Shown: positions 1-64,000 of the stretch, piece by piece | Layout of the letters: each line of letters opens with the position of its first letter | Position numbering within the stretch: the first letter of the stretch is position 1 | Source of the DNA: Rickettsia typhi | GTDB taxonomy: Bacteria; Pseudomonadota; Alphaproteobacteria; Rickettsiales; UBA1997 | NCBI GenBank assembly: GCA_945862535.1 | Contig: CAMAYG010000005.1 | Span: 19,952 to 83,951 of the forward strand | Direction of reading: 5' to 3' | DNA: 64,000 nt | Translations under genes and position numbers: made by a program | Notes under the pieces: generated by a model | Databases searched by the model: none | What the model saw: the letters and a program-made list of their open reading frames with translations, nothing else | What the model was told of the DNA's origin: nothing

Positions 1-298
1 CTTGCGGGAGGTCGGGGTAAAAGTAGTTTTTGCGATCGAAATAAGAGGTTAGATTAATTTTGGCATTAATCGCTAAGCCCGTTCTAACGGCTTGTTCGAC
101 ACATTTTTGATTAATAGTTGGCAACATTCCGGGCATTGCCACATCAACAAAAGAAGCAAATTGATTTGGCACACCGCCAAATTGCACCTTAGAACTAGAA
201 AAAAGCTTCGATTCGCTAGCAACTTGAGCATGAATTTCACAGCCAATTACTACTTCGTAGTCGTCTTTTTTGCCAGAAATTAGATAGCGACTTGTCAT
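1..298 (-). CDS. gatB: Asp/Glu-tRNA(Asn/Gln) amidotransferase subunit B, N-terminal fragment (gene continues past window start)
   Basis: Own minus-strand translation from the ATG at 296-298 gives [35 protein letters not shown]...[49 protein letters not shown], the canonical GatB N-terminus. It is missing from the ORF track because the window edge cuts it. The + ORF 92..283 is its antisense shadow. Confidence 0.85.
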
Positions 299-447
299 AA
301 TATTTAAATTTGTAAATAGTGGGTATCATCGATTGATAAAAGGGCTTTAAGCCTTATAATCTAAAAATATAATCTAATAAAGCAAGCACTATCTAAAAAA
401 ATCAAAAGAAGATTAATCAATAAAATAAGCCAACAAAACGGCAATTA

Positions 448-978
448 TTACTCGCCCAAAATTTCGAAAAAATATTGCAAAATTACCGCAGAGGCGATGT
501 CGTCGTAGAATTTATGCTGTTTTTGATATTTTTTTTGACGATGTAAATAGAAATTTTCACGATTAATCCTTCTTGCTTCGAAGCTCGACAAATCTTCACT
601 TATCAAGATTAAATTTGCCGATTTAATTTCTGCCAATATTTGCTGATGCAAGAAATTGCTAAAATCTAAAATGTGATTAGCGATATTTGTTTCGGCAAAA
701 GGCATACCAACCACTACCAAAACGATGTTCTTGGCAATCATAATGTCGATAATTTTGGTGCAATCTTTTAGCAGACTTTCTCTTTTGATAATTGCCGTGG
801 GGGTAATGGCAATATGATGCGGATCGCAGGTTGCCACACCAATTCTTTTTAACCCGATATCCAAAGCGATAATTGGTTGCAATAACGACAAAGATTTAAC
901 TTGTTCCAGCAAATTTTTATCGATTAAAAAGCTATTATTTGCTTGATTATTATCGTTATAAAGTTTTATAATTGTCAA
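448..978 (-). CDS. ruvX: YqgF/RuvX-type Holliday-junction resolvase-like nuclease
   Basis: 176 aa. It has the family start motif IIALDIGLKRIGVATCD and a later VVVGMP motif. Confidence 0.75.
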   Translation of the reverse strand: MTIIKLYNDNNQANNSFLIDKNLLEQVKSLSLLQPIIALDIGLKRIGVATCDPHHIAITPTAIIKRESLLKDCTKIIDIMIAKNIVLVVVGMPFAETNIANHILDFSNFLHQQILAEIKSANLILISEDLSSFEARRINRENFYLHRQKKYQKQHKFYDDIASAVILQYFFEILGE

Positions 979-1028
979 TTGAAAATACCAACCATTGTTA
1001 ATAAATTAAATCTAACTAAGCCTAAAAT

Positions 1029-1310
1029 ATGTCGATTAGCGAAGACCAAATTAAAAAAATTGCCAAATTAGCCAGAATATCTCTCGAGCCAGAAGAAGTT
1101 AAGCCTTTAACCGAGCAAGTCGGAAGCATTATCAACTGGGTCGAACAATTGGCAGAAGTTAATACCAACAACATCGAACCAATAAGCAATATCAACAACC
1201 TAACCCTTCCAACTAGGCAAGATAAAGCCAATTTAAACCAAGAAAATATTTTTAGCAATAGTGGCAAGAAAATATTCGACTATTTTGTTGTCCCAAAGGT
1301 TTTAGAATAA
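1029..1310 (+). CDS. gatC: Asp/Glu-tRNA amidotransferase subunit C
   Basis: 93 aa. MSISEDQIKKIAKLARISLEPEEV...INWVEQLAEVNT is the typical GatC pattern and size. Confidence 0.85.
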   Translation: MSISEDQIKKIAKLARISLEPEEVKPLTEQVGSIINWVEQLAEVNTNNIEPISNINNLTLPTRQDKANLNQENIFSNSGKKIFDYFVVPKVLE

Positions 1311-1662
1311 CATTATTTCGGCAAAAATAATAGTAGCATTGTCATCTTTTTAACTACCGCCTTGGCCGTTTTAATAACATTATTTGCTAAATCGACAGCT
1401 TTGTATTGCGTGTTATTTCCACTACAACACAAAAAAATTTGAAGTTTAAAGCCAAAGATTTGATTGCTTTTTACAAAATAAATCTTTAAAACTTTCTTAC
1501 AAGACATTAATTGTTTGATTTTATGAAGGAAGAAAAAACAAAAGCTGTAAAACCAACAAAAAAGATTTACAAAAAGAAAGTTAAGGTTGAAAGTAAGAAT
1601 ACCTTCAAAAAAACCCTTGATGCCTTTTTAAAAGTTAATATAAATTAAATTAAAAAAGTGAC

Positions 1663-2574
1663 ATGAGCGACAAACAGCTTATTATAGAGCAAGATTTGAT
1701 ATATAATATCATTTTTGATATTCCGAAAGAGGGGAAAATTGAAGTTAATAAATTTGTAGAAGGAATGAAGGAGTGCCTTATGGCGCTTGAAGAAATTAAT
1801 CATGCAATTGTTGGCAGCATAGATAATACAATTCAAGTAGTGTCCTACATTGAAGCATTGGAGGCTGGTTCATTTATTTATAAATTAAAAGATAAAGTTG
1901 TTAATCAAGCCATTGAAATAGCGGTTGCTGGAACTGCGGCAGCGTGTGGTGATTATAGTGCTGCGGTAGGGCTTTTATTAAAAAATTCCAAAGATGCTTT
2001 TGTTAGTATTAACAATGAAAGAATTGAAAACAAGGAAAAAGAAAAAAAGATATACAACGCAATTAAAGAAGAATTAAACAATAGCGGGATAAATAACGAA
2101 TTAAAAGGATATTTGCTTGATGAAAAAAAACTGATTAAGGCGGTAAAACTCTTTGCAAGAGGAGTTAAAAAAACAGATGGTAATGTATTTTGGCAAAAAG
2201 ATGATAATGCAAAAAAATTACAGATTGATTCAGCCATTGGCAATGATATTTACAATGATAACGAAAACAACACAAATGAAATTGAGGAAATATTTCCATC
2301 ACAAACAATAAACGCACACATTAAAGTTTATAAAGCTTGCTTTGAAAAAACCGATAAATGGCAATTTATATTAAATGGAAAAACGGAAACAATAGATATT
2401 TCTGCATGCGATGTTGTATCATATATGAAAAATAAATGCATAAACGGCGATACCTTTTATGCAAAATTGGAATTTGTTGAGCGTAAAACAAAGACAGGTT
2501 ACACGAATGATTACAAAGTGATTGAAGTGCTTACATTTACACGAGCAAGCGAGCAAGAAGATTTAGATTTATAA
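1663..2574 (+). CDS. hypothetical protein, 303 aa, no recognisable domain
   Basis: Long clean ORF between conserved gatC and nfu. It has a helical N-terminus with a Gly/Ala-rich hydrophobic stretch (AIEIAVAGTAAACGDYSAAVGLLL), a charged middle and a beta-rich C-terminus (KWQFILNGKTETIDISACD...FYAKLEFVERK). I recognise no family. Confidence 0.6.
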   Translation: MSDKQLIIEQDLIYNIIFDIPKEGKIEVNKFVEGMKECLMALEEINHAIVGSIDNTIQVVSYIEALEAGSFIYKLKDKVVNQAIEIAVAGTAAACGDYSAAVGLLLKNSKDAFVSINNERIENKEKEKKIYNAIKEELNNSGINNELKGYLLDEKKLIKAVKLFARGVKKTDGNVFWQKDDNAKKLQIDSAIGNDIYNDNENNTNEIEEIFPSQTINAHIKVYKACFEKTDKWQFILNGKTETIDISACDVVSYMKNKCINGDTFYAKLEFVERKTKTGYTNDYKVIEVLTFTRASEQEDLDL

Positions 2575-2803
2575 AATATAGGTCAATATTATATAAATAT
2601 AGTTTATTATTGCAAAAATTATGCAAAATGCAATAATGTTTTTGCTTTTAATTATTTTGTTAAATATTGCATCGATAATGGTCTCGGCCTTGCTTTCGAC
2701 TTTAGGGTTTTCGACTTCAGGCATTTTCAGCAGTTTCTAGCATTTGGCCTTTGATTATTTGGCTTTTGATTGGCACAATGTTGTAAATACTAGTTGCAAA
2801 ATA

Positions 2804-3427
2804 CTAATAATCTGCCTCAACTTGCTCTACCGCCACAACTTCTGGCACATAATGCTTTAGCATTTGCTCGATACCGCTTTTTAGGGTAATGGTAGAGCTA
2901 GGACAGCCCGAGCAAGAGCCTTTTAAGGTAACTCTAACTATGCCGTCGACAAAGCTATGAAATATTATATCGCCACCGTCCATTGCCACAGCAGGCCTAA
3001 CCTTAATTTCTATCAACTCTTTTATTTGCTTAACAATTTCATTGTCTTCTTCGATGTCGTCGGTGCCTTCTTTTGCTGGCTCTAGCTCTGACTTTTCAAA
3101 GAAAAATGGCTCGCCACTAATAATAAAATCGATAATAACGGCGATTATTTCGAGTTTTAAATTTTGCCATTCCAAATTGGCATTTCTGGTAATGGTTACA
3201 AAGTCTCGGGCAATGAAAACAGAATCGACCCCTTTGATTTGAAATATCTGCATTGCTAAAGGCGAAACCTTTGAAGCCTGATTAACATTGTTAAATTGAT
3301 GATTTTCTTTGCTCTGGCTATCGAAAAAACCGCTAAAACTTCTGTTGTCATTGCCAAATTTAGCATTAGCAACCGGAATAAATTTAAGGGTTAACGGATT
3401 AGGAGTTTCTTCGGTAGTAATAAACAT
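2804..3427 (-). CDS. NifU/Nfu-type Fe-S cluster scaffold protein (Nfu_N + NifU C-terminal domain)
   Basis: The N-terminus MFITTEETPNPLTLKFIP matches the Nfu N-domain. The C-terminus has VRPAVAMDGGDI...LKGSCSGCPSSTITLKSGIE, a CxxC NifU motif. Confidence 0.85.
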   Translation of the reverse strand: MFITTEETPNPLTLKFIPVANAKFGNDNRSFSGFFDSQSKENHQFNNVNQASKVSPLAMQIFQIKGVDSVFIARDFVTITRNANLEWQNLKLEIIAVIIDFIISGEPFFFEKSELEPAKEGTDDIEEDNEIVKQIKELIEIKVRPAVAMDGGDIIFHSFVDGIVRVTLKGSCSGCPSSTITLKSGIEQMLKHYVPEVVAVEQVEADY

Positions 3428-3670
3428 GATTTAGCAAAATTATTGAAAGGGAAATATTAGCAAAATATTAATAGCCAATTAGCTAAAGTCAAGAGTTGAA
3501 ACCTTAGGAAAATATTAAAAATATCGCAGTTAATTTTCAATTACTTGTTGCAAATAAATTTTCTATTAATAAAATGCCTCGTTATTGAAACTAAATACAT
3601 TGCCTTATAATTATAACATTTCTATGTCTGAACGAATTATAACATCTTACCAAAATAACTAAGACCAATT

Positions 3671-4285
3671 ATGACCAAAATCTTTGAAGCAATTATTATT
3701 CTAATCCTCCTAATTTCATCGTTTTTCTTTGGGGTAAGCAATGCCGATTCCGTTAAGCAAAATCTTAGCTGGGTTTTCCAGTCTAAAGAGCAAGAATTAG
3801 AAGTTCCGGAAAATATCCACAAACAAGCAGAAACAAATAGCGAACAAAATAAAAACTCTCCCACTTCTGCCGAACAAAATAGCAATAATTCAACCAATAG
3901 CAATGCTGTCAGCCCTAATAATGCTAGCCCTAATAATGCTAGTGCTGGCAACTTAAATCAAAAAGATGTTAGCAATAGCGGTCCCGCAGAAAACAAACCC
4001 GCAACTTCACAGCCAAGCACCGACGGCAAAATCAGCAACAAAAACTTGCCAGAGAATAAGCCAGAGAATAAGCCTGAAAACAAAATCAACACCGAATTGC
4101 CTCAAAAACCTCTACAAAAAGAAGGCGAAGCCCCTGTTAAAGCTAAAACAAGTGGCAATGTTCAAAACAAAACATATTATAAAGCCGTTAAAAGCAACTC
4201 AGAAAAATCAACAGCAGAAACAAATAATCTAAATCAAGAAAATCAAAACTCGGCAAAAGAGCTCGACAACACCGCAGAAGAATAA
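3671..4285 (+). CDS. secreted low-complexity protein (signal peptide, N/S/P/K-rich, ENKP repeats)
   Basis: The hydrophobic N-terminus is IIILILLISSFFFGVSNA, followed by a disordered region with NASPNNASPNNASA and PENKPENKPENK repeats. Coding status rests on ORF length and the signal peptide only. Confidence 0.5.
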   Translation: MTKIFEAIIILILLISSFFFGVSNADSVKQNLSWVFQSKEQELEVPENIHKQAETNSEQNKNSPTSAEQNSNNSTNSNAVSPNNASPNNASAGNLNQKDVSNSGPAENKPATSQPSTDGKISNKNLPENKPENKPENKINTELPQKPLQKEGEAPVKAKTSGNVQNKTYYKAVKSNSEKSTAETNNLNQENQNSAKELDNTAEE

Positions 4286-4350
4286 AATATTCAAATAATC
4301 ATTCAACAAAACACCAAATTCACCCAATAAACCAACTTCAACCCAAACAA

Positions 4351-5184
4351 ATGCACAAACACCTGTGTCTTGTTGCCTACAAACACCATTGTAGCTTCAA
4401 ATATATCATATTGTTCTTAATGGCAATATATCTTAATATTGCCTGTTGTAGCAATGCCTATTCTGCAACCGCCGATTCTCGCACCGATCGCTCTAAAGTT
4501 GCAACATCGAAGGCAAAAAAAGCCTCAAAAAACAAAAAGATTTATCGTAGCCTTACCGTTGCTGGCTCTTATAATTCAGACTATAATTCTAAAAATTACC
4601 GATTGCTATTAAGGGGCTATTATCAAGACTTCGGCAAGATTTTCCAACTTGATTTTTCTCATTATAGCAACTGGCAAGATACAGGAACGGGCAAAAAGAA
4701 GGTTTTTCTTGCCAAAACATCCGAATTATACGACCTACAACTAATAAGCAAATTAAGAATTGGCAATAGTAAATATTACTTAGCGGGCTACGAAAGAGTT
4801 AATTATGACGATCTCTCAAATTATTATTACGATCATCGTCAGGCATTAGGAATGGGGATTTTCCTAGACAAAGACCAAATCGAGCTAGATCTGAGCTTTG
4901 GTAGATATCAAATAAAAGACACCACAACCGCCGATTTCATTGTGCCATCGCTAAGAATGAACTACAAAATTAGCAAAAAAATAAGGGTAAGCACCAGAAA
5001 TTATCTATTTCTAAATAACAACAGCTTCGATTTTCAGAATCGCAGTTCGGTAAAATATTATCTTACCAAAAATTTTGCCCTAGAGTTAATTTACAATTTC
5101 GACAAAGTTAGTAGTGGTTTAGGGCAAAATAAAACCAATAGAGTAGAAAGATTTGTGCAATTTGGCACAAATGTTAATTTCTAG
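4351..5184 (+). CDS. putative outer-membrane beta-barrel protein
   Basis: The signal-like N-terminus ends in NAYSA. The body is Y/G/N/D-rich with alternating pattern, and the C-terminus ends in an aromatic residue (...GTNVNF). It may belong to the DUF481-like family, unverified. Confidence 0.5.
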   Translation: MHKHLCLVAYKHHCSFKYIILFLMAIYLNIACCSNAYSATADSRTDRSKVATSKAKKASKNKKIYRSLTVAGSYNSDYNSKNYRLLLRGYYQDFGKIFQLDFSHYSNWQDTGTGKKKVFLAKTSELYDLQLISKLRIGNSKYYLAGYERVNYDDLSNYYYDHRQALGMGIFLDKDQIELDLSFGRYQIKDTTTADFIVPSLRMNYKISKKIRVSTRNYLFLNNNSFDFQNRSSVKYYLTKNFALELIYNFDKVSSGLGQNKTNRVERFVQFGTNVNF

Positions 5185-5248
5185 TGTTAATTTAGCTTTA
5201 ATTTCATTTTCTAAATTTTGCCAAAAATCAGTAATTATGGGGCAGTAA

Positions 5249-6658
5249 TTATGCCAAACGAATATCGGATAAACAGCCGTTAATCGCTGCCAAAGCCGCC
5301 ATTGCAGGGCTCATCAAATGAGTCCTCCCGCCACGACCCTGACGGCCCTCAAAGTTACGGTTAGAAGTCGAGGCACATCTTTCGCCGTCTTCTAATTTAT
5401 CGGCATTCATTGCTAAACACATCGAGCAACCCGGTGCCCGCCACTCAAAACCAGCATTTTCAAATATTTTATCGAGACCTTCTAATTCTGCCTGCTCTTT
5501 TACTAGGCCAGAACCCGGAACTATCATTGCTAACTTAACATTATTGGCAACTTTTTTGCCCTCGATAACTTTTGCAACAGCTCGTAAATCTTCTATTCTG
5601 CCGTTGGTGCAAGACCCAATAAAGACTTTATCGATTTTAATTGCCGTTAATAACTCGCCCCCATTAAGCCCCATATATTCTAAAGATCTTGCTACTGCCT
5701 TTTGTTTTGAGGGGTCTGTGAAATCTTGCGGGGTAGGAACTTTTGCGGTAATTGGCAAGACATCTTCTGGGCTAGTTCCCCAAGTCACTTGCGGGGCAAT
5801 AGTTTGAGCATTAATTTCTACTACCGAATCGTAGCAAGCATCGGCATCGGACTTTAAGGTTTTCCAATAAGAAACCGCTTTGTCGAAGCTTTCTCCTTGC
5901 GGTGCCATTGGCCTTCCTTGCAAATAAGCGAAGGTTTTTTCGTCTGGAGCAATAAGCCCAGCACGAGCCCCCGCTTCAATCGACATATTGCAAACCGTCA
6001 TTCTTCCTTCGATAGATAATGCCGAAATAGCATCGCCAGCATATTCAATTACAAAACCCGTGGCACCAGCAGTGCCGATTTTGCCAATAATTGCCAAAAC
6101 AATGTCTTTGGCGGTAATTCCTTCATTTATTTTGCCATCGATTTTAATAAGCATATTTTTTGACTTCTGTGGAATTGCCAAAGTTTGAGTTGCCAAAACA
6201 TGCTCTACTTCGGAAGTGCCAATGCCAAATGCCAAGGCTCCAAATGCTCCATGGGTAGAAGTATGGCTATCGCCACAAACAATAGTCATTCCCGGTTGGG
6301 TAAAACCCTGCTCTGGGCCAACAATATGCACAACACCTTGTTTTTTGCTGTCGAGATCGAAATATTTGATATTAAATTCTTTGCAATTTGTTTCTAAGGT
6401 TTCTACTTGCAAACGAGATATTGCATCGCTAATTCCTTTGGTGCCAAAGCCACGATCGGCAATAGTTGTAGGAACGTTATGATCGGCAACAGCAAGATGA
6501 GCTTCTGGTCTTTTAACTTTTCTGTTGTTAATTCGCATATTTTCAAATGCTTGAGGCGAGGTAACTTCGTGAATTAATTGGCGATCGATATAGATAAGAC
6601 CTTCTTCAACAAGGTGACTGTACCAGATTTTATCGTAAAGGGTTTGTGGGTTTTTCAT
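5249..6658 (-). CDS. leuC: 3-isopropylmalate dehydratase large subunit (aconitase-family)
   Basis: 469 aa. Motifs include [11 protein letters not shown]...[43 protein letters not shown] and [12 protein letters not shown]. Confidence 0.9.
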
Positions 6659-6792
6659 ATTATATTAATAGCTTCTATTGTTAGAATTACAGATTTATAA
6701 AATCGATTTTAAATGATAATTTGCACCAAAATGGCAAGAAATTAACAATAAATGTTGGCATAGACTATATAAGCTAAAATATATTTTTCAAA

Positions 6793-8919
6793 CTATTTTA
6801 GATGTAAAGTTTTAATTTTTCTTACCAATTGATAGAGCGCAAAAATAACACCCGTAATTATCGTTATTGCCAAACCAAGCCAGATAAGAATAATCAACGG
6901 TTGGTAATGGAAATTAACCGCATAAAATTGGTCTTTATCTGCTTCGCCAATTACCACATAAAAATTTATCAATCCAATCAGTTTTATCGAGGCTTCGTTG
7001 GTTGCCTGTTTTGCCAATGGAAAATATCGTAATTCTGGCTTTAAATTGGCAATAGCTTTTTCGCGATAAAACAAGTCAAAATCGGCAACTCTAGCAATAA
7101 AATTTGTTGATTGGTAATATTCTACAGCTTTAAAATTTAAACGATAATTTGGCGAAATTTTTAAAGACTGACCAACCTGCAAATTTGCCTGAAAATCTTT
7201 GCTAAATAAGCCATTGCCAATAATTCCGCACAACATAATTGCAAAACCAAAATGAGCAAAGTTAACATTGCTTTTTAACAGCGACTTCCCCAAATTATTA
7301 CAAAGCTTGGTAAATTTAATCTTCGAACCTTCTGGCGGGCTAATCCTGTTATAAATTCGCCCACAAGAGACAATAACAGCAAGAATAGCTAATAAGAGCA
7401 AAAATATCGCCAAAACACTCTCAACGGTAACAAAATTAAAAAAGTCGAAATTTTCCAGATAACAGGCAAAAACAACTAACACAGCAACGGCAACAAGCAT
7501 TCTTAACAACAAAAATTTGCCAATTTTTTCAATTCGCGACAAATAAGACATTATTAAAAAAGAAACAAAAGGCAAAAGCAGCACCAGAAAAATTAAATTG
7601 TAATAAGATGCCCCAATTGTTATTGATTGGGCAAAAATTGCCTGCGACAACAGCGGATATATCGTGCCAACAAAGACGGTAAAAAGTGCCACAATCAACA
7701 AATAATTGTTAAATATCATTTGCCAAATTCTTTGCCTCCAGCTAAAAGCGGTCGACGAAAGCCCATTTTGCACATTCCTAGACTGAAAAGCAGTAATTCT
7801 TGTTGCGAAGATAATTGTAGCCGTGGTGCCAATTACCGCCAACATCAGCAATATTGCATTGCCCCTATGGCGATCGACTGCAAAGCTATGCACAGAACTC
7901 AACAAGCCAGAACGAGTAAGAAAAATACCAATTAAGGAAAAAATAAAAGTGATAATAGATAAAAATAACGACCAAACCAGCATTTGATTCTTTTCAGTCA
8001 TTTTAAAACTGTGCAATAAAGCAATTGCCAAAAGCCAAGGCATAAGCGAAATATTTTCTACAGGGTCCCAGAACCAATAACCGCCCCAACCAAGCTCACG
8101 ATATGCCCACCAACCACCAAGAGCAATGCCACAACTCAAAAGAGAAAAGCTAAGCAAAAGCCATAAACGGAGCATTTTTAATTGCCAAAAGCTACATTTT
8201 CCAATAATTAAAATGGCTATTGCCCCAGCAAAAATATTGACAAAACCAAGATAGCCACTATAAAGCATTGGCGGATGCATTGCCAAACCCACATCTTGCA
8301 AAATAGGGTTTAGGCCCATTCCTTCTAAATTAACCAAAGCAAGATGCTTTAAATTGCCAATTGCAAGTAAATTAACCGCAAAAGGATTCGAGCTAGATAA
8401 GGTAAAAAGTAAGAAAAGGGCTATAATTACAAATTCTGTTAAATTTACTAATAGCCAAAATCTTCTACTAAAAGATTTTCTGCCTAAATAGAAAAATATT
8501 AGATGCATTGCAATAATTATCGTAATTAGAAGCAACATCGAGCCCTCGTGATTACCCCAACTAGCAGTAATTTTATAAAATAAGGGTTTTAAATGATGAG
8601 AGTTTTGATAGACATTTAGCAATCGATAATCCGAGCGAATATAACCAATAATCAAGATAATCTGACTAGATAACGAGGCAATAAAGAGGCAAATTAGCAG
8701 TAAAAAATTAGAATCGACAGCTTTTTTTTGTAGTAGTAAAATTTTTCGCAAGAAAGCATAAGGCAAAAAATTGTTAATATTTTTTTGCTTGATAAGATAT
8801 TTTTTTGATATTTGTAAGATAAAAATATTATAAAAAAAACCAAAAATAACAATAGCGGTAGCAAGAGCAAGAACGATTGTCCCGCCAAGAATTACTGCAC
8901 CAACTTCGAGATTTATCAT
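6793..8919 (-). CDS. ccmF: cytochrome c-type biogenesis protein CcmF (haem lyase subunit)
   Basis: 708 aa and polytopic. It carries the WWD-type motif WAYRELGWGGYWFWDPVENISLMPWL. Confidence 0.85.
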   Translation of the reverse strand: MINLEVGAVILGGTIVLALATAIVIFGFFYNIFILQISKKYLIKQKNINNFLPYAFLRKILLLQKKAVDSNFLLLICLFIASLSSQIILIIGYIRSDYRLLNVYQNSHHLKPLFYKITASWGNHEGSMLLLITIIIAMHLIFFYLGRKSFSRRFWLLVNLTEFVIIALFLLFTLSSSNPFAVNLLAIGNLKHLALVNLEGMGLNPILQDVGLAMHPPMLYSGYLGFVNIFAGAIAILIIGKCSFWQLKMLRLWLLLSFSLLSCGIALGGWWAYRELGWGGYWFWDPVENISLMPWLLAIALLHSFKMTEKNQMLVWSLFLSIITFIFSLIGIFLTRSGLLSSVHSFAVDRHRGNAILLMLAVIGTTATIIFATRITAFQSRNVQNGLSSTAFSWRQRIWQMIFNNYLLIVALFTVFVGTIYPLLSQAIFAQSITIGASYYNLIFLVLLLPFVSFLIMSYLSRIEKIGKFLLLRMLVAVAVLVVFACYLENFDFFNFVTVESVLAIFLLLLAILAVIVSCGRIYNRISPPEGSKIKFTKLCNNLGKSLLKSNVNFAHFGFAIMLCGIIGNGLFSKDFQANLQVGQSLKISPNYRLNFKAVEYYQSTNFIARVADFDLFYREKAIANLKPELRYFPLAKQATNEASIKLIGLINFYVVIGEADKDQFYAVNFHYQPLIILIWLGLAITIITGVIFALYQLVRKIKTLHLK

Positions 8920-9401
8920 ATAATGTTTAATGAGCTTAAAATGCTGAAATATAAGGTTGAAGGCTTTTTAAGAGGCAATCACACCCTAACTACAACCCCC
9001 TAACTACAACCCCCATAGGAATATAATTATACAGCAACTAGCCAGACTTAGAGACCCCTAAACAGCAATCTGCACAGAATTATGAGCGACCAACAAACTG
9101 TTTAGTAATGAAATTTGAGTTTGTTGTAGTATTTTATTCAATAGTTAAAACTATTAACTGAAAGTTAACTTAAAACTAACTAGAATAATTTGTCAATATT
9201 ATTAACTATAATTTTATAGATTCTCTTTAATGGCCCTGTCGCAAAATCGCTCCAATCTCACAAATAAATCTTAAGAAATATGCAAGAATTCCTTGTTAAT
9301 TAACCCAGTTTATTTAAAAGAATAATCAGTTGAAGCCTTGTTTTATATAATTCTAACAAGGTTTCGTAAAAAAGTTATTTTAACAAATTTGGTTAGGAGT
9401 A

Positions 9402-9533
9402 ATGCAAATAGAAATAGTCAATCTTAATGATTTGACAAGAAAAGATTATCCTTACCGCAAAATGCTTTCAATCATCGATTTTGCTGGGCTTATAAAAAAA
9501 TTTGGCAAAAACATCGGCAAAAAACATCAATAA
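9402..9533 (+). pseudogene. remnant of an IS5-family (DUF772-type N-terminus) transposase
   Basis: This is a 43-codon ORF I translated: MQIEIVNLNDLTRKDYPYRKMLSIIDFAGLIKKFGKNIGKKHQ*. It resembles the conserved ..L.DLVP.DHPYRK...IDF.. N-terminus of IS5/DUF772 transposases. No catalytic domain follows. Confidence 0.4.
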
Positions 9534-10250
9534 TAGCAAAGGAATAAAAATCGCCGACGAACAAAGTTCGCTTTGGATGCAATGTATTTAGAAATCTATG
9601 GATCTTCGCAAAGTTCGTGGGCGAAGGTTAGGGTTGCAGGAAGTGTAGTCGGAAATATCGACCACCTCTCTTCATTCGGCAACTTTCTATCGGCAACAGA
9701 CTGTTTCAGCCCCCAGTAATTATATCGGCAACAGACTGTTTCAACCCCTTGCCTCGTCTAGCGGAAGGACGAAATGAGATCGGCAACAAAAAAGGCAGTA
9801 AAAATGAGTGCAACGAAACCTGAAATAAGCAGTCCGACTATGTTTCACCACAAGTGGCCACCCCTTGTTGCCGAAAACTTCCCACACCGTCATCTTTTCG
9901 CGCGGGAGGTAACGATTTGTGAAGTAGATATCGTGGAATTGCCAAAAGTTAGTTCCAAGTCTTTATGGAAAGTTTGGCCTTTAATTTTAGGCTTTTAATT
10001 TTAAAAGACTAATAAAACTTGCAGATCAAAAGCTGATTACAGATCAAAAACCAAGCTTTGCAACATCAAGATAGGGATTTTTGCACCAAATACAAAAAAT
10101 CATCAAATAAAGCCAAAATAAAGTCTTATAAGACAATAAAATTCTAAAAATTATTAAAAATCTTGATAATTTAAATTTTAAATTCTGATTTTATTTAGCA
10201 ATTGGACTTTCTTTGATAAAAAATCTGGGATTTAAATTTGCGACAGCCTC

Positions 10251-10454
10251 TTAGTGAGTTTGAAAAACCGCCACCAAAGTTAGCCAAATGCCAATATTAG
10301 CAAGGATTAACAGTTTAATTATCATTAAAATAGAAGGACTTTCCTTCATTTTATCGTTAAACTGATCTTTAAAGTTTTTTACAAACTTTTTAGAATGTAT
10401 CTTATTGTTATAGATTTTTTCTAGATGTTTTTCTGTTTGTTTTTTGTCTTGCAT
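10251..10454 (-). CDS. small membrane protein (charged N-terminus, one C-terminal TM helix)
   Basis: The ORF track gives 10251..10484. The internal ATG at 10454 lies 2 nt after the XRE gene stop (MQDKKQTEKHLEK...), which suggests translational coupling. The C-terminal TM helix is SILMIIKLLILANIGIWLTLVAVF. Confidence 0.4.
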   Translation of the reverse strand: MQDKKQTEKHLEKIYNNKIHSKKFVKNFKDQFNDKMKESPSILMIIKLLILANIGIWLTLVAVFQTH

Positions 10455-10456
10455 AT

Positions 10457-10903
10457 TTAGTTTTTGATATATTTTATCATACATTTTGCAGCCAAGCCGA
10501 TAATCATTTTGTCTTCTAGGCTATCAAAAATTTCTTTTTTTCCGTCTTCATTTGCTTCTTCGTGACGAGATATTAAATTATATAGCTCCGCACCTATTTT
10601 AATGGTAGTGTCTTTGTCGAAATTGTCGCCATAATTGTTAGAAACGACATCCATCACCATTGTGAGCTTTTCGATTTCTTTTTTACTAAAAGTGTCGCTA
10701 GAGCCATGAGAAACAATTTTTTCTATCGGAATATTAAGAAATATAGCTATTTTGCTAATTACAGTATTAGAAATTCCGCTTCTTTGATTTTCAAAGCCAG
10801 ATAAAAGTTGCTTACTAACCCCAACAGCATTAGCGAGCTCTGACTGACCTATACCCTTCTTTTTGCGAATCTGCTTTAAGTTATTTACAGGAAATTTTGG
10901 CAT
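10457..10903 (-). CDS. XRE-family helix-turn-helix transcriptional regulator
   Basis: LKQIRKKKGIGQSELANAVGVSKQLLSGFENQRSGISNTVISKIAIFLNIPIEKI is a classic Cro/C1 HTH. The ~80-aa C-terminal domain is unrecognised. Confidence 0.8.
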   Translation of the reverse strand: MPKFPVNNLKQIRKKKGIGQSELANAVGVSKQLLSGFENQRSGISNTVISKIAIFLNIPIEKIVSHGSSDTFSKKEIEKLTMVMDVVSNNYGDNFDKDTTIKIGAELYNLISRHEEANEDGKKEIFDSLEDKMIIGLAAKCMIKYIKN

Positions 10904-11372
10904 ATTTATATGTTTAATTCAATTATTACTAACAGCTAAAATTTGATACTAGAAATCTGAATATGTAAACAACATAATGCAATCAACTAAATTTTACAAA
11001 TATGGTTAATGGTAAAATTTATCCAAGCTAACTTATTAACAAGTAGCAAAAGTAAATCGATTCAAAATGATCCGATTTATTGTGGTTTAGTTTTGGTGGG
11101 TGCCGTTGATTTAATAAGTTGATTTAATAAAGGTTATTTTGCTAACTATTTTACTGAGCTTAACAAACAACATTTACCCTATTTACTTTATTGTTTATAA
11201 CATCAGTTTTTAAATTAAGACCAATTTAACAAATGCAAAAATAGATTGCATCAATTTAATTGTCAACAATTTTACTTTGTATCATTTTGAAAATAAATTA
11301 CCCCTAATTACAAAGTAAAATTTTACTTTTTTGAGTTATTTTACCGCCAGAATAATACTAACAACTTTTTGT

Positions 11373-11930
11373 TTACCATTGTCCGGTGCCAATACGAGTG
11401 TCTGTTGAGCCACTAATACTCCATATGCCACCAATGGAATGTTTAGAAAAACTAAACCTCTCTTCCCCTGGTAAACTTGGGTTAAATCCAGCATTTTGCA
11501 AAGTTCCCAAAACAGTATGTCGACAAAAAATATGAGCTTTCCAGAATATTTTATTATAATCGTCGAAATTATTTTTGACATCTTCTCGTGAAGACCAGTT
11601 AACTTTTGACAGCTCTTTGCGATAACGGCTTTTTATTACCTGATAATTTGGGTTAGTAGAGGCAATATCTGGATCGCGGCTCCAAGTATAAAATGTTTGG
11701 TAAAATGCTCCGCCAAATTGAGTCCCCATGCCAGATTGACAGCCATGTATCCAACCCAGTGCAAAACCAGGAGAGGTATTTTTTGGCAAATGCTTAAAGG
11801 TGGCATAGCCGTATGGCTTATGCCAATTAGGAACATTGCAACCAATCAAAATTAAGAAGGAAAGCAGTAAAGGTAGATGAAAAGCTAAAAAGTTAAAAAC
11901 TTGCCTTGATTTAGAATGTAGCATATACAT
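11373..11930 (-). CDS. hypothetical lipoprotein
   Basis: It has a signal peptide with a lipobox (LSFLILIGC|N). No family was recognised. Confidence 0.5.
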   Translation of the reverse strand: MYMLHSKSRQVFNFLAFHLPLLLSFLILIGCNVPNWHKPYGYATFKHLPKNTSPGFALGWIHGCQSGMGTQFGGAFYQTFYTWSRDPDIASTNPNYQVIKSRYRKELSKVNWSSREDVKNNFDDYNKIFWKAHIFCRHTVLGTLQNAGFNPSLPGEERFSFSKHSIGGIWSISGSTDTRIGTGQW

Positions 11931-11982
11931 TATGGTTTTAAATTTTAGAACTTTAAGTGAAATAATAGCTTGAAAACTAGAA

Positions 11983-12058
11983 TGGTGGAGCTAAGGGGAC
12001 TCGAACCCCTGACCTTTTGCATGCCATGCAAACACACTACCAGCTGTGCTATAGCCCC
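11983..12058 (-). tRNA. tRNA-Ala (anticodon GGC), CCA encoded
   Basis: Folded by hand: GGGGCTA-TA-GCAC..GTGT-G-TTTGC-ATGGCAT-GCAAA-AGGTC-AGGGG-TTCGAGT-CCCCT-TAGCTCC-ACCA. The G3:U70 Ala identity pair is present. Confidence 0.9.
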
Positions 12059-12244
12059 ATAAATTAAAAAGAAATGACTGTAAATATTAAAAATCAATAA
12101 AAATATATTTTTACAAAAATAAAATACAAGTATTTAGTAAGGATTTAATAGAATCTTATTAGATGTTGGGCTTTATAAATTGTAACACCTATCTTTTAAA
12201 GCAAATTTAATATCTATTAAAACCAATAATTGCCGTTACAAGAT

Positions 12245-12895
12245 CTATTTTTTGATAAAAAAGGCGGTTTCTTTTATTCTTAAACCGCCCGGAGCAATAC
12301 CTTTAAACACCCTAAAGCTGAAACCACAACTTTCCGCTAAGGAAAAAATTTTTTTATAGCCTCCTCTTTGGCTATCATCAAGAATTATTATACCTCCTTC
12401 GGCAAGAGATTTTCGCGCCACATTGAAACATTGATAACGACAGCAAGAATCGATAATAATAATATCGAATTTACTGTTATTATTGGTTGGAATTTGCGAA
12501 TACTGAATCTTGCTTGCTTCGTCGCTGTGATTAATTGTAAAAAGCCTGTAATCAAAATTACTAATAAAATTTGCAGATAAATCGCCCTCCAAGCTTTTAT
12601 TAGCTGTATCAAATTCTTTTATTATTAACGAAGAAATAAATTTTTTCCACAAAGGATTGGTTTCAACGGAAACAAGGGTTTTTGGCCGCTGATTTAATAA
12701 AAATATTGTCGAAGCCCCAGAGCCAAATTCGAATATTCGACTATTATGGTCAATTTTTTTTAGCAAGTATTCCGTTGCTTCATAAACCATCCAAGGCAGA
12801 TATTTATTATTCTTGTCAAGAGCAAGGCCAGAACAAAAGGAGTTTTGCCAACTTTCCTTATGCAATTTAATTTGCTGAAAAACCAAATTACTCAT
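12245..12895 (-). CDS. class I SAM-dependent methyltransferase (predicted)
   Basis: It has a glycine-rich motif I (RIFEFGSGASTIFL) and downstream acidic motifs (IIIIDS, GGIIILDD). The substrate is unknown. Confidence 0.5.
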   Translation of the reverse strand: MSNLVFQQIKLHKESWQNSFCSGLALDKNNKYLPWMVYEATEYLLKKIDHNSRIFEFGSGASTIFLLNQRPKTLVSVETNPLWKKFISSLIIKEFDTANKSLEGDLSANFISNFDYRLFTINHSDEASKIQYSQIPTNNNSKFDIIIIDSCCRYQCFNVARKSLAEGGIIILDDSQRGGYKKIFSLAESCGFSFRVFKGIAPGGLRIKETAFFIKK

Positions 12896-12924
12896 CTTGC
12901 CGTTGTTAATATATTAATGACTAT

Positions 12925-14604
12925 TTAGAGATCGGGCTGGAAGCCATCTACTTTTACAAATCTCTCCTTGTTGTCGCTATAAATACCGCTATAAATCTCG
13001 AAATATTGACTGTAGCGGTCTTCGATTTTAAACAATATTTTGATGTCTTTTTTTTCCTCGTCGTGGCTTAATAGGTCCCAAATTATTGAGTGGCGATGAC
13101 CGTTTAAGAAACCAATATCAAGCTTTGATCGACGATTTATTTGCTCGTCAACTAGAGAAATTTGCCAATGATTATTGGTTAGTTTGGCAATAATGGTAAT
13201 ATCGTTAATATTAGCAAAGCCATAATCGCTTGCTATTTGGCTTTCTGGTTCAAAATTATATAAATTTAGTGCAACAACTTGGTCTTTATTTATTTTAAAT
13301 TGCCACAACTGAGTTAGTTTAAGCTGATCGATATCTTTTTTTGTCATTGATTTTTGCTTAAGCAATGCCACAATATCTTTGGCTAAATTTTGATTCTCTT
13401 GCCCTTTTTCTGCGAGTTCTTTCTGCCATTTTCCATAATTATGCCTATCTTCTAGTGTTTTAAGGCTTAGAGAAGATTTAGCACTTTCTTTTTGCCATTT
13501 GTTGATGAAAGGGCGATTGATAATTTTTGCTTCAGGAAATAATGTTGCCTGATTGATAATTGTATAAGTTGTTAGAGGCTTGTAATTACCTACTTTAATC
13601 TGATTTTTTTTAAGATAGTTTTTAGTAATTGTGGCAATGTTTTTAGCTTTAATGCCACTAGTTTTTAACGACCGAAAATCGCTCAATATTCTGGCAATTT
13701 CTGGACTTTGTTTTATCTTGTCATCTAGTGATAAAGCAATGTCTGGATTGTTTTCTAGTGCAATTTTTACAATGTCGATATTGTTTTTTATTGACGGCGG
13801 GGCTTCTGCTATTAAATTGGGGTTAGCAGATATTGCCAATTCTGCTAAATAGCGATTTTCTTGCAGATTTTTTGTTGCATAACGGTAATTTTTAGGGTTT
13901 AAAATAATCATTTCTTCCATAAAGGCAAATTGACCACAAAGGTCGTTGCCACAATAACTAAGAGCATCTGAGTCTAGAGTGGCCGCAAAAGACATGAGAT
14001 CTCGGTCGTTTCTTAATTTATTGGGCACCAATGGTAAAATTTTACTATTAAAATTTAGCAAACCCTGCACAAAGATTTGATCTTGTTGTAATTGCGGATG
14101 AATCATTGAAAAAATATTGTAATTACTAGAAACAAGCTGATGCATTAACTGCCTATTTACTTGAATACAAGGGTCTAGTTCGTTGATTTTTGCTAGATTT
14201 TGACTTATTTCTTGCACTAAAGAAGCTAGTGAGTTATCGGCAATTTCGCAAGACTCAATATAGCTAGCCTCGTCTTGGTTTTTTTCTATAATATTACTTC
14301 CCAACGATGGATTATCGGCCTTAATGGCACTTAGTGGCAAGGAAGGGCTTGCAATTTCTGCATTAGATTTGGCTAAATTAACCTGTGGCATTTGCCCAGA
14401 TAATTGCCCAGATAATTGCCCAGATAATTGACTGGGGAACTGGCCATTTTTTGGCAGGATGTTATTTTTAGCAAGATTGAGACCTGCGGGATTATTAGCA
14501 TTTGCCGATTTGCTGATTAAAAAAGCGAATAAAACAAAAAACGATAATGCTTGTAAAGTAGAAATTAAGCAAGATTTCCTAGACAATTTTAGATACAAAA
14601 ACAT
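12925..14604 (-). CDS. hypothetical secreted protein, 559 aa, with SGQL tandem repeat
   Basis: The signal peptide ends in SKSANA, followed by the repeat SQLSGQLSGQLSGQ. The middle region has repeated A(L/I)..NP....A...(I/L)K motifs, possibly DUF4116-like (unverified). The start codon lies 1 nt after the nuoK stop. Confidence 0.6.
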   Translation of the reverse strand: MFLYLKLSRKSCLISTLQALSFFVLFAFLISKSANANNPAGLNLAKNNILPKNGQFPSQLSGQLSGQLSGQMPQVNLAKSNAEIASPSLPLSAIKADNPSLGSNIIEKNQDEASYIESCEIADNSLASLVQEISQNLAKINELDPCIQVNRQLMHQLVSSNYNIFSMIHPQLQQDQIFVQGLLNFNSKILPLVPNKLRNDRDLMSFAATLDSDALSYCGNDLCGQFAFMEEMIILNPKNYRYATKNLQENRYLAELAISANPNLIAEAPPSIKNNIDIVKIALENNPDIALSLDDKIKQSPEIARILSDFRSLKTSGIKAKNIATITKNYLKKNQIKVGNYKPLTTYTIINQATLFPEAKIINRPFINKWQKESAKSSLSLKTLEDRHNYGKWQKELAEKGQENQNLAKDIVALLKQKSMTKKDIDQLKLTQLWQFKINKDQVVALNLYNFEPESQIASDYGFANINDITIIAKLTNNHWQISLVDEQINRRSKLDIGFLNGHRHSIIWDLLSHDEEKKDIKILFKIEDRYSQYFEIYSGIYSDNKERFVKVDGFQPDL

Positions 14605-14605
14605 T

Positions 14606-14929
14606 TTAACCCTTCATTCTGTTAAGACTATTAGTGTCGATATTTTGATTATTACTAAAATATATTAGTAAAATAGCCAAGCCAATAGCCGCTTCGGCAC
14701 CAGCAACACTAAGAACAAAGATGGAAAATATTTGCCCAGTAAGATCGTTGATTTGGGCAGAAAAAGCGATAAAGTTAATATTGACCGCTAGCAACATCAG
14801 TTCTATCGACATTAAAATTGCAATAATATTTTTTCTGTTAATAAAAATACTACTAAGACCAATTGTAAAGATTATCGAACTTAATAAGATAAATTTTTCA
14901 ATGCCAATTATTTGAACAGCGGAAACCAT
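14606..14929 (-). CDS. nuoK: NADH-quinone oxidoreductase subunit K
   Basis: 107 aa with 3 TM helices. ILMSIELMLLAVNINFIAFS...FVLSVAGAEAAIGLAILL is the conserved NuoK pattern. Confidence 0.9.
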   Translation of the reverse strand: MVSAVQIIGIEKFILLSSIIFTIGLSSIFINRKNIIAILMSIELMLLAVNINFIAFSAQINDLTGQIFSIFVLSVAGAEAAIGLAILLIYFSNNQNIDTNSLNRMKG

Positions 14930-14948
14930 ATATTAGATTGTTAGTTGT

Positions 14949-15593
14949 TTATAAATCAATGCCTTTGCCACTTTCAACCTTAACTAAAGAGATTGAGTCT
15001 TTAGAGCTACGATTAACTTGCGAGAAGATATTTTGCAGTTTTAGATCTTTGCGGACGGTTTTAAGGGTAAGTAAAATTGCCCCAATCATCGCCACCAATA
15101 ATATAGCCCCAACAATCTGAAAGGCAACCGCAAAATCGGTGTAAAGGATGTTACCTATCGCATCGGTGTTTTTAATATTAACATCTATTGGAAATTGATA
15201 TTCTTGCAACATTACCGCATTTCCCCTATTGCTATCGTGTTTGGCAAAATTAATTGACAAAACAAGTTCTAAGAAAAATACTACCGCAACCAAAGATAAT
15301 AGGGCAAAATGCAGTGGTTTAAGCTTTGCAAGGATTTGATTTGGCGAAATTTTGTCGGCATTTAACATCATCACAACAAATAAAAACAGAACCGCAATCG
15401 CCCCAACATAAACAATTACCAGCAACATTGCCAAGAACTCGGCCTTTAATAGCACAAATAAGAAAGAGGCATTAACAAAAGCAAATATTAGCGACAATAC
15501 CCCGTAAACACTATTTTTAAAAGATACAACCCCGATTGCCGAAACAACAAGCAAAGAGGAAAAAAGATAGAATAAGATTTCTGTATTGGTCAT
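14949..15593 (-). CDS. nuoJ: NADH-quinone oxidoreductase subunit J
   Basis: The ORF track extends to 15725 but overlaps nuoI. The ATG at 15593 (MTNTEILFYLFSSLLVVSAIGVV...) gives a NuoJ-sized protein. The conserved motif AEFLAMLLVIVYVGAIAVLFLFVVMML is present. Confidence 0.85.
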   Translation of the reverse strand: MTNTEILFYLFSSLLVVSAIGVVSFKNSVYGVLSLIFAFVNASFLFVLLKAEFLAMLLVIVYVGAIAVLFLFVVMMLNADKISPNQILAKLKPLHFALLSLVAVVFFLELVLSINFAKHDSNRGNAVMLQEYQFPIDVNIKNTDAIGNILYTDFAVAFQIVGAILLVAMIGAILLTLKTVRKDLKLQNIFSQVNRSSKDSISLVKVESGKGIDL

Positions 15594-15603
15594 ATAGATG
15601 ATG

Positions 15604-16167
15604 TTAGCGATATTTTTTATCGAGTTCGATATTGTGACGAAGTGCTTCTTCGAAGCGATCGCCATTTTCCAGTAGTTTTTCTTTGTTGTAATAAAGCTCT
15701 TGCCTAGTCTCGGTGGCAAATTCAAAATTAGGACCTTCGACTATTGCATCAACTGGGCAAGCCTCCTGACACAAACCGCAGTAAATACATTTTAGCATAT
15801 CGATGTCGTATCTTGTGGTTTTGCGAACCCCATCCGGCCTTTCTTCTGCCTCGATAGTTATTGCCTGAGCCGGGCATATTGCTTCGCATAATTTGCAGGC
15901 AATGCATCTTTCTTCGCCATTGGGGTATCTTCTAAGAGCATGTTCGCCACGAAAACGAGGGCTAATTGGGTTTTTTTCAAAGGGGTAATTGATGGTTACT
16001 TTTTTTTTAAAAAAATATCTTAGGGTCATTAAATGCCCAAAAAATATTTCTTTTAACAGGAAGGAACGACAGCCCCAGTAAAACTTCTTCCAGCAAGAAA
16101 TTTGTGCTAAAGAATTTGAGAATTTTGGTTTTTCTGAATCGCAGTGCGTTTGATTGCTTTTAATCAT
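15604..16167 (-). CDS. nuoI: NADH-quinone oxidoreductase subunit I (2x[4Fe-4S])
   Basis: Motifs are [36 protein letters not shown] and [17 protein letters not shown]. The N-terminal ~25 aa is an unusual extension. Confidence 0.9.
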
Positions 16168-16182
16168 CGAATTGATATTGCA

Positions 16183-17259
16183 TTATTGATAATAAACTAC
16201 AAAAAAGGCGGTTAAAATTACACCAATTAACGAAAAAGGTAATAAAACTTTCCAACCTAATCGCATCAGCTGGTCGTAGCGATAGCGAGGCAAAGTTGCT
16301 CTAACCCAAATAAAACAAAATAATAAAAAGAATATTTTAGCAATTAACCAAAACCCGCCCGGAATAGCATTGCACAAATCGTTATCACAAATCGGCAACC
16401 AACCGCCAAGGAATAATATACTGGCAAAAGCAGAAATTAGAATCATATTGGCATATTCACCTAGAAAAAACATTGAAAAAGGCATAGAGCTATATTCAAC
16501 ATTATAGCCCGCAACAAGCTCGGACTCCGCCTCGGGCAAATCGAAAGGATGGCGGTTGGTTTCTGCTAAAGCAGAAATAAAGAAAACAATAAACATTGGA
16601 AAAAGAGGTACAACAAACCATTGATTTTGCTGGGCTTTAATGATTTCTTGCAATTGTAAAGAGCCAGTAAGTAGAATCACACAAACTATTGCCAAACCAA
16701 TAGAAACTTCGTAGGAGATCATTTGAGCAGCAGAGCGAATTGCCCCCAGAAAAGCATATTTTGAGTTACTAGCCCAGCCAGCAATGATTATTCCATAAAC
16801 CCCAAGAGAAGAGGTGGCAAGCAAATAAATAGCACCAACATTAATGTTAGCAATAACAAAATCGGCAGAAAAAGGCACTACCGCCCAACCAATTAAGGCA
16901 AGAGTAAAAGTGATGATGGGAGCAAGAATAAAAAGAACTTTATTAGCATTATATGGCAATATAACTTCTTTAAAAAGCAGTTTTAAACCATCTGCTAAGG
17001 GCTGTAACAGGCCAAACCAACCAACTACAGAAGGACCTTTCCGCATTTGCATAGCAGCAATAACCTTTCTTTCCATTAAGGTAAGGTAGGCAACAGCACC
17101 AATCAACGGTAAAATTACAATGATGATCTTGCCGACAATTGGCAAAAGAGTTCCGATAATCAACTGTAACAATTGATTATTTTCTATCAATCTTAAAAAA
17201 GACTGATTAAAAAATTCGATAAAATGGTTAGACTGCGCAGATGTTGCCATGTTGCTCAT
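16183..17259 (-). CDS. nuoH: NADH-quinone oxidoreductase subunit H
   Basis: [40 protein letters not shown] is the hallmark NuoH motif. The track ORF starts at a TTG at 17334 that lies inside a tandem repeat. ATGs at 17259 or 17250 are more plausible starts. Confidence 0.9.
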
Positions 17260-17331
17260 GTTATAAGGGGTTGGTTTTATAAAGTTCTGTTTAATAAGAT
17301 TTTCTATGTCTAAATATGAGGTAGATTTAAC

Positions 17332-17391
17332 CAAATTCTAATCGCCCAAATTCTAATCGCCCAAATTCTAATCGCCCAAATTCTAATCGCC
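17332..17391. repeat. tandem repeat, 15 bp x 4 (CAAATTCTAATCGCC)
   Basis: I counted four exact head-to-tail copies, ~75 bp upstream of the likely nuoH start. Confidence 0.9.
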
Positions 17392-17475
17392 TTTTGATTC
17401 AGAACCTATTTTGATTCAGAACCTATTTTGATTCAGAACCTATTTTGATTCAAAACCTATTTTGATTCAAAACCT
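17392..17475. repeat. tandem repeat, 17 bp x 5 (ATTTTGATTCAGAACCT; last two copies have G>A)
   Basis: Counted directly. It abuts the 15-bp array. Confidence 0.9.
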
Positions 17476-17830
17476 TCAAAAGCGGTTGTCTGTATAATAT
17501 ACGGCTTCGTTTTTAAATATTTTATTGCAAAAATAATTGCAAAAATATTTGCTGTAATTTGTTTTAAACATAGAAAATGTTATAATTAAATATTGTGTTG
17601 CTGTTGTATTGGCAATCTTCTTAATCTAATTAATCTAAGACTTTTAAACTAAAACAGTTTTTTTAAAAGTCAAATACCTAATAACACTTCTTGCATTTAA
17701 ATTATCTTATAAAAAACAACGCATTTATGCAAAATATTTATTTCTGGTCGTGCTAAAGCAACAAATTACTATTAAATACTGCTCCACGGACATCGCCATC
17801 GCGCGAAGTTGCGAAGATCTACCTTCCGTT

Positions 17831-17935
17831 GTCATCTTCGCACAAGCTTGCGAAGATGCAGGATCTATGGCAATAAAATCAATATTAAATGGAAGTTCGC
17901 TAAAATGTCTCATTAAATCTATGGATCTTCGCAAG
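17831..17935. repeat. family-1 palindromic MITE-like element (diverged copy)
   Basis: GTCATCTTCGCACAAGCTTGCGAAGATGCAGGATC-...AATAAAATCAATATTAAAT..TTCGCTAAAATGT.. -GGATCTTCGCAAG has the same architecture and interior as the copies at 39427 and 47561. Confidence 0.7.
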
Positions 17936-18057
17936 ATTTCGCACGAAGGTGACTACGGGGGAACCGTGGATCTTCGCAAGCTTTCGCACGAAGGTGACTA
18001 CGGGGGAACCGTGGATCTTCGCAAACTTTCGCACGGAAGGATGACGGTGGAAGGTAG
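17923..18057. repeat. tandem repeat, ~45 bp x 3 (GGATCTTCGCAAGNTTTCGCACGAAGGTGACTACGGGGGAACCGT)
   Basis: The first two copies are nearly identical and the third is diverged. The unit is a variant of the family-1 hairpin. The ORFs at 17750..18112 (+) and 17900..18115 (-) merely translate it (repeated peptide DLRKLSHEGDYGGTV). Confidence 0.85.
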
Positions 18058-18317
18058 ATCCTGCAACTTTTGCGGAGGTTACGGTGTGGTTAGTGTAGCA
18101 GGAATGGGCTAACACTCATTTCTATCGGCAACAAGCGGTTGAAACAGTCTGTTGCCTTTAGAATTTTGGGAGCTGAAACCTTCTGTTGCGAAAATGAATG
18201 GGGCTAGTTTATTCCTGCTACAATCCCCACATTGTCACCTTCGCGCGAAGTTGCAGGGTCCATTGATTTTATTACCATCATCGCGCAACTTCGTGGCGAG
18301 GTTACGACAGAAGGGAG

Positions 18318-18432
18318 ATCGTGCTAACGCAACACATTATTATTTCTGGTCGTGCTAACGCAACACATTATTATTTGTTTCTGGTCGTGCTAACGCAACA
18401 CATTATTATTTCTGGTCGTGCTAACGCAACGA
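18318..18432. repeat. tandem repeat, 31-35 bp x ~3.5 (CTGGTCGTGCTAACGCAACACATTATTATTT)
   Basis: Counted directly. A single diverged copy (TTCTGGTCGTGCTAAAGCAACAAATTACTATT) sits at ~17741-17775, so the unit brackets the whole 17.74-18.43 kb repeat block. Confidence 0.85.
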
Positions 18433-18464
18433 CACTCTAATGTATTTTTCATAATTTCTATAAA

Positions 18465-18728
18465 TTAAAAAGTTATGACTTCGATTATTTTCTTTGGCAA
18501 TAGCTTCCCGCTAATTATCTTAATTTGCCTTGGTTTAACTGCAAAATATTCGGCAAGAAGATTGACGAGAGCATTATTAGCTTTGCCATTTTCTCTTGGC
18601 AAATTTACTTTTGCTTTAATAGACCTAAAGCCAAAAAGATCGGTTTCGTCGCTAACAATCTTATTAGCCGAGGAATTGGCAACAACCGATACCGAAACTA
18701 TGAATTTTTTTAACTCAACCTTATTCAT
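18465..18728 (-). CDS. DUF167/YggU-family small protein
   Basis: 87 aa. ...KAKVNLPRENGKANNALVNLLAEYFAVKPRQIKIISGKLLPKKIIEV matches the (P.)GKAN.AL..FLA..F.V....V.I..G..S..K pattern of the family. Confidence 0.6.
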   Translation of the reverse strand: MNKVELKKFIVSVSVVANSSANKIVSDETDLFGFRSIKAKVNLPRENGKANNALVNLLAEYFAVKPRQIKIISGKLLPKKIIEVITF

Positions 18729-18754
18729 TGCAAATATTACACTACACTATGACA

Positions 18755-20023
18755 CTATTGGCTATTTGCTTTCATTAACTTATTAGCAATGGTAATAGGC
18801 AATAACAAATAATAGCCCCCTTTTGCAGAAAGATAAGAGGCACGATTTTCTGCCAAGGTGCCAGATCCAAAAAATATGTCACCACGAACCGCTCCTTTAA
18901 TGGCAGATCCAGCATCTTGAGCAATTAACAATCTGCGATAAATCTTGCTAAAACGATTATTATCCTGATCGAAATCTATTATTGTGGTATCTATCCATAT
19001 CGGCAAACCGAAAGTGATAAGGCTTTTATCTATTGCCAAACTTCTTTCTGGGGTAAGCGGGACGCCCTGAGAGCCGAAAACCTCTTCATATTCATTAATT
19101 TTAAAAAATATGAAAGATTTGTTGACATTCATTACCTCTGTTGATTTTTCCGAGTTCTCTTTTAGCCACTTTTTAATGTTCTTAGCATCGAGACTTCGAG
19201 ACTCTGTGAGGTTGTTTTCAAGTAAATATTTGCCAATAGAGCTGTATTCATGACCATTTTTACCATCAAAAACTAGACGAACAAAAGACCCATCTGCTAA
19301 TTTTACCCTACCAGAGCCTTGAATATGAAGAAAAAACAGCTCAACCTCGTCGTCGACAAATAAAAGCTCGAGATTTTTATTTGCCAAGGCTCCTTTGCCA
19401 ATTTCTTCTCTGGTAAAATATGGTTGCTGTGTGTTTTGCTTAAGGTCTGGAGGGCGACGATAAATTGGAAAACGAAATTTGCTATCTTTAACTAGGCTAC
19501 CATTAATTTCTGGATAATAATAACCTGTAAAGTTATAAAGACTGTTTCTGCCGTCTTCGCTAACTTTAAAAGGGACGAAGTAGTTTTCAAAAAATGCTTT
19601 AGATTCTTGTCTATCCATAGTTTTAACGGCTTCTGCCAAATCGCAAACATTGCGGAAATCTTCTGCGGTAGCAAGAAAATTGGTGTCTATTATCTGTTTT
19701 TGTGGCATTTTAGCAAATTTATCACAACTATGTAAAAATGCTCTGAGGGCTAATTGATGCTCGTCTTCTTGCCAATTTTGGATTTTTTGATAAGAGATAG
19801 GAGAAAGTTTAAGACCGTTGGCAAGCTTTATTTTTGAGTACTCCACTGGAAGAACCGCACAACAAACATTAGAAAGTAAGATTAAAAATAAGATAGGCAA
19901 AGTTAAATTATTAATATTTTTACTGCAATAAATTTTACCGACATAAATTTTATGGCAAGATTTATAATAATTTTTAGCTAGAACAAAAAAATCTTTTGCT
20001 AGTCTTAAATGTAGTGTAGACAC
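18755..20023 (-). CDS. mltA: membrane-bound lytic murein transglycosylase A
   Basis: It has the MltA-specific domain plus a C-terminal 3D-domain motif (IAQDAGSAIKGAVRGDIFFGSG). It uses a GTG start. Confidence 0.8.
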   Translation of the reverse strand: MSTLHLRLAKDFFVLAKNYYKSCHKIYVGKIYCSKNINNLTLPILFLILLSNVCCAVLPVEYSKIKLANGLKLSPISYQKIQNWQEDEHQLALRAFLHSCDKFAKMPQKQIIDTNFLATAEDFRNVCDLAEAVKTMDRQESKAFFENYFVPFKVSEDGRNSLYNFTGYYYPEINGSLVKDSKFRFPIYRRPPDLKQNTQQPYFTREEIGKGALANKNLELLFVDDEVELFFLHIQGSGRVKLADGSFVRLVFDGKNGHEYSSIGKYLLENNLTESRSLDAKNIKKWLKENSEKSTEVMNVNKSFIFFKINEYEEVFGSQGVPLTPERSLAIDKSLITFGLPIWIDTTIIDFDQDNNRFSKIYRRLLIAQDAGSAIKGAVRGDIFFGSGTLAENRASYLSAKGGYYLLLPITIANKLMKANSQ

Positions 20024-20093
20024 AATATTAATAATTATCGATAATAGATGGCATAACCATTTCCCGTGTTTAAAAAAATGCTATTATTTTAAC

Positions 20094-21038
20094 TTAATGA
20101 GCTTTTAGGCAAAATTCTAATATTGCCTTTTGAGCATGGAGACGGTTTTCCGCTTCATCAAAAATGATAGATTTTGCTCCATCTGCCACTTCTGCCGTTA
20201 CTTCATAGCCTCGATAAATTGGTAAACAATGGGTAAATATTGCATTTGGCTTTGCTGAATTTAGTAATTCTTGATTAATCTGAAACGACTGCAACTCTAA
20301 AACTTTTTGTTGCTTTGCTTTAACATCACCTTCGGCAATATCACCCATTGAAACCCAAGTATCGGAAATAAGAACATCGCTATTTTTAGCAAGATTCCTT
20401 GTATTTTCGCTCACAATGATTTTTGCCCCTTTTTCTTTTGCTTTGGCAATTTCGGCATCGCAAAAACTATAACTATCGGGCTTGGCAATTTGCAAAGTAA
20501 AGTTAAAAATTAACGATGCTTGAATGTAAGAATTTAGAACATTATTAGCATCGCCAAACCAAGTTAAAGTGAGATTAGCAACATTGCCAAGCTTTTCTTC
20601 TATTGCCATAATGCTTGCAACAACCTGACACGGATGAGAAAAATCTGTTAGACCGTTGATAACCGAGACATTGCTACTATTTGCAAAATCGAGAAGGGTT
20701 TGGTGATTATAACAGCGAATCATTACCGCATCAACCATTCTACTTAAAACTTTAGCAGTGTCGGCAACTGTTTCTCCTTTGCCAAGCTGAGTATCTGCCT
20801 TATTTAGCACAATAGCAGAACCGCCAAGATGATTAATTGCCACTTCAAAAGAAACCCTAGTGCGAGTCGAGGTTTTTTCAAAAATCATTGCCAAAGTTTT
20901 ATGGGGCAATATTTGTTTTTGTTGCTCTAAAGCTAAGTTATTTTTGAAAAACTTAGCTCTTTCAACAATCGATCTTAATTCTTGCAGAGTAAAATCGGCA
21001 ATATCGAGAAAATGTTTGGGCTTTTTTTGATTATTCAT
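20094..21038 (-). CDS. argF: ornithine carbamoyltransferase
   Basis: Motifs are FEKTSTRTRVSFE, SHPCQ, DTWVSMG and HCLP. The SMG and HCLP motifs distinguish OTCase from ATCase. Confidence 0.85.
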   Translation of the reverse strand: MNNQKKPKHFLDIADFTLQELRSIVERAKFFKNNLALEQQKQILPHKTLAMIFEKTSTRTRVSFEVAINHLGGSAIVLNKADTQLGKGETVADTAKVLSRMVDAVMIRCYNHQTLLDFANSSNVSVINGLTDFSHPCQVVASIMAIEEKLGNVANLTLTWFGDANNVLNSYIQASLIFNFTLQIAKPDSYSFCDAEIAKAKEKGAKIIVSENTRNLAKNSDVLISDTWVSMGDIAEGDVKAKQQKVLELQSFQINQELLNSAKPNAIFTHCLPIYRGYEVTAEVADGAKSIIFDEAENRLHAQKAILEFCLKAH

Positions 21039-21059
21039 AACGATAAATAGTTAATATTG

Positions 21060-22505
21060 TTAAAAATTAACAACAAGATTGTTTTGCTTCAATAGTTTTG
21101 TTAGTTGATTTTTTGCAAGATCTAGTTTTGCTTCCGAAGTTCCTTCGCATCGAATAATTAAAGCTGGCTGAGTATTAGAAGCCCTAATTAACCACCAACC
21201 ACCATCGAAATCGACCCTAATACCATCGATATTATTAAAAGAGATGCTTTCTAAATTTAGCTGATCTTGCATTTTTTCAATTATTTTAAATTTAGCATCG
21301 TCGCTAGTAGATATTTGAATTTCTTTGGTGGCAAATACTTTTGGCAAGATTTGCCTAATTTGCGAAAGCGGTTTTTTTTGTTGATATAAAATATTGATTA
21401 ACCTAATTGCAGCATATGCCGCATCGTCAAAACCGTAATAACGATCGGCAAAAAAGATATGCCCACTCATCTCGCCTGCAAGAACTGCCTTAGTTTCTTG
21501 CATTTTTGACTTAATAAAAGAATGACCTGTGCGACACATTATCGCATTGCCCCCCATAGATCTGATTGCTTCAAATAAGGTGCTACTAGCTTTAACATCG
21601 GCAATAATAGAGCTACCGGGTTTGGTAAGCAATATGTCGCTCGATAAAATTGCCAAAAGCTGATCACCCCATAAAACCTCTCCGCAATTATCGACAACCC
21701 CAATACGATCGGCATCGCCATCAAAAGCAATTCCTAGATCGCATTGATTTTTAACAACAAAATCTTTGAGTGCGGTAAGATTTTCCTCGACCGTCGGATC
21801 GGGATGATGATTAGGAAAATCACCATCAATTTCGGCAAATAAAAGATGATTTTCACTAAGAAGGATACTGCTTAATTTTGCTAGAAAGACTGCCGCCGCT
21901 CCGTTTCCAGCATCCCAAGCGATTTTTAGCGGCTCAGTTTCATTTGGCTCGTCTATTTCGTCTAATAAATGGCTTTGGCTTTTAGCAATAAGGCAATCTT
22001 CGGTAATTCTTTTAATATAGCTTGGCAAAATGTCGAAGGTTTCATAAGAGCCAGTTTCTTCGATAAAATTATTTCTTTCAAGAATATTTTGCAACTCTAG
22101 CAACTGATCGCCAAAAAAAGGCTGTTGGTTGAGAGTTATTTTGAAACCATTATGATCTTTCGGATTGTGAGAACCGGTAATCATAATTCCAGCATCGCAA
22201 TTGAGTTTTTTAACCGCAAAATAAAGCATTGGGGTTGCCACTAAACCAATATCAACAACACTAACCCCAGATTTCTCAAGACCAGCCAAAAGTTGTCTTT
22301 TGAGTAATGGCGAGCTAGTTCTGCCATCGCAACCAACTGCAATCTTAATAAAATTATTTGACGGCTGTAGCTGTAAAATATTTTGAAAAGCCACAACTAG
22401 GGATTTGGCTAAGAAATAAGCATCGATTTCGAACAAATTAGAGCCAAAAACTCCGCGAATATCATATGCTCGAACTATATTGGGGTTAAAATGATGAATT
22501 GTCAT
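21060..22505 (-). CDS. phosphomannomutase/phosphoglucomutase
   Basis: The active-site loop is GIMITGSHNPKDHNGFK. The metal-binding loop is FDGDADR, and GEMSGH is also present. Confidence 0.85.
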   Translation of the reverse strand: MTIHHFNPNIVRAYDIRGVFGSNLFEIDAYFLAKSLVVAFQNILQLQPSNNFIKIAVGCDGRTSSPLLKRQLLAGLEKSGVSVVDIGLVATPMLYFAVKKLNCDAGIMITGSHNPKDHNGFKITLNQQPFFGDQLLELQNILERNNFIEETGSYETFDILPSYIKRITEDCLIAKSQSHLLDEIDEPNETEPLKIAWDAGNGAAAVFLAKLSSILLSENHLLFAEIDGDFPNHHPDPTVEENLTALKDFVVKNQCDLGIAFDGDADRIGVVDNCGEVLWGDQLLAILSSDILLTKPGSSIIADVKASSTLFEAIRSMGGNAIMCRTGHSFIKSKMQETKAVLAGEMSGHIFFADRYYGFDDAAYAAIRLINILYQQKKPLSQIRQILPKVFATKEIQISTSDDAKFKIIEKMQDQLNLESISFNNIDGIRVDFDGGWWLIRASNTQPALIIRCEGTSEAKLDLAKNQLTKLLKQNNLVVNF

Positions 22506-22552
22506 TTAAAATATAAGATAAATGGTTAATAATTAAAAGGTTGTTGTAATTT

Positions 22553-22975
22553 TTAAGGATCTAGAAGGCCAGAACCGATTTGCTTTTGGTCTTGTTTATC
22601 CCAGCCAATATGTTCTGCCGAGGCACTTTCAGACCATTTATAGCAATCCTTACCCCCCAAACCCAGTCCCCCGTAGCAAGAATCGAGACTCATGCAATCT
22701 TTTTTACTAATTTTATTGCCAGAAATAGTCGAAAACGGCACCCATTCTTTGTTGCCACTTACATTTTCTTGCCAATAACATTGAGATCCGCCACCTAATG
22801 TTATGTCTTTTGGTTTAATATTATCGAAATTGTCCAGTAATTGCTGAGCGGCAGATTTCATAGAAAACAACACAATAACAAACAATGCAACAATTAAAAA
22901 CTTTAATGAAATTCTGGGCCTTAGTAATTTAACTATCAATTTAACGGGCAATTTAGAGGGCAATTTAAAAAGCAT
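22553..22975 (-). CDS. small secreted Cys-containing hypothetical protein
   Basis: The track ORF (to 23074) overlaps the rpe 3' end. The ATG at 22975 (MLFKLPSKLPVK...) removes the overlap. It has a TM/signal segment FLIVALFVIVLFSM, and the mature part has 5 Cys. Confidence 0.4.
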   Translation of the reverse strand: MLFKLPSKLPVKLIVKLLRPRISLKFLIVALFVIVLFSMKSAAQQLLDNFDNIKPKDITLGGGSQCYWQENVSGNKEWVPFSTISGNKISKKDCMSLDSCYGGLGLGGKDCYKWSESASAEHIGWDKQDQKQIGSGLLDP

Positions 22976-22997
22976 TTTTACTAAAGTGTTAAATTTA

Positions 22998-23657
22998 TTA
23001 TTTGGCAAGACAATTTCTAAGGTTGTCAATAGCTTGACCGTAATGTTGCGATTTAAAAATATAGGACCCGGCAATTAAAACATTTGCTCCGGCATTAATT
23101 ACCTTTTTAGCATTTTCATTATTAATACCACCATCAACAGCAATTTCAATGTTTCTACCGCTTTTAGCAACCATTTTTGCAATATTGCTAATTTTAACCA
23201 ATTGCGACTCGATAAATTTTTGTCCGCCAAATCCGGGGTTAACCGTCATAACTAGAATCAGATCAACCTTGTCAATAACATATTCTATTACCGATTCGTG
23301 AGTTGATGGAACAATAGAAACACCCACCTTCTTGCCAAAAGACCTAATTAGATCGAGCGAGCGATCGAGATGAATCGATGCCTCGGCATGAATTGTAATA
23401 ATGTCGGCACCTGCATTTGCAAAATTTAATATTTGTGAATCTGGGTTGTTAATCATCAGATGAACATCAAAAACCTTGTTGGTGTAAGGCTTTATCGCCG
23501 ATACAACATCTGCACCAATGGTAATATTAGGCACGAAGGCACCATCCATAACATCGATATGGATATAATCTGCTCCAGCTTTATCTATGGCAATAACTTC
23601 TTCGCCTAATTTGGCAAAATCTGCCGAAAGTATTGAGGGGGAAATTTTAATCTGCAT
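22998..23657 (-). CDS. rpe: ribulose-phosphate 3-epimerase
   Basis: Motifs are [17 protein letters not shown]...[21 protein letters not shown] and [12 protein letters not shown]. Confidence 0.9.
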
Positions 23658-23702
23658 CTAAAATGGGTAAATTTATTAATAATTAACAGGCGAAATGGTA
23701 AA

Positions 23703-24332
23703 TTATTTACAAGAAACCGCAACGACATCGTATACCGAATGCTCCAATGAAGAAACGGAAGGGCTTGAGGCAAAAAGCCAGCCATAAAAAATTCTTTTAT
23801 CTTGATTTTTCTGCGGTTGGGTGGTTTTTTTGAAGTTATTTGATTGATCTTTTTGTATTTCAAAGATTTCAACCAGTATTTTTGCTTCTGGTTTTTGATA
23901 TTCTGGCGACTTCCAGCATTTATAAACAATAATATTCAGGTCTTCAAATTTTTGTTTTTTGTTGATATTGAAAGTAGTAACCAAGGTTTTTGAGTTGTTT
24001 TTATTAAGAATTTGCAAAGTTGCGATATTGGTAAAGTTTCTTGGATTGCTGTTTTCTTCTATTTGATTAATATCGATAGCGGGGGCAATGTTAGCGGTAA
24101 TATTGGGAACATTGGTGTTTTCACTGTTTTTTGGCTCTTCTTTTGACTCTTGCACTGTAGGTTTTTCGAGATTAACCGCCGTATTAACCTTATTTTCTTT
24201 AACATTTGCTGTTTCTTCCGCTTTACTGACTGTTTTTTCTATGGCAAAAGCATTAGAAAAACAAATAACGACAAAAAAAGCTATAAAGGAATAAAAATTA
24301 AAACGACTATTAAAGAAAAATTGGTGGAGCAT
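23703..24332 (-). CDS. secreted hypothetical protein, probably DUF2155-like
   Basis: The ATG at 24332 (MLHQFFFNSRFNFYSFIAFFVVICFSNAFA) avoids overlap with mlaD. The C-terminus IFYGWLFASSPSVSSLEHSVYDVVAVSC resembles, from memory, the alphaproteobacterial DUF2155 family that neighbours NDUFA12-like genes. Needs an HMM check. Confidence 0.5.
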   Translation of the reverse strand: MLHQFFFNSRFNFYSFIAFFVVICFSNAFAIEKTVSKAEETANVKENKVNTAVNLEKPTVQESKEEPKNSENTNVPNITANIAPAIDINQIEENSNPRNFTNIATLQILNKNNSKTLVTTFNINKKQKFEDLNIIVYKCWKSPEYQKPEAKILVEIFEIQKDQSNNFKKTTQPQKNQDKRIFYGWLFASSPSVSSLEHSVYDVVAVSCK

Positions 24333-24345
24333 AATTATTTTGGAA

Positions 24346-24816
24346 TTACTTTGAATTATTTGCTTTATTGTCATTGTTAAAAATAAACTTTCCAAGAAGA
24401 TCTTCAAAATTAACCGAGGACTGGGTAAAGGTAATTTCTTGATTATCGGTAAGATATTCGCTATCTCCGCCAATTTCAATGGCTAAAAACTTGCCTCCCA
24501 ATAAACCGTCGGAAGAAATTTTTGCCGAAGAATCTGTAGGTATTTTGATATCTTTTGCTACAGAAAAAACAATTTTTGCTTGGTAACTTTTTGGATCGAG
24601 CTTTGCCTCTGTAACTACCCCAACTTTTACCCCAGCAACCTTAACATCACTACCAACAGCAATACCGCCAACATTATTAAAACTAGCAACCAAACTATAT
24701 CCCACAGCAGAACTTTTAACATTTGCGGTTTTCATCGAACTAAAAAGAAAAAACAAAGCGCAAAATAACACAAAAAACCCAACAATAATTTCGAAATAAT
24801 TTTTATTTTTTGTCAT
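24346..24816 (-). CDS. mlaD: MlaD/MCE-domain outer-membrane lipid asymmetry protein
   Basis: It has an N-terminal TM helix followed by the MCE fold motif F.NVGGIAVGSDVKVAGVKVGVVTEAKLDPKSYQAKI. Confidence 0.8.
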   Translation of the reverse strand: MTKNKNYFEIIVGFFVLFCALFFLFSSMKTANVKSSAVGYSLVASFNNVGGIAVGSDVKVAGVKVGVVTEAKLDPKSYQAKIVFSVAKDIKIPTDSSAKISSDGLLGGKFLAIEIGGDSEYLTDNQEITFTQSSVNFEDLLGKFIFNNDNKANNSK

Positions 24817-24886
24817 GATTTTGTTACTTTGTTAATTAAATTGATTTATTGGCAAGGTTAAGATGCTAATTTATTAATAGTTTTTA

Positions 24887-25237
24887 CTAATTTTGTTCTT
24901 TATTTGGCGACCAAGATTGATAATTCTTTTTATGATAATGGGGCTTTGGCTGGTATTTGTGATTAGTGCCAGTAAGATTTGGCAAATAAGGTTTCTGCCA
25001 AGAATATTGCTGGTAATCGTTGATATCTTTACCGGGAATATTATCTGTTGCATAATGAAGCCATAATTTCCAAATTGGCGGAACCTTAGAGGGCTCGTTT
25101 AAACCTCGATAAATTACCATTCTTTTATGTTTTCCTTCGGAATCAAAAGACCTAGTAATAAAATATTGGTTGCCAAAAGAATCGACCCCCACCATTTTAG
25201 CAGAAAGCCTAATACAGATTTTATAAAAAGGATTCAT
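24887..25237 (-). CDS. NADH:ubiquinone oxidoreductase subunit NDUFA12-like protein
   Basis: VGVDSFGNQYF...KRMVIYRGLNEPSKVPPIWKLWLHYATDNIP matches the NDUFA12 family signature. Confidence 0.75.
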   Translation of the reverse strand: MNPFYKICIRLSAKMVGVDSFGNQYFITRSFDSEGKHKRMVIYRGLNEPSKVPPIWKLWLHYATDNIPGKDINDYQQYSWQKPYLPNLTGTNHKYQPKPHYHKKNYQSWSPNKEQN

Positions 25238-25504
25238 TACTTAAAAAAGATTACAAATTAATAAATAGCATAGCAAAATCAACAAAGACAATAGGTAAAG
25301 CGAAAAATCGTAGTAAAGAAAAAATAATAATCAAGCATTAAACTTATTGCAAAATAAAATATTTAGCTTTACCTTCTCAAAAATTAATTACTTTGGCAGT
25401 TATTTTATGGCCCTTACTGTGGCCAGCAACTTATGAGTTGAAATTTTTACCTGCAACTTACGAGTTGTAGGGCCCTCATTCTACATTTAACAACAAACCA
25501 AAAG

Positions 25505-26125
25505 ATGCTTTCAAAAATTAATCTTCACCACCAAGACTTACCAGATAATATTTTTTACAATCTAGAAAAAGCTTCGAGCATCGCTATCGATACAGAAACA
25601 ATGGGGCTAAATATCAAAAACAATCGCTTGTGTTTAGTGCAAATCTCTACTGGCGACAACACCTCTCATTTGGTTCAAATTAACCAAAATTATCAATGTC
25701 CCAATTTAAAAAAACTACTTAGCAATGAAAATATTTGCTTTATTTTTCACTTTGCCCGCTTCGATATTGCAACTCTGCAATATCACTTAAACATTAAGAT
25801 GAATAATTTTTTCTGCACCAAAATTGCCTCGAAACTTGTTCGCACCTACACAGATCATCACGGATTAAAAACATTGTGCGAAGAGATTGTTGGCATCGAA
25901 ATGTCTAAGAAACAACAAAGCTCGGATTGGGGAAGCGAAAAACTTAGCCAAAAACAACTAGATTATGCAGCTTCAGATGTTTTATATCTTCATAAAATCA
26001 AAGAAAAGCTAGAAAATATGCTAAACCGCGAAGGGAAAATGTTATTATTTCAACAGGCCCTAACTTTTTTGCCAACAAGAATAGAGCTAGATTTGCAAGG
26101 ATATGGCGACATTTTATCACATTAA
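25505..26125 (+). CDS. 3'-5' exonuclease, short RNase D-like (DEDD family)
   Basis: The Exo I motif is IAIDTETMGL. Also present are CLVQIS, FHFARFDIATL and the Exo III-like YAASDVLYLHKI. Confidence 0.75.
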   Translation: MLSKINLHHQDLPDNIFYNLEKASSIAIDTETMGLNIKNNRLCLVQISTGDNTSHLVQINQNYQCPNLKKLLSNENICFIFHFARFDIATLQYHLNIKMNNFFCTKIASKLVRTYTDHHGLKTLCEEIVGIEMSKKQQSSDWGSEKLSQKQLDYAASDVLYLHKIKEKLENMLNREGKMLLFQQALTFLPTRIELDLQGYGDILSH

Positions 26126-26275
26126 GCTAATATAATTTGATCGCAACATTGAAAACATTATTAAAATTAGCTAATTTTAATAAATAAAACTTGACAAAAA
26201 CCTTGTTAATTTTTAGATTAAAAAAGCTGATTGCCTAAATTTCGCTTCATTATTTTGCTCCATTATTAATAAGCT

Positions 26276-27082
26276 ATGAACAAGCTAGAAAACACAAACA
26301 AAATACAAGTTTTTATTTTTGCTGCTGGTCGGGGCGAGAGAATGAAACCCCTCACCAATACCACTCCAAAACCACTAGTGGAAATTAACAATAAGCCTTT
26401 AATAGGCCATATTCTAGAGCAAATCATCAACATTCCAGAAGTCGATAAAATAATTATAAATTGCCATTATTTAGCAGAGCAAATAATCAAATATTGCAAT
26501 AATTTTGCCCAACAACACCTAATTCAATCTAAAATCATCATTTCTCAAGAGCTAGAAAAGCTAGAAACAGGCGGAGGATTGCTATTTGCTAAAAATCTAA
26601 TAGATTGCACGAGACCGCTAATTACAATCAATGGCGATATAATTTTTCATAATAATCACGACATTTTAAGTATTTATCACAGATTTATCGAATATAAAAA
26701 GCAAAATATTGCTTGCGATATCTTGCTCGGGCTACAAGATAAGTCAAAATTTTTTGGCTACGATGGCGATGGAGACTTTAACCTTAGCGAAAATGGCTTA
26801 ATAACCAAGGAAAATATCAATAATTATGCTTTTATTGGCCTGCAAGTTGTTGATATTAGCAAAATATCAGATCTTGCCCCTTGCAACACTAATAATAAGC
26901 CCTTAACCGAATTCTCGATGTCGTATTTCTATAAGGAATTTATCAGGCAACAAGCAAAACCAGAACAAATGCAAGAAAATAAGAAAATTAATATTCGTGG
27001 CCACCCGCTACAACAGCAATATTACCACATCGGAACATTGCAAAACCTCGAAGATTGTCGTAAAAGTATCCCAACTCAATAA
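26276..27082 (+). CDS. sugar-phosphate nucleotidyltransferase (MurU-like)
   Basis: The N-terminal motif is VFIFAAGRGERMKPLTNTTPKPLVEINNKPLIGH. The C-terminal ~60 aa is atypical. Confidence 0.7.
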   Translation: MNKLENTNKIQVFIFAAGRGERMKPLTNTTPKPLVEINNKPLIGHILEQIINIPEVDKIIINCHYLAEQIIKYCNNFAQQHLIQSKIIISQELEKLETGGGLLFAKNLIDCTRPLITINGDIIFHNNHDILSIYHRFIEYKKQNIACDILLGLQDKSKFFGYDGDGDFNLSENGLITKENINNYAFIGLQVVDISKISDLAPCNTNNKPLTEFSMSYFYKEFIRQQAKPEQMQENKKINIRGHPLQQQYYHIGTLQNLEDCRKSIPTQ

Positions 27083-27104
27083 ATTAACAACCGATAAAAA
27101 CAAA

Positions 27105-28058
27105 ATGATAAAAATCTCTCGTTACCTTTTTGTAACATTACTCACTATAACTTCTTTAGTTTTTAGTTTTAACCGTGCCAATGCTTGCAATTGCGGTTGC
27201 AATATGTTTAATATCTCTACAAACTCTATTATTCCTGGAAAAAACGATAATTTACTTTATGTAGATTATCAATATCTTAATCAAAATCGTAATTGGCAAG
27301 AAACTTCAAAAGCAGATTCTAGCAAAAGTCATCATCTTAAAATTATTACCAAAACAGCCAATATTGGTTGGCAAAAATCTTTTAATGAAAACTACGGGCT
27401 CAGGGTAAATTTACCAATCATTGACAGAGCAATGACTAACCAACATCATAACAAGCAAGAAGTTATTAGTAACCGTAACATTGGCGACCTTAAACTTAGT
27501 GCCTATTTCAACGGAATAGAACCAGATTTATCTAGTGGCATTATTATTGGCATAAAACTTCCGACTGGCGATTATCGCGACAAAAACTTTATTGCCTCGT
27601 CGCAAATTGGCACCGCAACAACCGATATCGTTATCGGTGGCTATAAAATTTTCCACCCTCTTGTCAATAAAAACTTTTCTATCATCAATCAAATCAACTT
27701 TCAGCAACCAATATTAATTCACAGCAACTATCGCCCCGGCAAAGAATTAGCTTTCTCAACCGCTGTTGCTTATAATTTCAACAAAAAGGATTTTGGCAAT
27801 TATCAATTTAGCAACTATGTCAATTCGATATCGCCTTTATTACAACTTAATGCCATCACTAAAACACGAGATGCTGGGGCAAATGCTAGCAAAAAAAATA
27901 CTGGTTACGAGCAAATTTTTATCTCACCCGCTCTAGAAATTGCCATTTCAAAATTTAAGATTTACAACGAAATTCAATTACCAATTTATCGCGAGGTTAA
28001 TGGTATGCAACTAGTTGCAAACTACCTCTATCGCACTTTAATTTCTTATCAGTTCTAA
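27105..28058 (+). CDS. putative outer-membrane beta-barrel protein
   Basis: The ATG at 27105 gives the signal peptide MIKISRYLFVTLLTITSLVFSFNRANA. The C-terminus ends ...LISYQF. The track ORF start (26997) overlaps the preceding gene. Confidence 0.55.
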   Translation: MIKISRYLFVTLLTITSLVFSFNRANACNCGCNMFNISTNSIIPGKNDNLLYVDYQYLNQNRNWQETSKADSSKSHHLKIITKTANIGWQKSFNENYGLRVNLPIIDRAMTNQHHNKQEVISNRNIGDLKLSAYFNGIEPDLSSGIIIGIKLPTGDYRDKNFIASSQIGTATTDIVIGGYKIFHPLVNKNFSIINQINFQQPILIHSNYRPGKELAFSTAVAYNFNKKDFGNYQFSNYVNSISPLLQLNAITKTRDAGANASKKNTGYEQIFISPALEIAISKFKIYNEIQLPIYREVNGMQLVANYLYRTLISYQF

Positions 28059-28059
28059 A

Positions 28060-29058
28060 ATGAATAACAGCACAATTATCAACTCCGCAATAAGCACAAT
28101 AAAGCAAGAAATCAAAGGCTTGAACGATTTGCTAGACTTTTTTAACATCCCTGAAGATTGCGAAAACTTTAACAAGGCAATAAAATTAATTATCGATAAC
28201 CAAAAAAACTCTAACGGCAGAGTAATTTTAAGTGGAATGGGAAAAAGTGGTCATATTGCCAGTAAAATTGCCGCAACTTTTGCTTCAACAGGCACCCCCG
28301 CCTTTTTTGTTCACCCCGCAGAAGCTAGCCATGGCGACTTAGGAATGATAAGCAAAAACGATTTAGTAATTATTCTTTCTAATTCTGGCGAAAATAAAGA
28401 AATTCAAGATCTAATCTATTATTGCAGTAAATTTAACATTGCTGTTATTGGCATAACTCGCAATAAAAATTCTGAATTAGCAAAATTAAGCACCATTTCA
28501 TTAGTTTTACCAAATACGGCCGAGGCAAACCTATTAAAAGCTCCAACCACATCAACTACAATGATGCTTGCTTTAGGCGATGCAATTGCCGTTAGTTTAA
28601 TTAACGAAAAAAACATCAATATTGAAGATTATCGTAAATTTCACCCCGGCGGAAAACTAGGTATAGAAATGCTAAATGTATCAATGGTAATGCGAAACGG
28701 TAAAGACCTGCCAAAAGTTACAAAAACCGCCAATATTGCCGAGGTTCTATTAGAAATCAGCTCAAAATATTTGGGATGCACTGCGGTAGTAGAAAATAAC
28801 AAGCTGGTTGGAATAATTACCGATGGCGATATTCGTCGAGCAATTTTTAAAAATCAGGAAAATAACGATTTATTTTCTAGAAATGCATCTTTTATAATGA
28901 CCAACAACCCGTTAACAATAGCAAAAGACTTACTAGCGATTGAGGCGGTAAAAATTATGAATAACAATTCCGTTACTTGCCTTTTTATTGTTGATGACAA
29001 CGAAGATTTGATTGGCATTATCCATCTTCACGACTGCCTTAGATTGGGGTTAAATTAG
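28060..29058 (+). CDS. kpsF: arabinose-5-phosphate isomerase (SIS + tandem CBS)
   Basis: The motif GRVILSGMGKSGHIASKIAATFASTGTPAFFVHPAEASHGDLGM is followed by C-terminal CBS pairs. Confidence 0.9.
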   Translation: MNNSTIINSAISTIKQEIKGLNDLLDFFNIPEDCENFNKAIKLIIDNQKNSNGRVILSGMGKSGHIASKIAATFASTGTPAFFVHPAEASHGDLGMISKNDLVIILSNSGENKEIQDLIYYCSKFNIAVIGITRNKNSELAKLSTISLVLPNTAEANLLKAPTTSTTMMLALGDAIAVSLINEKNINIEDYRKFHPGGKLGIEMLNVSMVMRNGKDLPKVTKTANIAEVLLEISSKYLGCTAVVENNKLVGIITDGDIRRAIFKNQENNDLFSRNASFIMTNNPLTIAKDLLAIEAVKIMNNNSVTCLFIVDDNEDLIGIIHLHDCLRLGLN

Positions 29059-30011
29059 TTAATTTTAGCAATTGAAATAACTTTTAAGGCTCTTTTATTT
29101 CCTTCAATAATTTTGATTTTTAAATTTCTAATCTCTAATTCTTCGCCGACTTCTGGTATTTTTTTAAAAACAGCTAAAGCAAAACCTCCTATTGTTTCAA
29201 AGTTATCTTCGAGATTGCTAATTTTTATATCAAATATTTCTTCGATTTTAGTAATTGCCACTCTGGCACCAAATTCAAAATTATCTTCGCTCTTTTTTTT
29301 AATACGAAAAAACGAATTATCGCTTGGTAAATCGTGCTCATCATCGATATTACCTACAATTTCTTCCATAATATTTTCAATAGTAATTAGGCCGTCTACA
29401 GCACCAAATTCGTCTAAAACTACTGCCATGTGAGTTCTGGCAATTCTCATTTTTAGAAGCAAATCTATAGGCTTAATAGTGGCTGGAACAAATAAGATTT
29501 TCCGTAATATTTTGCTAATTTTAAAATCCTTAACATCGACACTTAAAAATTGTATTAAATCCTTACTATGAATAAAACCAATAATTTCATCGATATTTTC
29601 TTTAAATACAGGGATTCTACTATGGCCCTTTTCTACTATATTCTTCTTAATATTATTAATGTTTTCATTAGCAGAAACTGCAATTATGTCGTTGCGAGAG
29701 GTCATTAAGGTGCCAATTTTCTTTTCCGATAAAGTTGCCAACTTAACAAATAATTGTTGCTCTTCAAAGGTAATAACTCCTTGGTTACGATAACTATTAA
29801 GAAGGTTATTGATAATAATTAAGAATGTTTTGCGGGTTTTTTTATTGATTAAATTAAGTAGCCAGCTAATTATGCCAACTATTTTTTGCCCTTCGAATCT
29901 TTTTTTAACAAAAACCTTTTTTGTTGAATTTTTTTTGTGTTTTTTAAAATTTTTAATTAATTTTTTCATTTTTAAAAATATTGTTAATTTTTTTAATAAT
30001 TTGGCTATCAA
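29055..30011 (-). CDS. tlyC: CBS-domain + CorC/HlyC transporter-associated domain protein (TlyC/CorC family)
   Basis: It has a CBS pair (IMTSRNDIIAV..., GFIHSKDL) and the C-terminal motif DEFGAVDGLITIENIMEEIVGNIDDEHD plus a CorC_HlyC domain. Confidence 0.85.
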   Translation of the reverse strand: MIAKLLKKLTIFLKMKKLIKNFKKHKKNSTKKVFVKKRFEGQKIVGIISWLLNLINKKTRKTFLIIINNLLNSYRNQGVITFEEQQLFVKLATLSEKKIGTLMTSRNDIIAVSANENINNIKKNIVEKGHSRIPVFKENIDEIIGFIHSKDLIQFLSVDVKDFKISKILRKILFVPATIKPIDLLLKMRIARTHMAVVLDEFGAVDGLITIENIMEEIVGNIDDEHDLPSDNSFFRIKKKSEDNFEFGARVAITKIEEIFDIKISNLEDNFETIGGFALAVFKKIPEVGEELEIRNLKIKIIEGNKRALKVISIAKIN

Positions 30012-30945
30012 CCATCTCTTTTATCGCCTCTTGCTGATTAGTAATAATTTGCGGCAAATAAGAATATTGCTCAAGGAAAACATTACCAAAGACTGTTTTT
30101 TTCTTTAACTCTTCATTATAGTCAATATTATTTTTTATATAATTTTTGTTAAAGAAATCAATCATTATTAGCAAAAAAAATGCCAATGAAGCCTTAATAT
30201 TACAATTTGCAGAAGGTATTCTATATTCTATTCTTTCTTTTGGAATTATTCTAATTGCAGCGGTGCGATTATTATTACCAACAGAAATTCTGGTTGGAGA
30301 ATTGTATTTACCTATTTTAGATAAATATTGATTAATTTCAATTGAAAACCTAAGAAAATCTGATGCCTTGGGAACGAATATTGGCAAGGTTTTATTAATA
30401 TTTTCTAAAATATTAAATAAGAAATAATCTATTAATTTTTTACATTTATCTTCCGGTGAGTTTAATATATTTTTTTGATTTTTATCGATTAAAGAAAAAT
30501 TAATTTGTAATGCACTTCCGCAGTCTTTTTTATTTGGTTGCCCAGCAAAACTTGGCTTCAATTTTTGCTTATTAGCAATTTTAGCGATTTGTTTTTTTGC
30601 TAAATTCAAGTTGTTAATTTGTAAAATTAGACTTGTACTTGCTAAGGTTTTTATTTCAAATTGATGATGTCCAGCCTCTTTGGCTATTATAATTTTACTA
30701 CTTAAAGAGTTATTTTTTAAATATCGACTAAATATTAAATAAAAATTATCGATTCTTTGCTCTAATTTAAATTTACTGCTTTTTTTGTAATCGGTGTCTA
30801 GTAAGTAAAATTCTAACTCAAAGCCAATTTTCAGCTTAAGATTAAATCTTCTAATAAATCTATTAAAAGATTTATTAGAAAAAATAAAAAATTTATCTTG
30901 TTGATAAAAAAACTTATTAACTTTGGTCGATAAATTTACTTGCAA
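29953..30945 (-). CDS. divergent glutamine-synthetase-catalytic-domain-like protein (no N-terminal beta-grasp domain)
   Basis: GFELEFYLLD, EAGHHQFEI, NNRTAAIRI and RIEYRIPSANCN parallel the GS motifs (E.EF.L, ..G(Q)HE(I/V), NRSA.IRIP, R.E.R.PD...NP). It is very K/N/I-rich and uses a TTG start. Confidence 0.45.
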   Translation of the reverse strand: MQVNLSTKVNKFFYQQDKFFIFSNKSFNRFIRRFNLKLKIGFELEFYLLDTDYKKSSKFKLEQRIDNFYLIFSRYLKNNSLSSKIIIAKEAGHHQFEIKTLASTSLILQINNLNLAKKQIAKIANKQKLKPSFAGQPNKKDCGSALQINFSLIDKNQKNILNSPEDKCKKLIDYFLFNILENINKTLPIFVPKASDFLRFSIEINQYLSKIGKYNSPTRISVGNNNRTAAIRIIPKERIEYRIPSANCNIKASLAFFLLIMIDFFNKNYIKNNIDYNEELKKKTVFGNVFLEQYSYLPQIITNQQEAIKEMVDSQIIKKINNIFKNEKIN

Positions 30946-30980
30946 ATTACAATGAATTAGTAGTTTTTTGTAAAATTAGA

Positions 30981-31298
30981 TTAAATATTTTCTTCAATCC
31001 ATTCTATTAAGCTATTTTTCGGCAATGCTCCAATCTTTGTATCTACCAATTTATTTTGTTTAAAAATCATTAAAGCAGGAATACCGCGAACAAGGAATTT
31101 AGAAGGAAACTCTGGGTTTTCATCGACATTACATTTGTATATAGTAATTTTATCTGCCATTTCTTGGCTAAGTTGATCGATAATAGGACCTAATTGACGG
31201 CAAGGACCACACCATGGAGCCCAAAAATCTACTAAAATTGGTTTAGTGCTATTTTCGAGAATTTCGGAAAAATTGCTATCGTTAATTTCTTGAGACAT
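30981..31298 (-). CDS. trxA: thioredoxin
   Basis: 105 aa with the active site VDFWAPWCGPCRQL. Confidence 0.9.
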   Translation of the reverse strand: MSQEINDSNFSEILENSTKPILVDFWAPWCGPCRQLGPIIDQLSQEMADKITIYKCNVDENPEFPSKFLVRGIPALMIFKQNKLVDTKIGALPKNSLIEWIEENI

Positions 31299-31379
31299 TT
31301 AATTTATTGATTGATTCATATTTTATAACAAAAACAATTTAGTAATAACTTTTTATTTTTCAAGGTCATTAGTTTGTTT

Positions 31380-32246
31380 TTAAAATAATTTTTCATTTAC
31401 TGCCATTTTTTCATTTACTGCTACCGCGATATAATCTAGATTACCAACATCCTCTGCCATTTTAACCTCAACAATATCATTATTTACATTAGCAATTGTA
31501 CCAACTAATATTCCTGAAGGCATTATATTGCCATCGCCAGAAGTAAATATTTTTTCACCAACTTTAAGAAAATGATTCTTTTGCAAATATAATATCTCCA
31601 TATTGCCGTTGTTCTTACCAGCTATAATTCCTTTTATTCTCTTATTTTCACTAATAACAGGGATTTTTGATTTAGAATCTGTTATTAATATAATTATCGA
31701 CCTATTTTTCTCTACCTTTATCACCCTCCCTATAATTCCTAATCTTCCTAATATAATAGAGTTTTCAACTATCCCATGATCTAAACCAATATTGATAAAA
31801 TAATGATTGTTAAATATTTGCCCACTTCTGCCAATAAATTTAGCAATTTTAAAGTTATTAAATTTAAGGCGGTTTACTTGTAGAATCTTATCTATTTCTT
31901 GATATTCTTTTTTTAAATTAACCATCTCCAGATAATGATTTTTTAAAATAATATTTTCTTGTTTTAGTTTTATATTTTCTTTTTTTGCAATTATTAGCTC
32001 GTGAAAGCTGTTTAAAGCTTCAATAGAGCCATCAAAAGGGAAATTTATTATTTTTACTATTGGTAATGAAATTTTAATAAAAAATAGCGATATTTTATTA
32101 TGAAAATCACGATTATTTTTAGTTATAGTTAAAAATAAGATACATAAAATTATTAAAAAAATCGTTTCAAATTTTTTTAAAAAAATCTCTAGACTCTTTT
32201 TAATACTGCTAGAATTTTGATACCTAGGATTAAAATACTGATTCAT
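31380..32246 (-). CDS. mreC: rod-shape-determining protein MreC
   Basis: It has an N-terminal TM helix, a coiled coil (ENIKLKQENIILKN) and beta-barrel motifs (GRLGIIGRVIKVEKNRSIIILITDSKSKIPV, FTSGDGNIMPSGILVG). Confidence 0.75.
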   Translation of the reverse strand: MNQYFNPRYQNSSSIKKSLEIFLKKFETIFLIILCILFLTITKNNRDFHNKISLFFIKISLPIVKIINFPFDGSIEALNSFHELIIAKKENIKLKQENIILKNHYLEMVNLKKEYQEIDKILQVNRLKFNNFKIAKFIGRSGQIFNNHYFINIGLDHGIVENSIILGRLGIIGRVIKVEKNRSIIILITDSKSKIPVISENKRIKGIIAGKNNGNMEILYLQKNHFLKVGEKIFTSGDGNIMPSGILVGTIANVNNDIVEVKMAEDVGNLDYIAVAVNEKMAVNEKLF

Positions 32247-32257
32247 TAAATTATTTT

Positions 32258-32947
32258 TTAAAGTTTGTAATAAATGGCTTCAAATTTATCTTTAGCAATA
32301 TTAATTATTTTATTTTGTGATTTTTTATAGTTAAAATTTATTAGATTTTCTTGATAAATTTTCTCAATAGAAGTAATGCCAAAATCTTTAATACCACAAG
32401 GAATAATATTATTGAAAGCATTTAAGTCTGGAGCAATATTAATTGCTATTCCATGATAAGATACCCATTTTTTTAATTTAATTCCTATTGCGGCGATTTT
32501 TTCTTCGTTTTTCTTATTAATAACCCAAATACCAACACGATTTTGCCTTATTTCTCCTTTAATATCAAATGATTTTAAAATTTCAATAATCCAATCTTCT
32601 AAAAATTTAACAAAAAATGAAATATCTGGGGTTTTACCTAGAAAAAACCTTTTTAAATCGATAATTAAATAACATATTTGCATTTTTGGACCATGAAAAG
32701 TATATTTTCCGCCACGATTTACCATTATTACCGGAATATCGTTTTTGGAAATTAAATCTTCTTCTTTTGCACTAATTCCAGCGGTGTAAACATTTTTATG
32801 TTCTAAAAACCAAATTAATTGAGGTTTTTTATTTAAAAAAACCTCTTCAGCCCTAGATTCCATAATAGATAAAGCGGTAGAATAATCAATTAAATTATCT
32901 TCAAAAACCCATTCTAAAGAACTTAAATATTCGTCTTTATTTATCAT
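32258..32947 (-). CDS. lipB: octanoyltransferase (lipoate-protein ligase B)
   Basis: Motifs are WFLEHKNVYTAG, NRGGKYTFHGPKMQICY and KIAAIGIKLKKWVSYHGIAINI. Confidence 0.85.
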   Translation of the reverse strand: MINKDEYLSSLEWVFEDNLIDYSTALSIMESRAEEVFLNKKPQLIWFLEHKNVYTAGISAKEEDLISKNDIPVIMVNRGGKYTFHGPKMQICYLIIDLKRFFLGKTPDISFFVKFLEDWIIEILKSFDIKGEIRQNRVGIWVINKKNEEKIAAIGIKLKKWVSYHGIAINIAPDLNAFNNIIPCGIKDFGITSIEKIYQENLINFNYKKSQNKIINIAKDKFEAIYYKL

Positions 32948-32954
32948 TTTACAA

Positions 32955-34025
32955 CTAATTTTTTTCGCGAATCGTTTTTACTAACAATTCAACATTTTCA
33001 ATTGGAGTTTCTGGCAATATACCATGTCCAAGATTAAAAATAAAAGAGTTTTGATTAAAATCTTTTACTATTTGCTTTGCCGATTTAACAATATTTTCTT
33101 TACTACCAAATGCTAATAAGTAATTGTCAAAATTACCTTGAATCGTTGTTTTAAAAGGTTTTTGAATGTTTTCAACCACCCAATTATTGTTAAAATTCTG
33201 GTCAATTGCCAAGCAATCAAATTTAACATTTTTAGCAAAATCTAATATCATCGATCCGCTCCCTTTGGCAAAACATATGATTGGAGTATCTGGAAATACT
33301 TCTTTGATTTTATTAACAATTTTAGCATTTGGTTTAATAACAAAATTTTGATAATCGTTAAAAGGTAATATTCCAGCCCAAGAGTCGAATAGCTTTATTA
33401 TATCTGCCCCTGCAAATATCTGTTGTTTAAGATAAATAACTACAGCATCTACTATTATATCTATTAATTTTTCGAAGAAATCTGGGTTAGAACAAATTAT
33501 TTTTTTAACTTTTTCAAAATTTTTAGATCCTCCGCCTTCAATCATATAACAAGCTAAAGTAAAAGGAGACCCAGAGAAACCTATTAAAGCTTTATCTGAA
33601 GGCATTTTACTTTTTGTAATATTTATTGCCTCAAAAACTGGCGCTAAATGGCTTTTTACCTGATTTACTTTAAGTTTTTCCAAGTTAAAATTTTGGTCTA
33701 TATGGTTAATTTTTGGTCCTATTTTTTCGATAAATTCTACTTTTAAACCAAGAGCATCGGGTATCGTTAAGATATCGGAAAAAATAATAGCAGCATCAAA
33801 ATCAAATCGTTTTATTGGCTGTAAAGTTACTTCGGAGGCAAGTTTTGGATTATAACATAAATCTAAAAAACTGCCAGCATTTTTTCTTATTTCTCGATAT
33901 TCAGGTAAATATCTTCCTGCTTGCCTCATTATCCATATTGGAGGATAAATTTGTGGTTTTTTATCGACTAAAGCGGAAATAATTTTTTTCTCATCAAGAT
34001 TTATTGTTTTCAGTTCTTTTTTCAT
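32955..34025 (-). CDS. hemE: uroporphyrinogen decarboxylase
   Basis: Motifs are PIWIMRQAGRYLPEYREIR, FDFDAAIIFSDIL and LFDSWAG. Confidence 0.9.
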   Translation of the reverse strand: MKKELKTINLDEKKIISALVDKKPQIYPPIWIMRQAGRYLPEYREIRKNAGSFLDLCYNPKLASEVTLQPIKRFDFDAAIIFSDILTIPDALGLKVEFIEKIGPKINHIDQNFNLEKLKVNQVKSHLAPVFEAINITKSKMPSDKALIGFSGSPFTLACYMIEGGGSKNFEKVKKIICSNPDFFEKLIDIIVDAVVIYLKQQIFAGADIIKLFDSWAGILPFNDYQNFVIKPNAKIVNKIKEVFPDTPIICFAKGSGSMILDFAKNVKFDCLAIDQNFNNNWVVENIQKPFKTTIQGNFDNYLLAFGSKENIVKSAKQIVKDFNQNSFIFNLGHGILPETPIENVELLVKTIREKN

Positions 34026-34517
34026 TTTTAAATGAGTATATTTTAATAGAGTTTATAAAATGTTAATATTTCTTAATTATCAACATTTTATTAACAAAAA
34101 CCACTTTAATAGAGTCTTATTTTACCAAGATTTTTAATAAAATTGTTAATAGTTTTTCTGTTAATATTTTTTGTTATTAAAATGTTGATAATAGTTAATT
34201 TTTTGTTAATAAAATTATTTTTAATAAATCCTTGTTGATAGATTGTTAATAAAAGAAGGATTGTTAATAAAACCTTAGTAAATTGTTAATAAAAAACTGT
34301 TAAAACAAATTATTTATTGGTTTTAATTAATGGTGAAAATTGTTAATAATTTTAACTCTAAAAGATTATTACAATATTTTCAATTTTCAATTTGCTTTTT
34401 GCTTTTTATTTATTAATTATATTGGTTAAAATATAATTTGCTATTTGTTGGTTGATTTATTTATTTATTATATTGAAAAAGAGTTTCATTATACTTGCTA
34501 ATCTTTGGAGGAATTCG
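34026..34517. other. candidate chromosomal replication origin (oriC) region
   Basis: This is a very AT-rich spacer next to hemE. It has 5 same-orientation copies of ATTGTTAATA(A/G) (34142, 34242, 34260, 34282, 34339) plus 3 TGTTAATA cores. It has 3 near-consensus DnaA-box 9-mers (34077-34085, 34183-34191, 34233-34241) and one TTAA-N7-TTAA (34195-34209). Flanking genes diverge from it. Confidence 0.5.
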
Positions 34518-35924
34518 TTGTTAAAATCTATTAAATCTCTTAAAATATCTGGTAAAAATTCTTTACCAATTATAGAAGGCGGTAAAGGTGTTGGAGTTAC
34601 TAATGGTGTCACAGCTGGTCATTTTGCAAAACATGGTGCTGTTGGTACTTTTTCTGGTGTTAATGCTGATTATATCGATGAAAATGGTAATTTTGTTCCG
34701 TTAATTTACAATACTCACACTAGAAGAGAGAGGCATCTAGAGCTTATTGATTATAGCATTAAAGGCGGAATATCTCAGGCAAAAATTGCGAAAGATATTT
34801 CTGGAAATAGTGGTCGAATTCATATTAATGTTTTATGGGAAATGGGTGGAGCTGAAAAGGTTTTACATGGTATTTTAGAAGGTGCTAAAGACTTAATTCA
34901 TGGAGTTACCTGTGGAGCAGGTATGCCTTATCGCTTATCGGAAATTGCCGAGAAATATAAAGTTTATTACTATCCTATTGTTTCTTCAATGCGAGCCTTT
35001 CGTGCCTTATGGAAAAGAAGTTATTTTAAAGTGAAAGATCTTTTAGGTGGTGTGGTTTATGAATGTCCGTGGCGGGCAGGAGGCCATAATGGTCTTTCTA
35101 ATGCCGAAAATCCTACAGAATTTCAAGATCCTTACCCAAGAGTTACTGAATTACGAAGCTTTATGAATTCTGTTGGTCTTAATGATGTTCCTATTGTTAT
35201 GGCGGGAGGAGTTTGGAATCTTGAAGAATATGAAGGTTGGCTCGAAAACCCCGAAATAGGGCCGATAGTCTTTCAATTTGGCACTCGCCCAATAGTTACT
35301 CAAGAATACCCTGTCCCGATGTCTTGGAAGCAGAAAATGCTTAATTTGAAAAAAGGCGATGTTTATTTAAATCGTTTCAGCCCTACTGGCTTCTATTCTT
35401 CTGCAGTAGAAAATAATTTTATTAAAGAGTTACAGCAAAGAGAAATTCGTCAAGTAGAATATCGCTCAAAAAGCGAAGGAGAATTTAACAAGGAAATTCC
35501 TTTTGGTAATCGTGGTCGTGTTGTCTATATTAAATCGCAAGATCATCAAAAAGTTGAACAATGGATTGCTTTAGGACATAACGAACCTATGAAAACCCCA
35601 GATGAAACCTTAATGTTTGTCGATAAATCTAAGGCTCAGCAAATATTAACCGATCAAATAAATTGTATGGGTTGTTTAAGTCAGTGTAGGTTTAGCAACT
35701 GGTCAGATAAAGAAGAAAATCATTACACTAATGGCCTTAAGGCCGATCCTCGCAGTTTTTGTATTCAAAAAACTCTGCAAGAAGTTCGTAAAGGCATAGA
35801 CATAGATAATCAGCTAATATTTTCTGGTCATAGTGCTTATCGCTTTGCCTCCGACCCATTTTATGCTAATGGTTTTATCCCAACAATTGGGCAATTAATA
35901 AACCGCATCATGCTTGGGAAGTAA
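34518..35924 (+). CDS. nitronate-monooxygenase-like (NMO/FMN TIM-barrel) protein
   Basis: Motifs are LPIIEGGKGVGVTNGVTAGHFAKHGAVGTFSG, VTCGAGMP and VMAGGVWN. The track start is 34452 (TTG). I prefer the in-frame TTG at 34518, 6 nt behind GGAGG (34507-34511). It may be the 'RP001'-type origin-flanking gene of alphaproteobacteria, from memory and unverified. Confidence 0.7.
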   Translation: MLKSIKSLKISGKNSLPIIEGGKGVGVTNGVTAGHFAKHGAVGTFSGVNADYIDENGNFVPLIYNTHTRRERHLELIDYSIKGGISQAKIAKDISGNSGRIHINVLWEMGGAEKVLHGILEGAKDLIHGVTCGAGMPYRLSEIAEKYKVYYYPIVSSMRAFRALWKRSYFKVKDLLGGVVYECPWRAGGHNGLSNAENPTEFQDPYPRVTELRSFMNSVGLNDVPIVMAGGVWNLEEYEGWLENPEIGPIVFQFGTRPIVTQEYPVPMSWKQKMLNLKKGDVYLNRFSPTGFYSSAVENNFIKELQQREIRQVEYRSKSEGEFNKEIPFGNRGRVVYIKSQDHQKVEQWIALGHNEPMKTPDETLMFVDKSKAQQILTDQINCMGCLSQCRFSNWSDKEENHYTNGLKADPRSFCIQKTLQEVRKGIDIDNQLIFSGHSAYRFASDPFYANGFIPTIGQLINRIMLGK

Positions 35925-36084
35925 ATTTAATTTATTTTGCTAGACTGTAGTAATTTAATACTACCCAATATAATGCTAGAAATCGCTAATCTATTGACTC
36001 TTGAGAAGTTTTTTATAAATTAGCTTTATTAAAATCACCCGCAGTAATTTATAATAAATTATTTAACAAAATATTAGCCATATT

Positions 36085-36852
36085 ATGTCGATACAAGTAA
36101 TGTTATTTGATAATTTTATTAAAAACAAAATAAATTTATCAAAAGATAAGTTAATGACAATGAAAAAAAAAGAAAAACAAAAAGAAGAACCAAAAGAAAT
36201 AAAGTTTTGTAGCTCTTTGCAGTTTAATCAAAGACAAAAAATGAACGGCATCGATCTATTATCAAAAATAGATAATGAGACTACTAAAGCAGTATTTTTC
36301 GATCCTCAATATCGTGGTATATTAGATAAACAAAAATATGGCAATGAAGGAATTTTACGAGACAAAAGAAGATGTAATCTTGAGCAAATGCCAGAAGAAA
36401 TGATTGTTGAATTTATTAAAGAAATAGATAGAGTTTTACAGCCTTCCGCCTATTTATTTTTGTGGATCGATAAGTTTCATTTATGTGAAGGAGTTTCTGG
36501 TTGGTTTAGTAATACAGCTTTACAAACGGTCGATTTGATGATATGGGAAAAGCCAAATATTGGCATGGGTTATCGCACCAGAAATAAATGCGAATTTTTA
36601 TTAATTTTACAAAAGAAGCCAATAAAAGCTAAATCAACCTGGACAATCCATAATATTCCTAATGTTTGGAAAGAGAAAGTGATAACTAAAATCCACCCAC
36701 ATACAAAACCCCTAGAAATGCAGAAAATTTTAATTAATGCAACAACTAATGAAGGGGATATTGTTATTGACCCTGCGATGGGAAGTGGTTCTGTTTTACA
36801 ATCTTGCCTAGAAACAAATAGAACTTTTGTTGGTTGCGATATTAACGGCTAA
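36085..36852 (+). CDS. beta-class DNA methyltransferase (N6-adenine or N4-cytosine), type II R-M
   Basis: The catalytic motif IV variant VFFDPQYRG lies N-terminal, and the AdoMet motif I (IVIDPAMGSGSVLQSC) lies near the C-terminus. This IV->I order marks the beta class. Confidence 0.75.
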   Translation: MSIQVMLFDNFIKNKINLSKDKLMTMKKKEKQKEEPKEIKFCSSLQFNQRQKMNGIDLLSKIDNETTKAVFFDPQYRGILDKQKYGNEGILRDKRRCNLEQMPEEMIVEFIKEIDRVLQPSAYLFLWIDKFHLCEGVSGWFSNTALQTVDLMIWEKPNIGMGYRTRNKCEFLLILQKKPIKAKSTWTIHNIPNVWKEKVITKIHPHTKPLEMQKILINATTNEGDIVIDPAMGSGSVLQSCLETNRTFVGCDING

Positions 36853-36864
36853 AATCAAAAAAAA

Positions 36865-37581
36865 ATGGCTAAAATTAAAGATGCAAAGGCAAAAAATTCG
36901 AGCGGCTCATATGCTAGAGTCTTTAACAATAAAGCACTTGGAGATTTAATTACCAAGGTTCATAGCACCTCTATTTCTAACGGATCTGAATTAGAAAATT
37001 TGATTTTACATTATATAGTCAAAGATTTTATAGTAGAAGACTGTGATGAATTTTTACACAATTTTAAAAGATTTAATAATACAGAAGCTGATATTATAAG
37101 ATTAATACCAAAAAAAATATTAAAAAAATCTAAAACATTAAAGCCTCAAAAAAACCCTGAAAATAAAACTTTTGAACCAGATTTCGTCGTGTTAAAAATT
37201 GACTCAATACAACAATGTTGCTATATTATCGAGTTAAAAGATGGGTTCGTTTTTGATACAAAAAAAGTGATTGGTGAAAGAAGGCATTTAGAAGATTTTG
37301 AAAATTATATTGCTAAACAAATACCTTTTGCAACTAAAATCAAGTTTTGTTGCTTTAATGAAACCAGTAAAGAAAAAATCAAAAATGGCTTAAAAGGCGC
37401 TTTTGATGTTAATGAAATTATGACAGGAGAAGAGTTTTGTGCCCTAGTTAAAATCGACTACGATAACATTATAAGGCTAAGAAAAAATGATAGTGTAGAG
37501 AATATCGATTATTTTATTGATGAATTATTAAAAATAGCAAATATAAAAGAGTTAATCGTAGAAAAGTTGGGAAATAAGTAA
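36865..37581 (+). CDS. putative type II restriction endonuclease (PD-(D/E)XK)
   Basis: It starts 12 nt after the methyltransferase. EPDFVVLKIDSIQQCCYIIELKDG fits a PD...(E)XK nuclease core. No specific enzyme family was recognised. Confidence 0.45.
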   Translation: MAKIKDAKAKNSSGSYARVFNNKALGDLITKVHSTSISNGSELENLILHYIVKDFIVEDCDEFLHNFKRFNNTEADIIRLIPKKILKKSKTLKPQKNPENKTFEPDFVVLKIDSIQQCCYIIELKDGFVFDTKKVIGERRHLEDFENYIAKQIPFATKIKFCCFNETSKEKIKNGLKGAFDVNEIMTGEEFCALVKIDYDNIIRLRKNDSVENIDYFIDELLKIANIKELIVEKLGNK

Positions 37582-37643
37582 TTATTGCCAAATGTTAAAT
37601 ATCAAGAACTGCAGGCTTTAGCTCGCAGAAAAATTATCAATCA

Positions 37644-39269
37644 ATGTCTAATATCAAAAATACTCGCTTCATTTTTATTACTGGCGGGGTGGTTTCTTCT
37701 TTGGGAAAAGGTTTGGCTTCTGCATCTCTTGGGGCTTTGTTGCAAGCTCGGGGCTATAAAGTAAAGCTTAGAAAGCTCGATCCTTATTTAAATATCGACC
37801 CAGGCACAATGAGCCCCACTCAACACGGCGAAGTTTTTGTAACCGAAGACGGTGCAGAAACCGACCTTGACATTGGGCATTACGAAAGATTTACTGCGGT
37901 AAATGCTAAAAAAACCGACAGTGTAACCGCAGGTAAAATTTACAGTAAATTACTAGCAAAAGAAAGAAAGGGCGACTATTTAGGCGGAACGGTGCAAGTA
38001 ATACCGCATGTTACCGACCTAATCAAAGAATTTATTTTGAACGATGTCGCCGATGTCGATTTTGCCTTATGTGAAATTGGCGGAACGGTTGGCGATATTG
38101 AGGCCTTGCCGTTTTTCGAGGCAATTCGTCAGCTCGATTACGATCTTGGGGCAAAAAGATGTGCTTTTCTACATTTAACCTTATTGCCCTTTATTGAAAG
38201 TGCCGATGAGCTTAAAACTAAACCAACTCAGCATTCTGTTAAGGAATTACGATCAATCGGCATTCAGCCCTCTGTTTTATTATGTCGAGCCGAAAGAAAA
38301 ATTAGCCCAAGCCATCTCGACAAAATTGCCAAAATGTGTTCGATGCCTCTAAATTCGGTCATCGCCGCCCCTAATGTTAAAAATATCTACGAAGTTCCGT
38401 TAGTCTATCATCAAAATGGGCTCGATAGTGAAATATTAAGGTTTTTTAATATTATCGCCCCAGAGCCAGATTTAGCAAAATGGCATGCCATTAGCGATGC
38501 AATAAAAAACCCAGAAAAGGAAGTCCGCATTGCTTTGGTTGGTAAATATAATGGCTATCGCGATTCTTATAAATCTATCCTAGAAGCTTTAGATCATGCT
38601 TCTTTTGCTTTAAAAACCAAGATCAAAATAATCTGGATTGATGCTCGTAAAAAAACTAACCCAGCCGAAATATTTTCTAGCGAAAAAATCGATGGTATTT
38701 TGGTGCCCGGAGGCTTTGGAGTAGACGGCACCGAAGGCAAGATTGCCATGATTTCTTATGCAAGGCAAAATCAGGTTCCTTATCTTGGAATTTGCTTTGG
38801 AATGCAGATGGCAGTAATAGAATATGCCCGCAATGTTTTAGGAATTGCCGATGCCACTTCTAGCGAAATAGAAAAAGATGGCACGATGCTAATTGGCACA
38901 ATGGAGCAATGGCAAAAAGATAGCGGAGAAATTAGCAAGAAAAGCGAAAATCTTGGTGGCACAATGAGGCTTGGGGCTTATAAATGCAACATCGACCCTA
39001 ATTCTTTAGTGGCAACAATCTATCAAAAGCCAACAATTAGCGAAAGGCACCGCCATCGCTATGAAGTAAATATTAATTATCGTCAAAAACTAGAGCAAGA
39101 AGGGCTAAAATTTTCGGGAATGTCTCCCGATAACCAACTAACAGAAATTGTTGAAATTACCGACCATAAGTTCTTTATTGGGGTGCAATTTCACCCAGAG
39201 TTAAAATCTAAGCCATTCGACCCTCACCCACTTTTCCTAGCCTTTGTAAAATCGTTAATTGCCGATTAG
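37644..39269 (+). CDS. pyrG: CTP synthase
   Basis: Motifs are [45 protein letters not shown] and HRHRYEVN. Confidence 0.95.
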
Positions 39270-39426
39270 TTTATTGTGGCAACAAGAGGTCTAGCCACTT
39301 GTTTTTCTAGAAGACAAAGCCAATGAAATAGCGGAGTTAAATAACCATCCCCTCTTAATTATTTCTGGGGGAGGGTTGGAAACACCGTCACCCTGCGCGA
39401 AGTCGCAGGGTCATAGTCCTCCAGCT

Positions 39427-39535
39427 GTCATCCTGCACGAAGTTGCAGGATCCAGAGCGATAAAATCAACACTAATCGGAACTTCGCTAAAATGTATCAT
39501 TAATCTATAGATCCTGCAACTTCGTGCAGGATGAC
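39427..39535. repeat. family-1 palindromic MITE-like element, full copy (109 bp)
   Basis: It reads GTCATCCTGCACGAAGTTGCAGGATC - 57-bp AT-rich core (CAGAGCGATAAAATCAACACTAATCGGAACTTCGCTAAAATGTATCATTAATCTATA) - GATCCTGCAACTTCGTGCAGGATGAC. The terminal 26-bp hairpins are inverted repeats of each other. Confidence 0.85.
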
Positions 39536-39640
39536 GACAGAGGGCGGTTTTGTGGTAATAAATGCAAATTTTAAAAAGTCGCGAAGATCCACCTCCGCTG
39601 TCATCCTGCGCGAAGTCGCAGGATCTATAGTCCTCCAGCC

Positions 39641-39750
39641 GTCATCCTGCGCGAAGTCGCAGGATCTATTAATTACTAAATACATTTTGGCGAAGTTTCT
39701 TTTAATATTGACTTCATTACTCTGGATCCTGCGACTTTGCGCAGGATGAC
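39641..39750. repeat. family-1 palindromic MITE-like element, full copy, core inverted relative to 39427 copy
   Basis: It reads GTCATCCTGCGCGAAGTCGCAGGATC - CTATTAATTACTAAATACATTTTGGCGAAGTTTCTTTTAATATTGACTTCATTACTCTG - GATCCTGCGACTTTGCGCAGGATGAC. Confidence 0.85.
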
Positions 39751-39759
39751 AGCGGAGCT

Positions 39760-40086
39760 GTCGTCTGGACTGCTTATTCTAGGAACCAAGGTCGTGTCAT
39801 TTCCTATTACATCGGCGAAGGAGTAAGAACCGCAACTAATTTATATCTCCAAGTAAAAAACATCGTTCCCAATGTCGCTAAAATCTGCACCGATGCCAAT
39901 AGTTGCTACGATATTGCATTTAAAAGATTTGGTGTGGCAGATTTGGAGTGAAATATTTGGAGTGAAATATTTGGAGTAACGGAGCCTCATATCGTTACTA
40001 AAAGAGAGACTCACTTGATAGAATCGTCAAATAGTAGCATCAGAGATAATCTTGCCAAAACCAAAAGATTTTCCAAAACATTATAG
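39760..40086 (+). pseudogene. remnant of an IS1-like transposase (C-terminal part, disrupted)
   Basis: My translation has two parts: ..VVWTAYSRNQGRVISYYIGEGVRTATNLYLQVKNIVPNVAKICTDANSCYDIAFKRFGVADLE* and, in another frame, HIVTKRETHLIESSNSSIRDNLAKTKRFSKTL*. The pattern (..TD..Y... H.V.K.ET..IES.N..IR..L.R..R.T..FSK) is IS1-family-like. A 14-bp triplicated insert (39941-39980) breaks the frame. Confidence 0.45.
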
Positions 40087-40386
40087 ATGCTAGACACTAC
40101 CCTAAAACTCTTTTTTAACAGAAATTTACTATGGCAACACTAAAATAACAGTGCCCCTTGAGGGAGGGTAAATTTGCTAGCAATTTCGGGGAGGGGTCAG
40201 AAGTATTTTCAACAAAATTAGGGCTAAGGTTGTGATGAGTTTTCTTACCCCGCCCCGCATCGCCAATTTATTGGCTCTGCGACCCTCCCTCAAGGGGAGG
40301 GTTGGAAACATTATGCTTTTCGCCTTCGACCCTCCACCGCCGTCATCCTGCGCGAAGCTTGCGAAGGTCCATGGTTCCCTCCAGCC

Positions 40387-40496
40387 GTCATCCTGCGCGA
40401 AGTCGCAGGATCTATAGATTCCTAAATACATTTTAGCGAAGTTTCTTTTAATATTGATTTCATTACTTTAGATCCTGCAACTTCGTGCAGGATGAC
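40387..40496. repeat. family-1 palindromic MITE-like element, full copy (110 bp)
   Basis: It has the same hairpins and core as the 39641 copy (..GGATCTATAGATTCCTAAATACATTTTAGCGAAGTTTCTTTTAATATTGATTTCATTACTTTAGATCC..). Confidence 0.85.
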
Positions 40497-40624
40497 GGTG
40501 CAGGAAGTTTTTTGTGGTTGCAAATAAAACACTTTTTCTTACGATTTTTTACTTAAAAAACAATGTTTTATGCTATTGTAGGTAGTGAAATAGCCAATTG
40601 GTGTTAGTTGTTTTGTGGTGCCTA

Positions 40625-42478
40625 TTATGAGTTATTTTTAATAATTTTGTCGATTAATTCAAAAATTGCTTTGAAATTTTCAAAATCTGAATATTGGAAG
40701 TTCGCAGTATCAGACGCAAACTTTGATTTTTTATTATAATCTTTGGTAATGATTTTAATTGTATTGCCGCCAACTTGTTCTTTATCTTCTAATAAGTTTA
40801 TAATTTTGTCATCACTAAACAAATATTCAATACAAACTTCGCTATCTTTTCCCCATTTTACACTGACAAGATTTATTCTATTTGTTGGAATTGGCAATAA
40901 AAATACAAACCCATTTTGACTTCCATGCTTTAAACATAACCCCTTATTGATATTATCCTCGTAATCAAAGTACTTCTTACCTTTGCTATTTTTAATCTCC
41001 TCATATTTTTCATAGGCATCATCAAAATCTAACATGCCAATAAAGGTTTTCTTGTTTTTTAGAAAAATATCACCTCTTTTAAAAGTATTAGCAATGAAGT
41101 GCATATCAAACGCATCTTGGATGTAAAATGGTATTTGGCTATTAGGATAAAGTTTCCTCCAAGCATTTTCTAAAATAATTTTATCTGTTTTTCCTTCTAC
41201 AAACAATACAGGTTTATCATCTTGAGCTTGCATGATTTTTTTAAGGTCTTCTTCAAATTTCTTTGTCTCCTTAAAATAATCATAGGCTTTATCAAATTCT
41301 CTGAATCTCTCCGCTGTTATAACATCACCAGTTGGCATCTCTCTAATTTCTATACCATTCGTGCCGAATTTTTTTTCCATTCCTAATAAAAACAATGGGG
41401 AATGAGTTGTAATAATAAATTGCACCTTTGGGAATAGGCTTATTAACGCTGGCAATACATTACTCTGCAAATCAGAATGCAAATGTAAGTCTATTTCGTC
41501 TATAATAACAATACCAGACATTTTGTCATTTGTATGTGCAATATTGCCACGCTCACCATATCTCACAACAGTACAAAATAAACTGAATAACACTGATTGC
41601 CCCGTTGATAAATTATTTAAACTTGGAATTATTTCCTGTTTGTTTGTACCATCTATAACTTTTATACGGGAAAGTGGATGATTTCTATAATTTAAATCAA
41701 GCTCTGCATCTCTCTTGAGTATTTTAGTTAGTATTTGCTCTATATTTTCTTTTGATGTTACGAGCAGTGAACGTGTCTCTACATCATTATTTTGAATATC
41801 ATAAGTACTACCTTCTCTGTGTTTTGCGATAACTGAAGCATCTAGAAAAACATCAAGAATCCAAGAGTTGATATCATCATAAGCAGATTCAATAATAAGT
41901 GGATCATTAAGTCTTCCGGAATATCTTTGCTTGTGAACAAGTTTATTTTTTCCGCTATCATAAACTTTATTAATCCAATGGGGCATCTCAAATCTATTTG
42001 GCGGAAAGTAGCAATAACTATTGCGTAAGAAAGTGTTTTCGAGTTCTTGATTTGTTAGATTTGTGATTTGTTTACCTTTCTCTTTATCAATGTTCAATGT
42101 GCATTCATTCATATTATTCTTTAGTTCCGAATCCGTAACTTCTCCTGTCGTTTCCAAATATTCATATTTCTTATTGTTGTTTTCAAATTGCAAATAAGAA
42201 ATTGAATTTGACGCACCGATCCTTGTATTGCCACCACCAACTGTTTTAAAAAAGGAATATCCGTTACTGTTTCTTTTTAATACTTCATCTTGTTTAAATG
42301 TGCTGTTTTGAAATTCTAGTATTGCATCAGCAATATGAGATAATAAAATGCTTTTGCCAGTTCCATTTTCACCAACTATTATAAGTGGTTTTGGCTCTCC
42401 GTTTTCTTTAAATGGCATTGAAATATCGAGTTTTTCAATTGCCCCGATGTTTTTGATAAAAATCTTTTTTAAATACAT
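40625..42478 (-). CDS. ABC-type ATPase fused to a C-terminal TOPRIM/DUF4435-like nuclease domain (OLD-family / fused PARIS-like defence candidate)
   Basis: 617 aa. It has Walker A (VGENGTGKS), a signature-like NLSTGQSVLF, Walker B (IVIIDEIDLHLH) and an H-loop (FIITTHSP). The C-terminal ~190 aa carries PVLFVEGKTDKIILENAW (TOPRIM Glu) and IGMLDFDDAY (DxD). Confidence 0.7.
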   Translation of the reverse strand: MYLKKIFIKNIGAIEKLDISMPFKENGEPKPLIIVGENGTGKSILLSHIADAILEFQNSTFKQDEVLKRNSNGYSFFKTVGGGNTRIGASNSISYLQFENNNKKYEYLETTGEVTDSELKNNMNECTLNIDKEKGKQITNLTNQELENTFLRNSYCYFPPNRFEMPHWINKVYDSGKNKLVHKQRYSGRLNDPLIIESAYDDINSWILDVFLDASVIAKHREGSTYDIQNNDVETRSLLVTSKENIEQILTKILKRDAELDLNYRNHPLSRIKVIDGTNKQEIIPSLNNLSTGQSVLFSLFCTVVRYGERGNIAHTNDKMSGIVIIDEIDLHLHSDLQSNVLPALISLFPKVQFIITTHSPLFLLGMEKKFGTNGIEIREMPTGDVITAERFREFDKAYDYFKETKKFEEDLKKIMQAQDDKPVLFVEGKTDKIILENAWRKLYPNSQIPFYIQDAFDMHFIANTFKRGDIFLKNKKTFIGMLDFDDAYEKYEEIKNSKGKKYFDYEDNINKGLCLKHGSQNGFVFLLPIPTNRINLVSVKWGKDSEVCIEYLFSDDKIINLLEDKEQVGGNTIKIITKDYNKKSKFASDTANFQYSDFENFKAIFELIDKIIKNNS

Positions 42479-42574
42479 ATCTTAAATAGTTAAATTTTCC
42501 ACAGCCCTAAGCTTATCAACACTTAAGTCGTAAAGAGGGTAGCGAAGTTGCGAGTATCAATGGCTCCCTCCCTT

Positions 42575-42648
42575 GTCATCCTTGCGCAAAGTCGCGAGTA
42601 TCCAGAGCAATAAAATCAATAGATCCTGCGACTTCGCGCGAGGATGAC
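42575..42648. repeat. family-1 element, short copy (core truncated)
   Basis: It reads GTCATCCTTGCGCAAAGTCGCGAGTATC-CAGAGCAATAAAATCAAT-AGATCCTGCGACTTCGCGCGAGGATGAC. Confidence 0.7.
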
Positions 42649-42777
42649 GGCAGAAGGTAGATCCTGCGACTTCGCGCGAGGATGACGGTAGAAGGTAGAT
42701 CCTGCGACTTCGCGCAGGATGACGGCAGAAGGTAGATCCTGCGACTTCGCGCGAGGATGATGGTGTAGTGGGAAGGT
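42621..42777. repeat. spacer-less tandem array, 37-38 bp x 4, of the family-1 hairpin (AGATCCTGCGACTTCGCGCGAGGATGACGGCAGAAGGT)
   Basis: Copies start at 42621, 42659, 42697 and 42734, and the last is diverged at its 3' end. The ORF 42576..42818 just translates it (repeated LPSSCAKSQDL / ILARSRRIY). Confidence 0.9.
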
Positions 42778-42877
42778 TCGCGGAGAAAAACTAGGCTTCT
42801 AGACTTCGAAGGCTTCAACTAGACTGCAACGGCGGGAACCTTAGAAAAACCCACCTTCGCATTTAGCTAAATGGAGC

Positions 42878-44827
42878 TTAAGCAAGCATTTTTTGGAGAC
42901 GAAGAGAGAAGTCTGAGCTGTCTTTTATTGGTTCGTCTTCGATGATACAAGCCAGATCGAACAAAGTTTTTACTTTGTCGGTGCAGATTTCTTTTAGACT
43001 AAGGTTTTGATAGTTGTCGTTGAGATATTTTATAATTGAGTTATTGCTGTTGATTTCGAGGATTTTAGCAGTTGCAGAATTGATTTGCTTTTGCTCAAGC
43101 AAGAATCTTTCGAGCCTAATGTCCATGCCGATAGAATCTACCGCTAAACATACCGGGCTATTGGTAAGTTTTTTTGAGATTCTGACATCGGCAACTTGAG
43201 TGCCAAGAACTTCTTTAAAGAATCCTATTAGCCCTTCTAATGCTGTCTCGGTAATGTCTTTGATTTTTTCGTCCTTTTTTGTGCCGTCTTCGTTTTGCTC
43301 TTCTGCTTTTTGTTCGTCTAGAGGCTTGTCAATATTAATTAAATCGATATCGTTACGATTAATCGACTGAAATTCCCATTCGATTTTGCTTGATTTGTTC
43401 TGATAAGGCAAAGCAACGGTTACCCAAAATTCATCGACAGCATCTGTAAGAAATAACACCTCGACATCCTTATTGTAGAAGGCTTCTAGCTGAGGAGAAT
43501 TTTTGATTTTATTAACATTTTCTCCGGTTAGGAAATATATTTTATTTTGCCCCGCTTTTGCTCTTTCGAGATATTCGCTAAGGCTAATTAGTTCATTAGG
43601 AGATTTCGAGCTGTAAAAACGAGAAATTTCGAGGATTTTTTCGCGGAATTCCGATGCTTCGCACAGCCCTTCTTTTAACACCGCACCAAAATTATTCCAA
43701 AATTTAAGATATTCTTCTTGGTTTTCATTGGCTTTTTTCTTGAGTTCGCCTAAAACTTTGCCAATTAGGGATTTTTTGATTTTTTCAATTAAGGCACTGT
43801 GTTGCAGGTTTTCACGGCTAATGTTGAGTGGCAAATCTTCCGAATCGACTACTCCTCTTAGAAACCGCAAATAAGCAGGAACAAGGCTTAAATCTTCGCT
43901 AATAAAAACTCTTTTAACATAAAGTTTTAAAGCGGTGCGACGATCGGGGTGGAATAGGTCAAAAGGCTTAGTGCTAGGAACAAATAACAGATTGCTGTAT
44001 GAAACTAGGCCCTCGACCTTGTTGTGGATTGTCATGAATGGCTCGCCCGGTAAATGAGCGATGTGGCGGAAGAATTCTTGATATTGTTCTGCGGTTATTT
44101 GTTCTTTTGGTCTTTGCCAAATTGCCGATGCCGAATTTAGAGTTTCAATTTTTGCTCCTTCGCTGATATTTTCTGGGATGAAATCTATTTTAAAGTTGAT
44201 GTGATCGGAATAGGTTTGCACGATGTGCTTAATGTGGAAGCGATCGAGGAAATCTGAGGCATCGTCTTTTAAAAACAAGGTAATAATTGTGCCTTGTTTA
44301 AAATCTGACGATAATTCTTGATTGTGTTGATTAAGCTCGAAACCGCTATTGCCGTCTGAGGCCCAGAAATAGGTGTCTTGTTCTTGATATTTACGAGAAA
44401 TAACCTCTACTTTATCGGCGATCATAAAGCTAGAATAAAAGCCAACCCCAAACTGCCCTATTAATTGCAGGTCTTTTTTGCTGTCTCCGCTAAGGTTTTT
44501 TAAGAAATTCTCGGTGCCAGAGCGAGCAATAGTGCCTAGGTTGTCGATTAAATCTTGTTTATTCATTCCGATACCGTTGTCGCTAATGATTAATTGCTTT
44601 TTTTCTTTATTAACTTTGATGTTAATTTTTAATTCTTCTAAATTTTCTTGATGTTGTTGATTAGCCAGATACCGCAACTTGTCGCAAGCATCGGCAGCAT
44701 TAGATATTAACTCGCGAAGGGCAACATCGCGATTAGTATAAAGCGAATTTATCATAAGGTTTAAAACCTTGCTAACTTCGACATCGAATTGATAGTTGTT
44801 GTTTGTGTTGTTAGATTGTTCTGTCAT
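42878..44827 (-). CDS. htpG: molecular chaperone HtpG (Hsp90)
   Basis: Motifs are LRELISNAADACDKLRY, DNGIGM and GQFGVGFYS. Length is 649 aa. Confidence 0.95.
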   Translation of the reverse strand: MTEQSNNTNNNYQFDVEVSKVLNLMINSLYTNRDVALRELISNAADACDKLRYLANQQHQENLEELKINIKVNKEKKQLIISDNGIGMNKQDLIDNLGTIARSGTENFLKNLSGDSKKDLQLIGQFGVGFYSSFMIADKVEVISRKYQEQDTYFWASDGNSGFELNQHNQELSSDFKQGTIITLFLKDDASDFLDRFHIKHIVQTYSDHINFKIDFIPENISEGAKIETLNSASAIWQRPKEQITAEQYQEFFRHIAHLPGEPFMTIHNKVEGLVSYSNLLFVPSTKPFDLFHPDRRTALKLYVKRVFISEDLSLVPAYLRFLRGVVDSEDLPLNISRENLQHSALIEKIKKSLIGKVLGELKKKANENQEEYLKFWNNFGAVLKEGLCEASEFREKILEISRFYSSKSPNELISLSEYLERAKAGQNKIYFLTGENVNKIKNSPQLEAFYNKDVEVLFLTDAVDEFWVTVALPYQNKSSKIEWEFQSINRNDIDLINIDKPLDEQKAEEQNEDGTKKDEKIKDITETALEGLIGFFKEVLGTQVADVRISKKLTNSPVCLAVDSIGMDIRLERFLLEQKQINSATAKILEINSNNSIIKYLNDNYQNLSLKEICTDKVKTLFDLACIIEDEPIKDSSDFSLRLQKMLA

Positions 44828-44996
44828 TGCTAGAATAATTAAGATTGATGATTTTTAGTAAATAACCGCTGTTATATAATATCTTTATCAAAAAAAACAA
44901 GGGCTATAAATTTTGTTTTTGATTTTATTGCTGTGGATCTTGCCCGCCGATCTTGGCAATTTAGCTATAAATAGTAAATGCAGATAGCTAAATTAA

Positions 44997-45148
44997 CAAT
45001 CCACCGCCTACAGCACTGCAATTTCCAATAAAAATCCATTCCAAGAAAGCATTCCAAGAAAGCTCGCTCGATTTTCCAAGCCTTTTGCTAATGTTAATTT
45101 TTGAAAGATCGCTAGCAAGAAGCTTAAAGAACTGCTGATTTATTGCAT
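44997..45148 (-). pseudogene. deleted remnant of the 3' end of a paralogue of the type IIG R-M gene
   Basis: By-eye alignment shows 45038-45148 is ~80% identical to 48658-48755 (..CATTCCAAGAAAGCTC....AGCTTAAAGAACTGCTGATTTATTG..). 44997-45026 matches 48463-48482 (CCACC.CTGCAATTTCC). About 170 bp is missing between the two matches. Confidence 0.55.
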
Positions 45149-45185
45149 TTAGCGGCTAGATAATTTAAAAAGATTTAGTTTTTGA

Positions 45186-46148
45186 TTAGTTTTCTGTGGA
45201 GATTTCGCGGGCAATTCCCTTAAAATTCTCTAGAGCAGGTTGAACGAAGTTTAATTGTTTGTTGCTAGTGGTTGCGAAAAAATCTTGACGATTGTAAGTC
45301 AAATCATCTTTTTCTTGTTCGCCTTCTTCGTTGGTAAATGTTTGACTACTTTTTTTACCAAAAGGTGGATTGGCTAAAACATAATCGTAAGTTATTGGCG
45401 AAGAGGCAATTAAGGCATCTGCTGGCGAAATAAAATTAGCACTGTCGATGTCGCCAATATTATGCAAAAACAAATTCATCAAAGCTAATCGTCTTGTTCC
45501 CGCTACAATCTCATTGCCATAAAAAGTTTGAAGTTTCAAAAATTTATTTTGTTCTTTGTCTAATTTATTGCTTGCAACCAAATAATCATAAGTAGCCAAA
45601 AAGAAACCTCCTGTGCCACAAGCGGGGTCGGCAATTGTTTTGCCAAGCTTCGGGGCAACACATTCAACCATTGCTTTGATTAGCGGTCTTGGGGTAAAAT
45701 ATTGCCCCGCACCACTTTTTACATCTTTGGCATTTTGCTCTAAAAGGCTTTCGTAAATATCGCCTTTAACATCGGCGCCAAGCACCAACCATTGCTCGCT
45801 ATCGATCATATCGATAATTTTGGCAAGCATTGCCGGGTCTTGAATTTTATTTTGACTCTTCACAAAAATTTGCCCTAAAATTCCTTTGGCATTGCTCAAT
45901 TCGCGAAGTAGATGGCTGTAGTGCAATTCTAACTCCGCACCTTTTTTTTTAGTCAAACTTTCCCAATTAAAATCTTTTGGAATGCCTAATTTTCGATGGT
46001 GCGGAGGCTTTTCATATTCATCCGCCATTTTTAAAAATAGCAAATAGGTAAGTTGTTCTAAATAGTCGCCATAACCTACTCCCACATCGCGAAGCGGATT
46101 GCAGAAAGACCAAACTTTTGAAACTATTGAAGAGGTATTTTTACTCAT
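45186..46148 (-). pseudogene. hsdM: type I R-M methyltransferase HsdM, C-terminally truncated
   Basis: The HsdM N-domain (LRDVGVGYGDYLEQLTYLLFLKMADE), motif I (ADPACGTGGFF) and motif IV (LANPPFGKK) are present. The protein stops ~55 aa after NPPF at ...NKQLNFVQ|PALENFKGIAREISTEN*, where full-length HsdM proteins continue for ~150-200 aa. No hsdS or hsdR is in the window. Confidence 0.7.
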
Positions 46149-46156
46149 TTTTTAAA

Positions 46157-47233
46157 TTATTGCTCGTTAATTAAGTTGATAATTAATTTTATCATCAATT
46201 CTTTTTCTTTTGGATTGCTTTGTGCAACCAATAATGCCAAGGCTACCAGCCCATTATCATTAATTTTTAATTCGCCAGATTTTTTTAAAGAATGTTGGTT
46301 TTTAGCAAGAAACCAAATAAATAAAAATGCTCCGATTCTTTTATTGCCGTCAGAAAATGGATGATTTTTGATAATAAAATAAAGCAAATGCGAAGCCTGT
46401 TCTTCAATGCTTTTGTAAAGATATTCACCGGCAAAGCTTTGGGTAATATTTCCTAAAATTCCTGCAAAACTGCAATCTTTCTGATTGCCAAAAAGCTCGC
46501 TTGCTTCCTTTTTTTGAATCAACTGCTTTTTTAATTCGTCAATTGCTTCGCAAGCCTCTTTATAGCTAATTTCGTAAGTTATATTTTGATCTAATTTTGC
46601 AAGATGAAGCGAGTCGGAATCGAATTGGTTTAGTAAAATAAAACTACTGGTGTAATTGGTGATAATGTCTAAAAAGCCCTTACTTTCAAGGGCTGAGAGC
46701 TCTTTTAAGTCAACAGAATTTTGAATTAATTTAATGGTTTTTTGTAGTTCAATAAGATTTTCTTGATATTCCTTAACCCGCTTTTCATTAATCGCAAAGC
46801 CTTTCGTCAAATAGTTTTTAAGCCTTTCCGTTGCCCAAATTCTAAATTGTGTTCCTTGTTTTGAATTAACTCGATAGCCAACCGAGATAATAGCATCAAG
46901 ATTAAAATGCTCAACTTGATAAATTTTTTGATCGGATCCACTTGTTGCAGAAAATGCAACAACTTGATTTCTATCTAATTCTTCTTCGGCAAAAATATTT
47001 TTCAAATGTCTCGAAATTACCGATTTATCGCGATCAAAAAGTTGAGCGATCTGATTTAAAGAAAGCCACAAAGTTTCTTTTTCAAACTTAATTGCAATTT
47101 GAGCAGAGCCGTTTTTTTCCTGATAAATCTCGATTTTATTTTGTAGAGCAGTGTTTTGCGGAGCCTTATCTTTTATGGCCTTATTAGCTGTTGTGGTTTT
47201 AATTTTCGTAGTGTTTTTGTTAATTTTTGTCAT
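46157..47233 (-). CDS. RhuM-like N-terminal domain fused to Fic/Doc-family domain
   Basis: The N-terminal part (WLSLNQIAQLFDRDKSVISRHLKNIF...ISVGYRVNSKQGTQFRIWAT) is RhuM-like. The C-terminal motif HPFSDGNKRIGAF is the Doc-type variant (Lys instead of Gly) of HxFx(D/E)GNGR. It ends 8 nt upstream of hsdM'. Confidence 0.75.
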   Translation of the reverse strand: MTKINKNTTKIKTTTANKAIKDKAPQNTALQNKIEIYQEKNGSAQIAIKFEKETLWLSLNQIAQLFDRDKSVISRHLKNIFAEEELDRNQVVAFSATSGSDQKIYQVEHFNLDAIISVGYRVNSKQGTQFRIWATERLKNYLTKGFAINEKRVKEYQENLIELQKTIKLIQNSVDLKELSALESKGFLDIITNYTSSFILLNQFDSDSLHLAKLDQNITYEISYKEACEAIDELKKQLIQKKEASELFGNQKDCSFAGILGNITQSFAGEYLYKSIEEQASHLLYFIIKNHPFSDGNKRIGAFLFIWFLAKNQHSLKKSGELKINDNGLVALALLVAQSNPKEKELMIKLIINLINEQ

Positions 47234-47560
47234 GATTATGTGGTTATTAATGGTAAAAATTGGTGAAATTTTATTAACTAAACAACCTTCAAAAGCCTTT
47301 TTAATATGCTTTATTTAGTTTTGATAGTTATTTAGTGCAGATTCTATGCCCTTAGATTATTGCAAATAGTTATTTTAGATTCAAGAATATTAAAGATTTA
47401 TTTTGTTCGGCGAGGTATTTACTATCTACGGACCTTACAACTTCGCTTCGCTCCGCGGTCGAAGGTGAAGACGGGGTTTTAGGCAGTTAAAATCGCTTTT
47501 CCTTGCGAACTTTCTCTGCCGTCATCCTGCACGGAAGCTTGCGAAGATCCACCTTCTGCC

Positions 47561-47668
47561 GTCATCTTCGCACAAGTTGCAGGATCCAGGGCAATGAAAT
47601 CAATATTAAAGTGAACTCCGCTAAGTGTATTATAAATCCATGGATCCTGCAACTTCGTGCAGGATGAC
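47561..47668. repeat. family-1 palindromic MITE-like element, full copy
   Basis: It reads GTCATCTTCGCACAAGTTGCAGGATC-CAGGGCAATGAAATCAATATTAAAGTGAACTCCGCTAAGTGTATTATAAATCCATG-GATCCTGCAACTTCGTGCAGGATGAC. Confidence 0.85.
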
Positions 47669-47826
47669 AAGGGAGCGAGTGCAGGATGACAAGGGAGCGA
47701 GTGCCGTTATTAACTATGGATATTTGCAACTTCGCTTTCGCTTCGTGCGCAGGATGACGGCGGGGGGAGTTTTTGGGCAAGGTGACGAGCTGAGGCGGTT
47801 TTGTAAGCCAATAAAACCTCGTTCAT

Positions 47827-47958
47827 TCGGCAACAAGGGGTTTCAACCCCTTGTCTCGTCACGAAGGCGAGCGAAATGAAATCGACTGCAAAGTTATTAA
47901 TGGCAGAATCGGTCCACCCTCGCATTCACCACAAGGGGTTAAAACCCCTTGTTGCCGA
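47827..47958. repeat. family-2 MITE-like element (132 bp) with ~28-bp terminal inverted repeats
   Basis: The left end is TCGGCAACAAGGGGTTTCAACCCCTTGT. The reverse complement of the right end is TCGGCAACAAGGGGTTTTAACCCCTTGT (27/28 identical). Each TIR itself contains a 9-bp-stem hairpin, CAAGGGGTT..AACCCCTTG. Confidence 0.8.
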
Positions 47959-47972
47959 CAATTTTCCACGCC

Positions 47973-48089
47973 GTCATCTTCGCACAAGTTGCAGGATCCA
48001 GAGTAATAAAATCAATAAAAACAGCACTTCGCTAAATATATTTACTATCCATGGATCCTGCAACTTCGCTTCGCTTCGTGCAGGATGAC
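47973..48089. repeat. family-1 palindromic MITE-like element, full copy
   Basis: It reads GTCATCTTCGCACAAGTTGCAGGATC-CAGAGTAATAAAATCAATAAAAACAGCACTTCGCTAAATATATTTACTATCCATG-GATCCTGCAACTTCGCTTCGCTTCGTGCAGGATGAC. Confidence 0.85.
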
Positions 48090-48223
48090 AAGGGAGCGAG
48101 TGCAGGATGACAAGGGAGCGAGTGCCGTTATTAACTATGGATATTTGCAACTTCGTGCAGAATCCATAGCAGAAAAGTCGAACAACAGCAACACCGCCAT
48201 ATTCTCGCGAACTCTCTTAATTG

Positions 48224-48445
48224 TCATCCTGCACGAAGTTGCAGGATCCAGAGTGTTGTTTTTAAACTACCTTTTTCTATAACAAACTTAGCGTCATTGA
48301 TGTTAAGTTGTGCAAGAATTTCGTTAAGTCCGTTATAAAATACCACTACCTGTTCGGGTGTTAAATACTCTTTATACTCAATTTTCAGATCTGCCGTCTC
48401 TGGTGGAAATAAGTTTGCTTGTGGAGATAAGTTTGCTTCTTTCAT
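48224..48445 (-). CDS. small hypothetical ORF coupled to the type IIG gene; C-terminus and stop supplied by a solo family-1 hairpin
   Basis: The start lies 3 nt after the upstream stop codon. The last ~8 codons (..LWILQLRAG*) are encoded by GTCATCCTGCACGAAGTTGCAGGATCC (48223-48249). Confidence 0.35.
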   Translation of the reverse strand: MKEANLSPQANLFPPETADLKIEYKEYLTPEQVVVFYNGLNEILAQLNINDAKFVIEKGSLKTTLWILQLRAG

Positions 48446-48448
48446 ACT

Positions 48449-51400
48449 CTACTCAACTAAACCCTCCACCACTGCAATTTCCTCTTCACTCAAGCCATAT
48501 AAAGCATAAACCATTTTGTCGATTTCTGTGTCGGTTTGAGTGAAGGCTGATTTCAATTTCCTTATTTCGGCTTGTTTTTCTTCAAAGCGTTCAAGCCATT
48601 TTTCTTCTTGTTTTGCCGTTAATTCAAATTTTTGCTTTGCAATTTCCGATAAAAACTCATTCCAAGAAAGCTCACTCCATTTTTGGATTTGTTTGTTGAT
48701 ATTGATTTTTGGAAAATCGCCAGCAAGGAGCTTAAAGAACTGCTGATTTATTGTGTTGACTGTGTTGTTCGTTTCAATCATCAATTCAACTTTTTTGACA
48801 ATCTCCGCTTGTTTATCATCGCTTGCAATGGCAAGTGGTATTTTACAAAGTGGTTCTATGTCTATTTGGTAATTTGAGCCCTGCATTTTACCTTTGTTTT
48901 TTAAGTAAAATGCTATTAACTTTGAATTCAAAAGCCCTGTGAGGTATTTAAGATTTATGTCCGTTGGCTTGATGACATAAAAAGTTGCGGAAACATAAGA
49001 GTCAAAATCAACATAGCTAAATCTTGGTTTTTCTGTGCATTTTCTAAGTGATATTATTTTCTCACCAATAAAAAAGTCCTCATCCCTTGCTCTGTGTAAG
49101 CCATAAGGTGCATTGTCGGATGTTATAACTTTTACAAACTTATCCAAATGTTTTTTTATGTTTGGATATTCCTTGATTTTATCAGGCTTTTTAAAGCTTG
49201 AATCTGTGTAAATTGTCCACCTTGTGTTTTTGTTGTCGGCAAAATATCTATCAATTTGCTCGGTAGTGTATTCTGGTTTTACAATTTCAAGTTCTTTTGT
49301 GGTTAAACTCAAAGCATCCTTTTCTGCCGTTGTTATGCTAAAAATTCCATCGCCAACTTTAAAATCTTTGCCGAGGGTTTCTTGGCTTTTCTTGTTAACC
49401 GCATCTTGTGGAAATACTATGCCTTGAGCGACATCATTTTCCTTCAGCTTATAAATACCAATCTTTTCAATTTTGTTTATAATTGGGGTAAATTCTTGTT
49501 TTACAAAGTGAATTGTATTATCAATTAAGCTTGCACTTTCAAGCTCTATTGTTTCAAATGTGGTTTTTTGAAGGCTGTCAGCAATTGCAACTTGCTTGTG
49601 TGTGAATAACTTACCTTCTGCGTTGCTAAGCTTGCAATGCTCAACTTCGTGTCTTTCTGTTGGTGTTTTATGCAAGAAAAATATCATTGTTTGAATATCG
49701 GCGGCTTTAAAAACCTTGTTATCACTAAAGTCTATATATCTTATAAGCTGTGAGCTTTGTATTATCTTGTTTCTTGTTTTTGAAGCTCCGTGGTTGGTAA
49801 CCCAGCTACTTGGTGCAATGTAAGATAAATACCCATCATCATTTAGCAAATCCAAACCCAAACAAGCAAAAAACTGCCAAAAGTCCATTTTGCCTTGATA
49901 ATATTGCGAAATAAACGGCGGTTTATTTTGTGCCGAAGTGTTTTTATGAATTTTATATCTAGAATTATTAGGGTTTAGTGGCTCAAAAATCTCTCTGTGT
50001 TTATCTTCTTTAATATAAGGAGGATTGCCAACAATAACATCAAACTTGAAGCCAAATTCCTTTTGCCAATCAAATGCGAGTGATTTACTAAATAGATTTA
50101 CTTGTTTTTCTTTGTCTAAATCACCTAGCATATCGTTGGCATTTGCTATTAGTTCGTAAACAACTTTACCTTCATATTCATCATATCTTCCTGCGATATT
50201 TTCATCTTCAATAAGGCTATTGCCAATTTTTATATTTCCATCCAGACTTAAGAGCTTTTCTTTGTTATATGCTGTTTTTAGCCATAATGAAAGCTTTGTG
50301 ATTTCGGCGGAGTTTGGGTTTATATCAACCCCGTAAATATTGTTTTGTAGAATAAACTTGTAATTATTATCAATGCCTAGCTTTTTCCATTCGTGCAGTA
50401 AAAAATCTAAAACTTCAACCAAAAATGCACCACTTCCACAAGCTGGGTCAAGAACTTTTATTGATGACAAAGATTTTTTACACTCCTCTAAAAACTCATC
50501 TGAACCCTCCTCATAAGTTTTTGTAATTTGTATCTTTTTATCATTAAACCATTTGCCAATTGCCTCGCTTACTATATATTTTGTAACATAAGAAGGTGTG
50601 TAATAAACTCCAAATTTTTCTTGTTCGTTCTTTTCTTTTACTATATTATCTTTATCCTCTTCGGCTTCGTTTTGCAAATCTGATATAGATTTTTCAAAAA
50701 TATGCCCTAAAATTTCAACATCAAGCTCACTTCTAAAAGCATAATCAAGAACAAATAGCAATCTGTCAATTTCATCATCTTCAATGTGAAGCTCATCAAT
50801 AAATTTATCTTCCTTAAACAAACCTCCATTAAATGCTGGTATTTGTGGATTGATTTTGTTATTACCGATATTTATTGAATGAAAGACATCTTTTAAGTGT
50901 TTATATTTGCTTCCATGTCTTTGTTTTTTAACATCATTATCCAAGGTGTCGTAAGGCATCAAGCCTCTTTCTTGGCAAAATACAATAAAAATTATCCTTC
51001 TAAGCAGTTTATCTGAAGCATACAGGCAAAAACCTTTTCGTTCTTGTAAATGATTAGTGCTAATTAAATGCTCCTTTAGTAAGGTTCTATTTGTTTTGTA
51101 GAGACTGTAAAACTCTTCTTGAATTTTTTCTTTATTCTCCTCTCTATCAAGGATAATATTATGAACGGATGATTTTAAATACTGAACCGTAAATAAATTT
51201 CCATTAGCAAGCAGTAGGTGAAATTCCTTAATTTTGTTATCGTCGCTTGCTAGCTCCTCAATAGTAAAAGAGTGGTATTTATTTGCATCTGTTGATTTAT
51301 ATAATCTTATTTCTTTAAAATTACTAACAATAACAAATTCGCATTTGCCACCAACTTTTGGTGCATATAAAAAACCCTGCTCAACAGGTGTAATTGTTAA

Positions 51401-51802
51401 GCCTTTTCTATTTTGATTTCTATCAAGACTAACATCTGCACCCTTAAGCTCAATAACAACACGAATATCACCTGCATTGATGTTGTCTCCTTTGGTTATG
51501 TCTTTGTCTTTGTATCCTTTTAGATTAAATCCAATAATTCCATCAGGTCTTCTGCCGTCATTAGTTCCAGATTCCCACCACAGGTTATTTTCTTCGTTGC
51601 CAGTTTCTCCAATATAGCCTAATATTTTACAGAAAAAATCTTGCAAGAAGTTGTGTTGATGTTGAATTTCATTTTCAAGACCTTTTGCCTTGCTCCATCT
51701 TGACAGAATATCATTCTTAATTGTTGCAATATCTTTATCCGACAGTTTGTCATATTTAGAAATATGCTCTGCAAGTGCCTTTTTATTAAATAAACTGGTC
51801 AT
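48449..51802 (-). CDS. type IIG restriction-modification enzyme (fused PD-ExK nuclease + gamma-class N6-adenine methyltransferase + target-recognition/C-terminal domain)
   Basis: 1117 aa. The N-terminal nuclease core is RRPDGIIGF...IRVVIELKGADVSL. Motif I is VLDPACGSGAFLVEV and motif IV is DVIVGNPPYIKE. The C-terminal tail ..DKMVYALYGLSEEEIAVVEG is typical of Eco57I/MmeI-type enzymes. Confidence 0.8.
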   Translation of the reverse strand: MTSLFNKKALAEHISKYDKLSDKDIATIKNDILSRWSKAKGLENEIQHQHNFLQDFFCKILGYIGETGNEENNLWWESGTNDGRRPDGIIGFNLKGYKDKDITKGDNINAGDIRVVIELKGADVSLDRNQNRKGLTITPVEQGFLYAPKVGGKCEFVIVSNFKEIRLYKSTDANKYHSFTIEELASDDNKIKEFHLLLANGNLFTVQYLKSSVHNIILDREENKEKIQEEFYSLYKTNRTLLKEHLISTNHLQERKGFCLYASDKLLRRIIFIVFCQERGLMPYDTLDNDVKKQRHGSKYKHLKDVFHSINIGNNKINPQIPAFNGGLFKEDKFIDELHIEDDEIDRLLFVLDYAFRSELDVEILGHIFEKSISDLQNEAEEDKDNIVKEKNEQEKFGVYYTPSYVTKYIVSEAIGKWFNDKKIQITKTYEEGSDEFLEECKKSLSSIKVLDPACGSGAFLVEVLDFLLHEWKKLGIDNNYKFILQNNIYGVDINPNSAEITKLSLWLKTAYNKEKLLSLDGNIKIGNSLIEDENIAGRYDEYEGKVVYELIANANDMLGDLDKEKQVNLFSKSLAFDWQKEFGFKFDVIVGNPPYIKEDKHREIFEPLNPNNSRYKIHKNTSAQNKPPFISQYYQGKMDFWQFFACLGLDLLNDDGYLSYIAPSSWVTNHGASKTRNKIIQSSQLIRYIDFSDNKVFKAADIQTMIFFLHKTPTERHEVEHCKLSNAEGKLFTHKQVAIADSLQKTTFETIELESASLIDNTIHFVKQEFTPIINKIEKIGIYKLKENDVAQGIVFPQDAVNKKSQETLGKDFKVGDGIFSITTAEKDALSLTTKELEIVKPEYTTEQIDRYFADNKNTRWTIYTDSSFKKPDKIKEYPNIKKHLDKFVKVITSDNAPYGLHRARDEDFFIGEKIISLRKCTEKPRFSYVDFDSYVSATFYVIKPTDINLKYLTGLLNSKLIAFYLKNKGKMQGSNYQIDIEPLCKIPLAIASDDKQAEIVKKVELMIETNNTVNTINQQFFKLLAGDFPKININKQIQKWSELSWNEFLSEIAKQKFELTAKQEEKWLERFEEKQAEIRKLKSAFTQTDTEIDKMVYALYGLSEEEIAVVEGLVE

Positions 51803-51828
51803 AATTATCTGATTAATGTGCCGTTATA

Positions 51829-52728
51829 TTAGATTTGTTTTTTGCGGTGTAGCAAATATAATTGCCAAGAATTATAAAAATTTTGAATAACCAAATAGGC
51901 AATGGGGCATATTGCAACCAATGGATTAAAGAATTGATTGGCAACCCAAATGGCAATTGTGGTGTTTTTTTGCCCAAATAATTGCGAGGTTTCTTTGGCA
52001 TGGCCAAATTTCTTGCCAATAACACCGCCCATCCAAAAATTGATAAAGCAAAATATTGTTGCTAGTGCAATCATTATTGATATTTGGTTCCAGTCATTTT
52101 GCTGATTATTTTTTAGGAAATCGGCAACGGAAGCAATATTGATAAGCACCACCAGCATCCACAAATAAAAAGCAAAGAAACGGAACTTAAGCAATAATGC
52201 AAATATTTTTGTGGCCTTTTTGTTAAGACTAATAATTTTTGCTAAAACAAATGGCAATAATGAAACGGCGGCAATTTTAACAAAAATACTAGCCAAACTT
52301 AATTTTAGGCCCAAGAAAACCTTAAAAATTATTGGCCAGAATAATACTATCGACAAATTCGAAGCAATAGCCGTAAGCAATGAAAACATTACTCTACCGC
52401 CGATAATTTCTATCATCACCGTGCTACCGCTAGCAACTGGCGAGGTCGACATTAATATTTGCGACATTAGCCAATCTTCTTGCTTAAAAACAAGGTGCAA
52501 CCCCAGATAAATCAAGACTCCAAAGCAAGTTGGTAGCAAAATAATAGTAAAAAATTGCAATAAATCTTGCCAGTTAATTTTTGCACTAACATTTGTTACC
52601 GCCTTAAGTGACGGCAAAAAGAGCATCAAGGCAATTAAATAGGGGCTAAGATAAGAAAAAACAGCGATATAGCTAGAAAAAACCGTGCCAAATAACAGGG
52701 CTAAGAGAATCAGTAAAGATCTAAGCAT
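51829..52728 (-). CDS. polytopic membrane transporter, bile-acid:Na+ symporter (SBF)-like
   Basis: 299 aa with ~9 TM segments. MSTSPVASGSTVMIEIIGGRVMFSLLTAIASNLSIV resembles the SBF family core. The assignment is tentative. Confidence 0.45.
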   Translation of the reverse strand: MLRSLLILLALLFGTVFSSYIAVFSYLSPYLIALMLFLPSLKAVTNVSAKINWQDLLQFFTIILLPTCFGVLIYLGLHLVFKQEDWLMSQILMSTSPVASGSTVMIEIIGGRVMFSLLTAIASNLSIVLFWPIIFKVFLGLKLSLASIFVKIAAVSLLPFVLAKIISLNKKATKIFALLLKFRFFAFYLWMLVVLINIASVADFLKNNQQNDWNQISIMIALATIFCFINFWMGGVIGKKFGHAKETSQLFGQKNTTIAIWVANQFFNPLVAICPIAYLVIQNFYNSWQLYLLHRKKQI

Positions 52729-53926
52729 TGCAAATTCTAACTGCTATCGTGTGATTAATTTCTTGCAATTCATTAATTATTGACTGGTCTATTTCTAAGA
52801 GGTCTAGATCTAGCAATACAAAGCCAATTTTGCCCTCGGTTTGAAGCATTTGACTTGCAACATTTAGCGAATATTTGGCAATAACAAAGTTGATTTTCTC
52901 TAACATTCCGGGAACATTGTGATGAATATGCGAAATTCTAATGCGATTATGCTGTTTTGCCAAATTAACATTAGGAAAATTAACCGCCCCCTGAGTGATG
53001 CCAAATTTTAAATAGTCGACTATTTTGCTTGAAACCTCGATAGCAATATTGTGTTGAGCTTCTTTGGTGCTTCCGCCAATATGGGGAGTAAGTAAAACAT
53101 TGTCGAATTCCATTAATTTAGAATTAAAAGGCATCGAATTGTCTTGGGGCTCTTGCGGAAAAACATCGATAGCGGCACCGCTTAAATGCTTATTTTCAAT
53201 CATCTGAACTAAATCGTCAATTACCACAACATCGCCACGAGAAGCATTGATAAGCTTCGATCCCTTTTTCATCTTTGTTAATTTTGCGAAATCAATCAGG
53301 TTTTTTGTTTGGCTAGTGCTAGGAATATGTAAGGTTACCACATCGGCAATTGCTAATAATTGATTAATATCGCTACAAGCAACGGCGTTGCCTAGGGGTA
53401 ATTTTGACTCGATATCGTAGTAATAAACCTTCATACCAAGGGCCTCCGCCAAAATGCTCAATTGCGAACCAATTCTGCCATAGCCAATAATTCCTAAGGT
53501 TTTACCCCTAATTTCATGACAATTATCGCTGGTTTTTAGCCAATTTCCGCGATGCAATTGGGCATTTTTATAGATTATGTCGCGGAACAACATGATAATT
53601 TCGCCAATTACTAATTCGGCAACACTTCTGGTATTGGAAAAAGGAGCATTAAAAACCGGCACTCCGCTAATTTGAGCCTCGGATAGATCTACCTGATTTG
53701 TGCCAATGCAAAAACAACCAATCGCTAATAAATTCTTGCAATTAGCGAGGATGTTTTTGTTAATATTGCTACGAGATCTGATACACAAAACATTAGCTTC
53801 GGCTAAAATATTGGCAACAGCTGGCGAATCGATATTCTCTTTAAAGCTCGACAAATTGGTAAAGCCTGCATTTCTAAAGCTTTCAAGAGCAATTGAATCG
53901 ATATTTTCAAGAAATACTATTTTCAT
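52721..53926 (-). CDS. serA: D-3-phosphoglycerate dehydrogenase (with C-terminal ACT domain)
   Basis: It has the NAD motif LGIIGYGRIGSQ and the catalytic motifs NASRG..VV and LTPHIGGST. Length is 401 aa. Confidence 0.85.
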   Translation of the reverse strand: MKIVFLENIDSIALESFRNAGFTNLSSFKENIDSPAVANILAEANVLCIRSRSNINKNILANCKNLLAIGCFCIGTNQVDLSEAQISGVPVFNAPFSNTRSVAELVIGEIIMLFRDIIYKNAQLHRGNWLKTSDNCHEIRGKTLGIIGYGRIGSQLSILAEALGMKVYYYDIESKLPLGNAVACSDINQLLAIADVVTLHIPSTSQTKNLIDFAKLTKMKKGSKLINASRGDVVVIDDLVQMIENKHLSGAAIDVFPQEPQDNSMPFNSKLMEFDNVLLTPHIGGSTKEAQHNIAIEVSSKIVDYLKFGITQGAVNFPNVNLAKQHNRIRISHIHHNVPGMLEKINFVIAKYSLNVASQMLQTEGKIGFVLLDLDLLEIDQSIINELQEINHTIAVRICNA

Positions 53927-53951
53927 AATTAAATATTTAATATAATAAATG

Positions 53952-54827
53952 CTAAATTTTAGCTAAAAAGTGATTAAGTAACTTGCTACCATTACCTAAA
54001 TTTAAATAATTTGCTACGGCTTTTGCAATGTAATTATTTGCCCTAACAACTGCATCTTCTAAGTTATAGCCATTTGCCAAATTACAAGCGATTGCCGTTG
54101 CTAAACTGCAACCAGTGCCATGAAATTGCGATTGAATTTTCGTTGCTTCTGCCTTTAGATTCAGCCTCTTATTAACAATATTAAAAAAGCGACCGTCGTT
54201 TTGCAACAACAAATTAGTTATCTTGCCACTATCTTTGCCGTTAGTTTTGTAAAAAGCAAGATGACCGCCTTTTATTAAAATATTTTTAGCACCTATTTTG
54301 GCAATTATTTTTGCCGATTCTTGCATATCTTCTAGGTTGTCAATTTGACAATTGGCAATAATTCTGGCTTCATCGATATTTGGAGTTACCACATCTGCCA
54401 AGGAAATTAGTTTATGTAAAGATTTAAGGGCATTGTTGTCGATAAGTAAATCTCCAGATGTTGCAACCATTACTGGGTCGACCAATAGCAGAATTTTTTC
54501 TTGCCTAATGTTGCAAAAATCTCTTTCTTGCAGAATGGCAATAACTAAATCAATAATTTCGGCACTAAAAAGCATTCCGGTTTTTATTACTTTGATTGGG
54601 AAATCGTCCAGCACCGCCTCGATTTGCTTTTTTATAATATCAAGACCAAGAGGAAGCACCGCTTTAACACCAACAGTATTTTGGGCGGTAATGCAGGTAA
54701 TGGCGGTAGTGGCAAATGTTTTATGGGCGGTTGCCGTTTTAATGTCTGCCTGAATGCCCGCACCTCCACCGCTATCGGAACCAGCAATAATTAAGATTGC
54801 CCGATGTTCTGCCCTATTCTTTGTCAT
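53952..54827 (-). CDS. thiD: hydroxymethylpyrimidine/phosphomethylpyrimidine kinase
   Basis: Motifs are ILIIAGSDSGGGAGIQADIKT, VVDPVMVATSGD and GTGCSLATAIA. Confidence 0.85.
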   Translation of the reverse strand: MTKNRAEHRAILIIAGSDSGGGAGIQADIKTATAHKTFATTAITCITAQNTVGVKAVLPLGLDIIKKQIEAVLDDFPIKVIKTGMLFSAEIIDLVIAILQERDFCNIRQEKILLLVDPVMVATSGDLLIDNNALKSLHKLISLADVVTPNIDEARIIANCQIDNLEDMQESAKIIAKIGAKNILIKGGHLAFYKTNGKDSGKITNLLLQNDGRFFNIVNKRLNLKAEATKIQSQFHGTGCSLATAIACNLANGYNLEDAVVRANNYIAKAVANYLNLGNGSKLLNHFLAKI

Positions 54828-54853
54828 TATTAGATTGATATTTAGATATTATT

Positions 54854-56494
54854 TTATAAATCAATCGCTTTTAGTAGCTTAAAAATTATCGCATCAAGAA
54901 TCGCATGAAACGATGCTTCTATTACATTTTCTGAGACTCCGATTGTTGTCCAGCTAGCATTATTATCGCTTGAAATTACCTGAACCCTTGTTATTGCTTT
55001 GGTTCCGCTATCTTTATTGCCACCAAGAATACGAACTTTATAATCTATTAGCTGTAAATCTTTTAACACTGGGTAATGGTCGATTAAGGCCTTCCGCAAG
55101 GCAAGATCGAGGGCATTGACTGGCCCATTGCCTTCGGCAACACACATTGTGGTTTTGCCATCAATTTCTAGCTTAATTATTGCTTCTGCCGTAATGTTTT
55201 CAGTAATCTCTTTGCCAAAAATTTTTTCATTTAGCACTCTAAAGCTAATAATTCTAAAGAAATTTGGGACAACTCCCAAGGTTCTTTTTACCATTAATTC
55301 GAAACTTGCATCGGCATTATCAAAGGCATAACCGCAAGATTCTAGATCTTTAACTTTATTTACTAAATCTGAAATTTGGCTAAATTTAAAATGTAAATCT
55401 GGGTCTAGGCCGATTTTTTTAAGACGGCTGATAATATTTGCTCTGCCCGATTGGTCTGATATTAGAATCTGCCGGGCATTGCCTACTAATTCTGGATTAA
55501 TATGTTCGTAACAGCTAGCATCTTTAGCCACTGCCGAAACATGAAGCCCACCCTTATGAGCAAAAGCAAATTTACCAACGAAAGGGGCAAAATTATTTGG
55601 CTCCTGATTAAGAATATCGTCTAGCAGGTGCGATATTGCGGGAAGTTGTTTTAATTTATTTTGATCGATTTTGCAACTTTTCAAGCCCATTTTAAGCAAT
55701 AAAATAGGGATAATGCTAATTAGATTAGCATTGCCACATCTTTCGCCAATACCGTTAATTGTTCCCTGTATTTGCCTAACTCCAGCCAAGGTTGCCATAA
55801 TAGAATTAGCAACTGCATTGCCAGTATCGTTATGGCAGTGAATCCCCAAATGACTGCCCGGTATTTCCTTCGCCACCTCGGAAACGATATTAAAAACTTC
55901 GTGTGGCAAGCTTCCGCCATTGGTGTCGCATAGAATAATCCAACGAGCACCGCTATTAAAAGCTTTTCTAATAACATTCATGGCAAATTCTTTATTTGCC
56001 TTATAGCCGTCGAAAAAATGTTCGGCATCAAACATTGTTTCACGGCCATTCTTGCCCAAATAAAGCAAAGAATCGCTAATCATTAACAAATTCTCTTCTT
56101 CGCTAATATTTAGGGCATTGGCTAAATGATAGTGCCAACTTTTGCCAACAATACAGGTTGCAGATGCATTATTTTGTAGAAGCTGATTAAGTCCAGAATC
56201 GTTAGCTGCGGAAACTTCTTTTCTTCTGGTCATGCCAAAAGCAACAAAACTACTTTGCTGAACTTCTGGCAAATTGGCAAAAAATTGATCGTCGATAGGA
56301 TTGGCACCGGGCCAGCCCCCTTCGATATAATCAATGCCAAAATTATCGAGGGCTTTAGCAATTTTAATTTTGTCATCGATGGTAAAATTAACCGTGCTAG
56401 TTTGTGAACCGTCCCGCAATGTTGAATCGTAAAAATACACAAAATCTTCTTCTTGGCTATTGTTACTGTAATTATGCATTTTATTACTCATCAA
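54854..56494 (-). CDS. cimA: citramalate synthase / 2-isopropylmalate-synthase family enzyme (CimA type)
   Basis: Motifs are YDSTLRDGSQ, YIEGGWPGANPIDDQFF (CimA-type) and HCHNDTGNAVANS. A C-terminal LeuA-dimer-like regulatory domain is present. Confidence 0.8.
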   Translation of the reverse strand: MMSNKMHNYSNNSQEEDFVYFYDSTLRDGSQTSTVNFTIDDKIKIAKALDNFGIDYIEGGWPGANPIDDQFFANLPEVQQSSFVAFGMTRRKEVSAANDSGLNQLLQNNASATCIVGKSWHYHLANALNISEEENLLMISDSLLYLGKNGRETMFDAEHFFDGYKANKEFAMNVIRKAFNSGARWIILCDTNGGSLPHEVFNIVSEVAKEIPGSHLGIHCHNDTGNAVANSIMATLAGVRQIQGTINGIGERCGNANLISIIPILLLKMGLKSCKIDQNKLKQLPAISHLLDDILNQEPNNFAPFVGKFAFAHKGGLHVSAVAKDASCYEHINPELVGNARQILISDQSGRANIISRLKKIGLDPDLHFKFSQISDLVNKVKDLESCGYAFDNADASFELMVKRTLGVVPNFFRIISFRVLNEKIFGKEITENITAEAIIKLEIDGKTTMCVAEGNGPVNALDLALRKALIDHYPVLKDLQLIDYKVRILGGNKDSGTKAITRVQVISSDNNASWTTIGVSENVIEASFHAILDAIIFKLLKAIDL

Positions 56495-56498
56495 AAAA

Positions 56499-59400
56499 TT
56501 ATTGGTTGCTTAGTGTTAAGATCTGTTGTTCAAGAGTTTGAATTTGATGCTCAAGATAATCATTATCGTTAATTTCGACTATTTCGTTTTGCAACCGTTG
56601 TATTTCTTTTGCAAAGTCACCTTTGGCTTTCATTTGTAATTTCAGAATCTCATATTCTATGGTTTTAACTTTAAATGCCGAGGTTTTTTGCTTCAATTCT
56701 AGAATTGTAACTTTTTGTTGTAAATCTTGAATTACGGCAATATTTTGATCGCTGTTTTTAATTGAATCTTTTATGCCAGCAACCTCTTTTGCAAAATCAA
56801 TATTAGGAGTAATAACACCATTAACATCTCTAAAGCCAGTAAAATTGTCGATAGTAACATCTTCGCTAGGTCTGATATCAACATTTTCACCAATAACCAT
56901 AGTTTCAATAGTTTCAACTACTGGATTTCCATCTTTGTCAAATTTAACTCCAGTAACCCAATGATAATCTCCTTCTGGCCGGTCTTCTAATGTGCCATAT
57001 TTTCCATATTCACTTTCAACTTTTTTTAAGGCATCATTAATTGCATTTATTTCTTTCTGCAGTGCTAAATCATTTACATCGCTTTTGTTCCCACTAAGCA
57101 TGCTGACATGGTAACGAGAACGGTCTAGTAAATCTTGCTTAACTGCTGTGCCTGTTTCCTGCATCATCTTTTTAATATAGCTATCTCTGTTTAAAGAATT
57201 GTCATCACTGCGGTCGTATAATTTGCCAAAAAACTCTGCACCAGACTTTAGGGCATCATCCTTGCGGAAAGTTAAGGCATTGCCAACATCCTTAAACTTT
57301 CCAGAAGCATCATTTGCAAATTCTTTGGCAGTGTCTTTAGTATCAAAGCCAATCTCTTTTAAGTCAGCAACAAACCACCTACCTTGCTTAAGTAAATCTT
57401 TTGTCTTGTCTGAGTGGTCAGACTCCCTATCTTGTTTGTCTCGATAATAATCTTGCTCATCGGCAAAACGACCGAGTTTTCGTAGGTTTTGTCGAGGATT
57501 AAGAGCATCTTCACCTGCACCAAAAAACGACTTAAACTTATCGCCAGAATCAGACCTTCCAGCCCCAAGCAATCTTTCGGTTTCAAGAGATCGCATATAT
57601 TTTACCAAAGAGTCAGAGTCTTGTTTTTGCATAACATCTTTTGCATTACTTACCCCGGCACGATTCAACTCTCCGATAAATTCACGAGATTTCAGCATTT
57701 TATCTAGTCTAGAATCTTTAATTCCCATTGCATATCCTTCTTTTTGTAGCATCGAACGAATTTGCATACGGCGAGAGAAAGCATCTGGGTTGCCAGAAAC
57801 TGATTTATCTAAAGATTTAATTCTGTTTTTTAATTCAGACTTTTCGTGCAATTTTAACTCATGTTGCAAAGATTTAAAATTAACAGATCCGCCACTTGCT
57901 CTTGCCTTAGCAAAAGCTTGTTTTCTAATAAAGTTTGCCGCACTAGCACCGGTCAACCCCTTTTTACTGGCCTCATTTGCAGCAGCATTAACAATGTCTT
58001 TACTAGTTGTTGAACTGCCACTAGAAGCAAAAGATGCCAGACCACTAGACATTTCTTTTTTAACTCTTTTTAACTCGTCTTTCTGGCCTGTAGCTTTAAA
58101 ATAACCTATTTTTGCAAGGCCACCAAGTGCTTTGCCGCCTTCTCTTAGGGCGGCCCCAGAAGCCTGCAGACCAGCCAATGCCGGAGCCTTGGCTGCATCA
58201 GCCATTTCGCCAAAACCTTTAGAAACAGCACCAGCAACACCACCAAAGTCAGGCGGCGATACTCCAGCAATTTTAATAATACCACTAGAGACCTCTGGTA
58301 TTTTTTCAATAACAACTTTTGTGATATAAATTAAACCAAATATTTCAACTAAATTAACAGCAAATCCACTTAGACCAGGATCGGCAACGAATACACGAAT
58401 AGGAATAAGATAACCTAGATAAACATATTTAAGACACACCCTAAAAGCAAAAAGCTCTGTAAACTTTACATCTAAAATGATGAGCATATTGTAAAGAGAA
58501 ATAAAAAGTAGTAAGATAGACACAGATGAGCTAGCAAGGGTTCCGGCCCATTTAGTAAAAATCCCGCTAGTTTTTGAAAAAAGCCAAAAAGGAAATAACA
58601 TTGGACCAACAGCAAGAAGAATTGACATCCTAATTAAATTGTCAATATAAGCAAAAGCGGCGAGCATCATAACTAGAAAAAATGCAATAATAGCAAAACC
58701 AATCATAAGAACCCACAAGAACCCCAAAGAATATCCAAAAAATAATCCACCAATTTTTCTAGCAACAGATTCAGAGAATAATTTGCTAATTAAATAGTCA
58801 ACAAAGGAGAATCTGGTCGAATTACTAGAAGCAACTTCTCTATTTGCTTTAGCAACATGAATCAACGAGCTTTCGTCGTATACTTTGTCTGCAATATCGC
58901 CAAATAGCTTGATTAGGGAGTCCATGCCGTTTTTAAATAACCCAACAACATATTCATTGTAAAAATACCAGCTAGTAGGGGAAATGAAGAACATTATTAG
59001 TCCGAGTTTAACAATCCTAGCAAGTGCATCATTGCCAGAAACTTGGGCAACGCCCATAATAATTGCTACACCAAAGATTATAATATAAAAAGCAATCAGG
59101 AGCTGCACAATGTCAATAAAAGTACTATTAGCTACAATTTTACTATAAAACTCTTTAATTAACCCGCCATCTCTTTCTTGAGTATTAACATCAGCATCGC
59201 CGAATAAATAATCTTCAAACAAACTTACTACATATTCGAAGACCCCTTTATCTCCTGCCTTAATAACACCTTTATCAAAAATAATATAATAACCACCACT
59301 GTTGTCGCTGTAGTAGGTGTCGTGAATAGTTAGCTTAACAGCTTCTCTAGCCTTGTGATAGATGTCGTCGGAAGATGTTTTGTCTAATCCGTCATTTGCC

Positions 59401-60227
59401 CCAAGATCATCTTTAACAAAAATTTTATTATTAACACTTTCAAATACATATGTAGTAATGTCGTTACCCTTTTTGTCTAGGCAAAGTGACGATGTGGCAT
59501 TGCGGACAACATCGCACAATTCTTTTTCGGTAAAAAGATGATAAGCCCGCAACGGTGTTTCATAGCCATTTTTGCCAAATAAACCTATATAAGCACCAAT
59601 ACCTTTAGTATAAACACCCTCATTCTGATCGGCTGGGTTTTTTGTTTTCTCGTTAAGGCTTAAAGAACAGCGATCGATGTGATAAATGCCGTATTTAGCA
59701 TTATTTAACGAACCAAGATTAATGCAATTGTCGTTTGTATTATTAAGATTGTTAATATCGGCAACCTTGTCTCCATTATCATGAGAATTGCGATAACAAT
59801 AATGGGTAAAAGCATTGTCGTAGCGAGCAACCATTTTACAAGGAGGGGCATTTACTAAGGTCGACCAAGGATTCCAACTTCCGCTAATTCTAATAGAAAA
59901 AGCACTGCCATCGGAAACATAGCCACTGTTAATCCAGTCGCGAATCTGACCGCCGCTTTGTGGGTCGTATTCTCCTTGAATAACACTTTTGGAACTGGGT
60001 CCAGCAGGAAGAAAAACACTGTCTTGATCAAAATCAGTTGGCTTAACACAATACTCTTCGTCTGAAGTACCGCAAGAAGCCAAAAATAATATTGACAACA
60101 GAAGAACAATTTTTGAGATATTATGAAACTTTCGAAAGAAAAAGGCTATATAGCCAAATAAACACAGTAAAATTGTTGATGGGAGGAGGTATTTTAATGC
60201 AGATGTGTAATTTTTTATTATGTGCAA
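56499..60227 (-). CDS. giant TrbL/VirB6-like polytopic membrane (lipo)protein with long coiled-coil C-terminal extension
   Basis: It has a lipobox (ILFLASC|G) and a ~300-aa periplasmic domain, then ~7 TM helices (res. ~400-700). A Gly/Ala-rich segment follows (GGVAGAVSKGFGEMADAAKAPALAGLQASGAALREGGKALGG), then a ~500-aa charged/coiled tail. This architecture matches Rickettsiales RvhB6-type proteins. The start is uncertain: the track ORF (to 60329) overlaps tRNA-Leu, and the TTG at 60227 is the first plausible start outside it. Confidence 0.5.
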   Translation of the reverse strand: MHIIKNYTSALKYLLPSTILLCLFGYIAFFFRKFHNISKIVLLLSILFLASCGTSDEEYCVKPTDFDQDSVFLPAGPSSKSVIQGEYDPQSGGQIRDWINSGYVSDGSAFSIRISGSWNPWSTLVNAPPCKMVARYDNAFTHYCYRNSHDNGDKVADINNLNNTNDNCINLGSLNNAKYGIYHIDRCSLSLNEKTKNPADQNEGVYTKGIGAYIGLFGKNGYETPLRAYHLFTEKELCDVVRNATSSLCLDKKGNDITTYVFESVNNKIFVKDDLGANDGLDKTSSDDIYHKAREAVKLTIHDTYYSDNSGGYYIIFDKGVIKAGDKGVFEYVVSLFEDYLFGDADVNTQERDGGLIKEFYSKIVANSTFIDIVQLLIAFYIIIFGVAIIMGVAQVSGNDALARIVKLGLIMFFISPTSWYFYNEYVVGLFKNGMDSLIKLFGDIADKVYDESSLIHVAKANREVASSNSTRFSFVDYLISKLFSESVARKIGGLFFGYSLGFLWVLMIGFAIIAFFLVMMLAAFAYIDNLIRMSILLAVGPMLFPFWLFSKTSGIFTKWAGTLASSSVSILLLFISLYNMLIILDVKFTELFAFRVCLKYVYLGYLIPIRVFVADPGLSGFAVNLVEIFGLIYITKVVIEKIPEVSSGIIKIAGVSPPDFGGVAGAVSKGFGEMADAAKAPALAGLQASGAALREGGKALGGLAKIGYFKATGQKDELKRVKKEMSSGLASFASSGSSTTSKDIVNAAANEASKKGLTGASAANFIRKQAFAKARASGGSVNFKSLQHELKLHEKSELKNRIKSLDKSVSGNPDAFSRRMQIRSMLQKEGYAMGIKDSRLDKMLKSREFIGELNRAGVSNAKDVMQKQDSDSLVKYMRSLETERLLGAGRSDSGDKFKSFFGAGEDALNPRQNLRKLGRFADEQDYYRDKQDRESDHSDKTKDLLKQGRWFVADLKEIGFDTKDTAKEFANDASGKFKDVGNALTFRKDDALKSGAEFFGKLYDRSDDNSLNRDSYIKKMMQETGTAVKQDLLDRSRYHVSMLSGNKSDVNDLALQKEINAINDALKKVESEYGKYGTLEDRPEGDYHWVTGVKFDKDGNPVVETIETMVIGENVDIRPSEDVTIDNFTGFRDVNGVITPNIDFAKEVAGIKDSIKNSDQNIAVIQDLQQKVTILELKQKTSAFKVKTIEYEILKLQMKAKGDFAKEIQRLQNEIVEINDNDYLEHQIQTLEQQILTLSNQ

Positions 60228-60257
60228 TTTAAAATAGAGATAATTTTGATTTTTAGA

Positions 60258-60343
60258 TGGTACCTGCGGCCGGACTTGAACCGGCAAGGGCAAAAGCCCC
60301 ACGGATTTTAAGTCCGTTATGTCTACCATTCCATCACGCAGGC
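60258..60343 (-). tRNA. tRNA-Leu (anticodon TAA), class II with long variable arm, CCA encoded
   Basis: Hand fold: GCCTGCG..ACGGA-CTTAAAA-TCCGT-GGGGCTTTTGCCCTT-GCCGG-TTCAAGT-CCGGC-CGCAGGT-ACCA. Confidence 0.9.
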
Positions 60344-60656
60344 TAATCGATAATAAATACAGATAAAACTAACAATAAGTTATGTTTTTTAACCATTTTA
60401 AGCAAAGTACCAAATATTTTAGGTCAAATTAGTCTGAATTTTCTGTTAAGATTATTTGAATTTATCAATAAAGGTTTTTAAAAAAATATATATTATTTTT
60501 CAACTTGCAAGCAATTTTTTATAAACAAATTATCAAGTCAAATTTCAAGCCAATTATTTAAGTCAATAATTAAAGAAGCTTAAAAATACAAAATTAGCAA
60601 GATTTATTAGCGATTTAACAATTTTTTAGGCAAAGCGAAGAATTAAATAATATAGT

Positions 60657-60730
60657 TGGTTGGGATGGGAGGATTCGAACCCACGATGGCGGGACCAAAA
60701 CCCGCTGCCTTACCACTTGGCTACATCCCA
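60657..60730 (-). tRNA. tRNA-Gln (anticodon TTG), CCA encoded
   Basis: Hand fold: TGGGATG-TA-GCCA..GGC-A-GCGGG-TTTTGGT-CCCGC-CATC-GTGGG-TTCGAAT-CCTCC-CATCCCA-ACCA. The T-stem contains one T:C mismatch and one G:T pair, so confidence is slightly reduced. Confidence 0.8.
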
Positions 60731-60944
60731 ATATTATAAATCATATTATAGAATTAATGGCACAAATAATAAAACTGAGTTTTTTATAGTCAAGGAAAAT
60801 TTAAGAACTATTAAATTTTCAGTTTTTTAATTTTGTGCTAATTTTTTAGTAGACATTTTAGCCAGCATCATCTGAAAATAAAAAGCACCAAGCAAAGATT
60901 GGTTTGAAGAAAGTTGCTTAAGTGCCAAATAAAAACTTTCTTAA

Positions 60945-61940
60945 TTAAATTGGCAACATTTCCCTTCTTTGTTGATCTATATCAAAAAAAACATCTTCCC
61001 AAGTTCCGGTTGTCGAGGCTTTACTATATTCAGTTACTCGATTTTCAAAAAAGTTCGTATGCTCAACGCCATTGAGTATTTCGTCTAGCCATGGCAAAGG
61101 ATTATCGTCAATCATATAAATATCTTTTAGGCCAAGCTGATTAAGACGACGATCGGCAATATAACGAATATATCTTTTTACTTCGCGGGCGGTTAAGCCT
61201 TCTATATTACCCGTTTCAAAAGCTAAATCAATAAAGGCATCTTCAAAATGAACAATAGTAGCGCAAGCTTTGTAAAGCCTGCTTTTTAGCTCTTCGTCCC
61301 AAACTTCTGGATTTTCCTGAATAAAGGTGCGAAATAGCTTAATGATTGAGTTGGTATGCAAGGTTTCGTCTCTAACCGACCAAGCAATAATTTGACCCAT
61401 TCCTTTCATTTTACCAAATCTTTGGAAATTTAATAAAATAGCAAATGAAGCAAAAAGCTGTAGGCCTTCGGTAAAACCACCAAAAACCGCCATGGTTGTT
61501 GCAATATCTTTTTTGGTGCCAACTCCAAATTGTTGCATATAGTCATATTTATCTTTCATCTCCTTATATTTCATGAAAGCCTGATATTCTGTTTCGGGTA
61601 TTCCTATGGTGTCGAGAAGATGGGAATATGCCGCAATATGAATTGTTTCCATATTGGAAAAGGCAGCAAGCATCATTTGCACTTCTGTGGGCTGAAATAT
61701 TTTAGCATAATGCTTCATGTAGCAATTATTAACCTCGATATCGGCCTGGGTAAAGAAACGGAATATTTGGGTTAACAAACTTTTTTCACTTGCTGTAAGA
61801 TTGTGTTTCCAGTCTCGCACATCGTCTGCCAAAGGAACCTCTTCTGGCAACCAATGTATTTGCTGTTGTTTTAGCCATGCATCATAAGCCCAAGGGTAAT
61901 TAAAAGGCTTATAAATTGGCTTTGCATCTAGTAAGGACAT
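60945..61940 (-). CDS. nrdB: ribonucleotide-diphosphate reductase beta subunit (class I R2)
   Basis: It has ferritin-like di-iron motifs (FFTQADIEV, SNMETIHIAAYSHLL with a Tyr at the radical position, FTEGLQLFASF, VRDETLH). No nrdA is adjacent. Confidence 0.9.
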   Translation of the reverse strand: MSLLDAKPIYKPFNYPWAYDAWLKQQQIHWLPEEVPLADDVRDWKHNLTASEKSLLTQIFRFFTQADIEVNNCYMKHYAKIFQPTEVQMMLAAFSNMETIHIAAYSHLLDTIGIPETEYQAFMKYKEMKDKYDYMQQFGVGTKKDIATTMAVFGGFTEGLQLFASFAILLNFQRFGKMKGMGQIIAWSVRDETLHTNSIIKLFRTFIQENPEVWDEELKSRLYKACATIVHFEDAFIDLAFETGNIEGLTAREVKRYIRYIADRRLNQLGLKDIYMIDDNPLPWLDEILNGVEHTNFFENRVTEYSKASTTGTWEDVFFDIDQQRREMLPI

Positions 61941-62232
61941 AAAATACTGTTGTTGTTAAATTGCTAAATCGCTATCGCTTAGCAAATATTTAGGTTATAA
62001 CTATTTTAACTTCATTTTTACGAGTTAAAATAGTGTCGCACACTACAAATTGTAATGTTGTCAAAAAAACTAACTAAATATTGTTTTTAATTTTTCAAAT
62101 AATCAAGATTTTTTTTAAAAATATTTTAATATTTTTAATTGAAACTTATTAATTTCTTTATTAGTGTTAAATAATACTATTTCGTGTTTAAATATAAAAA
62201 TCGGGAAAACAATCAAAACCATTATCGCCAAA

Positions 62233-62592
62233 ATGACAACAAAATTTATCTGTTTATTGACAATTTTTACAACCTTTTTCTTGTTAAATATTGCCCAAAT
62301 TACCGCTGTCAAAGCAAATTCGCCAGCAATAAAACAATATAACTTAGCAATAGAAAATCATCGCTTTAAACCAGAAATAATCGAGGTAGAAGCAAATAAG
62401 CCATTCGAATTAGTTATTACAAACCGCGATAAAACCGTTGAAGAATTCGAAAGCGATGCCCTTAGAAAAGAAAAAATTATTAGCGGAAACAAAACTATTA
62501 CCATCAAAATTCAGGCACTAAAGCTTGGAGAATATAACTTCTTTGGCGAATTCAATCCAAAAACCGCCCAAGGCAAAATTATAGCTAAATAA
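62233..62592 (+). CDS. secreted cupredoxin-fold-like small protein (apparently lacking Cu ligands)
   Basis: The ATG at 62233 gives the signal peptide MTTKFICLLTIFTTFFLLNIAQITAVKA. The body (FKPEIIEVEANKPFELVITNRDKTVEEFES...LKLGEYNFFGEF..TAQGKIIA) follows the Cupredoxin_1 pattern, but there is no Cys or His where CxxHxxM would sit. Confidence 0.45.
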   Translation: MTTKFICLLTIFTTFFLLNIAQITAVKANSPAIKQYNLAIENHRFKPEIIEVEANKPFELVITNRDKTVEEFESDALRKEKIISGNKTITIKIQALKLGEYNFFGEFNPKTAQGKIIAK

Positions 62593-62600
62593 TCGCTAAA

Positions 62601-63416
62601 TTAGCAGTTAAGTTTATTCTTCATCAGATCTGGCATTATTTCTAAGATTTGTGTTTTTACTGCCTTTTTACTGCAATTGGTATTAATAAAATAGTTAATC
62701 AACCCATCTTTATATAATTTTTTTCTTGCTAGATTGTTGATTTGAGTAGCATCGATAGCAGAAAACTTAGCATTAAGAACTCTTCTATTATGGCTGTTAA
62801 TATTAATTAATGGCATTTTTTGCCCTTTGGCATTTTGTCTGAAGCTAATATTTTCTAGGCTAGGCGAAGATAAATTGCCGTTTTTTAAGACTTCCCGCAA
62901 GAAAAATCTTTTGCGACGAACTTTTAGCGGAGCAATGGTGCTAATAACAATATCGGCGGTAAAATTGGCTTTTTCAAAAAATAGCGGGATGTTTAAAATT
63001 ATTGGCCGATCTCGATATTTATTTAAAAATTCCCGATAAAATTTTTGTAATTCCGGATAAATTATCTGTTCTAAGAGTTGAGTTTTTTGCTGAACCTCGG
63101 TGGAATTGCCTTTAAATACGATGTTTCCAAGCTCTCGACGGCTTATTTTGCCATCATTTACTGCATTTGGGAATGCTTGAGCGATTTTTTCTATTATCTC
63201 TATGTTGTGGCTAATCATTTTGCGAACTTCTTGGTCGGCATCGAAAACAACAAAACCATTTTTAGCAAAAATCTTGGCGATGAAGTCTTTCCCAGAAGCA
63301 ATAGAGCCTGTAATTGCTATTATTGGTTTTTTATTTCTGATTTTTATTTCTGGTTTTCCTGCCCAAAGACCGTTGACTCGCTTCTTTCTCGTTATTTTTT
63401 TAATTAATCTTGACAT
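62601..63416 (-). CDS. coaE: dephospho-CoA kinase (with N- and C-terminal extensions)
   Basis: It has the P-loop IIAITGSIASGKDF followed by VFDADQEVRKMI. At 271 aa it is longer than the usual ~200 aa. Confidence 0.7.
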   Translation of the reverse strand: MSRLIKKITRKKRVNGLWAGKPEIKIRNKKPIIAITGSIASGKDFIAKIFAKNGFVVFDADQEVRKMISHNIEIIEKIAQAFPNAVNDGKISRRELGNIVFKGNSTEVQQKTQLLEQIIYPELQKFYREFLNKYRDRPIILNIPLFFEKANFTADIVISTIAPLKVRRKRFFLREVLKNGNLSSPSLENISFRQNAKGQKMPLININSHNRRVLNAKFSAIDATQINNLARKKLYKDGLINYFINTNCSKKAVKTQILEIMPDLMKNKLNC

Positions 63417-63469
63417 TAAAATTAGAAATTACTTAGCAAGAATAACATGGTTTTTAGTTTCAATAAATA

Positions 63470-64000
63470 TTAACTCTTTTTATCAAATAAATCTTCAATA
63501 TTTATCACACCATGATGTTTCAAAATATGATATTCCTTAATATTTTTATCGTCAGAATAGTCTTTGGTTTCGTCTTTGAGCTTAATTTCAATGTCAACAT
63601 TATAAGCAAAATTAAAAGGATTGTCTTCTTGCTTAGTTATGGCATATTTTATTTTGTCGCTTGCAAAAGATAAAACTTTTGGCCTGCTAGAAATTTCTGC
63701 AATCACCCCCATATTACCAACATTAGAGTTAGAGAAATTACTATTACGAGCTTGGTAAAGATTTAATTCGACATTCTCCTTAATTGTTCCATCTCCAATT
63801 TCTTGCAACTTTCTTATTTCTTTATTTATCTTGTTTTGGGCGGATGATGCATCTTTAGAGTCAAAGGTTTTGTTAATAACCTGATTGCCAAAATTAATAT
63901 TAAAGTTAATTTTATTGCCAGAACAATTTGAGGTTAATTCCAATAAATTTCTAAAGTTTTTTAGGTCAAATATGCCGTATTTATAGGGCTTTTCCCTGAC
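63470..64000 (-). CDS. hypothetical protein, partial (open to window end)
   Basis: The track ORF starts at the TTG at 63943, but I checked that the same frame stays open for the remaining 19 codons to position 64000 (VREKPYKYGIFDLKNFRNL-LELTSNC...). No family was recognised. Confidence 0.4.
   Translation of the reverse strand, partial: VREKPYKYGIFDLKNFRNLLELTSNCSGNKINFNINFGNQVINKTFDSKDASSAQNKINKEIRKLQEIGDGTIKENVELNLYQARNSNFSNSNVGNMGVIAEISSRPKVLSFASDKIKYAITKQEDNPFNFAYNVDIEIKLKDETKDYSDDKNIKEYHILKHHGVINIEDLFDKKS

Follow-up and report, generated by a model that had tools for sequence, protein, structure and literature searches.

Does the non-coding spacer directly upstream of hemE in this genome act as a chromosomal replication origin, and which of its repeated sequences would then be the DnaA box? 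The spacer lies in a 64-kb stretch of DNA, here called the window. An earlier note, made from the letters alone, had described a non-coding gap of about 490 bp and proposed it as a candidate oriC linked to hemE. The gap (34026-34517) is indeed 492 bp long, runs from the hemE start codon to the start of a gene for an NMO-like flavin oxidoreductase, contains no ORF reaching 60 aa, gives no match in an Rfam search, and has a GC content of 0.17 vs 0.34 across the window. The right-hand boundary is set by a TTG at 34518, which yields a protein of 468 aa, matching the length of nearly all NMO-like homologues. To the left, six genes lie on the minus strand (tlyC-like, GlnA-like, trx, mreC, lipB, and hemE), and to the right, four lie on the plus strand (NMO-like, an N6_N4 methylase, an unknown gene, and pyrG), so the diverging arrangement pointed out in the note is real, but it is local only. 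Beyond 40.6 kb, 13 of 14 called genes are on the minus strand again and point toward the gap, and because only four genes on the right take part, divergent orientation is weak evidence. The note had also invoked tlyC as context. A tlyC/COG1253-like gene does lie 4 kb from the gap, separated from it by five genes, but the argument does not need it, and the corresponding boundary gene in relatives is bolA. The window proteins that were scanned include neither COG1806 (DUF299) nor dnaA. A possible CcrM/GANTC system was considered and rejected: the adjacent methylase scores 36 bits vs a CcrM cut-off of 830, and the single GANTC copy in the gap is not conserved in the close relative L004.

What sets the gap apart is an array of short repeats. 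It holds 12 copies of a TTATYAACA-family 9-mer spanning about 290 bp (Table 1), and the strict form TTAYYAACA occurs eight times, vs an expectation of 0.10 when the gap sequence is shuffled. The shorter pattern TAYYAACA reaches 12 sites per 300 bp at the gap and never exceeds three per 300 bp elsewhere in the 64-kb window. That note had described the repeat as an 11-mer, ATTGTTAATAR, whose five copies begin at 34142, 34242, 34260, 34282, and 34339, every one on the plus strand; window-wide there are eight copies vs 0.24 expected, and none of 100 shuffles gave eight. The 8-mer core TGTTAATA occurs additionally at 34061, 34159, and 34204, as had been recorded, and one opposite-strand copy that the note missed (34089-34096) forms the core of the TTATTAACA at 34088-34096; 9 of the 25 copies of this core in the window (5.6 expected) fall within the gap. 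The proposal that the 11-mer might be a lineage-specific DnaA box is supported as regards the DnaA box but not as regards the unit, which is the 9-mer TTATYAACA, lining up position by position with the DnaA box TTATCCACA, the extra AT of the 11-mer being a lineage-specific flank. Three DnaA-like 9-mers singled out earlier (TTATCAACA, its reverse complement, and TGTTGATAG) are all present and count among the boxes. The strict box TTWTNCACA is absent from the gap, and the canonical DnaA box at up to one mismatch is not enriched in the window (17 vs 16.3 expected); each of the 12 gap boxes is one mismatch off the relaxed consensus TTWTNCACA, in its core. Within the nine-box array, start-to-start spacings are 15, 24, 21, 29, 11, 18, 22, and 57 bp. 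Another DnaA-like spot, at 42495/42513, comprises two sites only, consistent with chance.

Table 1. Features of the hemE-upstream gap and its flanking genes, in window coordinates
Feature	Position	Strand	Remarks
tlyC/CorC-like CBS-domain gene (COG1253 type)	29055-30011	-	Pfam CBS + CorC_HlyC; NCBIfam CorC-like
hemE (uroporphyrinogen decarboxylase)	32955-34025	-	Pfam URO-D E=2.7e-114; abuts gap
Candidate oriC spacer	34026-34517	.	non-coding, 17% GC
hemE-proximal module	34061-34096	.	inverted box TGTTAATAT 34061-34069, then tandem TTATCAACA + TTATTAACA
Tandem pair	TTATCAACA 34077-34085; TTATTAACA 34088-34096		11-bp period
Inverted repeat, 25 nt	34076-34100 and 34168-34192	.	96% complementary; box pair in each arm
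IHF-consensus match TATCAACATTTTA	34078-34090	+	overlaps box
Second IHF-consensus match	34178-34190	-	overlaps box
Nine-box array, one orientation	34144-34349	-	box sequence on minus strand
Array boxes 1-5	34144-34152, 34159-34167, 34183-34191, 34204-34212, 34233-34241	-	reverse complement of TTATCAACA at 34183-34191; TGTTGATAG at 34233-34241
Array boxes 6-9	34244-34252, 34262-34270, 34284-34292, 34341-34349	-	
Degenerate box copies in array	34173-34181, 34301-34309		
CtrA-type site TTAAC-N6-TTAAC (TTAA-N7-TTAAC match)	34194-34209	-	overlaps box 34204-34212
Direct 13-mers AATTTGCTnTTTG	34389-34401 and 34435-34447		AT-rich
Direct 20-mers TTTATTTATTwATTATATTG	34405-34424 and 34456-34475		AT-rich
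NMO-like flavin oxidoreductase gene, 468 aa	34518-35924	+	Pfam NMO; start TTG behind GGAGGA

The same 9-mers recur upstream of hemE in distant relatives. Seven contigs (L006, L009, L010, L041, L132, L133, and L134), with HemE 56-67% identical to that of the window, carry 5-10 strict 9-mers each in the hemE-upstream gap, at a density 120-350 times that of the rest of the locus where a ratio can be computed (the L009 contig is short and has no site outside its gap); the ratio is 58-65 in the window and L004. Conservation of the array, which the earlier note had named as a check, holds for the 9-mer but not for the AT flank of the 11-mer. The gaps of the relatives have 11-17% GC, and their other neighbour is bolA, which Pfam identifies in six of them and which in L041 is only inferred from the sequence. 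In an unbiased k-mer count, TTATTAACA is the top 9-mer and is found in 8 of 8 gaps, and in an AACA-anchored alignment conservation extends over exactly nine positions, including TTA at positions 1-3. The hemE-proximal module aligns in the window, L004, L006, L010, L041, L132, L133, and L134, where it lies about 35-90 bp upstream of the hemE ATG. Its pair has an 11-bp period in the window and L006, but five relatives show one of 12 bp; tandem boxes at 12-bp spacing are about as frequent as those at 11 bp, and many boxes stand alone. Beyond this group, a HemE scan of species-representative genomes returned only relatives of 43-45% identity (L001-L003), with no boxes in L001 or L002, the hemE-upstream gap of L001 being just 66 bp. 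A metagenome scan for three TTATYAACA copies gave at least 120 loci, mostly unrelated AT-rich or repetitive DNA; among the matches listed, hemE occurs in L041 only and DnaA is the commonest flanking family (3 of 88 flanking ORFs). The sequencing runs SRR23086393 and SRR31616043 contain a relative of 94% identity.

How the boxes vary is informative about their identity. Among L010, L132, L133, and L134, 65 of 80 box columns (81%) are invariant vs 53 of 166 spacer columns (32%; p=3e-13). Orthologous boxes vary at position 3 (5/9) and position 5 (3/9) and never at 1, 4, 7, or 8, positions 3 and 5 being those written as W and N in the classical TTWTNCACA, an argument that is partly circular since the box columns came from a regular expression already permitting W at position 3 and Y at 5. 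One orthologous box reads TTTTCCACA, the canonical box, in L134, TTATCAACA in L132, TTTTCAACA in L133, and TTTTTAACA in L010. Against L004, the gap differs by 20 substitutions and no indel in 492 bases (4.1%), where the flanking genes diverge by 12.4% at their 4-fold sites (p=2e-7), so that it evolves about three times slower than these sites and is under constraint. The preference for boxes over spacers seen among the distant relatives is absent between the window and L004, where changes are few (4/108 in boxes vs 16/384 outside, no depletion); the box at 34244-34252, TTATTAACA in the window, reads TGTTGATAA in L004, which is TTATCAACA on the other strand. Most likely, the DnaA box of this clade has the predicted consensus TTWTYAACA, mostly as TTATTAACA, departing from TTWTNCACA at position 6 only. 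The same 9-mers occur elsewhere. In two unrelated bacteria with a dnaA-dnaN-recF-gyrB region (L043 and L016; the same cluster in L106 duplicates that of L043), TGTTAATAA and TTATCAACA are found directly upstream of dnaA among the canonical boxes TTATCCACA, TGTGGATAA, and TGTGGAAAA. For Mycoplasma hominis, M. mobile, and M. arthritidis, the literature gives TTATTAACA as a putative DnaA box on the upstream side of dnaA (PMC2751442).

The two genes that bound the gap can be separated by their homologues. NMO-like proteins 76-85% identical to that of the window occur in other Rickettsiales MAGs, and in three fetched loci (L135-L137, 64 kb in total) the gene is not adjacent to hemE and there is no box cluster, with single hits only; in L135 and L136 it is linked to pyrG. 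Because arrays persist upstream of hemE where the other neighbour is bolA, and because NMO-like loci without hemE have single hits only, the array follows hemE and not the NMO-like gene, which is the right boundary in the lineage of the window only.

Strand composition, by way of cumulative GC skew, was among the checks that the earlier note had proposed, and inside the window its outcome is equivocal. In the window, the raw curve has a local minimum at 34 kb but falls further to 64 kb, so that the cumulative minimum is not at the gap. Since the raw skew is dominated by coding-strand bias, it was replaced by a regression of GC3 skew corrected for gene orientation. This supports divergence from the gap in the pooled relatives (r=0.138, p=0.0003), with r=0.068 (p=0.008) for the window and r=0.129 (p=0.0007) for its 1-44.9 kb part. 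The polarity change is origin-directed in all five computable loci (delta +0.125 to +0.314), the readable part of L006 agrees, and 6 of 6 analysed loci fit divergence from the hemE gap. At the gap, the polarity of the window does switch, but it turns back near 45 kb, next to a defence island rich in repeats. At the gene level, a single-replichore model gives a nearly equal fit (RSS 133 vs 130), and the best fit (RSS 106) is reached only if the polarity reverses once more near 45 kb.

Together, these observations lend support to the proposal of a hemE-linked origin. The array is kept beside hemE though the other flank differs, box positions are kept while spacers are not and vary as DnaA boxes do, and strand-composition polarity switches at the gap in relatives. 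For these reasons, we consider it likely that the gap serves an uncultured, AT-rich, Rickettsiales-like alphaproteobacterium as its chromosomal oriC, an origin of the hemE-linked type of Caulobacter, Rickettsia, and Wolbachia, and that the motif is the DnaA box of this clade.

Other elements in the gap bear on how such an origin might work. The exact TTAA-N7-TTAA reported at 34195-34209 is present and is the sole CtrA-type site in the gap; the pattern is not enriched in the window as a whole (10 found vs 13.7 expected), and a perfect TTAA-N7-TTAAC is found in 8 of 9 hemE gaps vs 0.03-0.07 expected per gap. Matches to the IHF consensus (WATCAA-N4-TTR) number two each in the window and L004, both overlapping boxes, and none occurs in the seven distant relatives. 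The AT-rich direct repeats at 34389-34475 form a candidate unwinding element, with 34026-34060 as a further candidate, and the promoter of the NMO-like gene probably lies within 34389-34475 as well; a promoter scan of the gap gave matches no more numerous than in shuffles. A nearest-neighbour stability profile shows the gap to be uniformly unstable throughout with no discrete DUE, so the position of a DUE cannot be pinned down from it, and the least stable 100 bp of the window lie outside the gap, at 62077.

From the arrangement of these sites, we infer that DnaA-ATP would fill the approximately 12 boxes, namely the inverted box and tandem pair beside hemE and then the same-orientation array with its 11-bp-period pairs, and that the DnaA oligomer would open the flanking AT-rich DNA when the origin fires. 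CtrA, if it has a role, could compete with DnaA at TTAA-N7-TTAAC sites. Because TTAAC lies within every box, TTAA-N7-TTAAC arises where a box has a TTAAC half-site as its neighbour or where one box follows another at 11 bp. A speculative extension, which we regard as doubtful, is that TTATTAACA is dual-coded as DnaA box and CtrA half-site (TTAAC), with spacing alone encoding box-by-box competition between DnaA and CtrA. Boxes 11 bp apart would then form a perfect TTAA-N7-TTAAC, while those 12 bp apart or alone would not, and domain IV of DnaA would have changed in concert with the C-to-A replacement fixed at position 6. The E. coli oriC reportedly has arrays of low-affinity DnaA sites 2 bp apart, and it shares with the gap same-orientation 9-mers, an 11-bp period, and flanking sites in opposite orientation, while differing in sequence and in having strong R boxes as anchors.

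The shared TTAAC also raises the question of whether the motif is a site for DnaA at all or rather for CtrA or another transcription factor, with the array as a regulatory region of TTAAC half-sites. TTAACAAT, which lies inside the box reverse complement TTATTAACAAT, is one mismatch from the CtrA 8-mer TTAACCAT, and the excess of TTAA-N7-TTAAC across hemE gaps points the same way. However, the nine conserved positions, with TTA at 1-3, stand in DnaA-box register; the boxes found in place of TTATTAACA at orthologous sites, namely TTATCAACA, TTTTCAACA, and TTTTCCACA, contain no TTAA; neither the frequent 12-bp spacings and lone boxes nor the window-wide count of TTAA-N7-TTAA fits; and the same 9-mers lie upstream of dnaA in CtrA-less bacteria with dnaA-dnaN-recF-gyrB. 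An array for CtrA or another such factor is therefore improbable. Far less credible is an origin of plasmid or phage type, or plain AT-rich low complexity, although the motif is short, repeated, and AT-rich, and restriction-modification and defence genes are close by. Plasmid and phage iterons are direct repeats of 17-22 bp with a regular period next to a rep gene, whereas the unit here is 9 bp, in mixed orientation at irregular spacings of 11-57 bp, and a profile search of the window proteins found no rep or initiator gene within 30 kb of the gap. With eight sites observed vs 0.1 in shuffles, and with the array kept beside a housekeeping gene across distant lineages, these explanations are effectively refuted.

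It is also conceivable that the gap once was an origin and has been silent since a rearrangement placed the NMO-like gene beside hemE. The rearranged right flank, the reversion of skew near 45 kb, and the palindromic repeats and defence island at 39-52 kb would all suit a relic, but a silent sequence is hard to reconcile with the strong constraint vs L004, down to the lack of any indel in 492 AT-rich bases, or with an array larger than those of the relatives and free of decay, and we hold this to be very unlikely. A cluster of DnaA boxes could finally serve a purpose other than initiation, either titrating DnaA in the manner of datA or forming a divergent promoter through which DnaA controls hemE and the adjacent gene, the true oriC being elsewhere. 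The resemblance of the boxes to DnaA boxes would suit such a scheme, the hemE promoter must sit in the same spacer, and the skew polarity of the window beyond 45 kb misfits an origin at the gap. Nonetheless, corrected GC3 skew fits divergence from the gap in every analysed locus, some ten boxes across the whole of a 250-490 bp spacer exceed what promoter control usually needs, and hemE linkage is a hallmark of alphaproteobacterial origins (PMC1914354). We judge a non-origin cluster unlikely.

A hemE-linked oriC can be set against those already described. In Caulobacter, Rickettsia, and Wolbachia, hemE bounds the origin (Ioannidis 2007, PMC1914354), and rearrangement makes the boundary genes of origins vary (PMC1914354). 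The features by which such origins have been recognized (Brassinga 2002 and Ioannidis 2007, PMC1914354) include adjacency to hemE (or COG1806), and the gap abuts the hemE start codon. They also include at least one TTAA-N7-TTAA site, an AT content above that of the genome, and conservation in close relatives above the surroundings, all of which are found here, the last as gap divergence vs 4-fold sites; binding sites are also expected to be more conserved than spacers, as they are among the distant relatives though not between the window and L004. Two further features are an IHF site, matched in the window and L004 but in none of the seven distant relatives, and a shift in GC skew at the locus, which is clear in the relatives and in the window reverts near 45 kb. 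In place of COG1806 (DUF299) or COG1253 as second boundary gene, there is the NMO-like gene here and bolA in relatives, and in place of TTATNCACA boxes there are 12 TTATYAACA-type 9-mers. Following the summary of Brassinga 2002 in PMC1914354, the Caulobacter crescentus Cori and the Rickettsia prowazekii ori resemble the gap in having an AT-rich spacer directly upstream of hemE, several DnaA-box-like 9-mers, at least one TTAA-N7-TTAA overlapping a box, and the hemE promoter within the origin; their other boundary is COG1806, and Cori has five CtrA sites, in contrast to the one CtrA-type site and approximately 12 boxes here, none fitting TTATNCACA (PMC1914354). The Wolbachia/Ehrlichia/Anaplasma origins (hemE / COG1253) are likewise hemE-linked, AT-rich, intergenic (385-620 bp), and more conserved than their surroundings, with a COG1253-like gene in the neighbourhood, but there this gene is the boundary, and the Wolbachia ori has three TTATNCACA-type boxes and a single IHF site, whereas the IHF matches of the gap are unconserved in relatives (PMC1914354). 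Mollicute and Firmicute dnaA-linked origins (PMC2751442; L043, L016) share the variant 9-mers TTATTAACA/TTATCAACA and AT-rich genomes, but belong to unrelated phyla and mix variant with canonical boxes upstream of dnaA, while here the variant is essentially the sole box type and is hemE-linked.

The gap is an element of a familiar type in a lineage about which little is known, and the general picture of alphaproteobacterial origins is unaltered, with the origin apparently staying with hemE while its other neighbour changes. For these poorly known AT-rich Rickettsiales-like bacteria, seen solely in metagenomes and host genome assemblies, the analysis offers a well-supported origin prediction and a predicted consensus, TTWTYAACA, for a locus that origin-finding tools demanding TTATNCACA would miss. 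The prediction may serve to set a genome start coordinate and to estimate growth rate from peak-to-trough read depth.

The AT-rich spacer between hemE and an NMO-like gene (the gap) is probably a functional oriC with DnaA boxes, and the earlier proposal of a hemE-linked candidate origin is supported by a hemE-linked conserved box array, AT-richness and slow divergence. The TTG at 34518 is the real start of the NMO-like gene, and the 468-aa length read from it matches the close relative and nearly all NMO-like homologues. The motif coordinates in the earlier note all proved correct on recheck: the 11-mer ATTGTTAATAR has the five gap copies claimed (8 in the whole window vs. 0.24 expected), the TGTTAATA core has nine (25 in the window vs. 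5.6 expected), 9-mers of the TTATCAACA type occur at 34077, 34183, and 34233, and there is a single TTAA-N7-TTAA at 34195. The 11-mer itself did not hold as the repeat unit: when all AACA sequences were used as anchors, conservation spanned nine positions and no more, T-T-A-T-T-A-A-C-A, and the flanks were weak. The repeat is thus a 9-mer that lines up with the DnaA box TTATCCACA, and the 11-mer extends it by a lineage-specific flank. TAYYAACA-family sites reach 12 within 300 bp at the gap and at most 3 elsewhere in the 64 kb, and eight sites of the strict form, TTAYYAACA, were observed in the gap vs. 0.10 in shuffles of its sequence. Canonical DnaA boxes were not enriched window-wide, and no strict TTWTNCACA match lies within the gap.

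Features of the candidate origin, of the plastic region to its right and of dnaA-upstream box clusters in metagenomic contigs
Feature	Position	Strand	Remarks
Candidate oriC gap	34026-34517		492 bp; left end, hemE start; right end, ribosome-binding site of NMO-like gene
hemE	32955-34025	minus	Left boundary; URO-D E=2.7e-114
NMO-like gene	start TTG 34518		Right boundary; behind GGAGGA; product 468 aa
Conserved module	34061-34096		Inverted box + tandem pair
Second box pair	34168-34192		Placed by 25-nt inverted repeat
Nine boxes	34144 to 34349		One shared orientation
CtrA-type site	34194-34209		Sole one in gap; overlaps a box
13-mer and 20-mer direct repeats	34389-34475		AT-rich
PtuA-like ATPase	40625-42478		
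Truncated HsdM	45186-46148		
RhuM/Fic protein	46157-47233		
MmeI/Eco57I-like type IIL enzyme	48449-51802		
ATCCTGCRCGAAGTYGCAGGAT copies	39390, 39430, 39511, 39603, 39644, 39726, 40390, 40472, 42699, 47644, 48226		Span 39390-48247
dnaA-upstream clusters	L043:374-740, L016:6817-7120, L106:1195-1247		Unrelated AT-rich metagenomic bacteria

The box array travels with hemE. Conservation upstream of hemE in relatives, raised as a check in the earlier note, was found in seven more distant contigs (L006, L009, L010, L041, L132, L133, and L134; HemE 56-67% identical), where spacers of 254-297 bp hold 5-10 strict sites each at a density 120-350 times that of the rest of the locus, a ratio not computable for L009, a short contig with zero sites outside its gap. 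In these contigs bolA, not the NMO-like gene, borders the spacer on the non-hemE side (Pfam-called in six, and deduced from sequence alone in L041). An unbiased k-mer count over eight gaps placed TTATTAACA top (45 sites, in 8/8). At ∼35-90 bp upstream of the hemE ATG, every lineage except L009 has an alignable module in which an inverted box precedes a tandem pair. The NMO-like gene, 76-85% conserved in many Rickettsiales MAGs, lies away from hemE in the three NMO-like loci fetched (L135-L137), linked to pyrG in L135 and L136, and those 64 kb contain single boxes only.

Taken together, footprinting, degeneracy, dnaA-upstream clusters, and published boxes point to DnaA as the most probable ligand; the predicted clade consensus is TTWTYAACA. 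When the gaps of L010, L132, L133, and L134 were aligned, invariant columns made up 65/80 in boxes vs. 53/166 in spacers (p=3e-13), a partly circular comparison in that a pattern had been used to define the box columns. Among nine orthologous boxes, position 3 varies in five (A/T) and position 5 in three (T/C), with no variation at positions 1, 4, 7, and 8; in the classical consensus TTWTNCACA, positions 3 and 5 are precisely the degenerate ones (W and N). One orthologous box reads TTTTTAACA, TTATCAACA, TTTTCAACA, and TTTTCCACA across four genomes, the last being a canonical DnaA box, and one box that is TTATTAACA in the window is TTATCAACA in the close-relative contig L004. A metagenome scan for three TTATYAACA copies returned DnaA as the most frequent flanking protein family among the matches listed; in L043 and L016 the array is the immediate upstream neighbour of dnaA within a dnaA-dnaN-recF-gyrB region, with TGTTAATAA and TTATCAACA interleaved with TTATCCACA, TGTGGATAA, and TGTGGAAAA (the L106 cluster is a duplicate of L043). 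Published work proposes TTATTAACA as the DnaA box preceding dnaA in Mycoplasma hominis, M. mobile, and M. arthritidis (PMC2751442), and it is likewise among the non-consensus DnaA sites given for T5-like phages. Through its 9-mer core, then, the suggestion that the 11-mer is a lineage-specific DnaA box gains support from the box variation pattern, the canonical orthologous box, and the dnaA-upstream company. Elsewhere in the window, box-like pairs upstream of an HTH_3 gene (10457-10903; TTACTAACA and TTATTAACA at 10926 and 11033) and of the PtuA-like gene (TTTTCCACA and TTATCAACA at 42495 and 42513) comprise two sites each and are thus compatible with chance.

That CtrA or another transcription factor is the ligand of the motif appears unlikely. 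TTAAC is present in every box and a perfect TTAA-N7-TTAAC in 8/9 gaps, but 12-bp tandem spacing is about as frequent as 11 bp (the hemE-proximal pair repeats every 12 bp in five relatives, vs. every 11 bp in L006 and the window), many boxes are isolated, TTAA-less boxes replace others at orthologous positions, and TTAA-N7-TTAA sites are not enriched window-wide, all of which speaks against CtrA as principal ligand. Box spacing could conceivably set a dual DnaA/CtrA code, though this is doubtful. We consider it improbable that the gap is a DnaA-box cluster and not an origin, give little credence to a relic origin, and regard iterons or chance repeats as very remote. With DnaA as ligand, the protein would oligomerise along the boxes and open neighbouring AT-rich DNA; the stability profile is level across the gap and does not point to the side of opening. 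CtrA at 34194-34209 could repress, as in Caulobacter.

Coding-strand bias dominates the raw GC skew, so the third-position GC skew of each gene was regressed on its orientation, away from the gap or toward it. Polarity changes across the gap in the origin direction in 5/5 computable loci (delta +0.125 to +0.314), and L006 agrees as far as readable. The orientation-corrected correlation is r=0.138 (p=0.0003) in the pooled relatives. Over the whole window it is r=0.068 (p=0.008), and when restricted to 1-44.9 kb it is r=0.129 (p=0.0007). A model with divergence at the gap (RSS 130) is nearly equalled in the window by a single replichore (133), and the best has a reversion near 45 kb (106). The skew test at the gap thus gave a mixed result: polarity switches there in relatives and window, but the window reverts near 45 kb and the raw minimum is not at the gap, raw cumulative skew still falling at 64 kb.

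HemE and the NMO-like protein have their best named homologues in "Rickettsiales bacterium" MAGs, and no close genome was found among species representatives; Logan contigs L004 and L005 match the window in gene order and in gap length, and their HemE is 94% identical. To the left of the gap lie tlyC/CorC-like, GlnA-like, trx, mreC, lipB, and hemE, to the right the NMO-like gene, an N6/N4 DNA methylase, an unknown 238-aa protein, and pyrG, and elsewhere nuo subunits, NDUFA12, leuA, serA, thiD, nrdB, coaE, a defence island, and a 1276-aa VirB6/TrbL-like protein (56499-60329) of a kind typical of Rickettsiales type IV systems. Within 29000-37600, GC content is 24-30% in the methylase pair and in the genes from tlyC to hemE, save for trx (33%), and 36% in the NMO-like gene, vs. 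31-47% (mostly 33-40%) in the remainder; this low-GC stretch is not an assembly chimera, since the independent contig L004 has the same gene order. The methylase and 238-aa ORF (36085-37581) separate the NMO-like gene from pyrG, which it directly abuts in L135 and L136, and diverge from L004 by 5.6-5.9% at 4-fold sites vs. 9-18% for other compared genes; they are probably an inserted restriction-modification cassette, and the methylase is not a CcrM equivalog. Decayed genes, which are common in Rickettsiales, likely account for three non-coding stretches (8920-10456, 39270-40624, and 47234-48448; 1.2-1.5 kb each) with short ORFs only. A 303-aa ORF (1663-2574) matches a LAPAL-motif phage structural family below threshold (42.6 bits, cut-off 60).

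The 39.3 to 51.8 kb stretch is clearly plastic. Its defence or mobile island (40625-51802) also encloses htpG, and the third-position polarity reversion near 45 kb falls inside it. The 22-nt GC-rich palindromic repeat ATCCTGCRCGAAGTYGCAGGAT has 11 copies in both orientations (0 expected), all in non-coding DNA around the island and none elsewhere in the window, and resembles REP or Rickettsia-palindromic elements; weak Rfam miRNA-precursor matches at 39413-39763 are really its hairpins.

Origins lie between hemE and COG1806 in Caulobacter and Rickettsia, and between hemE and the COG1253 CBS-domain gene in Wolbachia, Ehrlichia, and Anaplasma (PMC1914354). Scored against the origin criteria of that study, the gap agrees in hemE adjacency, length, AT-richness, a CtrA-type site, and conservation above its flanks (20 substitutions/492 bp with no indel vs. 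95/764 at 4-fold sites, p=2e-7); IHF matches occur in the gap but are not conserved in relatives, and neither the strict DnaA consensus nor the second boundary gene is matched. In position and logic, the gap resembles an alphaproteobacterial hemE-linked origin. It differs in using essentially only the position-6 variant box, itself already known from mollicutes, in carrying about 12 box copies vs. 3-5, and in its second boundary genes. Origin boundary genes change through rearrangement (PMC1914354), and the plasticity of 39.3-51.8 kb, with its island genes and 11 palindromic repeats, makes rearrangement on the non-hemE side of the gap plausible here.

What the first reader, a model, noticed from the sequence alone, without database searches (positions are those of the whole stretch)
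39380..39760. Family-1 GC-rich palindromic MITE-like elements (RPE/REP-like): two full copies in opposite orientation plus solo hairpins
Seen:
- The 26-bp hairpin GTCATCCTGCGCGAAGTCGCAGGATC is a GC-rich stem in a genome that is otherwise very AT-rich.
- It occurs as solo copies at ~39387, 39600, 47521 and 48223.
- It also forms the two termini of a ~110-bp element with a conserved AT-rich core (..AATAAAATCAAT...TTCGCTAAAATGTAT..).
- Full copies lie at 39427-39535, 39641-39750 (core inverted), 40387-40496, 47561-47668 and 47973-48089.
- Diverged or short copies lie at 17831-17935, 42575-48 and ~9563-9625.
- The ORF track shows the footprint as recurring pseudo-peptides (SSCAKSQDL, VILREVAGSI, RRMTAE).

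All copies are intergenic and concentrated around the accessory genes. The family resembles Rickettsia palindromic elements in size and behaviour, but its sequence is not one I recognise.
Basis: seen in the sequence. Interest (0 to 1): 0.6.

Follow-up and report, generated by a model that had tools for sequence, protein, structure and literature searches.

The report
Orphaned Ssn-type hairpin repeats (CGTC REPs)
The GC-rich hairpins and 110-bp hairpin pairs are real and dispersed, and they belong to a known class of repeats cut by small Ssn nucleases; in this symbiont-like genome the nuclease gene survives only as a 43-codon stub.

Summary
The 26-nt hairpin occurs 11 times in the window, where chance predicts none. 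It occurs about 90-115 times in the 1.54-Mb genome, as singles, as about 29 full 110-bp inverted doublets and as tandem arrays. It is almost always intergenic.

The family is not unknown. It has the defining anatomy of CGTC-tagged REPs (Di Nocera 2013), the superfamily that holds Rickettsia RPE-4/RPE-6 and Neisseria dRS3. These repeats were linked in 2025 to small GIY-YIG single-strand DNA nucleases, as Ssn with SRM/NTS repeats (Chenal 2025).

The same hairpin brackets an Ssn-like gene on both sides in four genomes: two Proteobacteria of different classes, an actinobacterium, and a distant relative from this genome's own order. In that relative the cassette sits between sucC and sucD, an insertion that seven relatives lack.

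This genome has no Y1/RAYT transposase and no IS with matching ends. It keeps only a 43-codon ssn stub next to a doublet, so its repeats look orphaned.

Three minor new points:
- this hairpin type escapes the published SRM search pattern;
- the identical 26-mer occurs in at least six phyla;
- half-hairpin tandem arrays flank it everywhere.

This scan has found the Ssn/SRM pairing many times on other DNA. Verdict: a new member of a known kind.

The parts
39387..39412 (+). Solo hairpin, ACCC/GGGT stem variant (tGTCACCCTGCGCGAAGTCGCAGGGTC)
39427..39535 (+). Full 109-bp inverted doublet: hairpin, 57-nt AT-rich spacer, inverted hairpin
   Evidence: nhmmer 111 bits. As single-stranded DNA it folds at -36.5 kcal/mol, z -9.2.
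39600..39625 (+). Solo hairpin, canonical sequence
   Evidence: Fold -7.9 kcal/mol, z -3.9.
39641..39750 (-). Full doublet with the spacer inverted relative to 39427-39535. Its right end abuts a degraded IS1-like transposase remnant (39757-40086).
40342..40370 (+). Degenerate hairpin (GTCATCCTGCGCGAAGCTTGCGAAGGTCC)
   Evidence: read from the sequence
40387..40496 (-). Full doublet with inverted spacer. It is a heterodimer: one arm GCG..CGC, the other GCA..TGC.
42575..42764 (-). Degenerate arm plus a piece of spacer, then four head-to-tail 37-38-bp hairpin units
   Evidence: (family D2)
47510..47552 (+). Degenerate hybrid hairpin with flank
   Evidence: (I13)
47561..47703 (+). Full doublet (47561-47668) followed by two half-hairpin repeats (AAGGGAGCGAGTGCAGGATGAC)
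   Evidence: (D8)
47973..48125 (+). Full doublet whose right arm has the long loop (GCGAAGCGAAGCGAAG), followed by the same half-hairpin repeats. Bases 48074-48155 are 100% identical to 47653-47734.
   Evidence: (D8)
48223..48248 (+). Solo hairpin just downstream of the stop of the MmeI-like restriction-modification gene
17831..18086 (+). Diverged doublet (17831-17935; its left arm has a different 9-bp stem, ATCTTCGCA) followed by three 45-bp and further degenerate tandem units
   Evidence: (D6, D9)
18234..18273 (+). Degenerate hairpin followed by the first 12 nt of the spacer in reverse complement (ATTGATTTTATT)
   Evidence: (I10)

Best explanation
**What it is.** The Family-1 elements are CGTC-tagged REP hairpins, also called Ssn-related motifs. 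This repeat class is the single-strand DNA substrate of small single-domain GIY-YIG nucleases of the Ssn family.

**Anatomy.** Each unit reads as follows:
- an unpaired tag (C/T)GTC;
- an 8-bp stem, ATCCTGCR;
- a 6-nt loop, CGNAGT, or a longer (GCGAA)n loop;
- a tail, CCA or CTA.

Two units in inverted order around a conserved 57-nt AT-rich spacer make the 110-bp doublet. The doublet has the same layout as the autonomous-looking cassette 'hairpin - ssn gene - inverted hairpin' seen in other genomes. The doublets are therefore best read as gene-less derivatives of that cassette.

**What is shown here.**
- The anatomy and the genome-wide dispersal.
- The exclusion from genes.
- The covarying stems.
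- The bracketing of Ssn-like genes by this very hairpin in four distant genomes.
- The insertion of one such cassette between sucC and sucD.
- The decay of ssn to a 43-codon stub in this genome.

**What is taken from the literature.** Ssn proteins bind the hairpin in single-stranded DNA and cut just 5' of it, next to the tag (PMC11893778).

**What is inferred.**
- The repeats spread through a single-strand DNA cut-and-rejoin or recombination route that depends on the nuclease.
- In this genome they are now orphaned relics that tolerated sites have kept, chiefly the 3' ends of convergent genes and the borders of restriction-modification and other accessory cassettes.
- There they probably serve as recombination substrates and as 3' hairpins.
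For: **Anatomy.**
- The tag base before GTC is C in 55 and T in 32 of 91 hairpins. The tail is CCA in 44 and CTA in 29.
- Four stem haplotypes, with 37, 18, 17 and 3 copies, are all perfectly paired.

**Distribution in this genome.**
- 29 full doublets share a conserved spacer.
- Only 8 of 91 hairpins lie in ORFs, against 86% ORF coverage.
- 9 of 19 occupied intergenic regions are convergent, against 9% in the background.

**Literature.**
- PMC3733652 defines CGTC REPs and notes that they have no transposase.
- PMC11893778 defines Ssn and the SRM repeats.

**The same hairpin brackets Ssn-like genes.**
- The genes are single-domain GIY-YIG ORFs of 94-109 aa that match PF01541 at E 1e-13 to 1e-16.
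- Both sides are bracketed in G034 (L164), a Propionibacteriaceae MAG (L060) and Pseudohongiella (L169). In a Vitreoscilla MAG (L168) the downstream hairpin is complete and only a partial arm lies upstream.
- These proteins are 49-60% identical to one another.
- Seven relatives have only 10-31 nt between sucC and sucD, where G034 carries the cassette.

**The stub in this genome.**
- G000:C6:3079-3207 encodes MEKQAFVYISANKKHGTIYTGATINLDK... .
- It is 52-64% identical to the N-termini of those Ssn proteins.
- It sits directly after a doublet and five half-hairpin repeats.
Against: - No intact ssn gene was found in this genome or in its three congeners. Yet this genome holds the largest and most uniform hairpin population of the genus, which is awkward for nuclease-driven spread.
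- The assembly is 93% complete. About 20 of 48 hairpin clusters lie within 2 kb of contig ends, so a repeat-flanked gene could be missing.
- Three other carriers lack a small Ssn of this clade: Thiomicrospira, Leucobacter celer and Neisseria sp. HSC-16F19.
- The hairpin does not match the published SRM search pattern, and its loop is 6 nt rather than 4-5.
- No one has shown that Ssn nucleases move or copy their repeats.
- No cleavage test exists for this hairpin type.
- Assignment of the flanked proteins to CDD cd10448 could not be run.
Confidence: 0.82

Rival explanations
1. REP/REPIN system driven by a RAYT (a Y1, IS200-like tyrosine transposase), as the first reader proposed checking.
For: - The layout resembles a REPIN: inverted doublets of an imperfect palindrome with an unpaired tag, intergenic, and stable as single-stranded DNA hairpins.
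Against: - The tag is CGTC/TGTC, not GTAG.
- PF01797 finds nothing in G000, G001, G003, G034, Leucobacter celer or Pseudohongiella, while the control genomes are detected.
- The Y1 genes present in G002, Thiomicrospira, Neisseria sp. and Vitreoscilla have no hairpin within 1.5 kb.
- Di Nocera 2013 reached the same negative result for CGTC REPs.
Confidence: 0.03
2. Classical MITE: an internally deleted copy of a DDE insertion sequence, mobilised in trans through shared terminal inverted repeats.
For: - The size is about 110 bp, with terminal inverted repeats, many copies and a conserved core.
- A degraded IS1-like remnant abuts doublets at four loci.
Against: - There is no target-site duplication. 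The flanks are inverted complements, not direct repeats.
- Self-BLAST finds no IS whose ends match. The long repeats are MORN-protein paralogues.
- The IS1-like remnant ends in an unrelated terminus (...GGCAACACTAAAATAACAGTGCC). It is joined to the doublets at two different truncation points, so the doublets are not its ends.
- In other phyla the same hairpins bracket a GIY-YIG gene, not a DDE transposase.
Confidence: 0.04
3. Host-maintained structural elements. On this reading the hairpins persist because they act as 3' mRNA stabilisers or terminators, or as recombination sites for cassette exchange, whatever nuclease first spread them. This can coexist with the main explanation as the reason they survive after ssn decayed.
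For: - The hairpins are enriched between convergent genes: 9 of 19 regions against 9%.
- The stems covary while the spacer drifts.
- They flank restriction-modification, RhuM/Fic and MORN genes.
- The hairpin-flanked restriction-modification island on C6 is 84-92% identical to G001, against 71-73% for pyrG and htpG.
- In Neisseria, NTS repeats cluster around variable genes (PMC11893778).
Against: - The identical 26-mer in at least six phyla cannot be explained by local host function alone.
- No T-run follows the hairpins, so they are not classical intrinsic terminators.
- Enrichment at 3' ends may only reflect where insertions are tolerated.
Confidence: 0.12
4. Rickettsia-type palindromic elements (RPE) in the strict sense: selfish palindromes that insert in frame into protein-coding genes.
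For: - The host is AT-rich and symbiont-like, and the elements are of similar size.
- RPE-4 and RPE-6 carry the CGTC tag (PMC3733652).
Against: - Only 8 of 91 hairpins overlap ORFs of at least 120 aa. Those ORFs are 135-228 aa artefacts that run through the repeats.
- No housekeeping gene in the window is interrupted.
Confidence: 0.02

Closest known systems
Ssn nucleases with their NTS/SRM hairpin repeats (SsnA of Neisseria meningitidis; CDD cd10448 GIY-YIG_unchar_3; Chenal et al. 2025, Nat Commun 16:2388, PMC11893778)
   Same: - The hairpin carries an oriented 5' tag (C)GTC and a C right after the stem.
- There are dozens to hundreds of copies.
- The architecture hairpin - small GIY-YIG gene - inverted hairpin is present.
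- The repeats cluster around variable or accessory genes and are enriched in symbiont genomes.
   Different: - The stem and loop sequence (ATCCTGCR / CGNAGT) falls outside the published degenerate SRM pattern.
- In this genome the nuclease gene is reduced to a 43-codon stub.
- Cleavage of this hairpin type is untested.
CGTC-tagged REP superfamily (Di Nocera, De Gregorio & Rocco 2013, BMC Genomics 14:522, PMC3733652), which includes Neisseria dRS3, Rickettsia conorii RPE-4/RPE-6 and Wolbachia CGTC-4
   Same: - The tag is CGTC or TGTC.
- The stem is 8 bp and begins A-T.
- The tail is CCA.
- Inverted dimers have 20-100-nt conserved spacers and are often heterodimers.
- The repeats are intergenic, between convergent and unidirectional genes.
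- No transposase is linked to them.
   Different: - The loop is 6 nt, or 16-17 nt in the long-loop variants, against 4-5 nt.
- Large clusters and tandem arrays are common here but 'rare' in that survey.
- Intragenic copies, typical of R. conorii, are not seen.
REPINs and BIMEs with RAYT transposases (Nunvar 2010; Bertels & Rainey 2011; Ton-Hoang 2012)
   Same: - Doublets of imperfect palindromes form long single-strand hairpins.
- Units and linkers are arranged as mosaics and tandem arrays.
- A single-copy or absent partner gene is bracketed by the repeats.
   Different: - The tag differs (GTAG there).
- The partner enzyme is of a different class (HUH/Y1 there).
- REPINs are reported as vertically inherited, whereas this 26-mer is identical across phyla.

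Membership tests
CGTC-tagged REP superfamily (PMC3733652) | Unpaired terminal tetranucleotide CGTC (variants TGTC, CCTC) | tested here: met
   GTC is invariant. The preceding base is C in 55, T in 32 and A in 4 of 91 hairpins.
CGTC-tagged REP superfamily (PMC3733652) | Stem of 8-9 bp with complementary A-T residues in the first and second positions | tested here: met
   The stem is 8 bp. The first pair is A-T in 90 of 91. The second pair is T-A in 66 and C-G in 25, both sides changed together.
CGTC-tagged REP superfamily (PMC3733652) | Loop of 4-5 nt | tested here: not met
   The loop is 6 nt (CGAAGT). Long-loop variants have 16-17 nt. The paper itself lists families with other loop lengths.
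CGTC-tagged REP superfamily (PMC3733652) | Short unpaired tail fitting CCA | tested here: met
   The tail is CCA in 44 and CTA in 29 of 91.
CGTC-tagged REP superfamily (PMC3733652) | Mostly inverted dimers with 20-100-nt spacers; intergenic, between convergent or unidirectional genes; no linked transposase gene | tested here: met
   - 29 full doublets have a spacer of about 57 nt.
- 8 of 91 hairpins lie in ORFs.
- 9 occupied intergenic regions are convergent, 7 tandem and 3 divergent.
- No Y1 transposase or matching IS was found.
Ssn / SRM system (PMC11893778) | The repeat brackets a small single-domain GIY-YIG gene (SRM-ssn-SRM) | tested here: met
   - This is met for this hairpin type on both sides in three other genomes (L164, L060, L169). 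In L168 the upstream arm is only partial.
- In the window's own genome only a stub remains beside a doublet.
Ssn / SRM system (PMC11893778) | The repeat matches the published degenerate SRM search sequence HGTCWYN(0-2)YYVSBRHN(0-5)WNVSBRGN(0-2)RNCYNB | tested here: not met
   None of the three main haplotypes matches, while the Neisseria NTS does. The pattern gives only 4 scattered hits in the genome.
Ssn / SRM system (PMC11893778) | A cognate Ssn gene is present in the genome that carries the repeats | tested here: not met
   PF01541 finds only uvrC and a 43-codon remnant at C6:3079-3207. jackhmmer and tblastn agree. The assembly is 93% complete, so absence is not proven.
Ssn / SRM system (PMC11893778) | The protein belongs to CDD cd10448 and cuts single-stranded DNA next to the hairpin | not testable with these tools
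   - No CDD search is on hand.
- Pfam GIY-YIG matches at E 1e-13 to 1e-16.
- Homologues at 44-53% identity in Sinorhizobium, Rhizobium and Sphingobium plasmids are annotated 'GIY-YIG nuclease family protein'; two further matches lie in Neisseria plasmid records.
- The cleavage activity needs a bench test.
REP/RAYT (REPIN) | GTAG tag and a Y1 transposase gene flanked by the repeats | tested here: not met
MITE of a DDE insertion sequence | Target-site duplication and a parent IS with the same terminal inverted repeats | tested here: not met
   The flanks are inverted, not direct. No IS has matching ends.
Rickettsia palindromic elements, strict sense | In-frame insertion into protein-coding genes | tested here: not met

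The most novel reading that the evidence does not exclude
The unit 'hairpin - ssn - inverted hairpin' may be a true horizontally mobile element whose GIY-YIG nuclease acts as its transposase. That would be a transposase class not yet recognised.

Three observations fit this reading:
- the 26-mer is identical in at least six phyla;
- one cassette is inserted between sucC and sucD;
- half-hairpin tandem arrays (about 10 nt of spacer plus GTCATCCTGCRC, period 17-32 nt) border the hairpins in every host and could be footprints of its cut-and-rejoin chemistry.

A further twist is that in this genome the gene-less doublets kept amplifying or homogenising after the nuclease decayed.
Probability: 0.2. 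Interest if true: 0.75.

Novelty: new member of a known kind. Interest (0 to 1): 0.3.

Why it matters
It settles what the conspicuous GC-rich repeats of this AT-rich, symbiont-like genome are. It also ties them to a nuclease family whose role outside Neisseria is unknown.

The case adds four data points to the open question of whether Ssn nucleases spread their repeats:
- a hairpin type that the published search pattern misses, so current censuses undercount the system;
- the same 26-mer with a 49-60% identical nuclease in at least two phyla;
- a clean presence/absence insertion between sucC and sucD;
- a lineage in which more than 100 well-paired hairpins persist beside a dead nuclease gene.

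For annotating this genome, the repeats mark the borders of restriction-modification, RhuM/Fic and MORN cassettes. They also explain many contig breaks.

Tried and rejected
- **Rfam scan of 36000-50000.** It gave only sub-threshold plant microRNA-precursor hits, an artefact of long hairpins.
- **RAYT/Y1 search.** I searched nine genomes and found no association.
- **Self-BLAST for an IS with matching ends.** The long repeats are MORN-protein paralogues.
- **Shared neighbouring proteins.** I clustered all ORFs in 80 hairpin loci from other phyla and found none; the single Ssn gene among them was too short for that filter.
- **Target-site duplications.** None were found.
- **Empty sites at pyrG and htpG in congeners.** No hairpins are present there, but with 71-73% identity and no synteny no exact empty site could be defined.
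- **Viral contigs.** The hairpin gave 0 matches.
- **Literature search by sequence.** It found nothing relevant.
- **NCBIfam.** It has no model for these proteins.
- **PDB.** The only hit is a distant UPF0213 GIY-YIG protein, 1zg2.
- **Supplements.** Those of the Ssn paper are not held, and those of the 2013 paper do not contain the motif.
- **CRISPR-like reading of the 37-38-bp arrays.** I rejected it because the 'spacers' are conserved.
Full report
**The observation**

The window is AT-rich, with 26-41% GC in 2-kb steps. The 26-nt GC-rich hairpin GTCATCCTGCGCGAAGTCGCAGGATC is found 11 times with up to 3 mismatches, against none in 100 shuffles. Reading the sequence and aligning the copies confirms five full elements of about 110 bp. 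They lie at 39427-39535, 39641-39750, 40387-40496, 47561-47668 and 47973-48089.

Each element is built from a hairpin, a conserved AT-rich spacer (..AATAAAATCAAT..TTCGCTAAAATGTAT..) and an inverted hairpin. Two of the five have the spacer in the opposite sense. The diverged copies at 17831-17935 and 42575-42764 exist, and so does the degenerate hairpin near 47521. The site near 9590-9625 is only a fragment. As single-stranded DNA a lone hairpin folds at about -8 kcal/mol (z about -3.5 to -3.9). Three of the four doublets folded give one long hairpin at -35 to -37 kcal/mol (z about -9); the more diverged copy at 47561 gives -26 kcal/mol (z -5.9).

**The family in the whole genome**

The window is C5:19952-83951 of a metagenome-assembled genome. 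The genome has 1.54 Mb in 37 contigs, 34.7% GC and 93% completeness. Titles of related records suggest Rickettsiales, but I did not verify this.

- Copy number.
  - 91 hairpins lie within 5 substitutions of the consensus, against 0 for the reversed pattern.
  - About 115 have perfect stems when long-loop variants are counted.
  - 29 are full doublets.
- Stem covariation.
  - Two stem positions vary, and they vary together.
  - The four haplotypes have 37, 18, 17 and 3 copies, and all are perfectly paired. Mispaired combinations are singletons.
- Exclusion from genes.
  - Only 8 of 91 hairpins overlap ATG-ORFs of at least 120 aa, which cover 86% of the genome (binomial p about 1e-60). Those ORFs are short and run through the repeats.
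- Orientation of neighbouring genes.
  - Of 19 occupied intergenic regions with both neighbours on the contig, 9 lie between convergent genes.
  - The genome-wide share of convergent regions is 9% (Fisher p = 2e-5).
- Assembly breaks.
  - About 20 of 48 hairpin clusters lie within 2 kb of a contig end. The repeats break the assembly, and the counts are therefore minima.
- Accessory neighbours.
  - Four of 5 MmeI-like loci, 3 of 3 RhuM/Fic loci and 2 of 4 N6-methylase loci lie within about 2 kb of a hairpin, against 8% of the genome.
  - These loci are not independent of one another.

**Fine anatomy**

- The base before GTC is C in 55 hairpins and T in 32. The three bases after the stem are CCA in 44 and CTA in 29.
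- There is no target-site duplication. The flanks are inverted complements (pyrimidine-rich on the 5' side, purine-rich on the 3' side), so the palindrome simply runs on.
- On the tag side of many hairpins lie tandem 'half-hairpins', each about 10 nt of spacer plus GTCATCCTGCRC, with a period of 22-24 nt. Examples are window 47669-47703 and 48090-48125, and C13:14300-16400.

**Taxonomic range**

- Within the order, the hairpin was found only in the window's own genus and in one genome of another family.
  - The genus has 3 of 3 further species positive, with 17, 14 and 2 copies.
  - The other genome is G034 (2.4 Mb, GC-rich loci), with 61 copies, many of them arranged as roughly 70-bp doublets (several read directly).
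  - None of about 400 further genomes in 190 genera had it.
The hosts include:
  - Gamma-, Beta- and Alphaproteobacteria;
  - Actinobacteria, among them the isolates Leucobacter celer, L. soli and Gulosibacter macacae;
  - an Oscillospiraceae MAG;
  - Armatimonadota;
  - Riflebacteria;
  - Desulfobacterota.
- The anatomy is the same everywhere.
  - The first hairpin is followed by a spacer whose composition matches the host.
  - The second hairpin is inverted and often has stem ATTCTGCG and a (GCGAA)n loop.
  - Half-hairpin arrays lie on the outside.
- Viral contigs gave no match.

**The search for a partner enzyme**

- The Y1/RAYT idea fails.
  - PF01797 is absent from G000, G001, G003, G034, L. 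celer and Pseudohongiella.
  - Where Y1 genes exist, no hairpin lies within 1.5 kb.
- No IS has matching ends. The long repeats are MORN-protein paralogues.
- The literature gave the key.
  - Di Nocera et al. 2013 (PMC3733652) defined 'CGTC-tagged REPs'. These have the tag CGTC/TGTC, an 8-9-bp stem starting A-T, a CCA tail, inverted dimers, an intergenic position and no transposase. Rickettsia RPE-4/RPE-6 and Neisseria dRS3 are members.
  - Chenal et al. 2025 (PMC11893778) showed that such repeats (NTS/SRM) bracket a small GIY-YIG gene, ssnA. Its product cuts single-stranded DNA just 5' of the hairpin and limits transformation in N. meningitidis.
- I then tested this link for the present hairpin type.
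  - Ssn-like single-domain GIY-YIG genes of 94-109 aa are flanked by this very hairpin. The loci are G034 (L164), a Propionibacteriaceae MAG (L060), a Vitreoscilla MAG (L168) and Pseudohongiella (L169). Both sides carry it in three of them; in L168 only a partial arm lies upstream.
  - The four proteins are 49-60% identical to one another.
  - In G034 the cassette sits between sucC and sucD. Seven relatives have only 10-31 nt there, so it is an insertion.

**The state in this genome**

The only GIY-YIG matches are uvrC and a 43-codon remnant at C6:3079-3207. Its sequence is MEKQAFVYISANKKHGTIYTGATINLDKMIKITKKGTNE*. Its first 27 residues are 52-64% identical to the N-termini of the bracketed Ssn proteins.

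The remnant stands directly after a doublet and five half-hairpin repeats, with its own ribosome-binding site. It is cut off where an hsdS gene starts. G001 carries the same cassette twice, while G002 and G003 have none.

This restriction-modification island is 84-92% identical between G000 and G001, against 71-73% for pyrG and htpG. That suggests recent exchange of the hairpin-flanked island. The number of half-hairpin repeats differs between the copies, so the arrays vary in copy number.

**Mechanism**

- Shown: the anatomy, the dispersal, the pairing constraint, the bracketing of ssn by this hairpin, one insertion event, and the decay of ssn here.
- From the literature: cleavage on the single strand beside the tag.
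- Inferred:
  - The doublets are gene-less derivatives of the hairpin-ssn-hairpin unit, spread through single-stranded DNA.
  - In this genome they are now orphaned. They survive where they are tolerated, at 3' ends and cassette borders, and may serve recombination.
- Unexplained:
  - What keeps 37 identical copies of one haplotype without an intact nuclease. An unassembled gene, recent loss and gene conversion are all possible.
  - What makes the half-hairpin arrays.

**Comparison and novelty**

Most defining features of CGTC REPs are met; loop length is not. The SRM-ssn-SRM architecture is met for this hairpin type, but the published SRM pattern does not match it. The cognate gene is not intact here.

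It is therefore a new member of a known kind, with a variant hairpin. Earlier notes of this scan, seen only after I had reached the Ssn link, report the same pairing on many other genomes. Those notes agree with this report but are not independent support.

**Limits**

- The genome is a fragmented metagenome assembly.
- Cleavage and mobility are untested.
- CDD assignment could not be run.

Noticed in passing
window 39757-40086 (also G000 C23:19860-20168, C17:27098-27340, C22:23176-23466): A degraded IS1-family transposase remnant covers the C-terminal part only and has internal stops (PF03400, E 0.006, 17.4 bits, below the cut-off). It recurs at four loci at roughly 95% nucleotide identity by eye. 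Each copy abuts a hairpin doublet or half-hairpin array, at two different truncation points. Its own terminus (...GGCAACACTAAAATAACAGTGCC) is unrelated to the hairpin.
   Followed up: partly
window 9680-9790, 18125-18190, 47826-47960; G000 C13:14660-14795, 15150-15340, 15850-15975: A second MITE-like family has ends TTCGGCAACA(N5)TTTCAACC ... It lies next to the hairpin clusters again and again.
   Followed up: no
window 39355-39385, 40144-40305: A third repeat (..GACCCTCCCTCAAGGGGAGGGTTGGAAAC..) flanks the Family-1 copies. It gives dozens of matches in all three congeneric genomes (query positions 3145-3304).
   Followed up: no
G000 C5:2146-4101, C17:277-1989, C34:277-1992, C37:43-1854 and five more loci: A paralogous family of MORN-repeat proteins of 570-650 aa (51-70% identical; two outliers at 33-38%). 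Several copies lie at contig ends beside hairpin elements. They are effector-like proteins typical of intracellular bacteria.
   Followed up: partly
G000 C6:1807-5281 versus G001 C2 (L011, L158, L160): A restriction-modification island (RhuM-like, hsdS and hsdM genes, with the ssn stub and hairpins) is 84-92% identical between two species whose pyrG and htpG are 71-73% identical. This suggests recent lateral exchange of the island.
   Followed up: partly
G034 loci L154, L159, L162, L163, L164, L166, L167: One 2.4-Mb genome carries seven small GIY-YIG (Ssn-like) paralogues. Only L164 is flanked by the hairpin studied here. The flanks of L163 encode a different GTCAT-headed hairpin (read-through peptides ..IASSLRSSQ / ..LLTMT). 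Each paralogue may have its own repeat type.
   Followed up: no
window 39925-39980: A short tandem duplication (TTTGGAGTGAAATA x2-3) lies inside the IS1-like remnant. It is absent from the other three copies.
   Followed up: no

Follow-up and report, generated by a model that had tools for sequence, protein, structure and literature searches.

An ABC ATPase-Toprim fusion gene between pyrG and htpG

In the window (the whole 64,000-nucleotide stretch of DNA analysed here), the interval between pyrG (37644-39269, plus strand) and htpG (42878-44827, minus strand) holds one real gene, at 40625-42478 with the stop codon counted in; the gene and all features within it lie on the minus strand. The ORF listing gives an intact, full-length frame of 617 aa, and the identical protein is found on two metagenome contigs/assemblies. 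We take the annotated start codon as correct, since M1 and Y2 are kept across homologues. The original prediction had placed a stand-alone ABC ATPase-Toprim fusion between these two flanking genes and without a partner gene, and this description holds throughout: both domains lie in one polypeptide, it is the sole real gene of the interval, and no neighbour is conserved across 38 loci. In the protein, a linker helix connects an ABC ATPase (residues 1-388) with a Toprim domain (residues 418-617).

All six motifs quoted in the prediction are present in the ORF, and residue conservation was read from a family alignment of 39 sequences. Walker A (GENGTGKS, residues 36-43, 42350-42373) has G36, N38, G39, G41 and K42 invariant, and the ABC signature (LSTGQS, residues 290-295, 41594-41611) has S291 and G293 invariant. 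In the Walker B/D-loop (IIDEIDLHLH, residues 325-334, 41477-41506) E328 and H332 never vary, and at least 90% of sequences keep D327; the H-loop (ITTHSP, residues 356-361, 41396-41413) contains H359. LFVEGKTDKI and LDFDD, in the Toprim domain, correspond to residues 425-434 and 483-487. The motif matches go far beyond chance, because the functional residues (K42, S291, G293, D327, E328, H359, E428, G429, D432, D484, D486, E551 and K584) are invariant or conserved in at least 90% of the alignment.

The gene is bordered by repeats on both sides, as had been claimed. The window has 11 copies of a 26-nt palindrome where chance would give 0, and nine of them flank the fusion gene. Upstream, an array of 38-nt palindromic repeats occupies the gap to htpG (42597-42764); downstream lies a second palindromic cluster (40328-40512), in which the likeness to a related locus described below (L175) stops, at window position 40454. 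The Rfam scan of 39.0-43.2 kb returned only sub-threshold miRNA-hairpin matches, on the palindromes. An IS1-like remnant had also been reported; what stands is some similarity to DDE_Tnp_IS1 in a putative degraded transposase fragment (39763-40083, plus strand) containing a stop codon and a 14-nt tandem repeat, with a Pfam score that falls below the cut-off (E = 0.008, 17 bits against 24.1). The fusion gene has a GC content of 30.5% (GC3 24.8%) versus 38-40% for pyrG and htpG, a compositional argument that is soft because GC swings strongly along the same contig.

The ATPase domain belongs to the PtuA clade

The ATPase domain (residues 1-388, 41315-42478), together with the large insert that separates Walker A from the signature motif, belongs to the PtuA clade of Septu and type I-A retrons, on the agreement of PADLOC, PDB sequence and Foldseek searches. 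PADLOC PtuA models match the fusion protein at 6.4e-34 to 1e-18, with model PDLC00271 covering residues 1-367, and the PDB sequence search returned PtuA chains at 1.8e-13. In Foldseek against the PDB, the best 50 matches are all PtuA structures (1e-14 to 1e-11), at approximately 18% identity between the ATPase and the solved structures. Pfam AAA_21 also matches the domain (3.8e-12). The NCBIfam PtuA equivalog, whose cut-off is 500 bits, scores 90. The insert at residues 60-290, which the original prediction could not liken to any known subfamily, turns out to be the normal PtuA insert, as PtuA models align across residues 1-367.

The ATPase is joined to the Toprim domain by a long linker (residues 389-417, 41228-41314), a helix in the AF2 model. 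[quoted passage not shown]

The Toprim domain belongs to the retron I-C/Eco2 lineage

The Toprim nuclease domain (residues 418-617, 40628-41227) is best matched by the effector of type I-C retrons. PADLOC RT-Toprim_I-C matches it at 2.5e-8, NCBIfam retron_Ec67_fus at 9.6e-7 (residues 418-615), and the family profile (A2) against the PDB returned Ec67 chains 9lm3/9i2f at E = 1.2e-11 across the whole domain. AriB is the second-best PDB match of the Toprim family profile (1.6e-3). The AF2 model of the isolated domain has a pLDDT of 91, and a Foldseek search with it gave no significant match and did not recover the Ec67 structures; its best, non-significant matches are of Toprim type (PH0156 at 0.028, Bp OLD at 0.037). 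The assignment of the domain to the retron I-C/Eco2 lineage, with AriB only distantly related, is therefore one made on sequence profiles.

The catalytic residues of the Eco2 Toprim are E374, D378, D460 and D462 (PMC12916289), and EGxxD is the signature of type I-C retrons (PMC7736814). All four residues are retained and vary little or not at all among family members: E428 and D432 of motif IV (EGKTD, 41183-41197; both invariant) align to E374 and D378, and D484 (invariant) and D486 (at least 90%) of motif V (DFD, 41021-41029) align to D460 and D462. Two further invariant residues, E551 (in IEYLF) and K584 (together 40727-40828), are common to Eco2 in the profile alignment and may also have a catalytic role. 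Elsewhere, Toprim domains of this lineage occur in fusions with other ABC ATPases, LRR-Roc-COR GTPases and MazF; given these varied partners, the Eco2-lineage Toprim is a modular effector.

Comparison with known systems

The original prediction had assigned the protein to the OLD family or to fused PARIS. This assignment is not supported, as the ATPase matches PtuA and the Toprim domain matches retron I-C/Ec67 instead. The prediction had made its own survival depend on a TOPRIM/DUF4435 profile match in the C-terminal domain; the two Pfam models that it had named (DUF4435 and OLD-like_TOPRIM) fail, and other Toprim profiles match.

The closest likeness on the ATPase side is to PtuA of Septu and of type I-A retrons (Ec78/Eco7, Ec83), whose ATPase is alike over residues 1-367, inserts included; in both systems a nuclease effector is regulated by an ABC ATPase. 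Septu differs in that its nuclease is the separate HNH protein PtuB, while the fusion protein appears to carry a Toprim domain at the site of the PtuB-binding extension, and no PtuB-type HNH gene lies in the htpG-pyrG gap. On the nuclease side, homology between the Toprim domain and that of the RT-Toprim protein of type I-C retrons (Retron-Eco2/Ec67) extends from end to end, C-terminal helices included, with the same EGxxD and DxD motifs. Type I-C retrons differ in having a reverse transcriptase and an msr/msd RNA, both absent from the fusion locus: the N-terminus is an ABC ATPase, not a reverse transcriptase, and no retron RNA was found by Rfam in 39000-43200. The Eco2 nuclease is caged by msDNA, whereas the Toprim of the fusion protein would be gated by the ATPase.

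PARIS (AriA/AriB, fused forms included) is similar in pairing an ABC ATPase with a Toprim tRNase. AriA chains align at 1.4e-3 and only over residues 321-368, the Walker B/H-loop stretch, and membership was rejected. None of the best 25 PADLOC matches of the fusion protein is an AriA model, PADLOC AriB does not match the C-terminal domain, and Pfam DUF4435 has no match to the protein even at E <= 10. The OLD family (P2 Old, class 1; GajA, class 2) likewise combines an N-terminal ABC ATPase with a C-terminal Toprim carrying the Glu and DxD residues in one polypeptide, and class 1 OLD genes also stand alone. Membership by sequence was rejected here too: OLD-like_TOPRIM scores 13-15 bits (E = 0.04-0.14), below its cut-off of 23.2, and Ts OLD (6p74) gives E = 0.5 in the PDB search. 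Pfam AAA_15 matches some homologues, but not the fusion protein at E <= 1. Motif IV reads EGxxD in the fusion protein versus EGxxE/EDxxL in the OLD-like retron I-B proteins.

HEC-04/IbfA, a validated single-gene ABC ATPase-TOPRIM defence, shares the one-protein logic and the spacing of 56 residues from Glu to DxD; its activity is abolished by mutants in Walker A and in the E/DxD residues. It differs in length (490 aa), with a much shorter ATPase. BLASTP with the part of HEC-04 given in its supplement, 399 residues ending 91 short of the C-terminus, aligned only the generic Walker A and Walker B regions (E = 0.002-0.004), and membership was rejected; judged by sequence, HEC-04 and the fusion protein are different families.

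Distribution and genomic context of the family

The family is large (>1,600 relatives at E <= 0.001), and full-length members span phyla from Firmicutes to Cyanobacteria, labelled in databases just as 'AAA family ATPase'; in JGI, one homologue bears the annotation '5S rRNA maturation endonuclease (RNase M5)'. No close relatives were found in GTDB representative genomes. The distant relatives in reference genomes come from the alignment-based scan only, with 0 in Rickettsiales. Comparison of the pyrG-htpG interval was made in the five closest Rickettsiales genomes, which lack htpG and have no fusion homologue within 10 kb of pyrG; synteny is therefore not conserved. A 56% homologue is located after rplB-erpA on another contig.

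Neither an all-against-all BLAST of neighbours at 38 loci nor a Pfam search of 113 neighbour proteins revealed a conserved partner gene. Neighbours of a Bacillus homologue include AbiJ, PIN and an integrase, those of a gut Firmicute homologue include resolvases, helicase-MZB-HNH and Schlafen, and an Acinetobacter homologue lies on a 12-kb plasmid adjoining a RelE toxin. Many homologues lie amid housekeeping genes, several of them solitary, and the defence or mobile-island contexts just listed are anecdotal. The distribution of the family is patchy and its contexts are variable.

As had been proposed, the locus does look like a horizontally acquired islet, with repeats at its borders. Horizontal transfer would have brought the gene, within a palindrome-bounded islet of approximately 2.1 kb (window ~40454-42594), into the htpG-pyrG gap of a Rickettsiales bacterium.

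Mosaic alleles and selection

Comparison with L175 revealed an exchange of the Toprim core between close alleles (residues ~439-597, 40688-41162). Nucleotide identity to this locus is 87% over window 42594-41163 and 95% over 40687-40454, and the core between them has no nucleotide match to it; sliding-window comparison agrees with this break. Within the core, amino-acid identity is 40% and dS is 1.38, versus 0.32 in the ATPase. Because the flanks are 87-95% identical and the core has no nucleotide match, we conclude that the Toprim core was swapped by recombination. Mosaic alleles of this kind are typical of conflict genes. Measured against two relatives, dN/dS of the fusion gene is 0.24-0.44, and the gene is maintained under purifying selection.

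Proposed function and alternative explanations

We consider it reasonably probable that the gene product is a nuclease acting in immunity or abortive infection as a single polypeptide, in which a PtuA-type ATPase holds a Toprim domain, with tRNA as the likeliest target. A defence role, as originally predicted, remains the best reading of the function and is suggested by the relatives of both domains. The PtuA-type ABC ATPase, the sensor/regulator of Septu and type I-A retrons, would form ATP-sandwich dimers and hold the covalently joined nuclease inactive, the Toprim standing in for the separate PtuB and attached where PtuA has its C-terminal extension. Either a cue from the phage or a drop in ATP would then change the state of the ATPase and free the active site (E428/D432/D484/D486, two-metal chemistry). 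The released nuclease would cut host nucleic acid, most likely tRNA, so that translation would be halted and phage spread aborted. The Eco2 Toprim is an abortive-infection effector that nicks tRNAs in the acceptor stem (PMC12916289), and tRNAs are also cut by AriB, P2 OLD and PtuAB. Since the Eco2 Toprim is the closest characterised relative, tRNA is the likeliest substrate and the domain is probably a tRNase, an extrapolation across approximately 25% identity.

The same architecture and defence role could instead be directed at DNA, of phage or of host, which would be nicked or degraded under ATP control; we regard this as unlikely. Gabija GajA and class 1 OLD of Vibrio, other ATPase-Toprim proteins with this architecture, cut DNA, the latter reportedly by nicking, and the weak Foldseek matches of the Toprim model include OLD C-terminal regions (6nk8, 6njw). 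Stand-alone PtuAB, moreover, is a DNA-nicking enzyme that ATP inhibits (PMC12819146). However, the Toprim sequence is much nearer to the tRNases Eco2 and AriB than to OLD, which gives the sub-threshold Pfam score and the 6p74 match noted above, and P2 OLD is itself now reported to cut tRNA.

Two further explanations dispense with immunity or with function altogether. One casts the gene as a toxin or selfish addiction module carried by a mobile element, or else as a nucleic-acid enzyme with a housekeeping task, for example in RecF/RecN-like repair or RNase M5-like RNA maturation; the solitary position of several homologues amid housekeeping genes, the RNase M5 annotation, the fusion of MazF to the same Toprim lineage and the RelE toxin beside the Acinetobacter plasmid copy all fit such a role. 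We nevertheless hold it to be quite improbable, as the family is patchy across phyla, non-syntenic and absent from the closest Rickettsiales genomes, the nearest relatives of both domains act in validated defence systems, and the alleles are mosaic in the manner of conflict genes. Decay into a non-functional relic of a reductive symbiont genome would account for the IS fragment, repeats and truncated hsdM in the flanks, and no promoter-like site was found in the 400 bp 5′ of the start (promoter counts not being above shuffles) and no terminator-like site in the whole scanned region. A relic would not be expected to keep a full-length frame with every catalytic and structural invariant intact, a dN/dS well under 1 and an identical protein in two assemblies, which makes this explanation highly improbable.

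Returning to an ATPase-held nuclease acting in defence, a broader possibility, tentative and rather doubtful at present, is that PtuA-ATPase::Eco2-Toprim fusions are a widespread, as yet unnamed form of single-gene immunity in which the Septu-type ATPase gates a tRNA-cutting Toprim directly and the Toprim core (residues ~439-597) is exchanged as a cassette among alleles that are nearly identical elsewhere, for tRNA retargeting or for escape from phage inhibitors or decoy tRNAs, and which is active even in intracellular Rickettsiales.

A new combination of two defence modules

ATPase-gated nucleases (OLD, Gabija, PARIS, Septu, retron I-A/I-B and HEC-04) are a major theme of bacterial immunity. 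The fusion combines two known defence parts in a new way and is not a new kind of system: the sensor module of Septu and the effector module of retron-Eco2 are joined directly in one protein. This link between two systems usually handled separately supports a mix-and-match origin. As the large family carries no functional annotation, it would escape the present tools for finding defence systems or come out as an orphan PtuA; PADLOC v2 would report the fusion gene as orphan PtuA alone, not as a system. The mosaic alleles offer a natural experiment in the exchange of nuclease specificity. The window neighbourhood also holds three restriction-modification units, with a truncated hsdM near the fusion gene, and the presence of the fusion gene beside them in Rickettsiales adds to the evidence of mobile-element pressure on intracellular bacteria.

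Domain composition of the ATPase-Toprim protein

The 617-aa ORF at 40625–42478 (−) is intact in the ORF listing, and the motifs that led the original prediction to describe an ABC-ATPase-TOPRIM ORF between pyrG and htpG were all located where it had placed them. We aligned the protein with 38 homologues (35–87% identity). Across these 39 sequences, Walker A G36/N38/G39/G41/K42, signature S291/G293, Walker B D327/E328 and H-loop H359 of the ATPase are invariant or ≥90% conserved, as are E428, G429, D432, D484, D486, E551 and K584 of the C-terminal domain. The ORF is under purifying selection (dN/dS 0.24–0.44).

For the ATPase, Pfam reports AAA_21 (3.8e-12) and SMC_N only, and PADLOC places the N-terminal 370 residues firmly in PtuA, the ATPase of Septu and retron I-A (best model 6.4e-34). 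Several of the PADLOC PtuA models align from residue 1 to ~367, so the stretch at residues 60–290, originally thought to resemble no familiar subfamily, is an ordinary PtuA insert. In the PDB sequence search, the top-scoring chains (1.8e-13 to 7.7e-9) are PtuA from Septu and from retrons Ec78 and Ec83, and a Foldseek search of PDB with the AlphaFold2 model (mean pLDDT 81.7) returned PtuA for all of the top 50 matches (E = 1e-14 to 1e-11).

The C-terminal domain gave no match to Pfam DUF4435, fell below threshold for OLD-like_TOPRIM (13–15 bits, cut-off 23.2), so that both profile checks fail, and matched DUF3226 marginally (1e-3). It is matched by PADLOC RT-Toprim_I-C (2.5e-8) and by NCBIfam retron_Ec67_fus (9.6e-7, residues 418–615). 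A family profile built from 24 C-terminal domains and searched against PDB recovered the Ec67/Eco2 (retron I-C) chains 9lm3 and 9i2f at 1.2e-11 across the whole domain, followed by AriB of PARIS (1.6e-3) and the Aquifex Toprim protein 1t6t (0.019). In the profile alignment, the Eco2 catalytic residues E374, D378, D460 and D462 (PMC12916289) correspond to E428, D432, D484 and D486. According to Mestre et al., EGxxD and DxD together are the signature of the I-C Toprim, which they treat as a lineage apart from the OLD-like type found in retron I-B (PMC7736814). Structure supports the assignment less strongly than sequence does: the Toprim domain is confidently modelled (pLDDT 91) and its best Foldseek matches are of Toprim type (PH0156/DUF3226, 0.028; the Burkholderia OLD C-terminal region, 0.037), but no match reached significance and the Ec67 structures were missing from the results. 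On sequence grounds, the C-terminal domain is a Toprim of the retron I-C type.

Comparison with known systems

The architecture is OLD-like, but membership of OLD fails at the sequence level, as does membership of PARIS and of HEC-04/IbfA, a different single-gene ATPase-TOPRIM system validated by Payne et al. The proposed OLD / fused-PARIS assignment is not supported: the PDB sequence search gave AriA at 1.4e-3 over residues 321–368 only and Thermus OLD at 0.5, and DUF4435 is unmatched. What survives of the original interpretation is the architecture, the solitary state, the horizontal origin and the defence reading. The protein shares the PtuA ATPase with Septu but is without PtuB, the Septu HNH nuclease, and shares the Toprim with retron I-C but is without reverse transcriptase or msDNA. 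No description of a PtuA-Toprim fusion was found in the literature searched; the building blocks and their logic are familiar, while the combination is unnamed and uncharacterised.

Proposed mechanism and function

By analogy with the two parent systems, the ATPase would dimerise around ATP and keep the attached Toprim inactive until a phage cue or a shift in nucleotide state sets it free. In Septu and retron I-A, the PtuB nuclease is clamped by two PtuA C-terminal extensions, and ATP or ATP hydrolysis controls its release or activity (PMC12819146; PMC12065111). A long helix in the AlphaFold2 model (residues 389–417) runs straight into the Toprim, and is predicted to leave the ATPase at the same position as the PtuB-clamping extension of PtuA.

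Eco2, whose Toprim is the nearest characterised, introduces nicks into tRNA acceptor stems and halts translation, and tRNAs are also targeted by AriB, P2 OLD and PtuAB. Because all four act on tRNA, we tentatively favour tRNA as the Toprim substrate, the main alternative being that the domain nicks DNA instead. The gene probably encodes a defence or abortive-infection nuclease.

Searched against 1.84 billion proteins, the C-terminal profile retrieved 4,017 cluster representatives at E ≤ 1e-3, 2,073 of them at ≤ 1e-10. Besides PtuA-like fusions, the architectures sampled comprise shorter AAA_15/AAA_21 ABC ATPases, LRR-Roc-COR GTPases, one MazF/PemK toxin, and Toprim proteins of 1,050–1,080 aa whose N-termini have no Pfam assignment. 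Such promiscuous fusion to sensor NTPases and toxins would be expected of a conflict-system effector. The Eco2-type Toprim recurs in six proteins (P0169, P0144, P0129, P0198, P0215 and P0259), joined to LRR-Roc-COR GTPases, to a MazF/PemK toxin or to ~850-aa N-terminal regions without Pfam match; these are further, uncharacterised conflict-protein candidates.

Family distribution and genomic context

At E ≤ 0.001, a protein search found 1,649 relatives. The 120 top-ranking ones are mostly 590–690 aa, come from Bacillus, Nostoc, Okeania, Crocosphaera, Acinetobacter, Gallibacterium, Cetobacterium, Sulfurimonas and one archaeon, and where named are called just ‘AAA family ATPase’. Three copies are plasmid-borne, one on a 12-kb Acinetobacter plasmid adjoining a RelE toxin; phage records yielded partial ATPase matches only. 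Full-length relatives in GTDB representative genomes are spread thinly over Firmicutes, Bacteroidota, Poribacteria, Nitrospirales, Binatia and Proteobacteria, with none in Rickettsiales.

The gene is solitary, as first proposed: all-against-all BLAST of flanking ORFs from 38 loci revealed no partner (largest neighbour cluster, 3 loci), nor did Pfam on 113 neighbour proteins, where no family occurs more than twice. Contexts of the homologues are mixed. A Bacillus copy is flanked by AbiJ-, PIN-, integrase- and resolvase-encoding genes, and in a gut Firmicute the gene has resolvase fragments on both sides and adjoins a helicase-MZB-HNH unit and a Schlafen-type ATPase; the remaining copies include solitary ones amid housekeeping genes. 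At one locus of a 5.2-Mb genome (L009, 5584–13754), a 468-aa gene without Pfam match lies 10 nt upstream of the homologue and a 1,624-aa DEAD/UvrD double helicase follows downstream, which may be a lineage-specific multi-gene variant. A 56% identical homologue on another Rickettsiales-like contig of the same metagenome (L003, 9611–11890) sits elsewhere, directly after rplB-erpA: it starts 10 nt past an erpA-like gene, itself downstream of the genes for ribosomal proteins S10-L3-L4-L23-L2. Insertion at such a site, within the S10 operon or immediately behind it, is unusual.

Host locus

The ORF is flanked by pyrG (37644–39269, +) and htpG (42878–44827, −), and this interval holds no other credible gene. 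The IS1-like remnant reported there exists at 39763–40083 (+), but its DDE_Tnp_IS1 match is weak and below threshold (E = 0.008, 17 bits). PyrG shares 80% identity with its counterpart in the Rickettsiales MAG UBA1997 and 72–74% with those of four further MAGs, of which two are labelled Rickettsiales, one Alphaproteobacteria and one uncultured Rhizobium. Within 10 kb of pyrG, these five genomes contain no htpG, no ATPase-Toprim homologue and no neighbouring methylase; synteny is thus not conserved and the gene has no positional orthologue, in keeping with the horizontally acquired islet originally proposed. GC content is 30.5% for the ORF (GC3 24.8%), resembling nearby restriction-modification genes, against 40.5% for pyrG and 37.7% for htpG, which is soft evidence for foreign origin because the contig also carries housekeeping genes at 25–29% GC. 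One housekeeping block at 29000–34100 (tlyC-like, glnA-like, mreC, lipB, hemE) has 25–29% GC and 15–19% GC3, against 38–40% GC for pyrG/htpG on the same contig, reflecting either strong within-genome heterogeneity or a chimeric assembly.

Three restriction-modification-related units lie within 12 kb. At 36085–37581, a 238-aa ORF without Pfam match lies 13 nt downstream of an N6_N4 DNA methylase gene (255 aa; Pfam 7.5e-20) and is a candidate cognate restriction endonuclease of an unfamiliar family; both are low in GC (27–30%). At 45186–47233 (−), a RhuM/Fic-domain gene (358 aa) is immediately followed downstream by the gene for a truncated HsdM, a type I methylase of 320 aa that covers only positions 3–173 of the 311 in the N6_Mtase profile; neither hsdS nor hsdR was seen there, and the locus looks like a decayed type I restriction-modification system. 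An intact MmeI-like type IIL enzyme of 1,117 aa occupies 48449–51802 (−); the gene caller's product is 907 aa, with domains MmeI_N, MmeI_Mtase and Eco57I.

The window contains 11 copies of the 26-nt palindrome GATCCTGCGACTTCGCGCAGGATGAC, where chance predicts 0, and 9 of the 11 lie in the two intergenic regions adjoining the ORF, bearing out the repeats predicted on both sides. Units of ~38–41 nt built on it form tandem arrays and inverted pairs at 39373–39766, 40328–40512, 42597–42764, 47643–47668 and 48223–48248, concentrated around the ORF and near the MmeI-like gene. Spurious ORFs arise from translation of these copies, and Rfam gives sub-threshold miRNA-hairpin matches. The exact pattern was not found in the related loci examined.

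Mosaic alleles

Contig L175, 3.5 kb long and taken from a different sample, encodes protein P0003. It is 87% identical in nucleotide sequence to the window from 115 nt upstream of the start to codon ~439, and 95% identical over the final 63 nt of the gene plus the 170 nt that follow it, with no detectable nucleotide similarity in between. Over residues ~439–597, a stretch that includes DxD, E551 and K584, amino-acid identity to P0003 is 40% and dS 1.38, against a dS of 0.32 for the ATPase; none of the 39 aligned sequences is closely related to the P0003 core (best 33%). A third allele, the 87% identical homologue P0002, equals P0003 at residues 166–210 and 286–360 but has the window's Toprim core. 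Segments have thus been swapped between close alleles by recombination, most strikingly the nuclease core. Past window position 40454, L175 diverges and runs into an unrelated Fic gene, which puts the downstream boundary of the unit common to both loci at the cluster of palindromic repeats.
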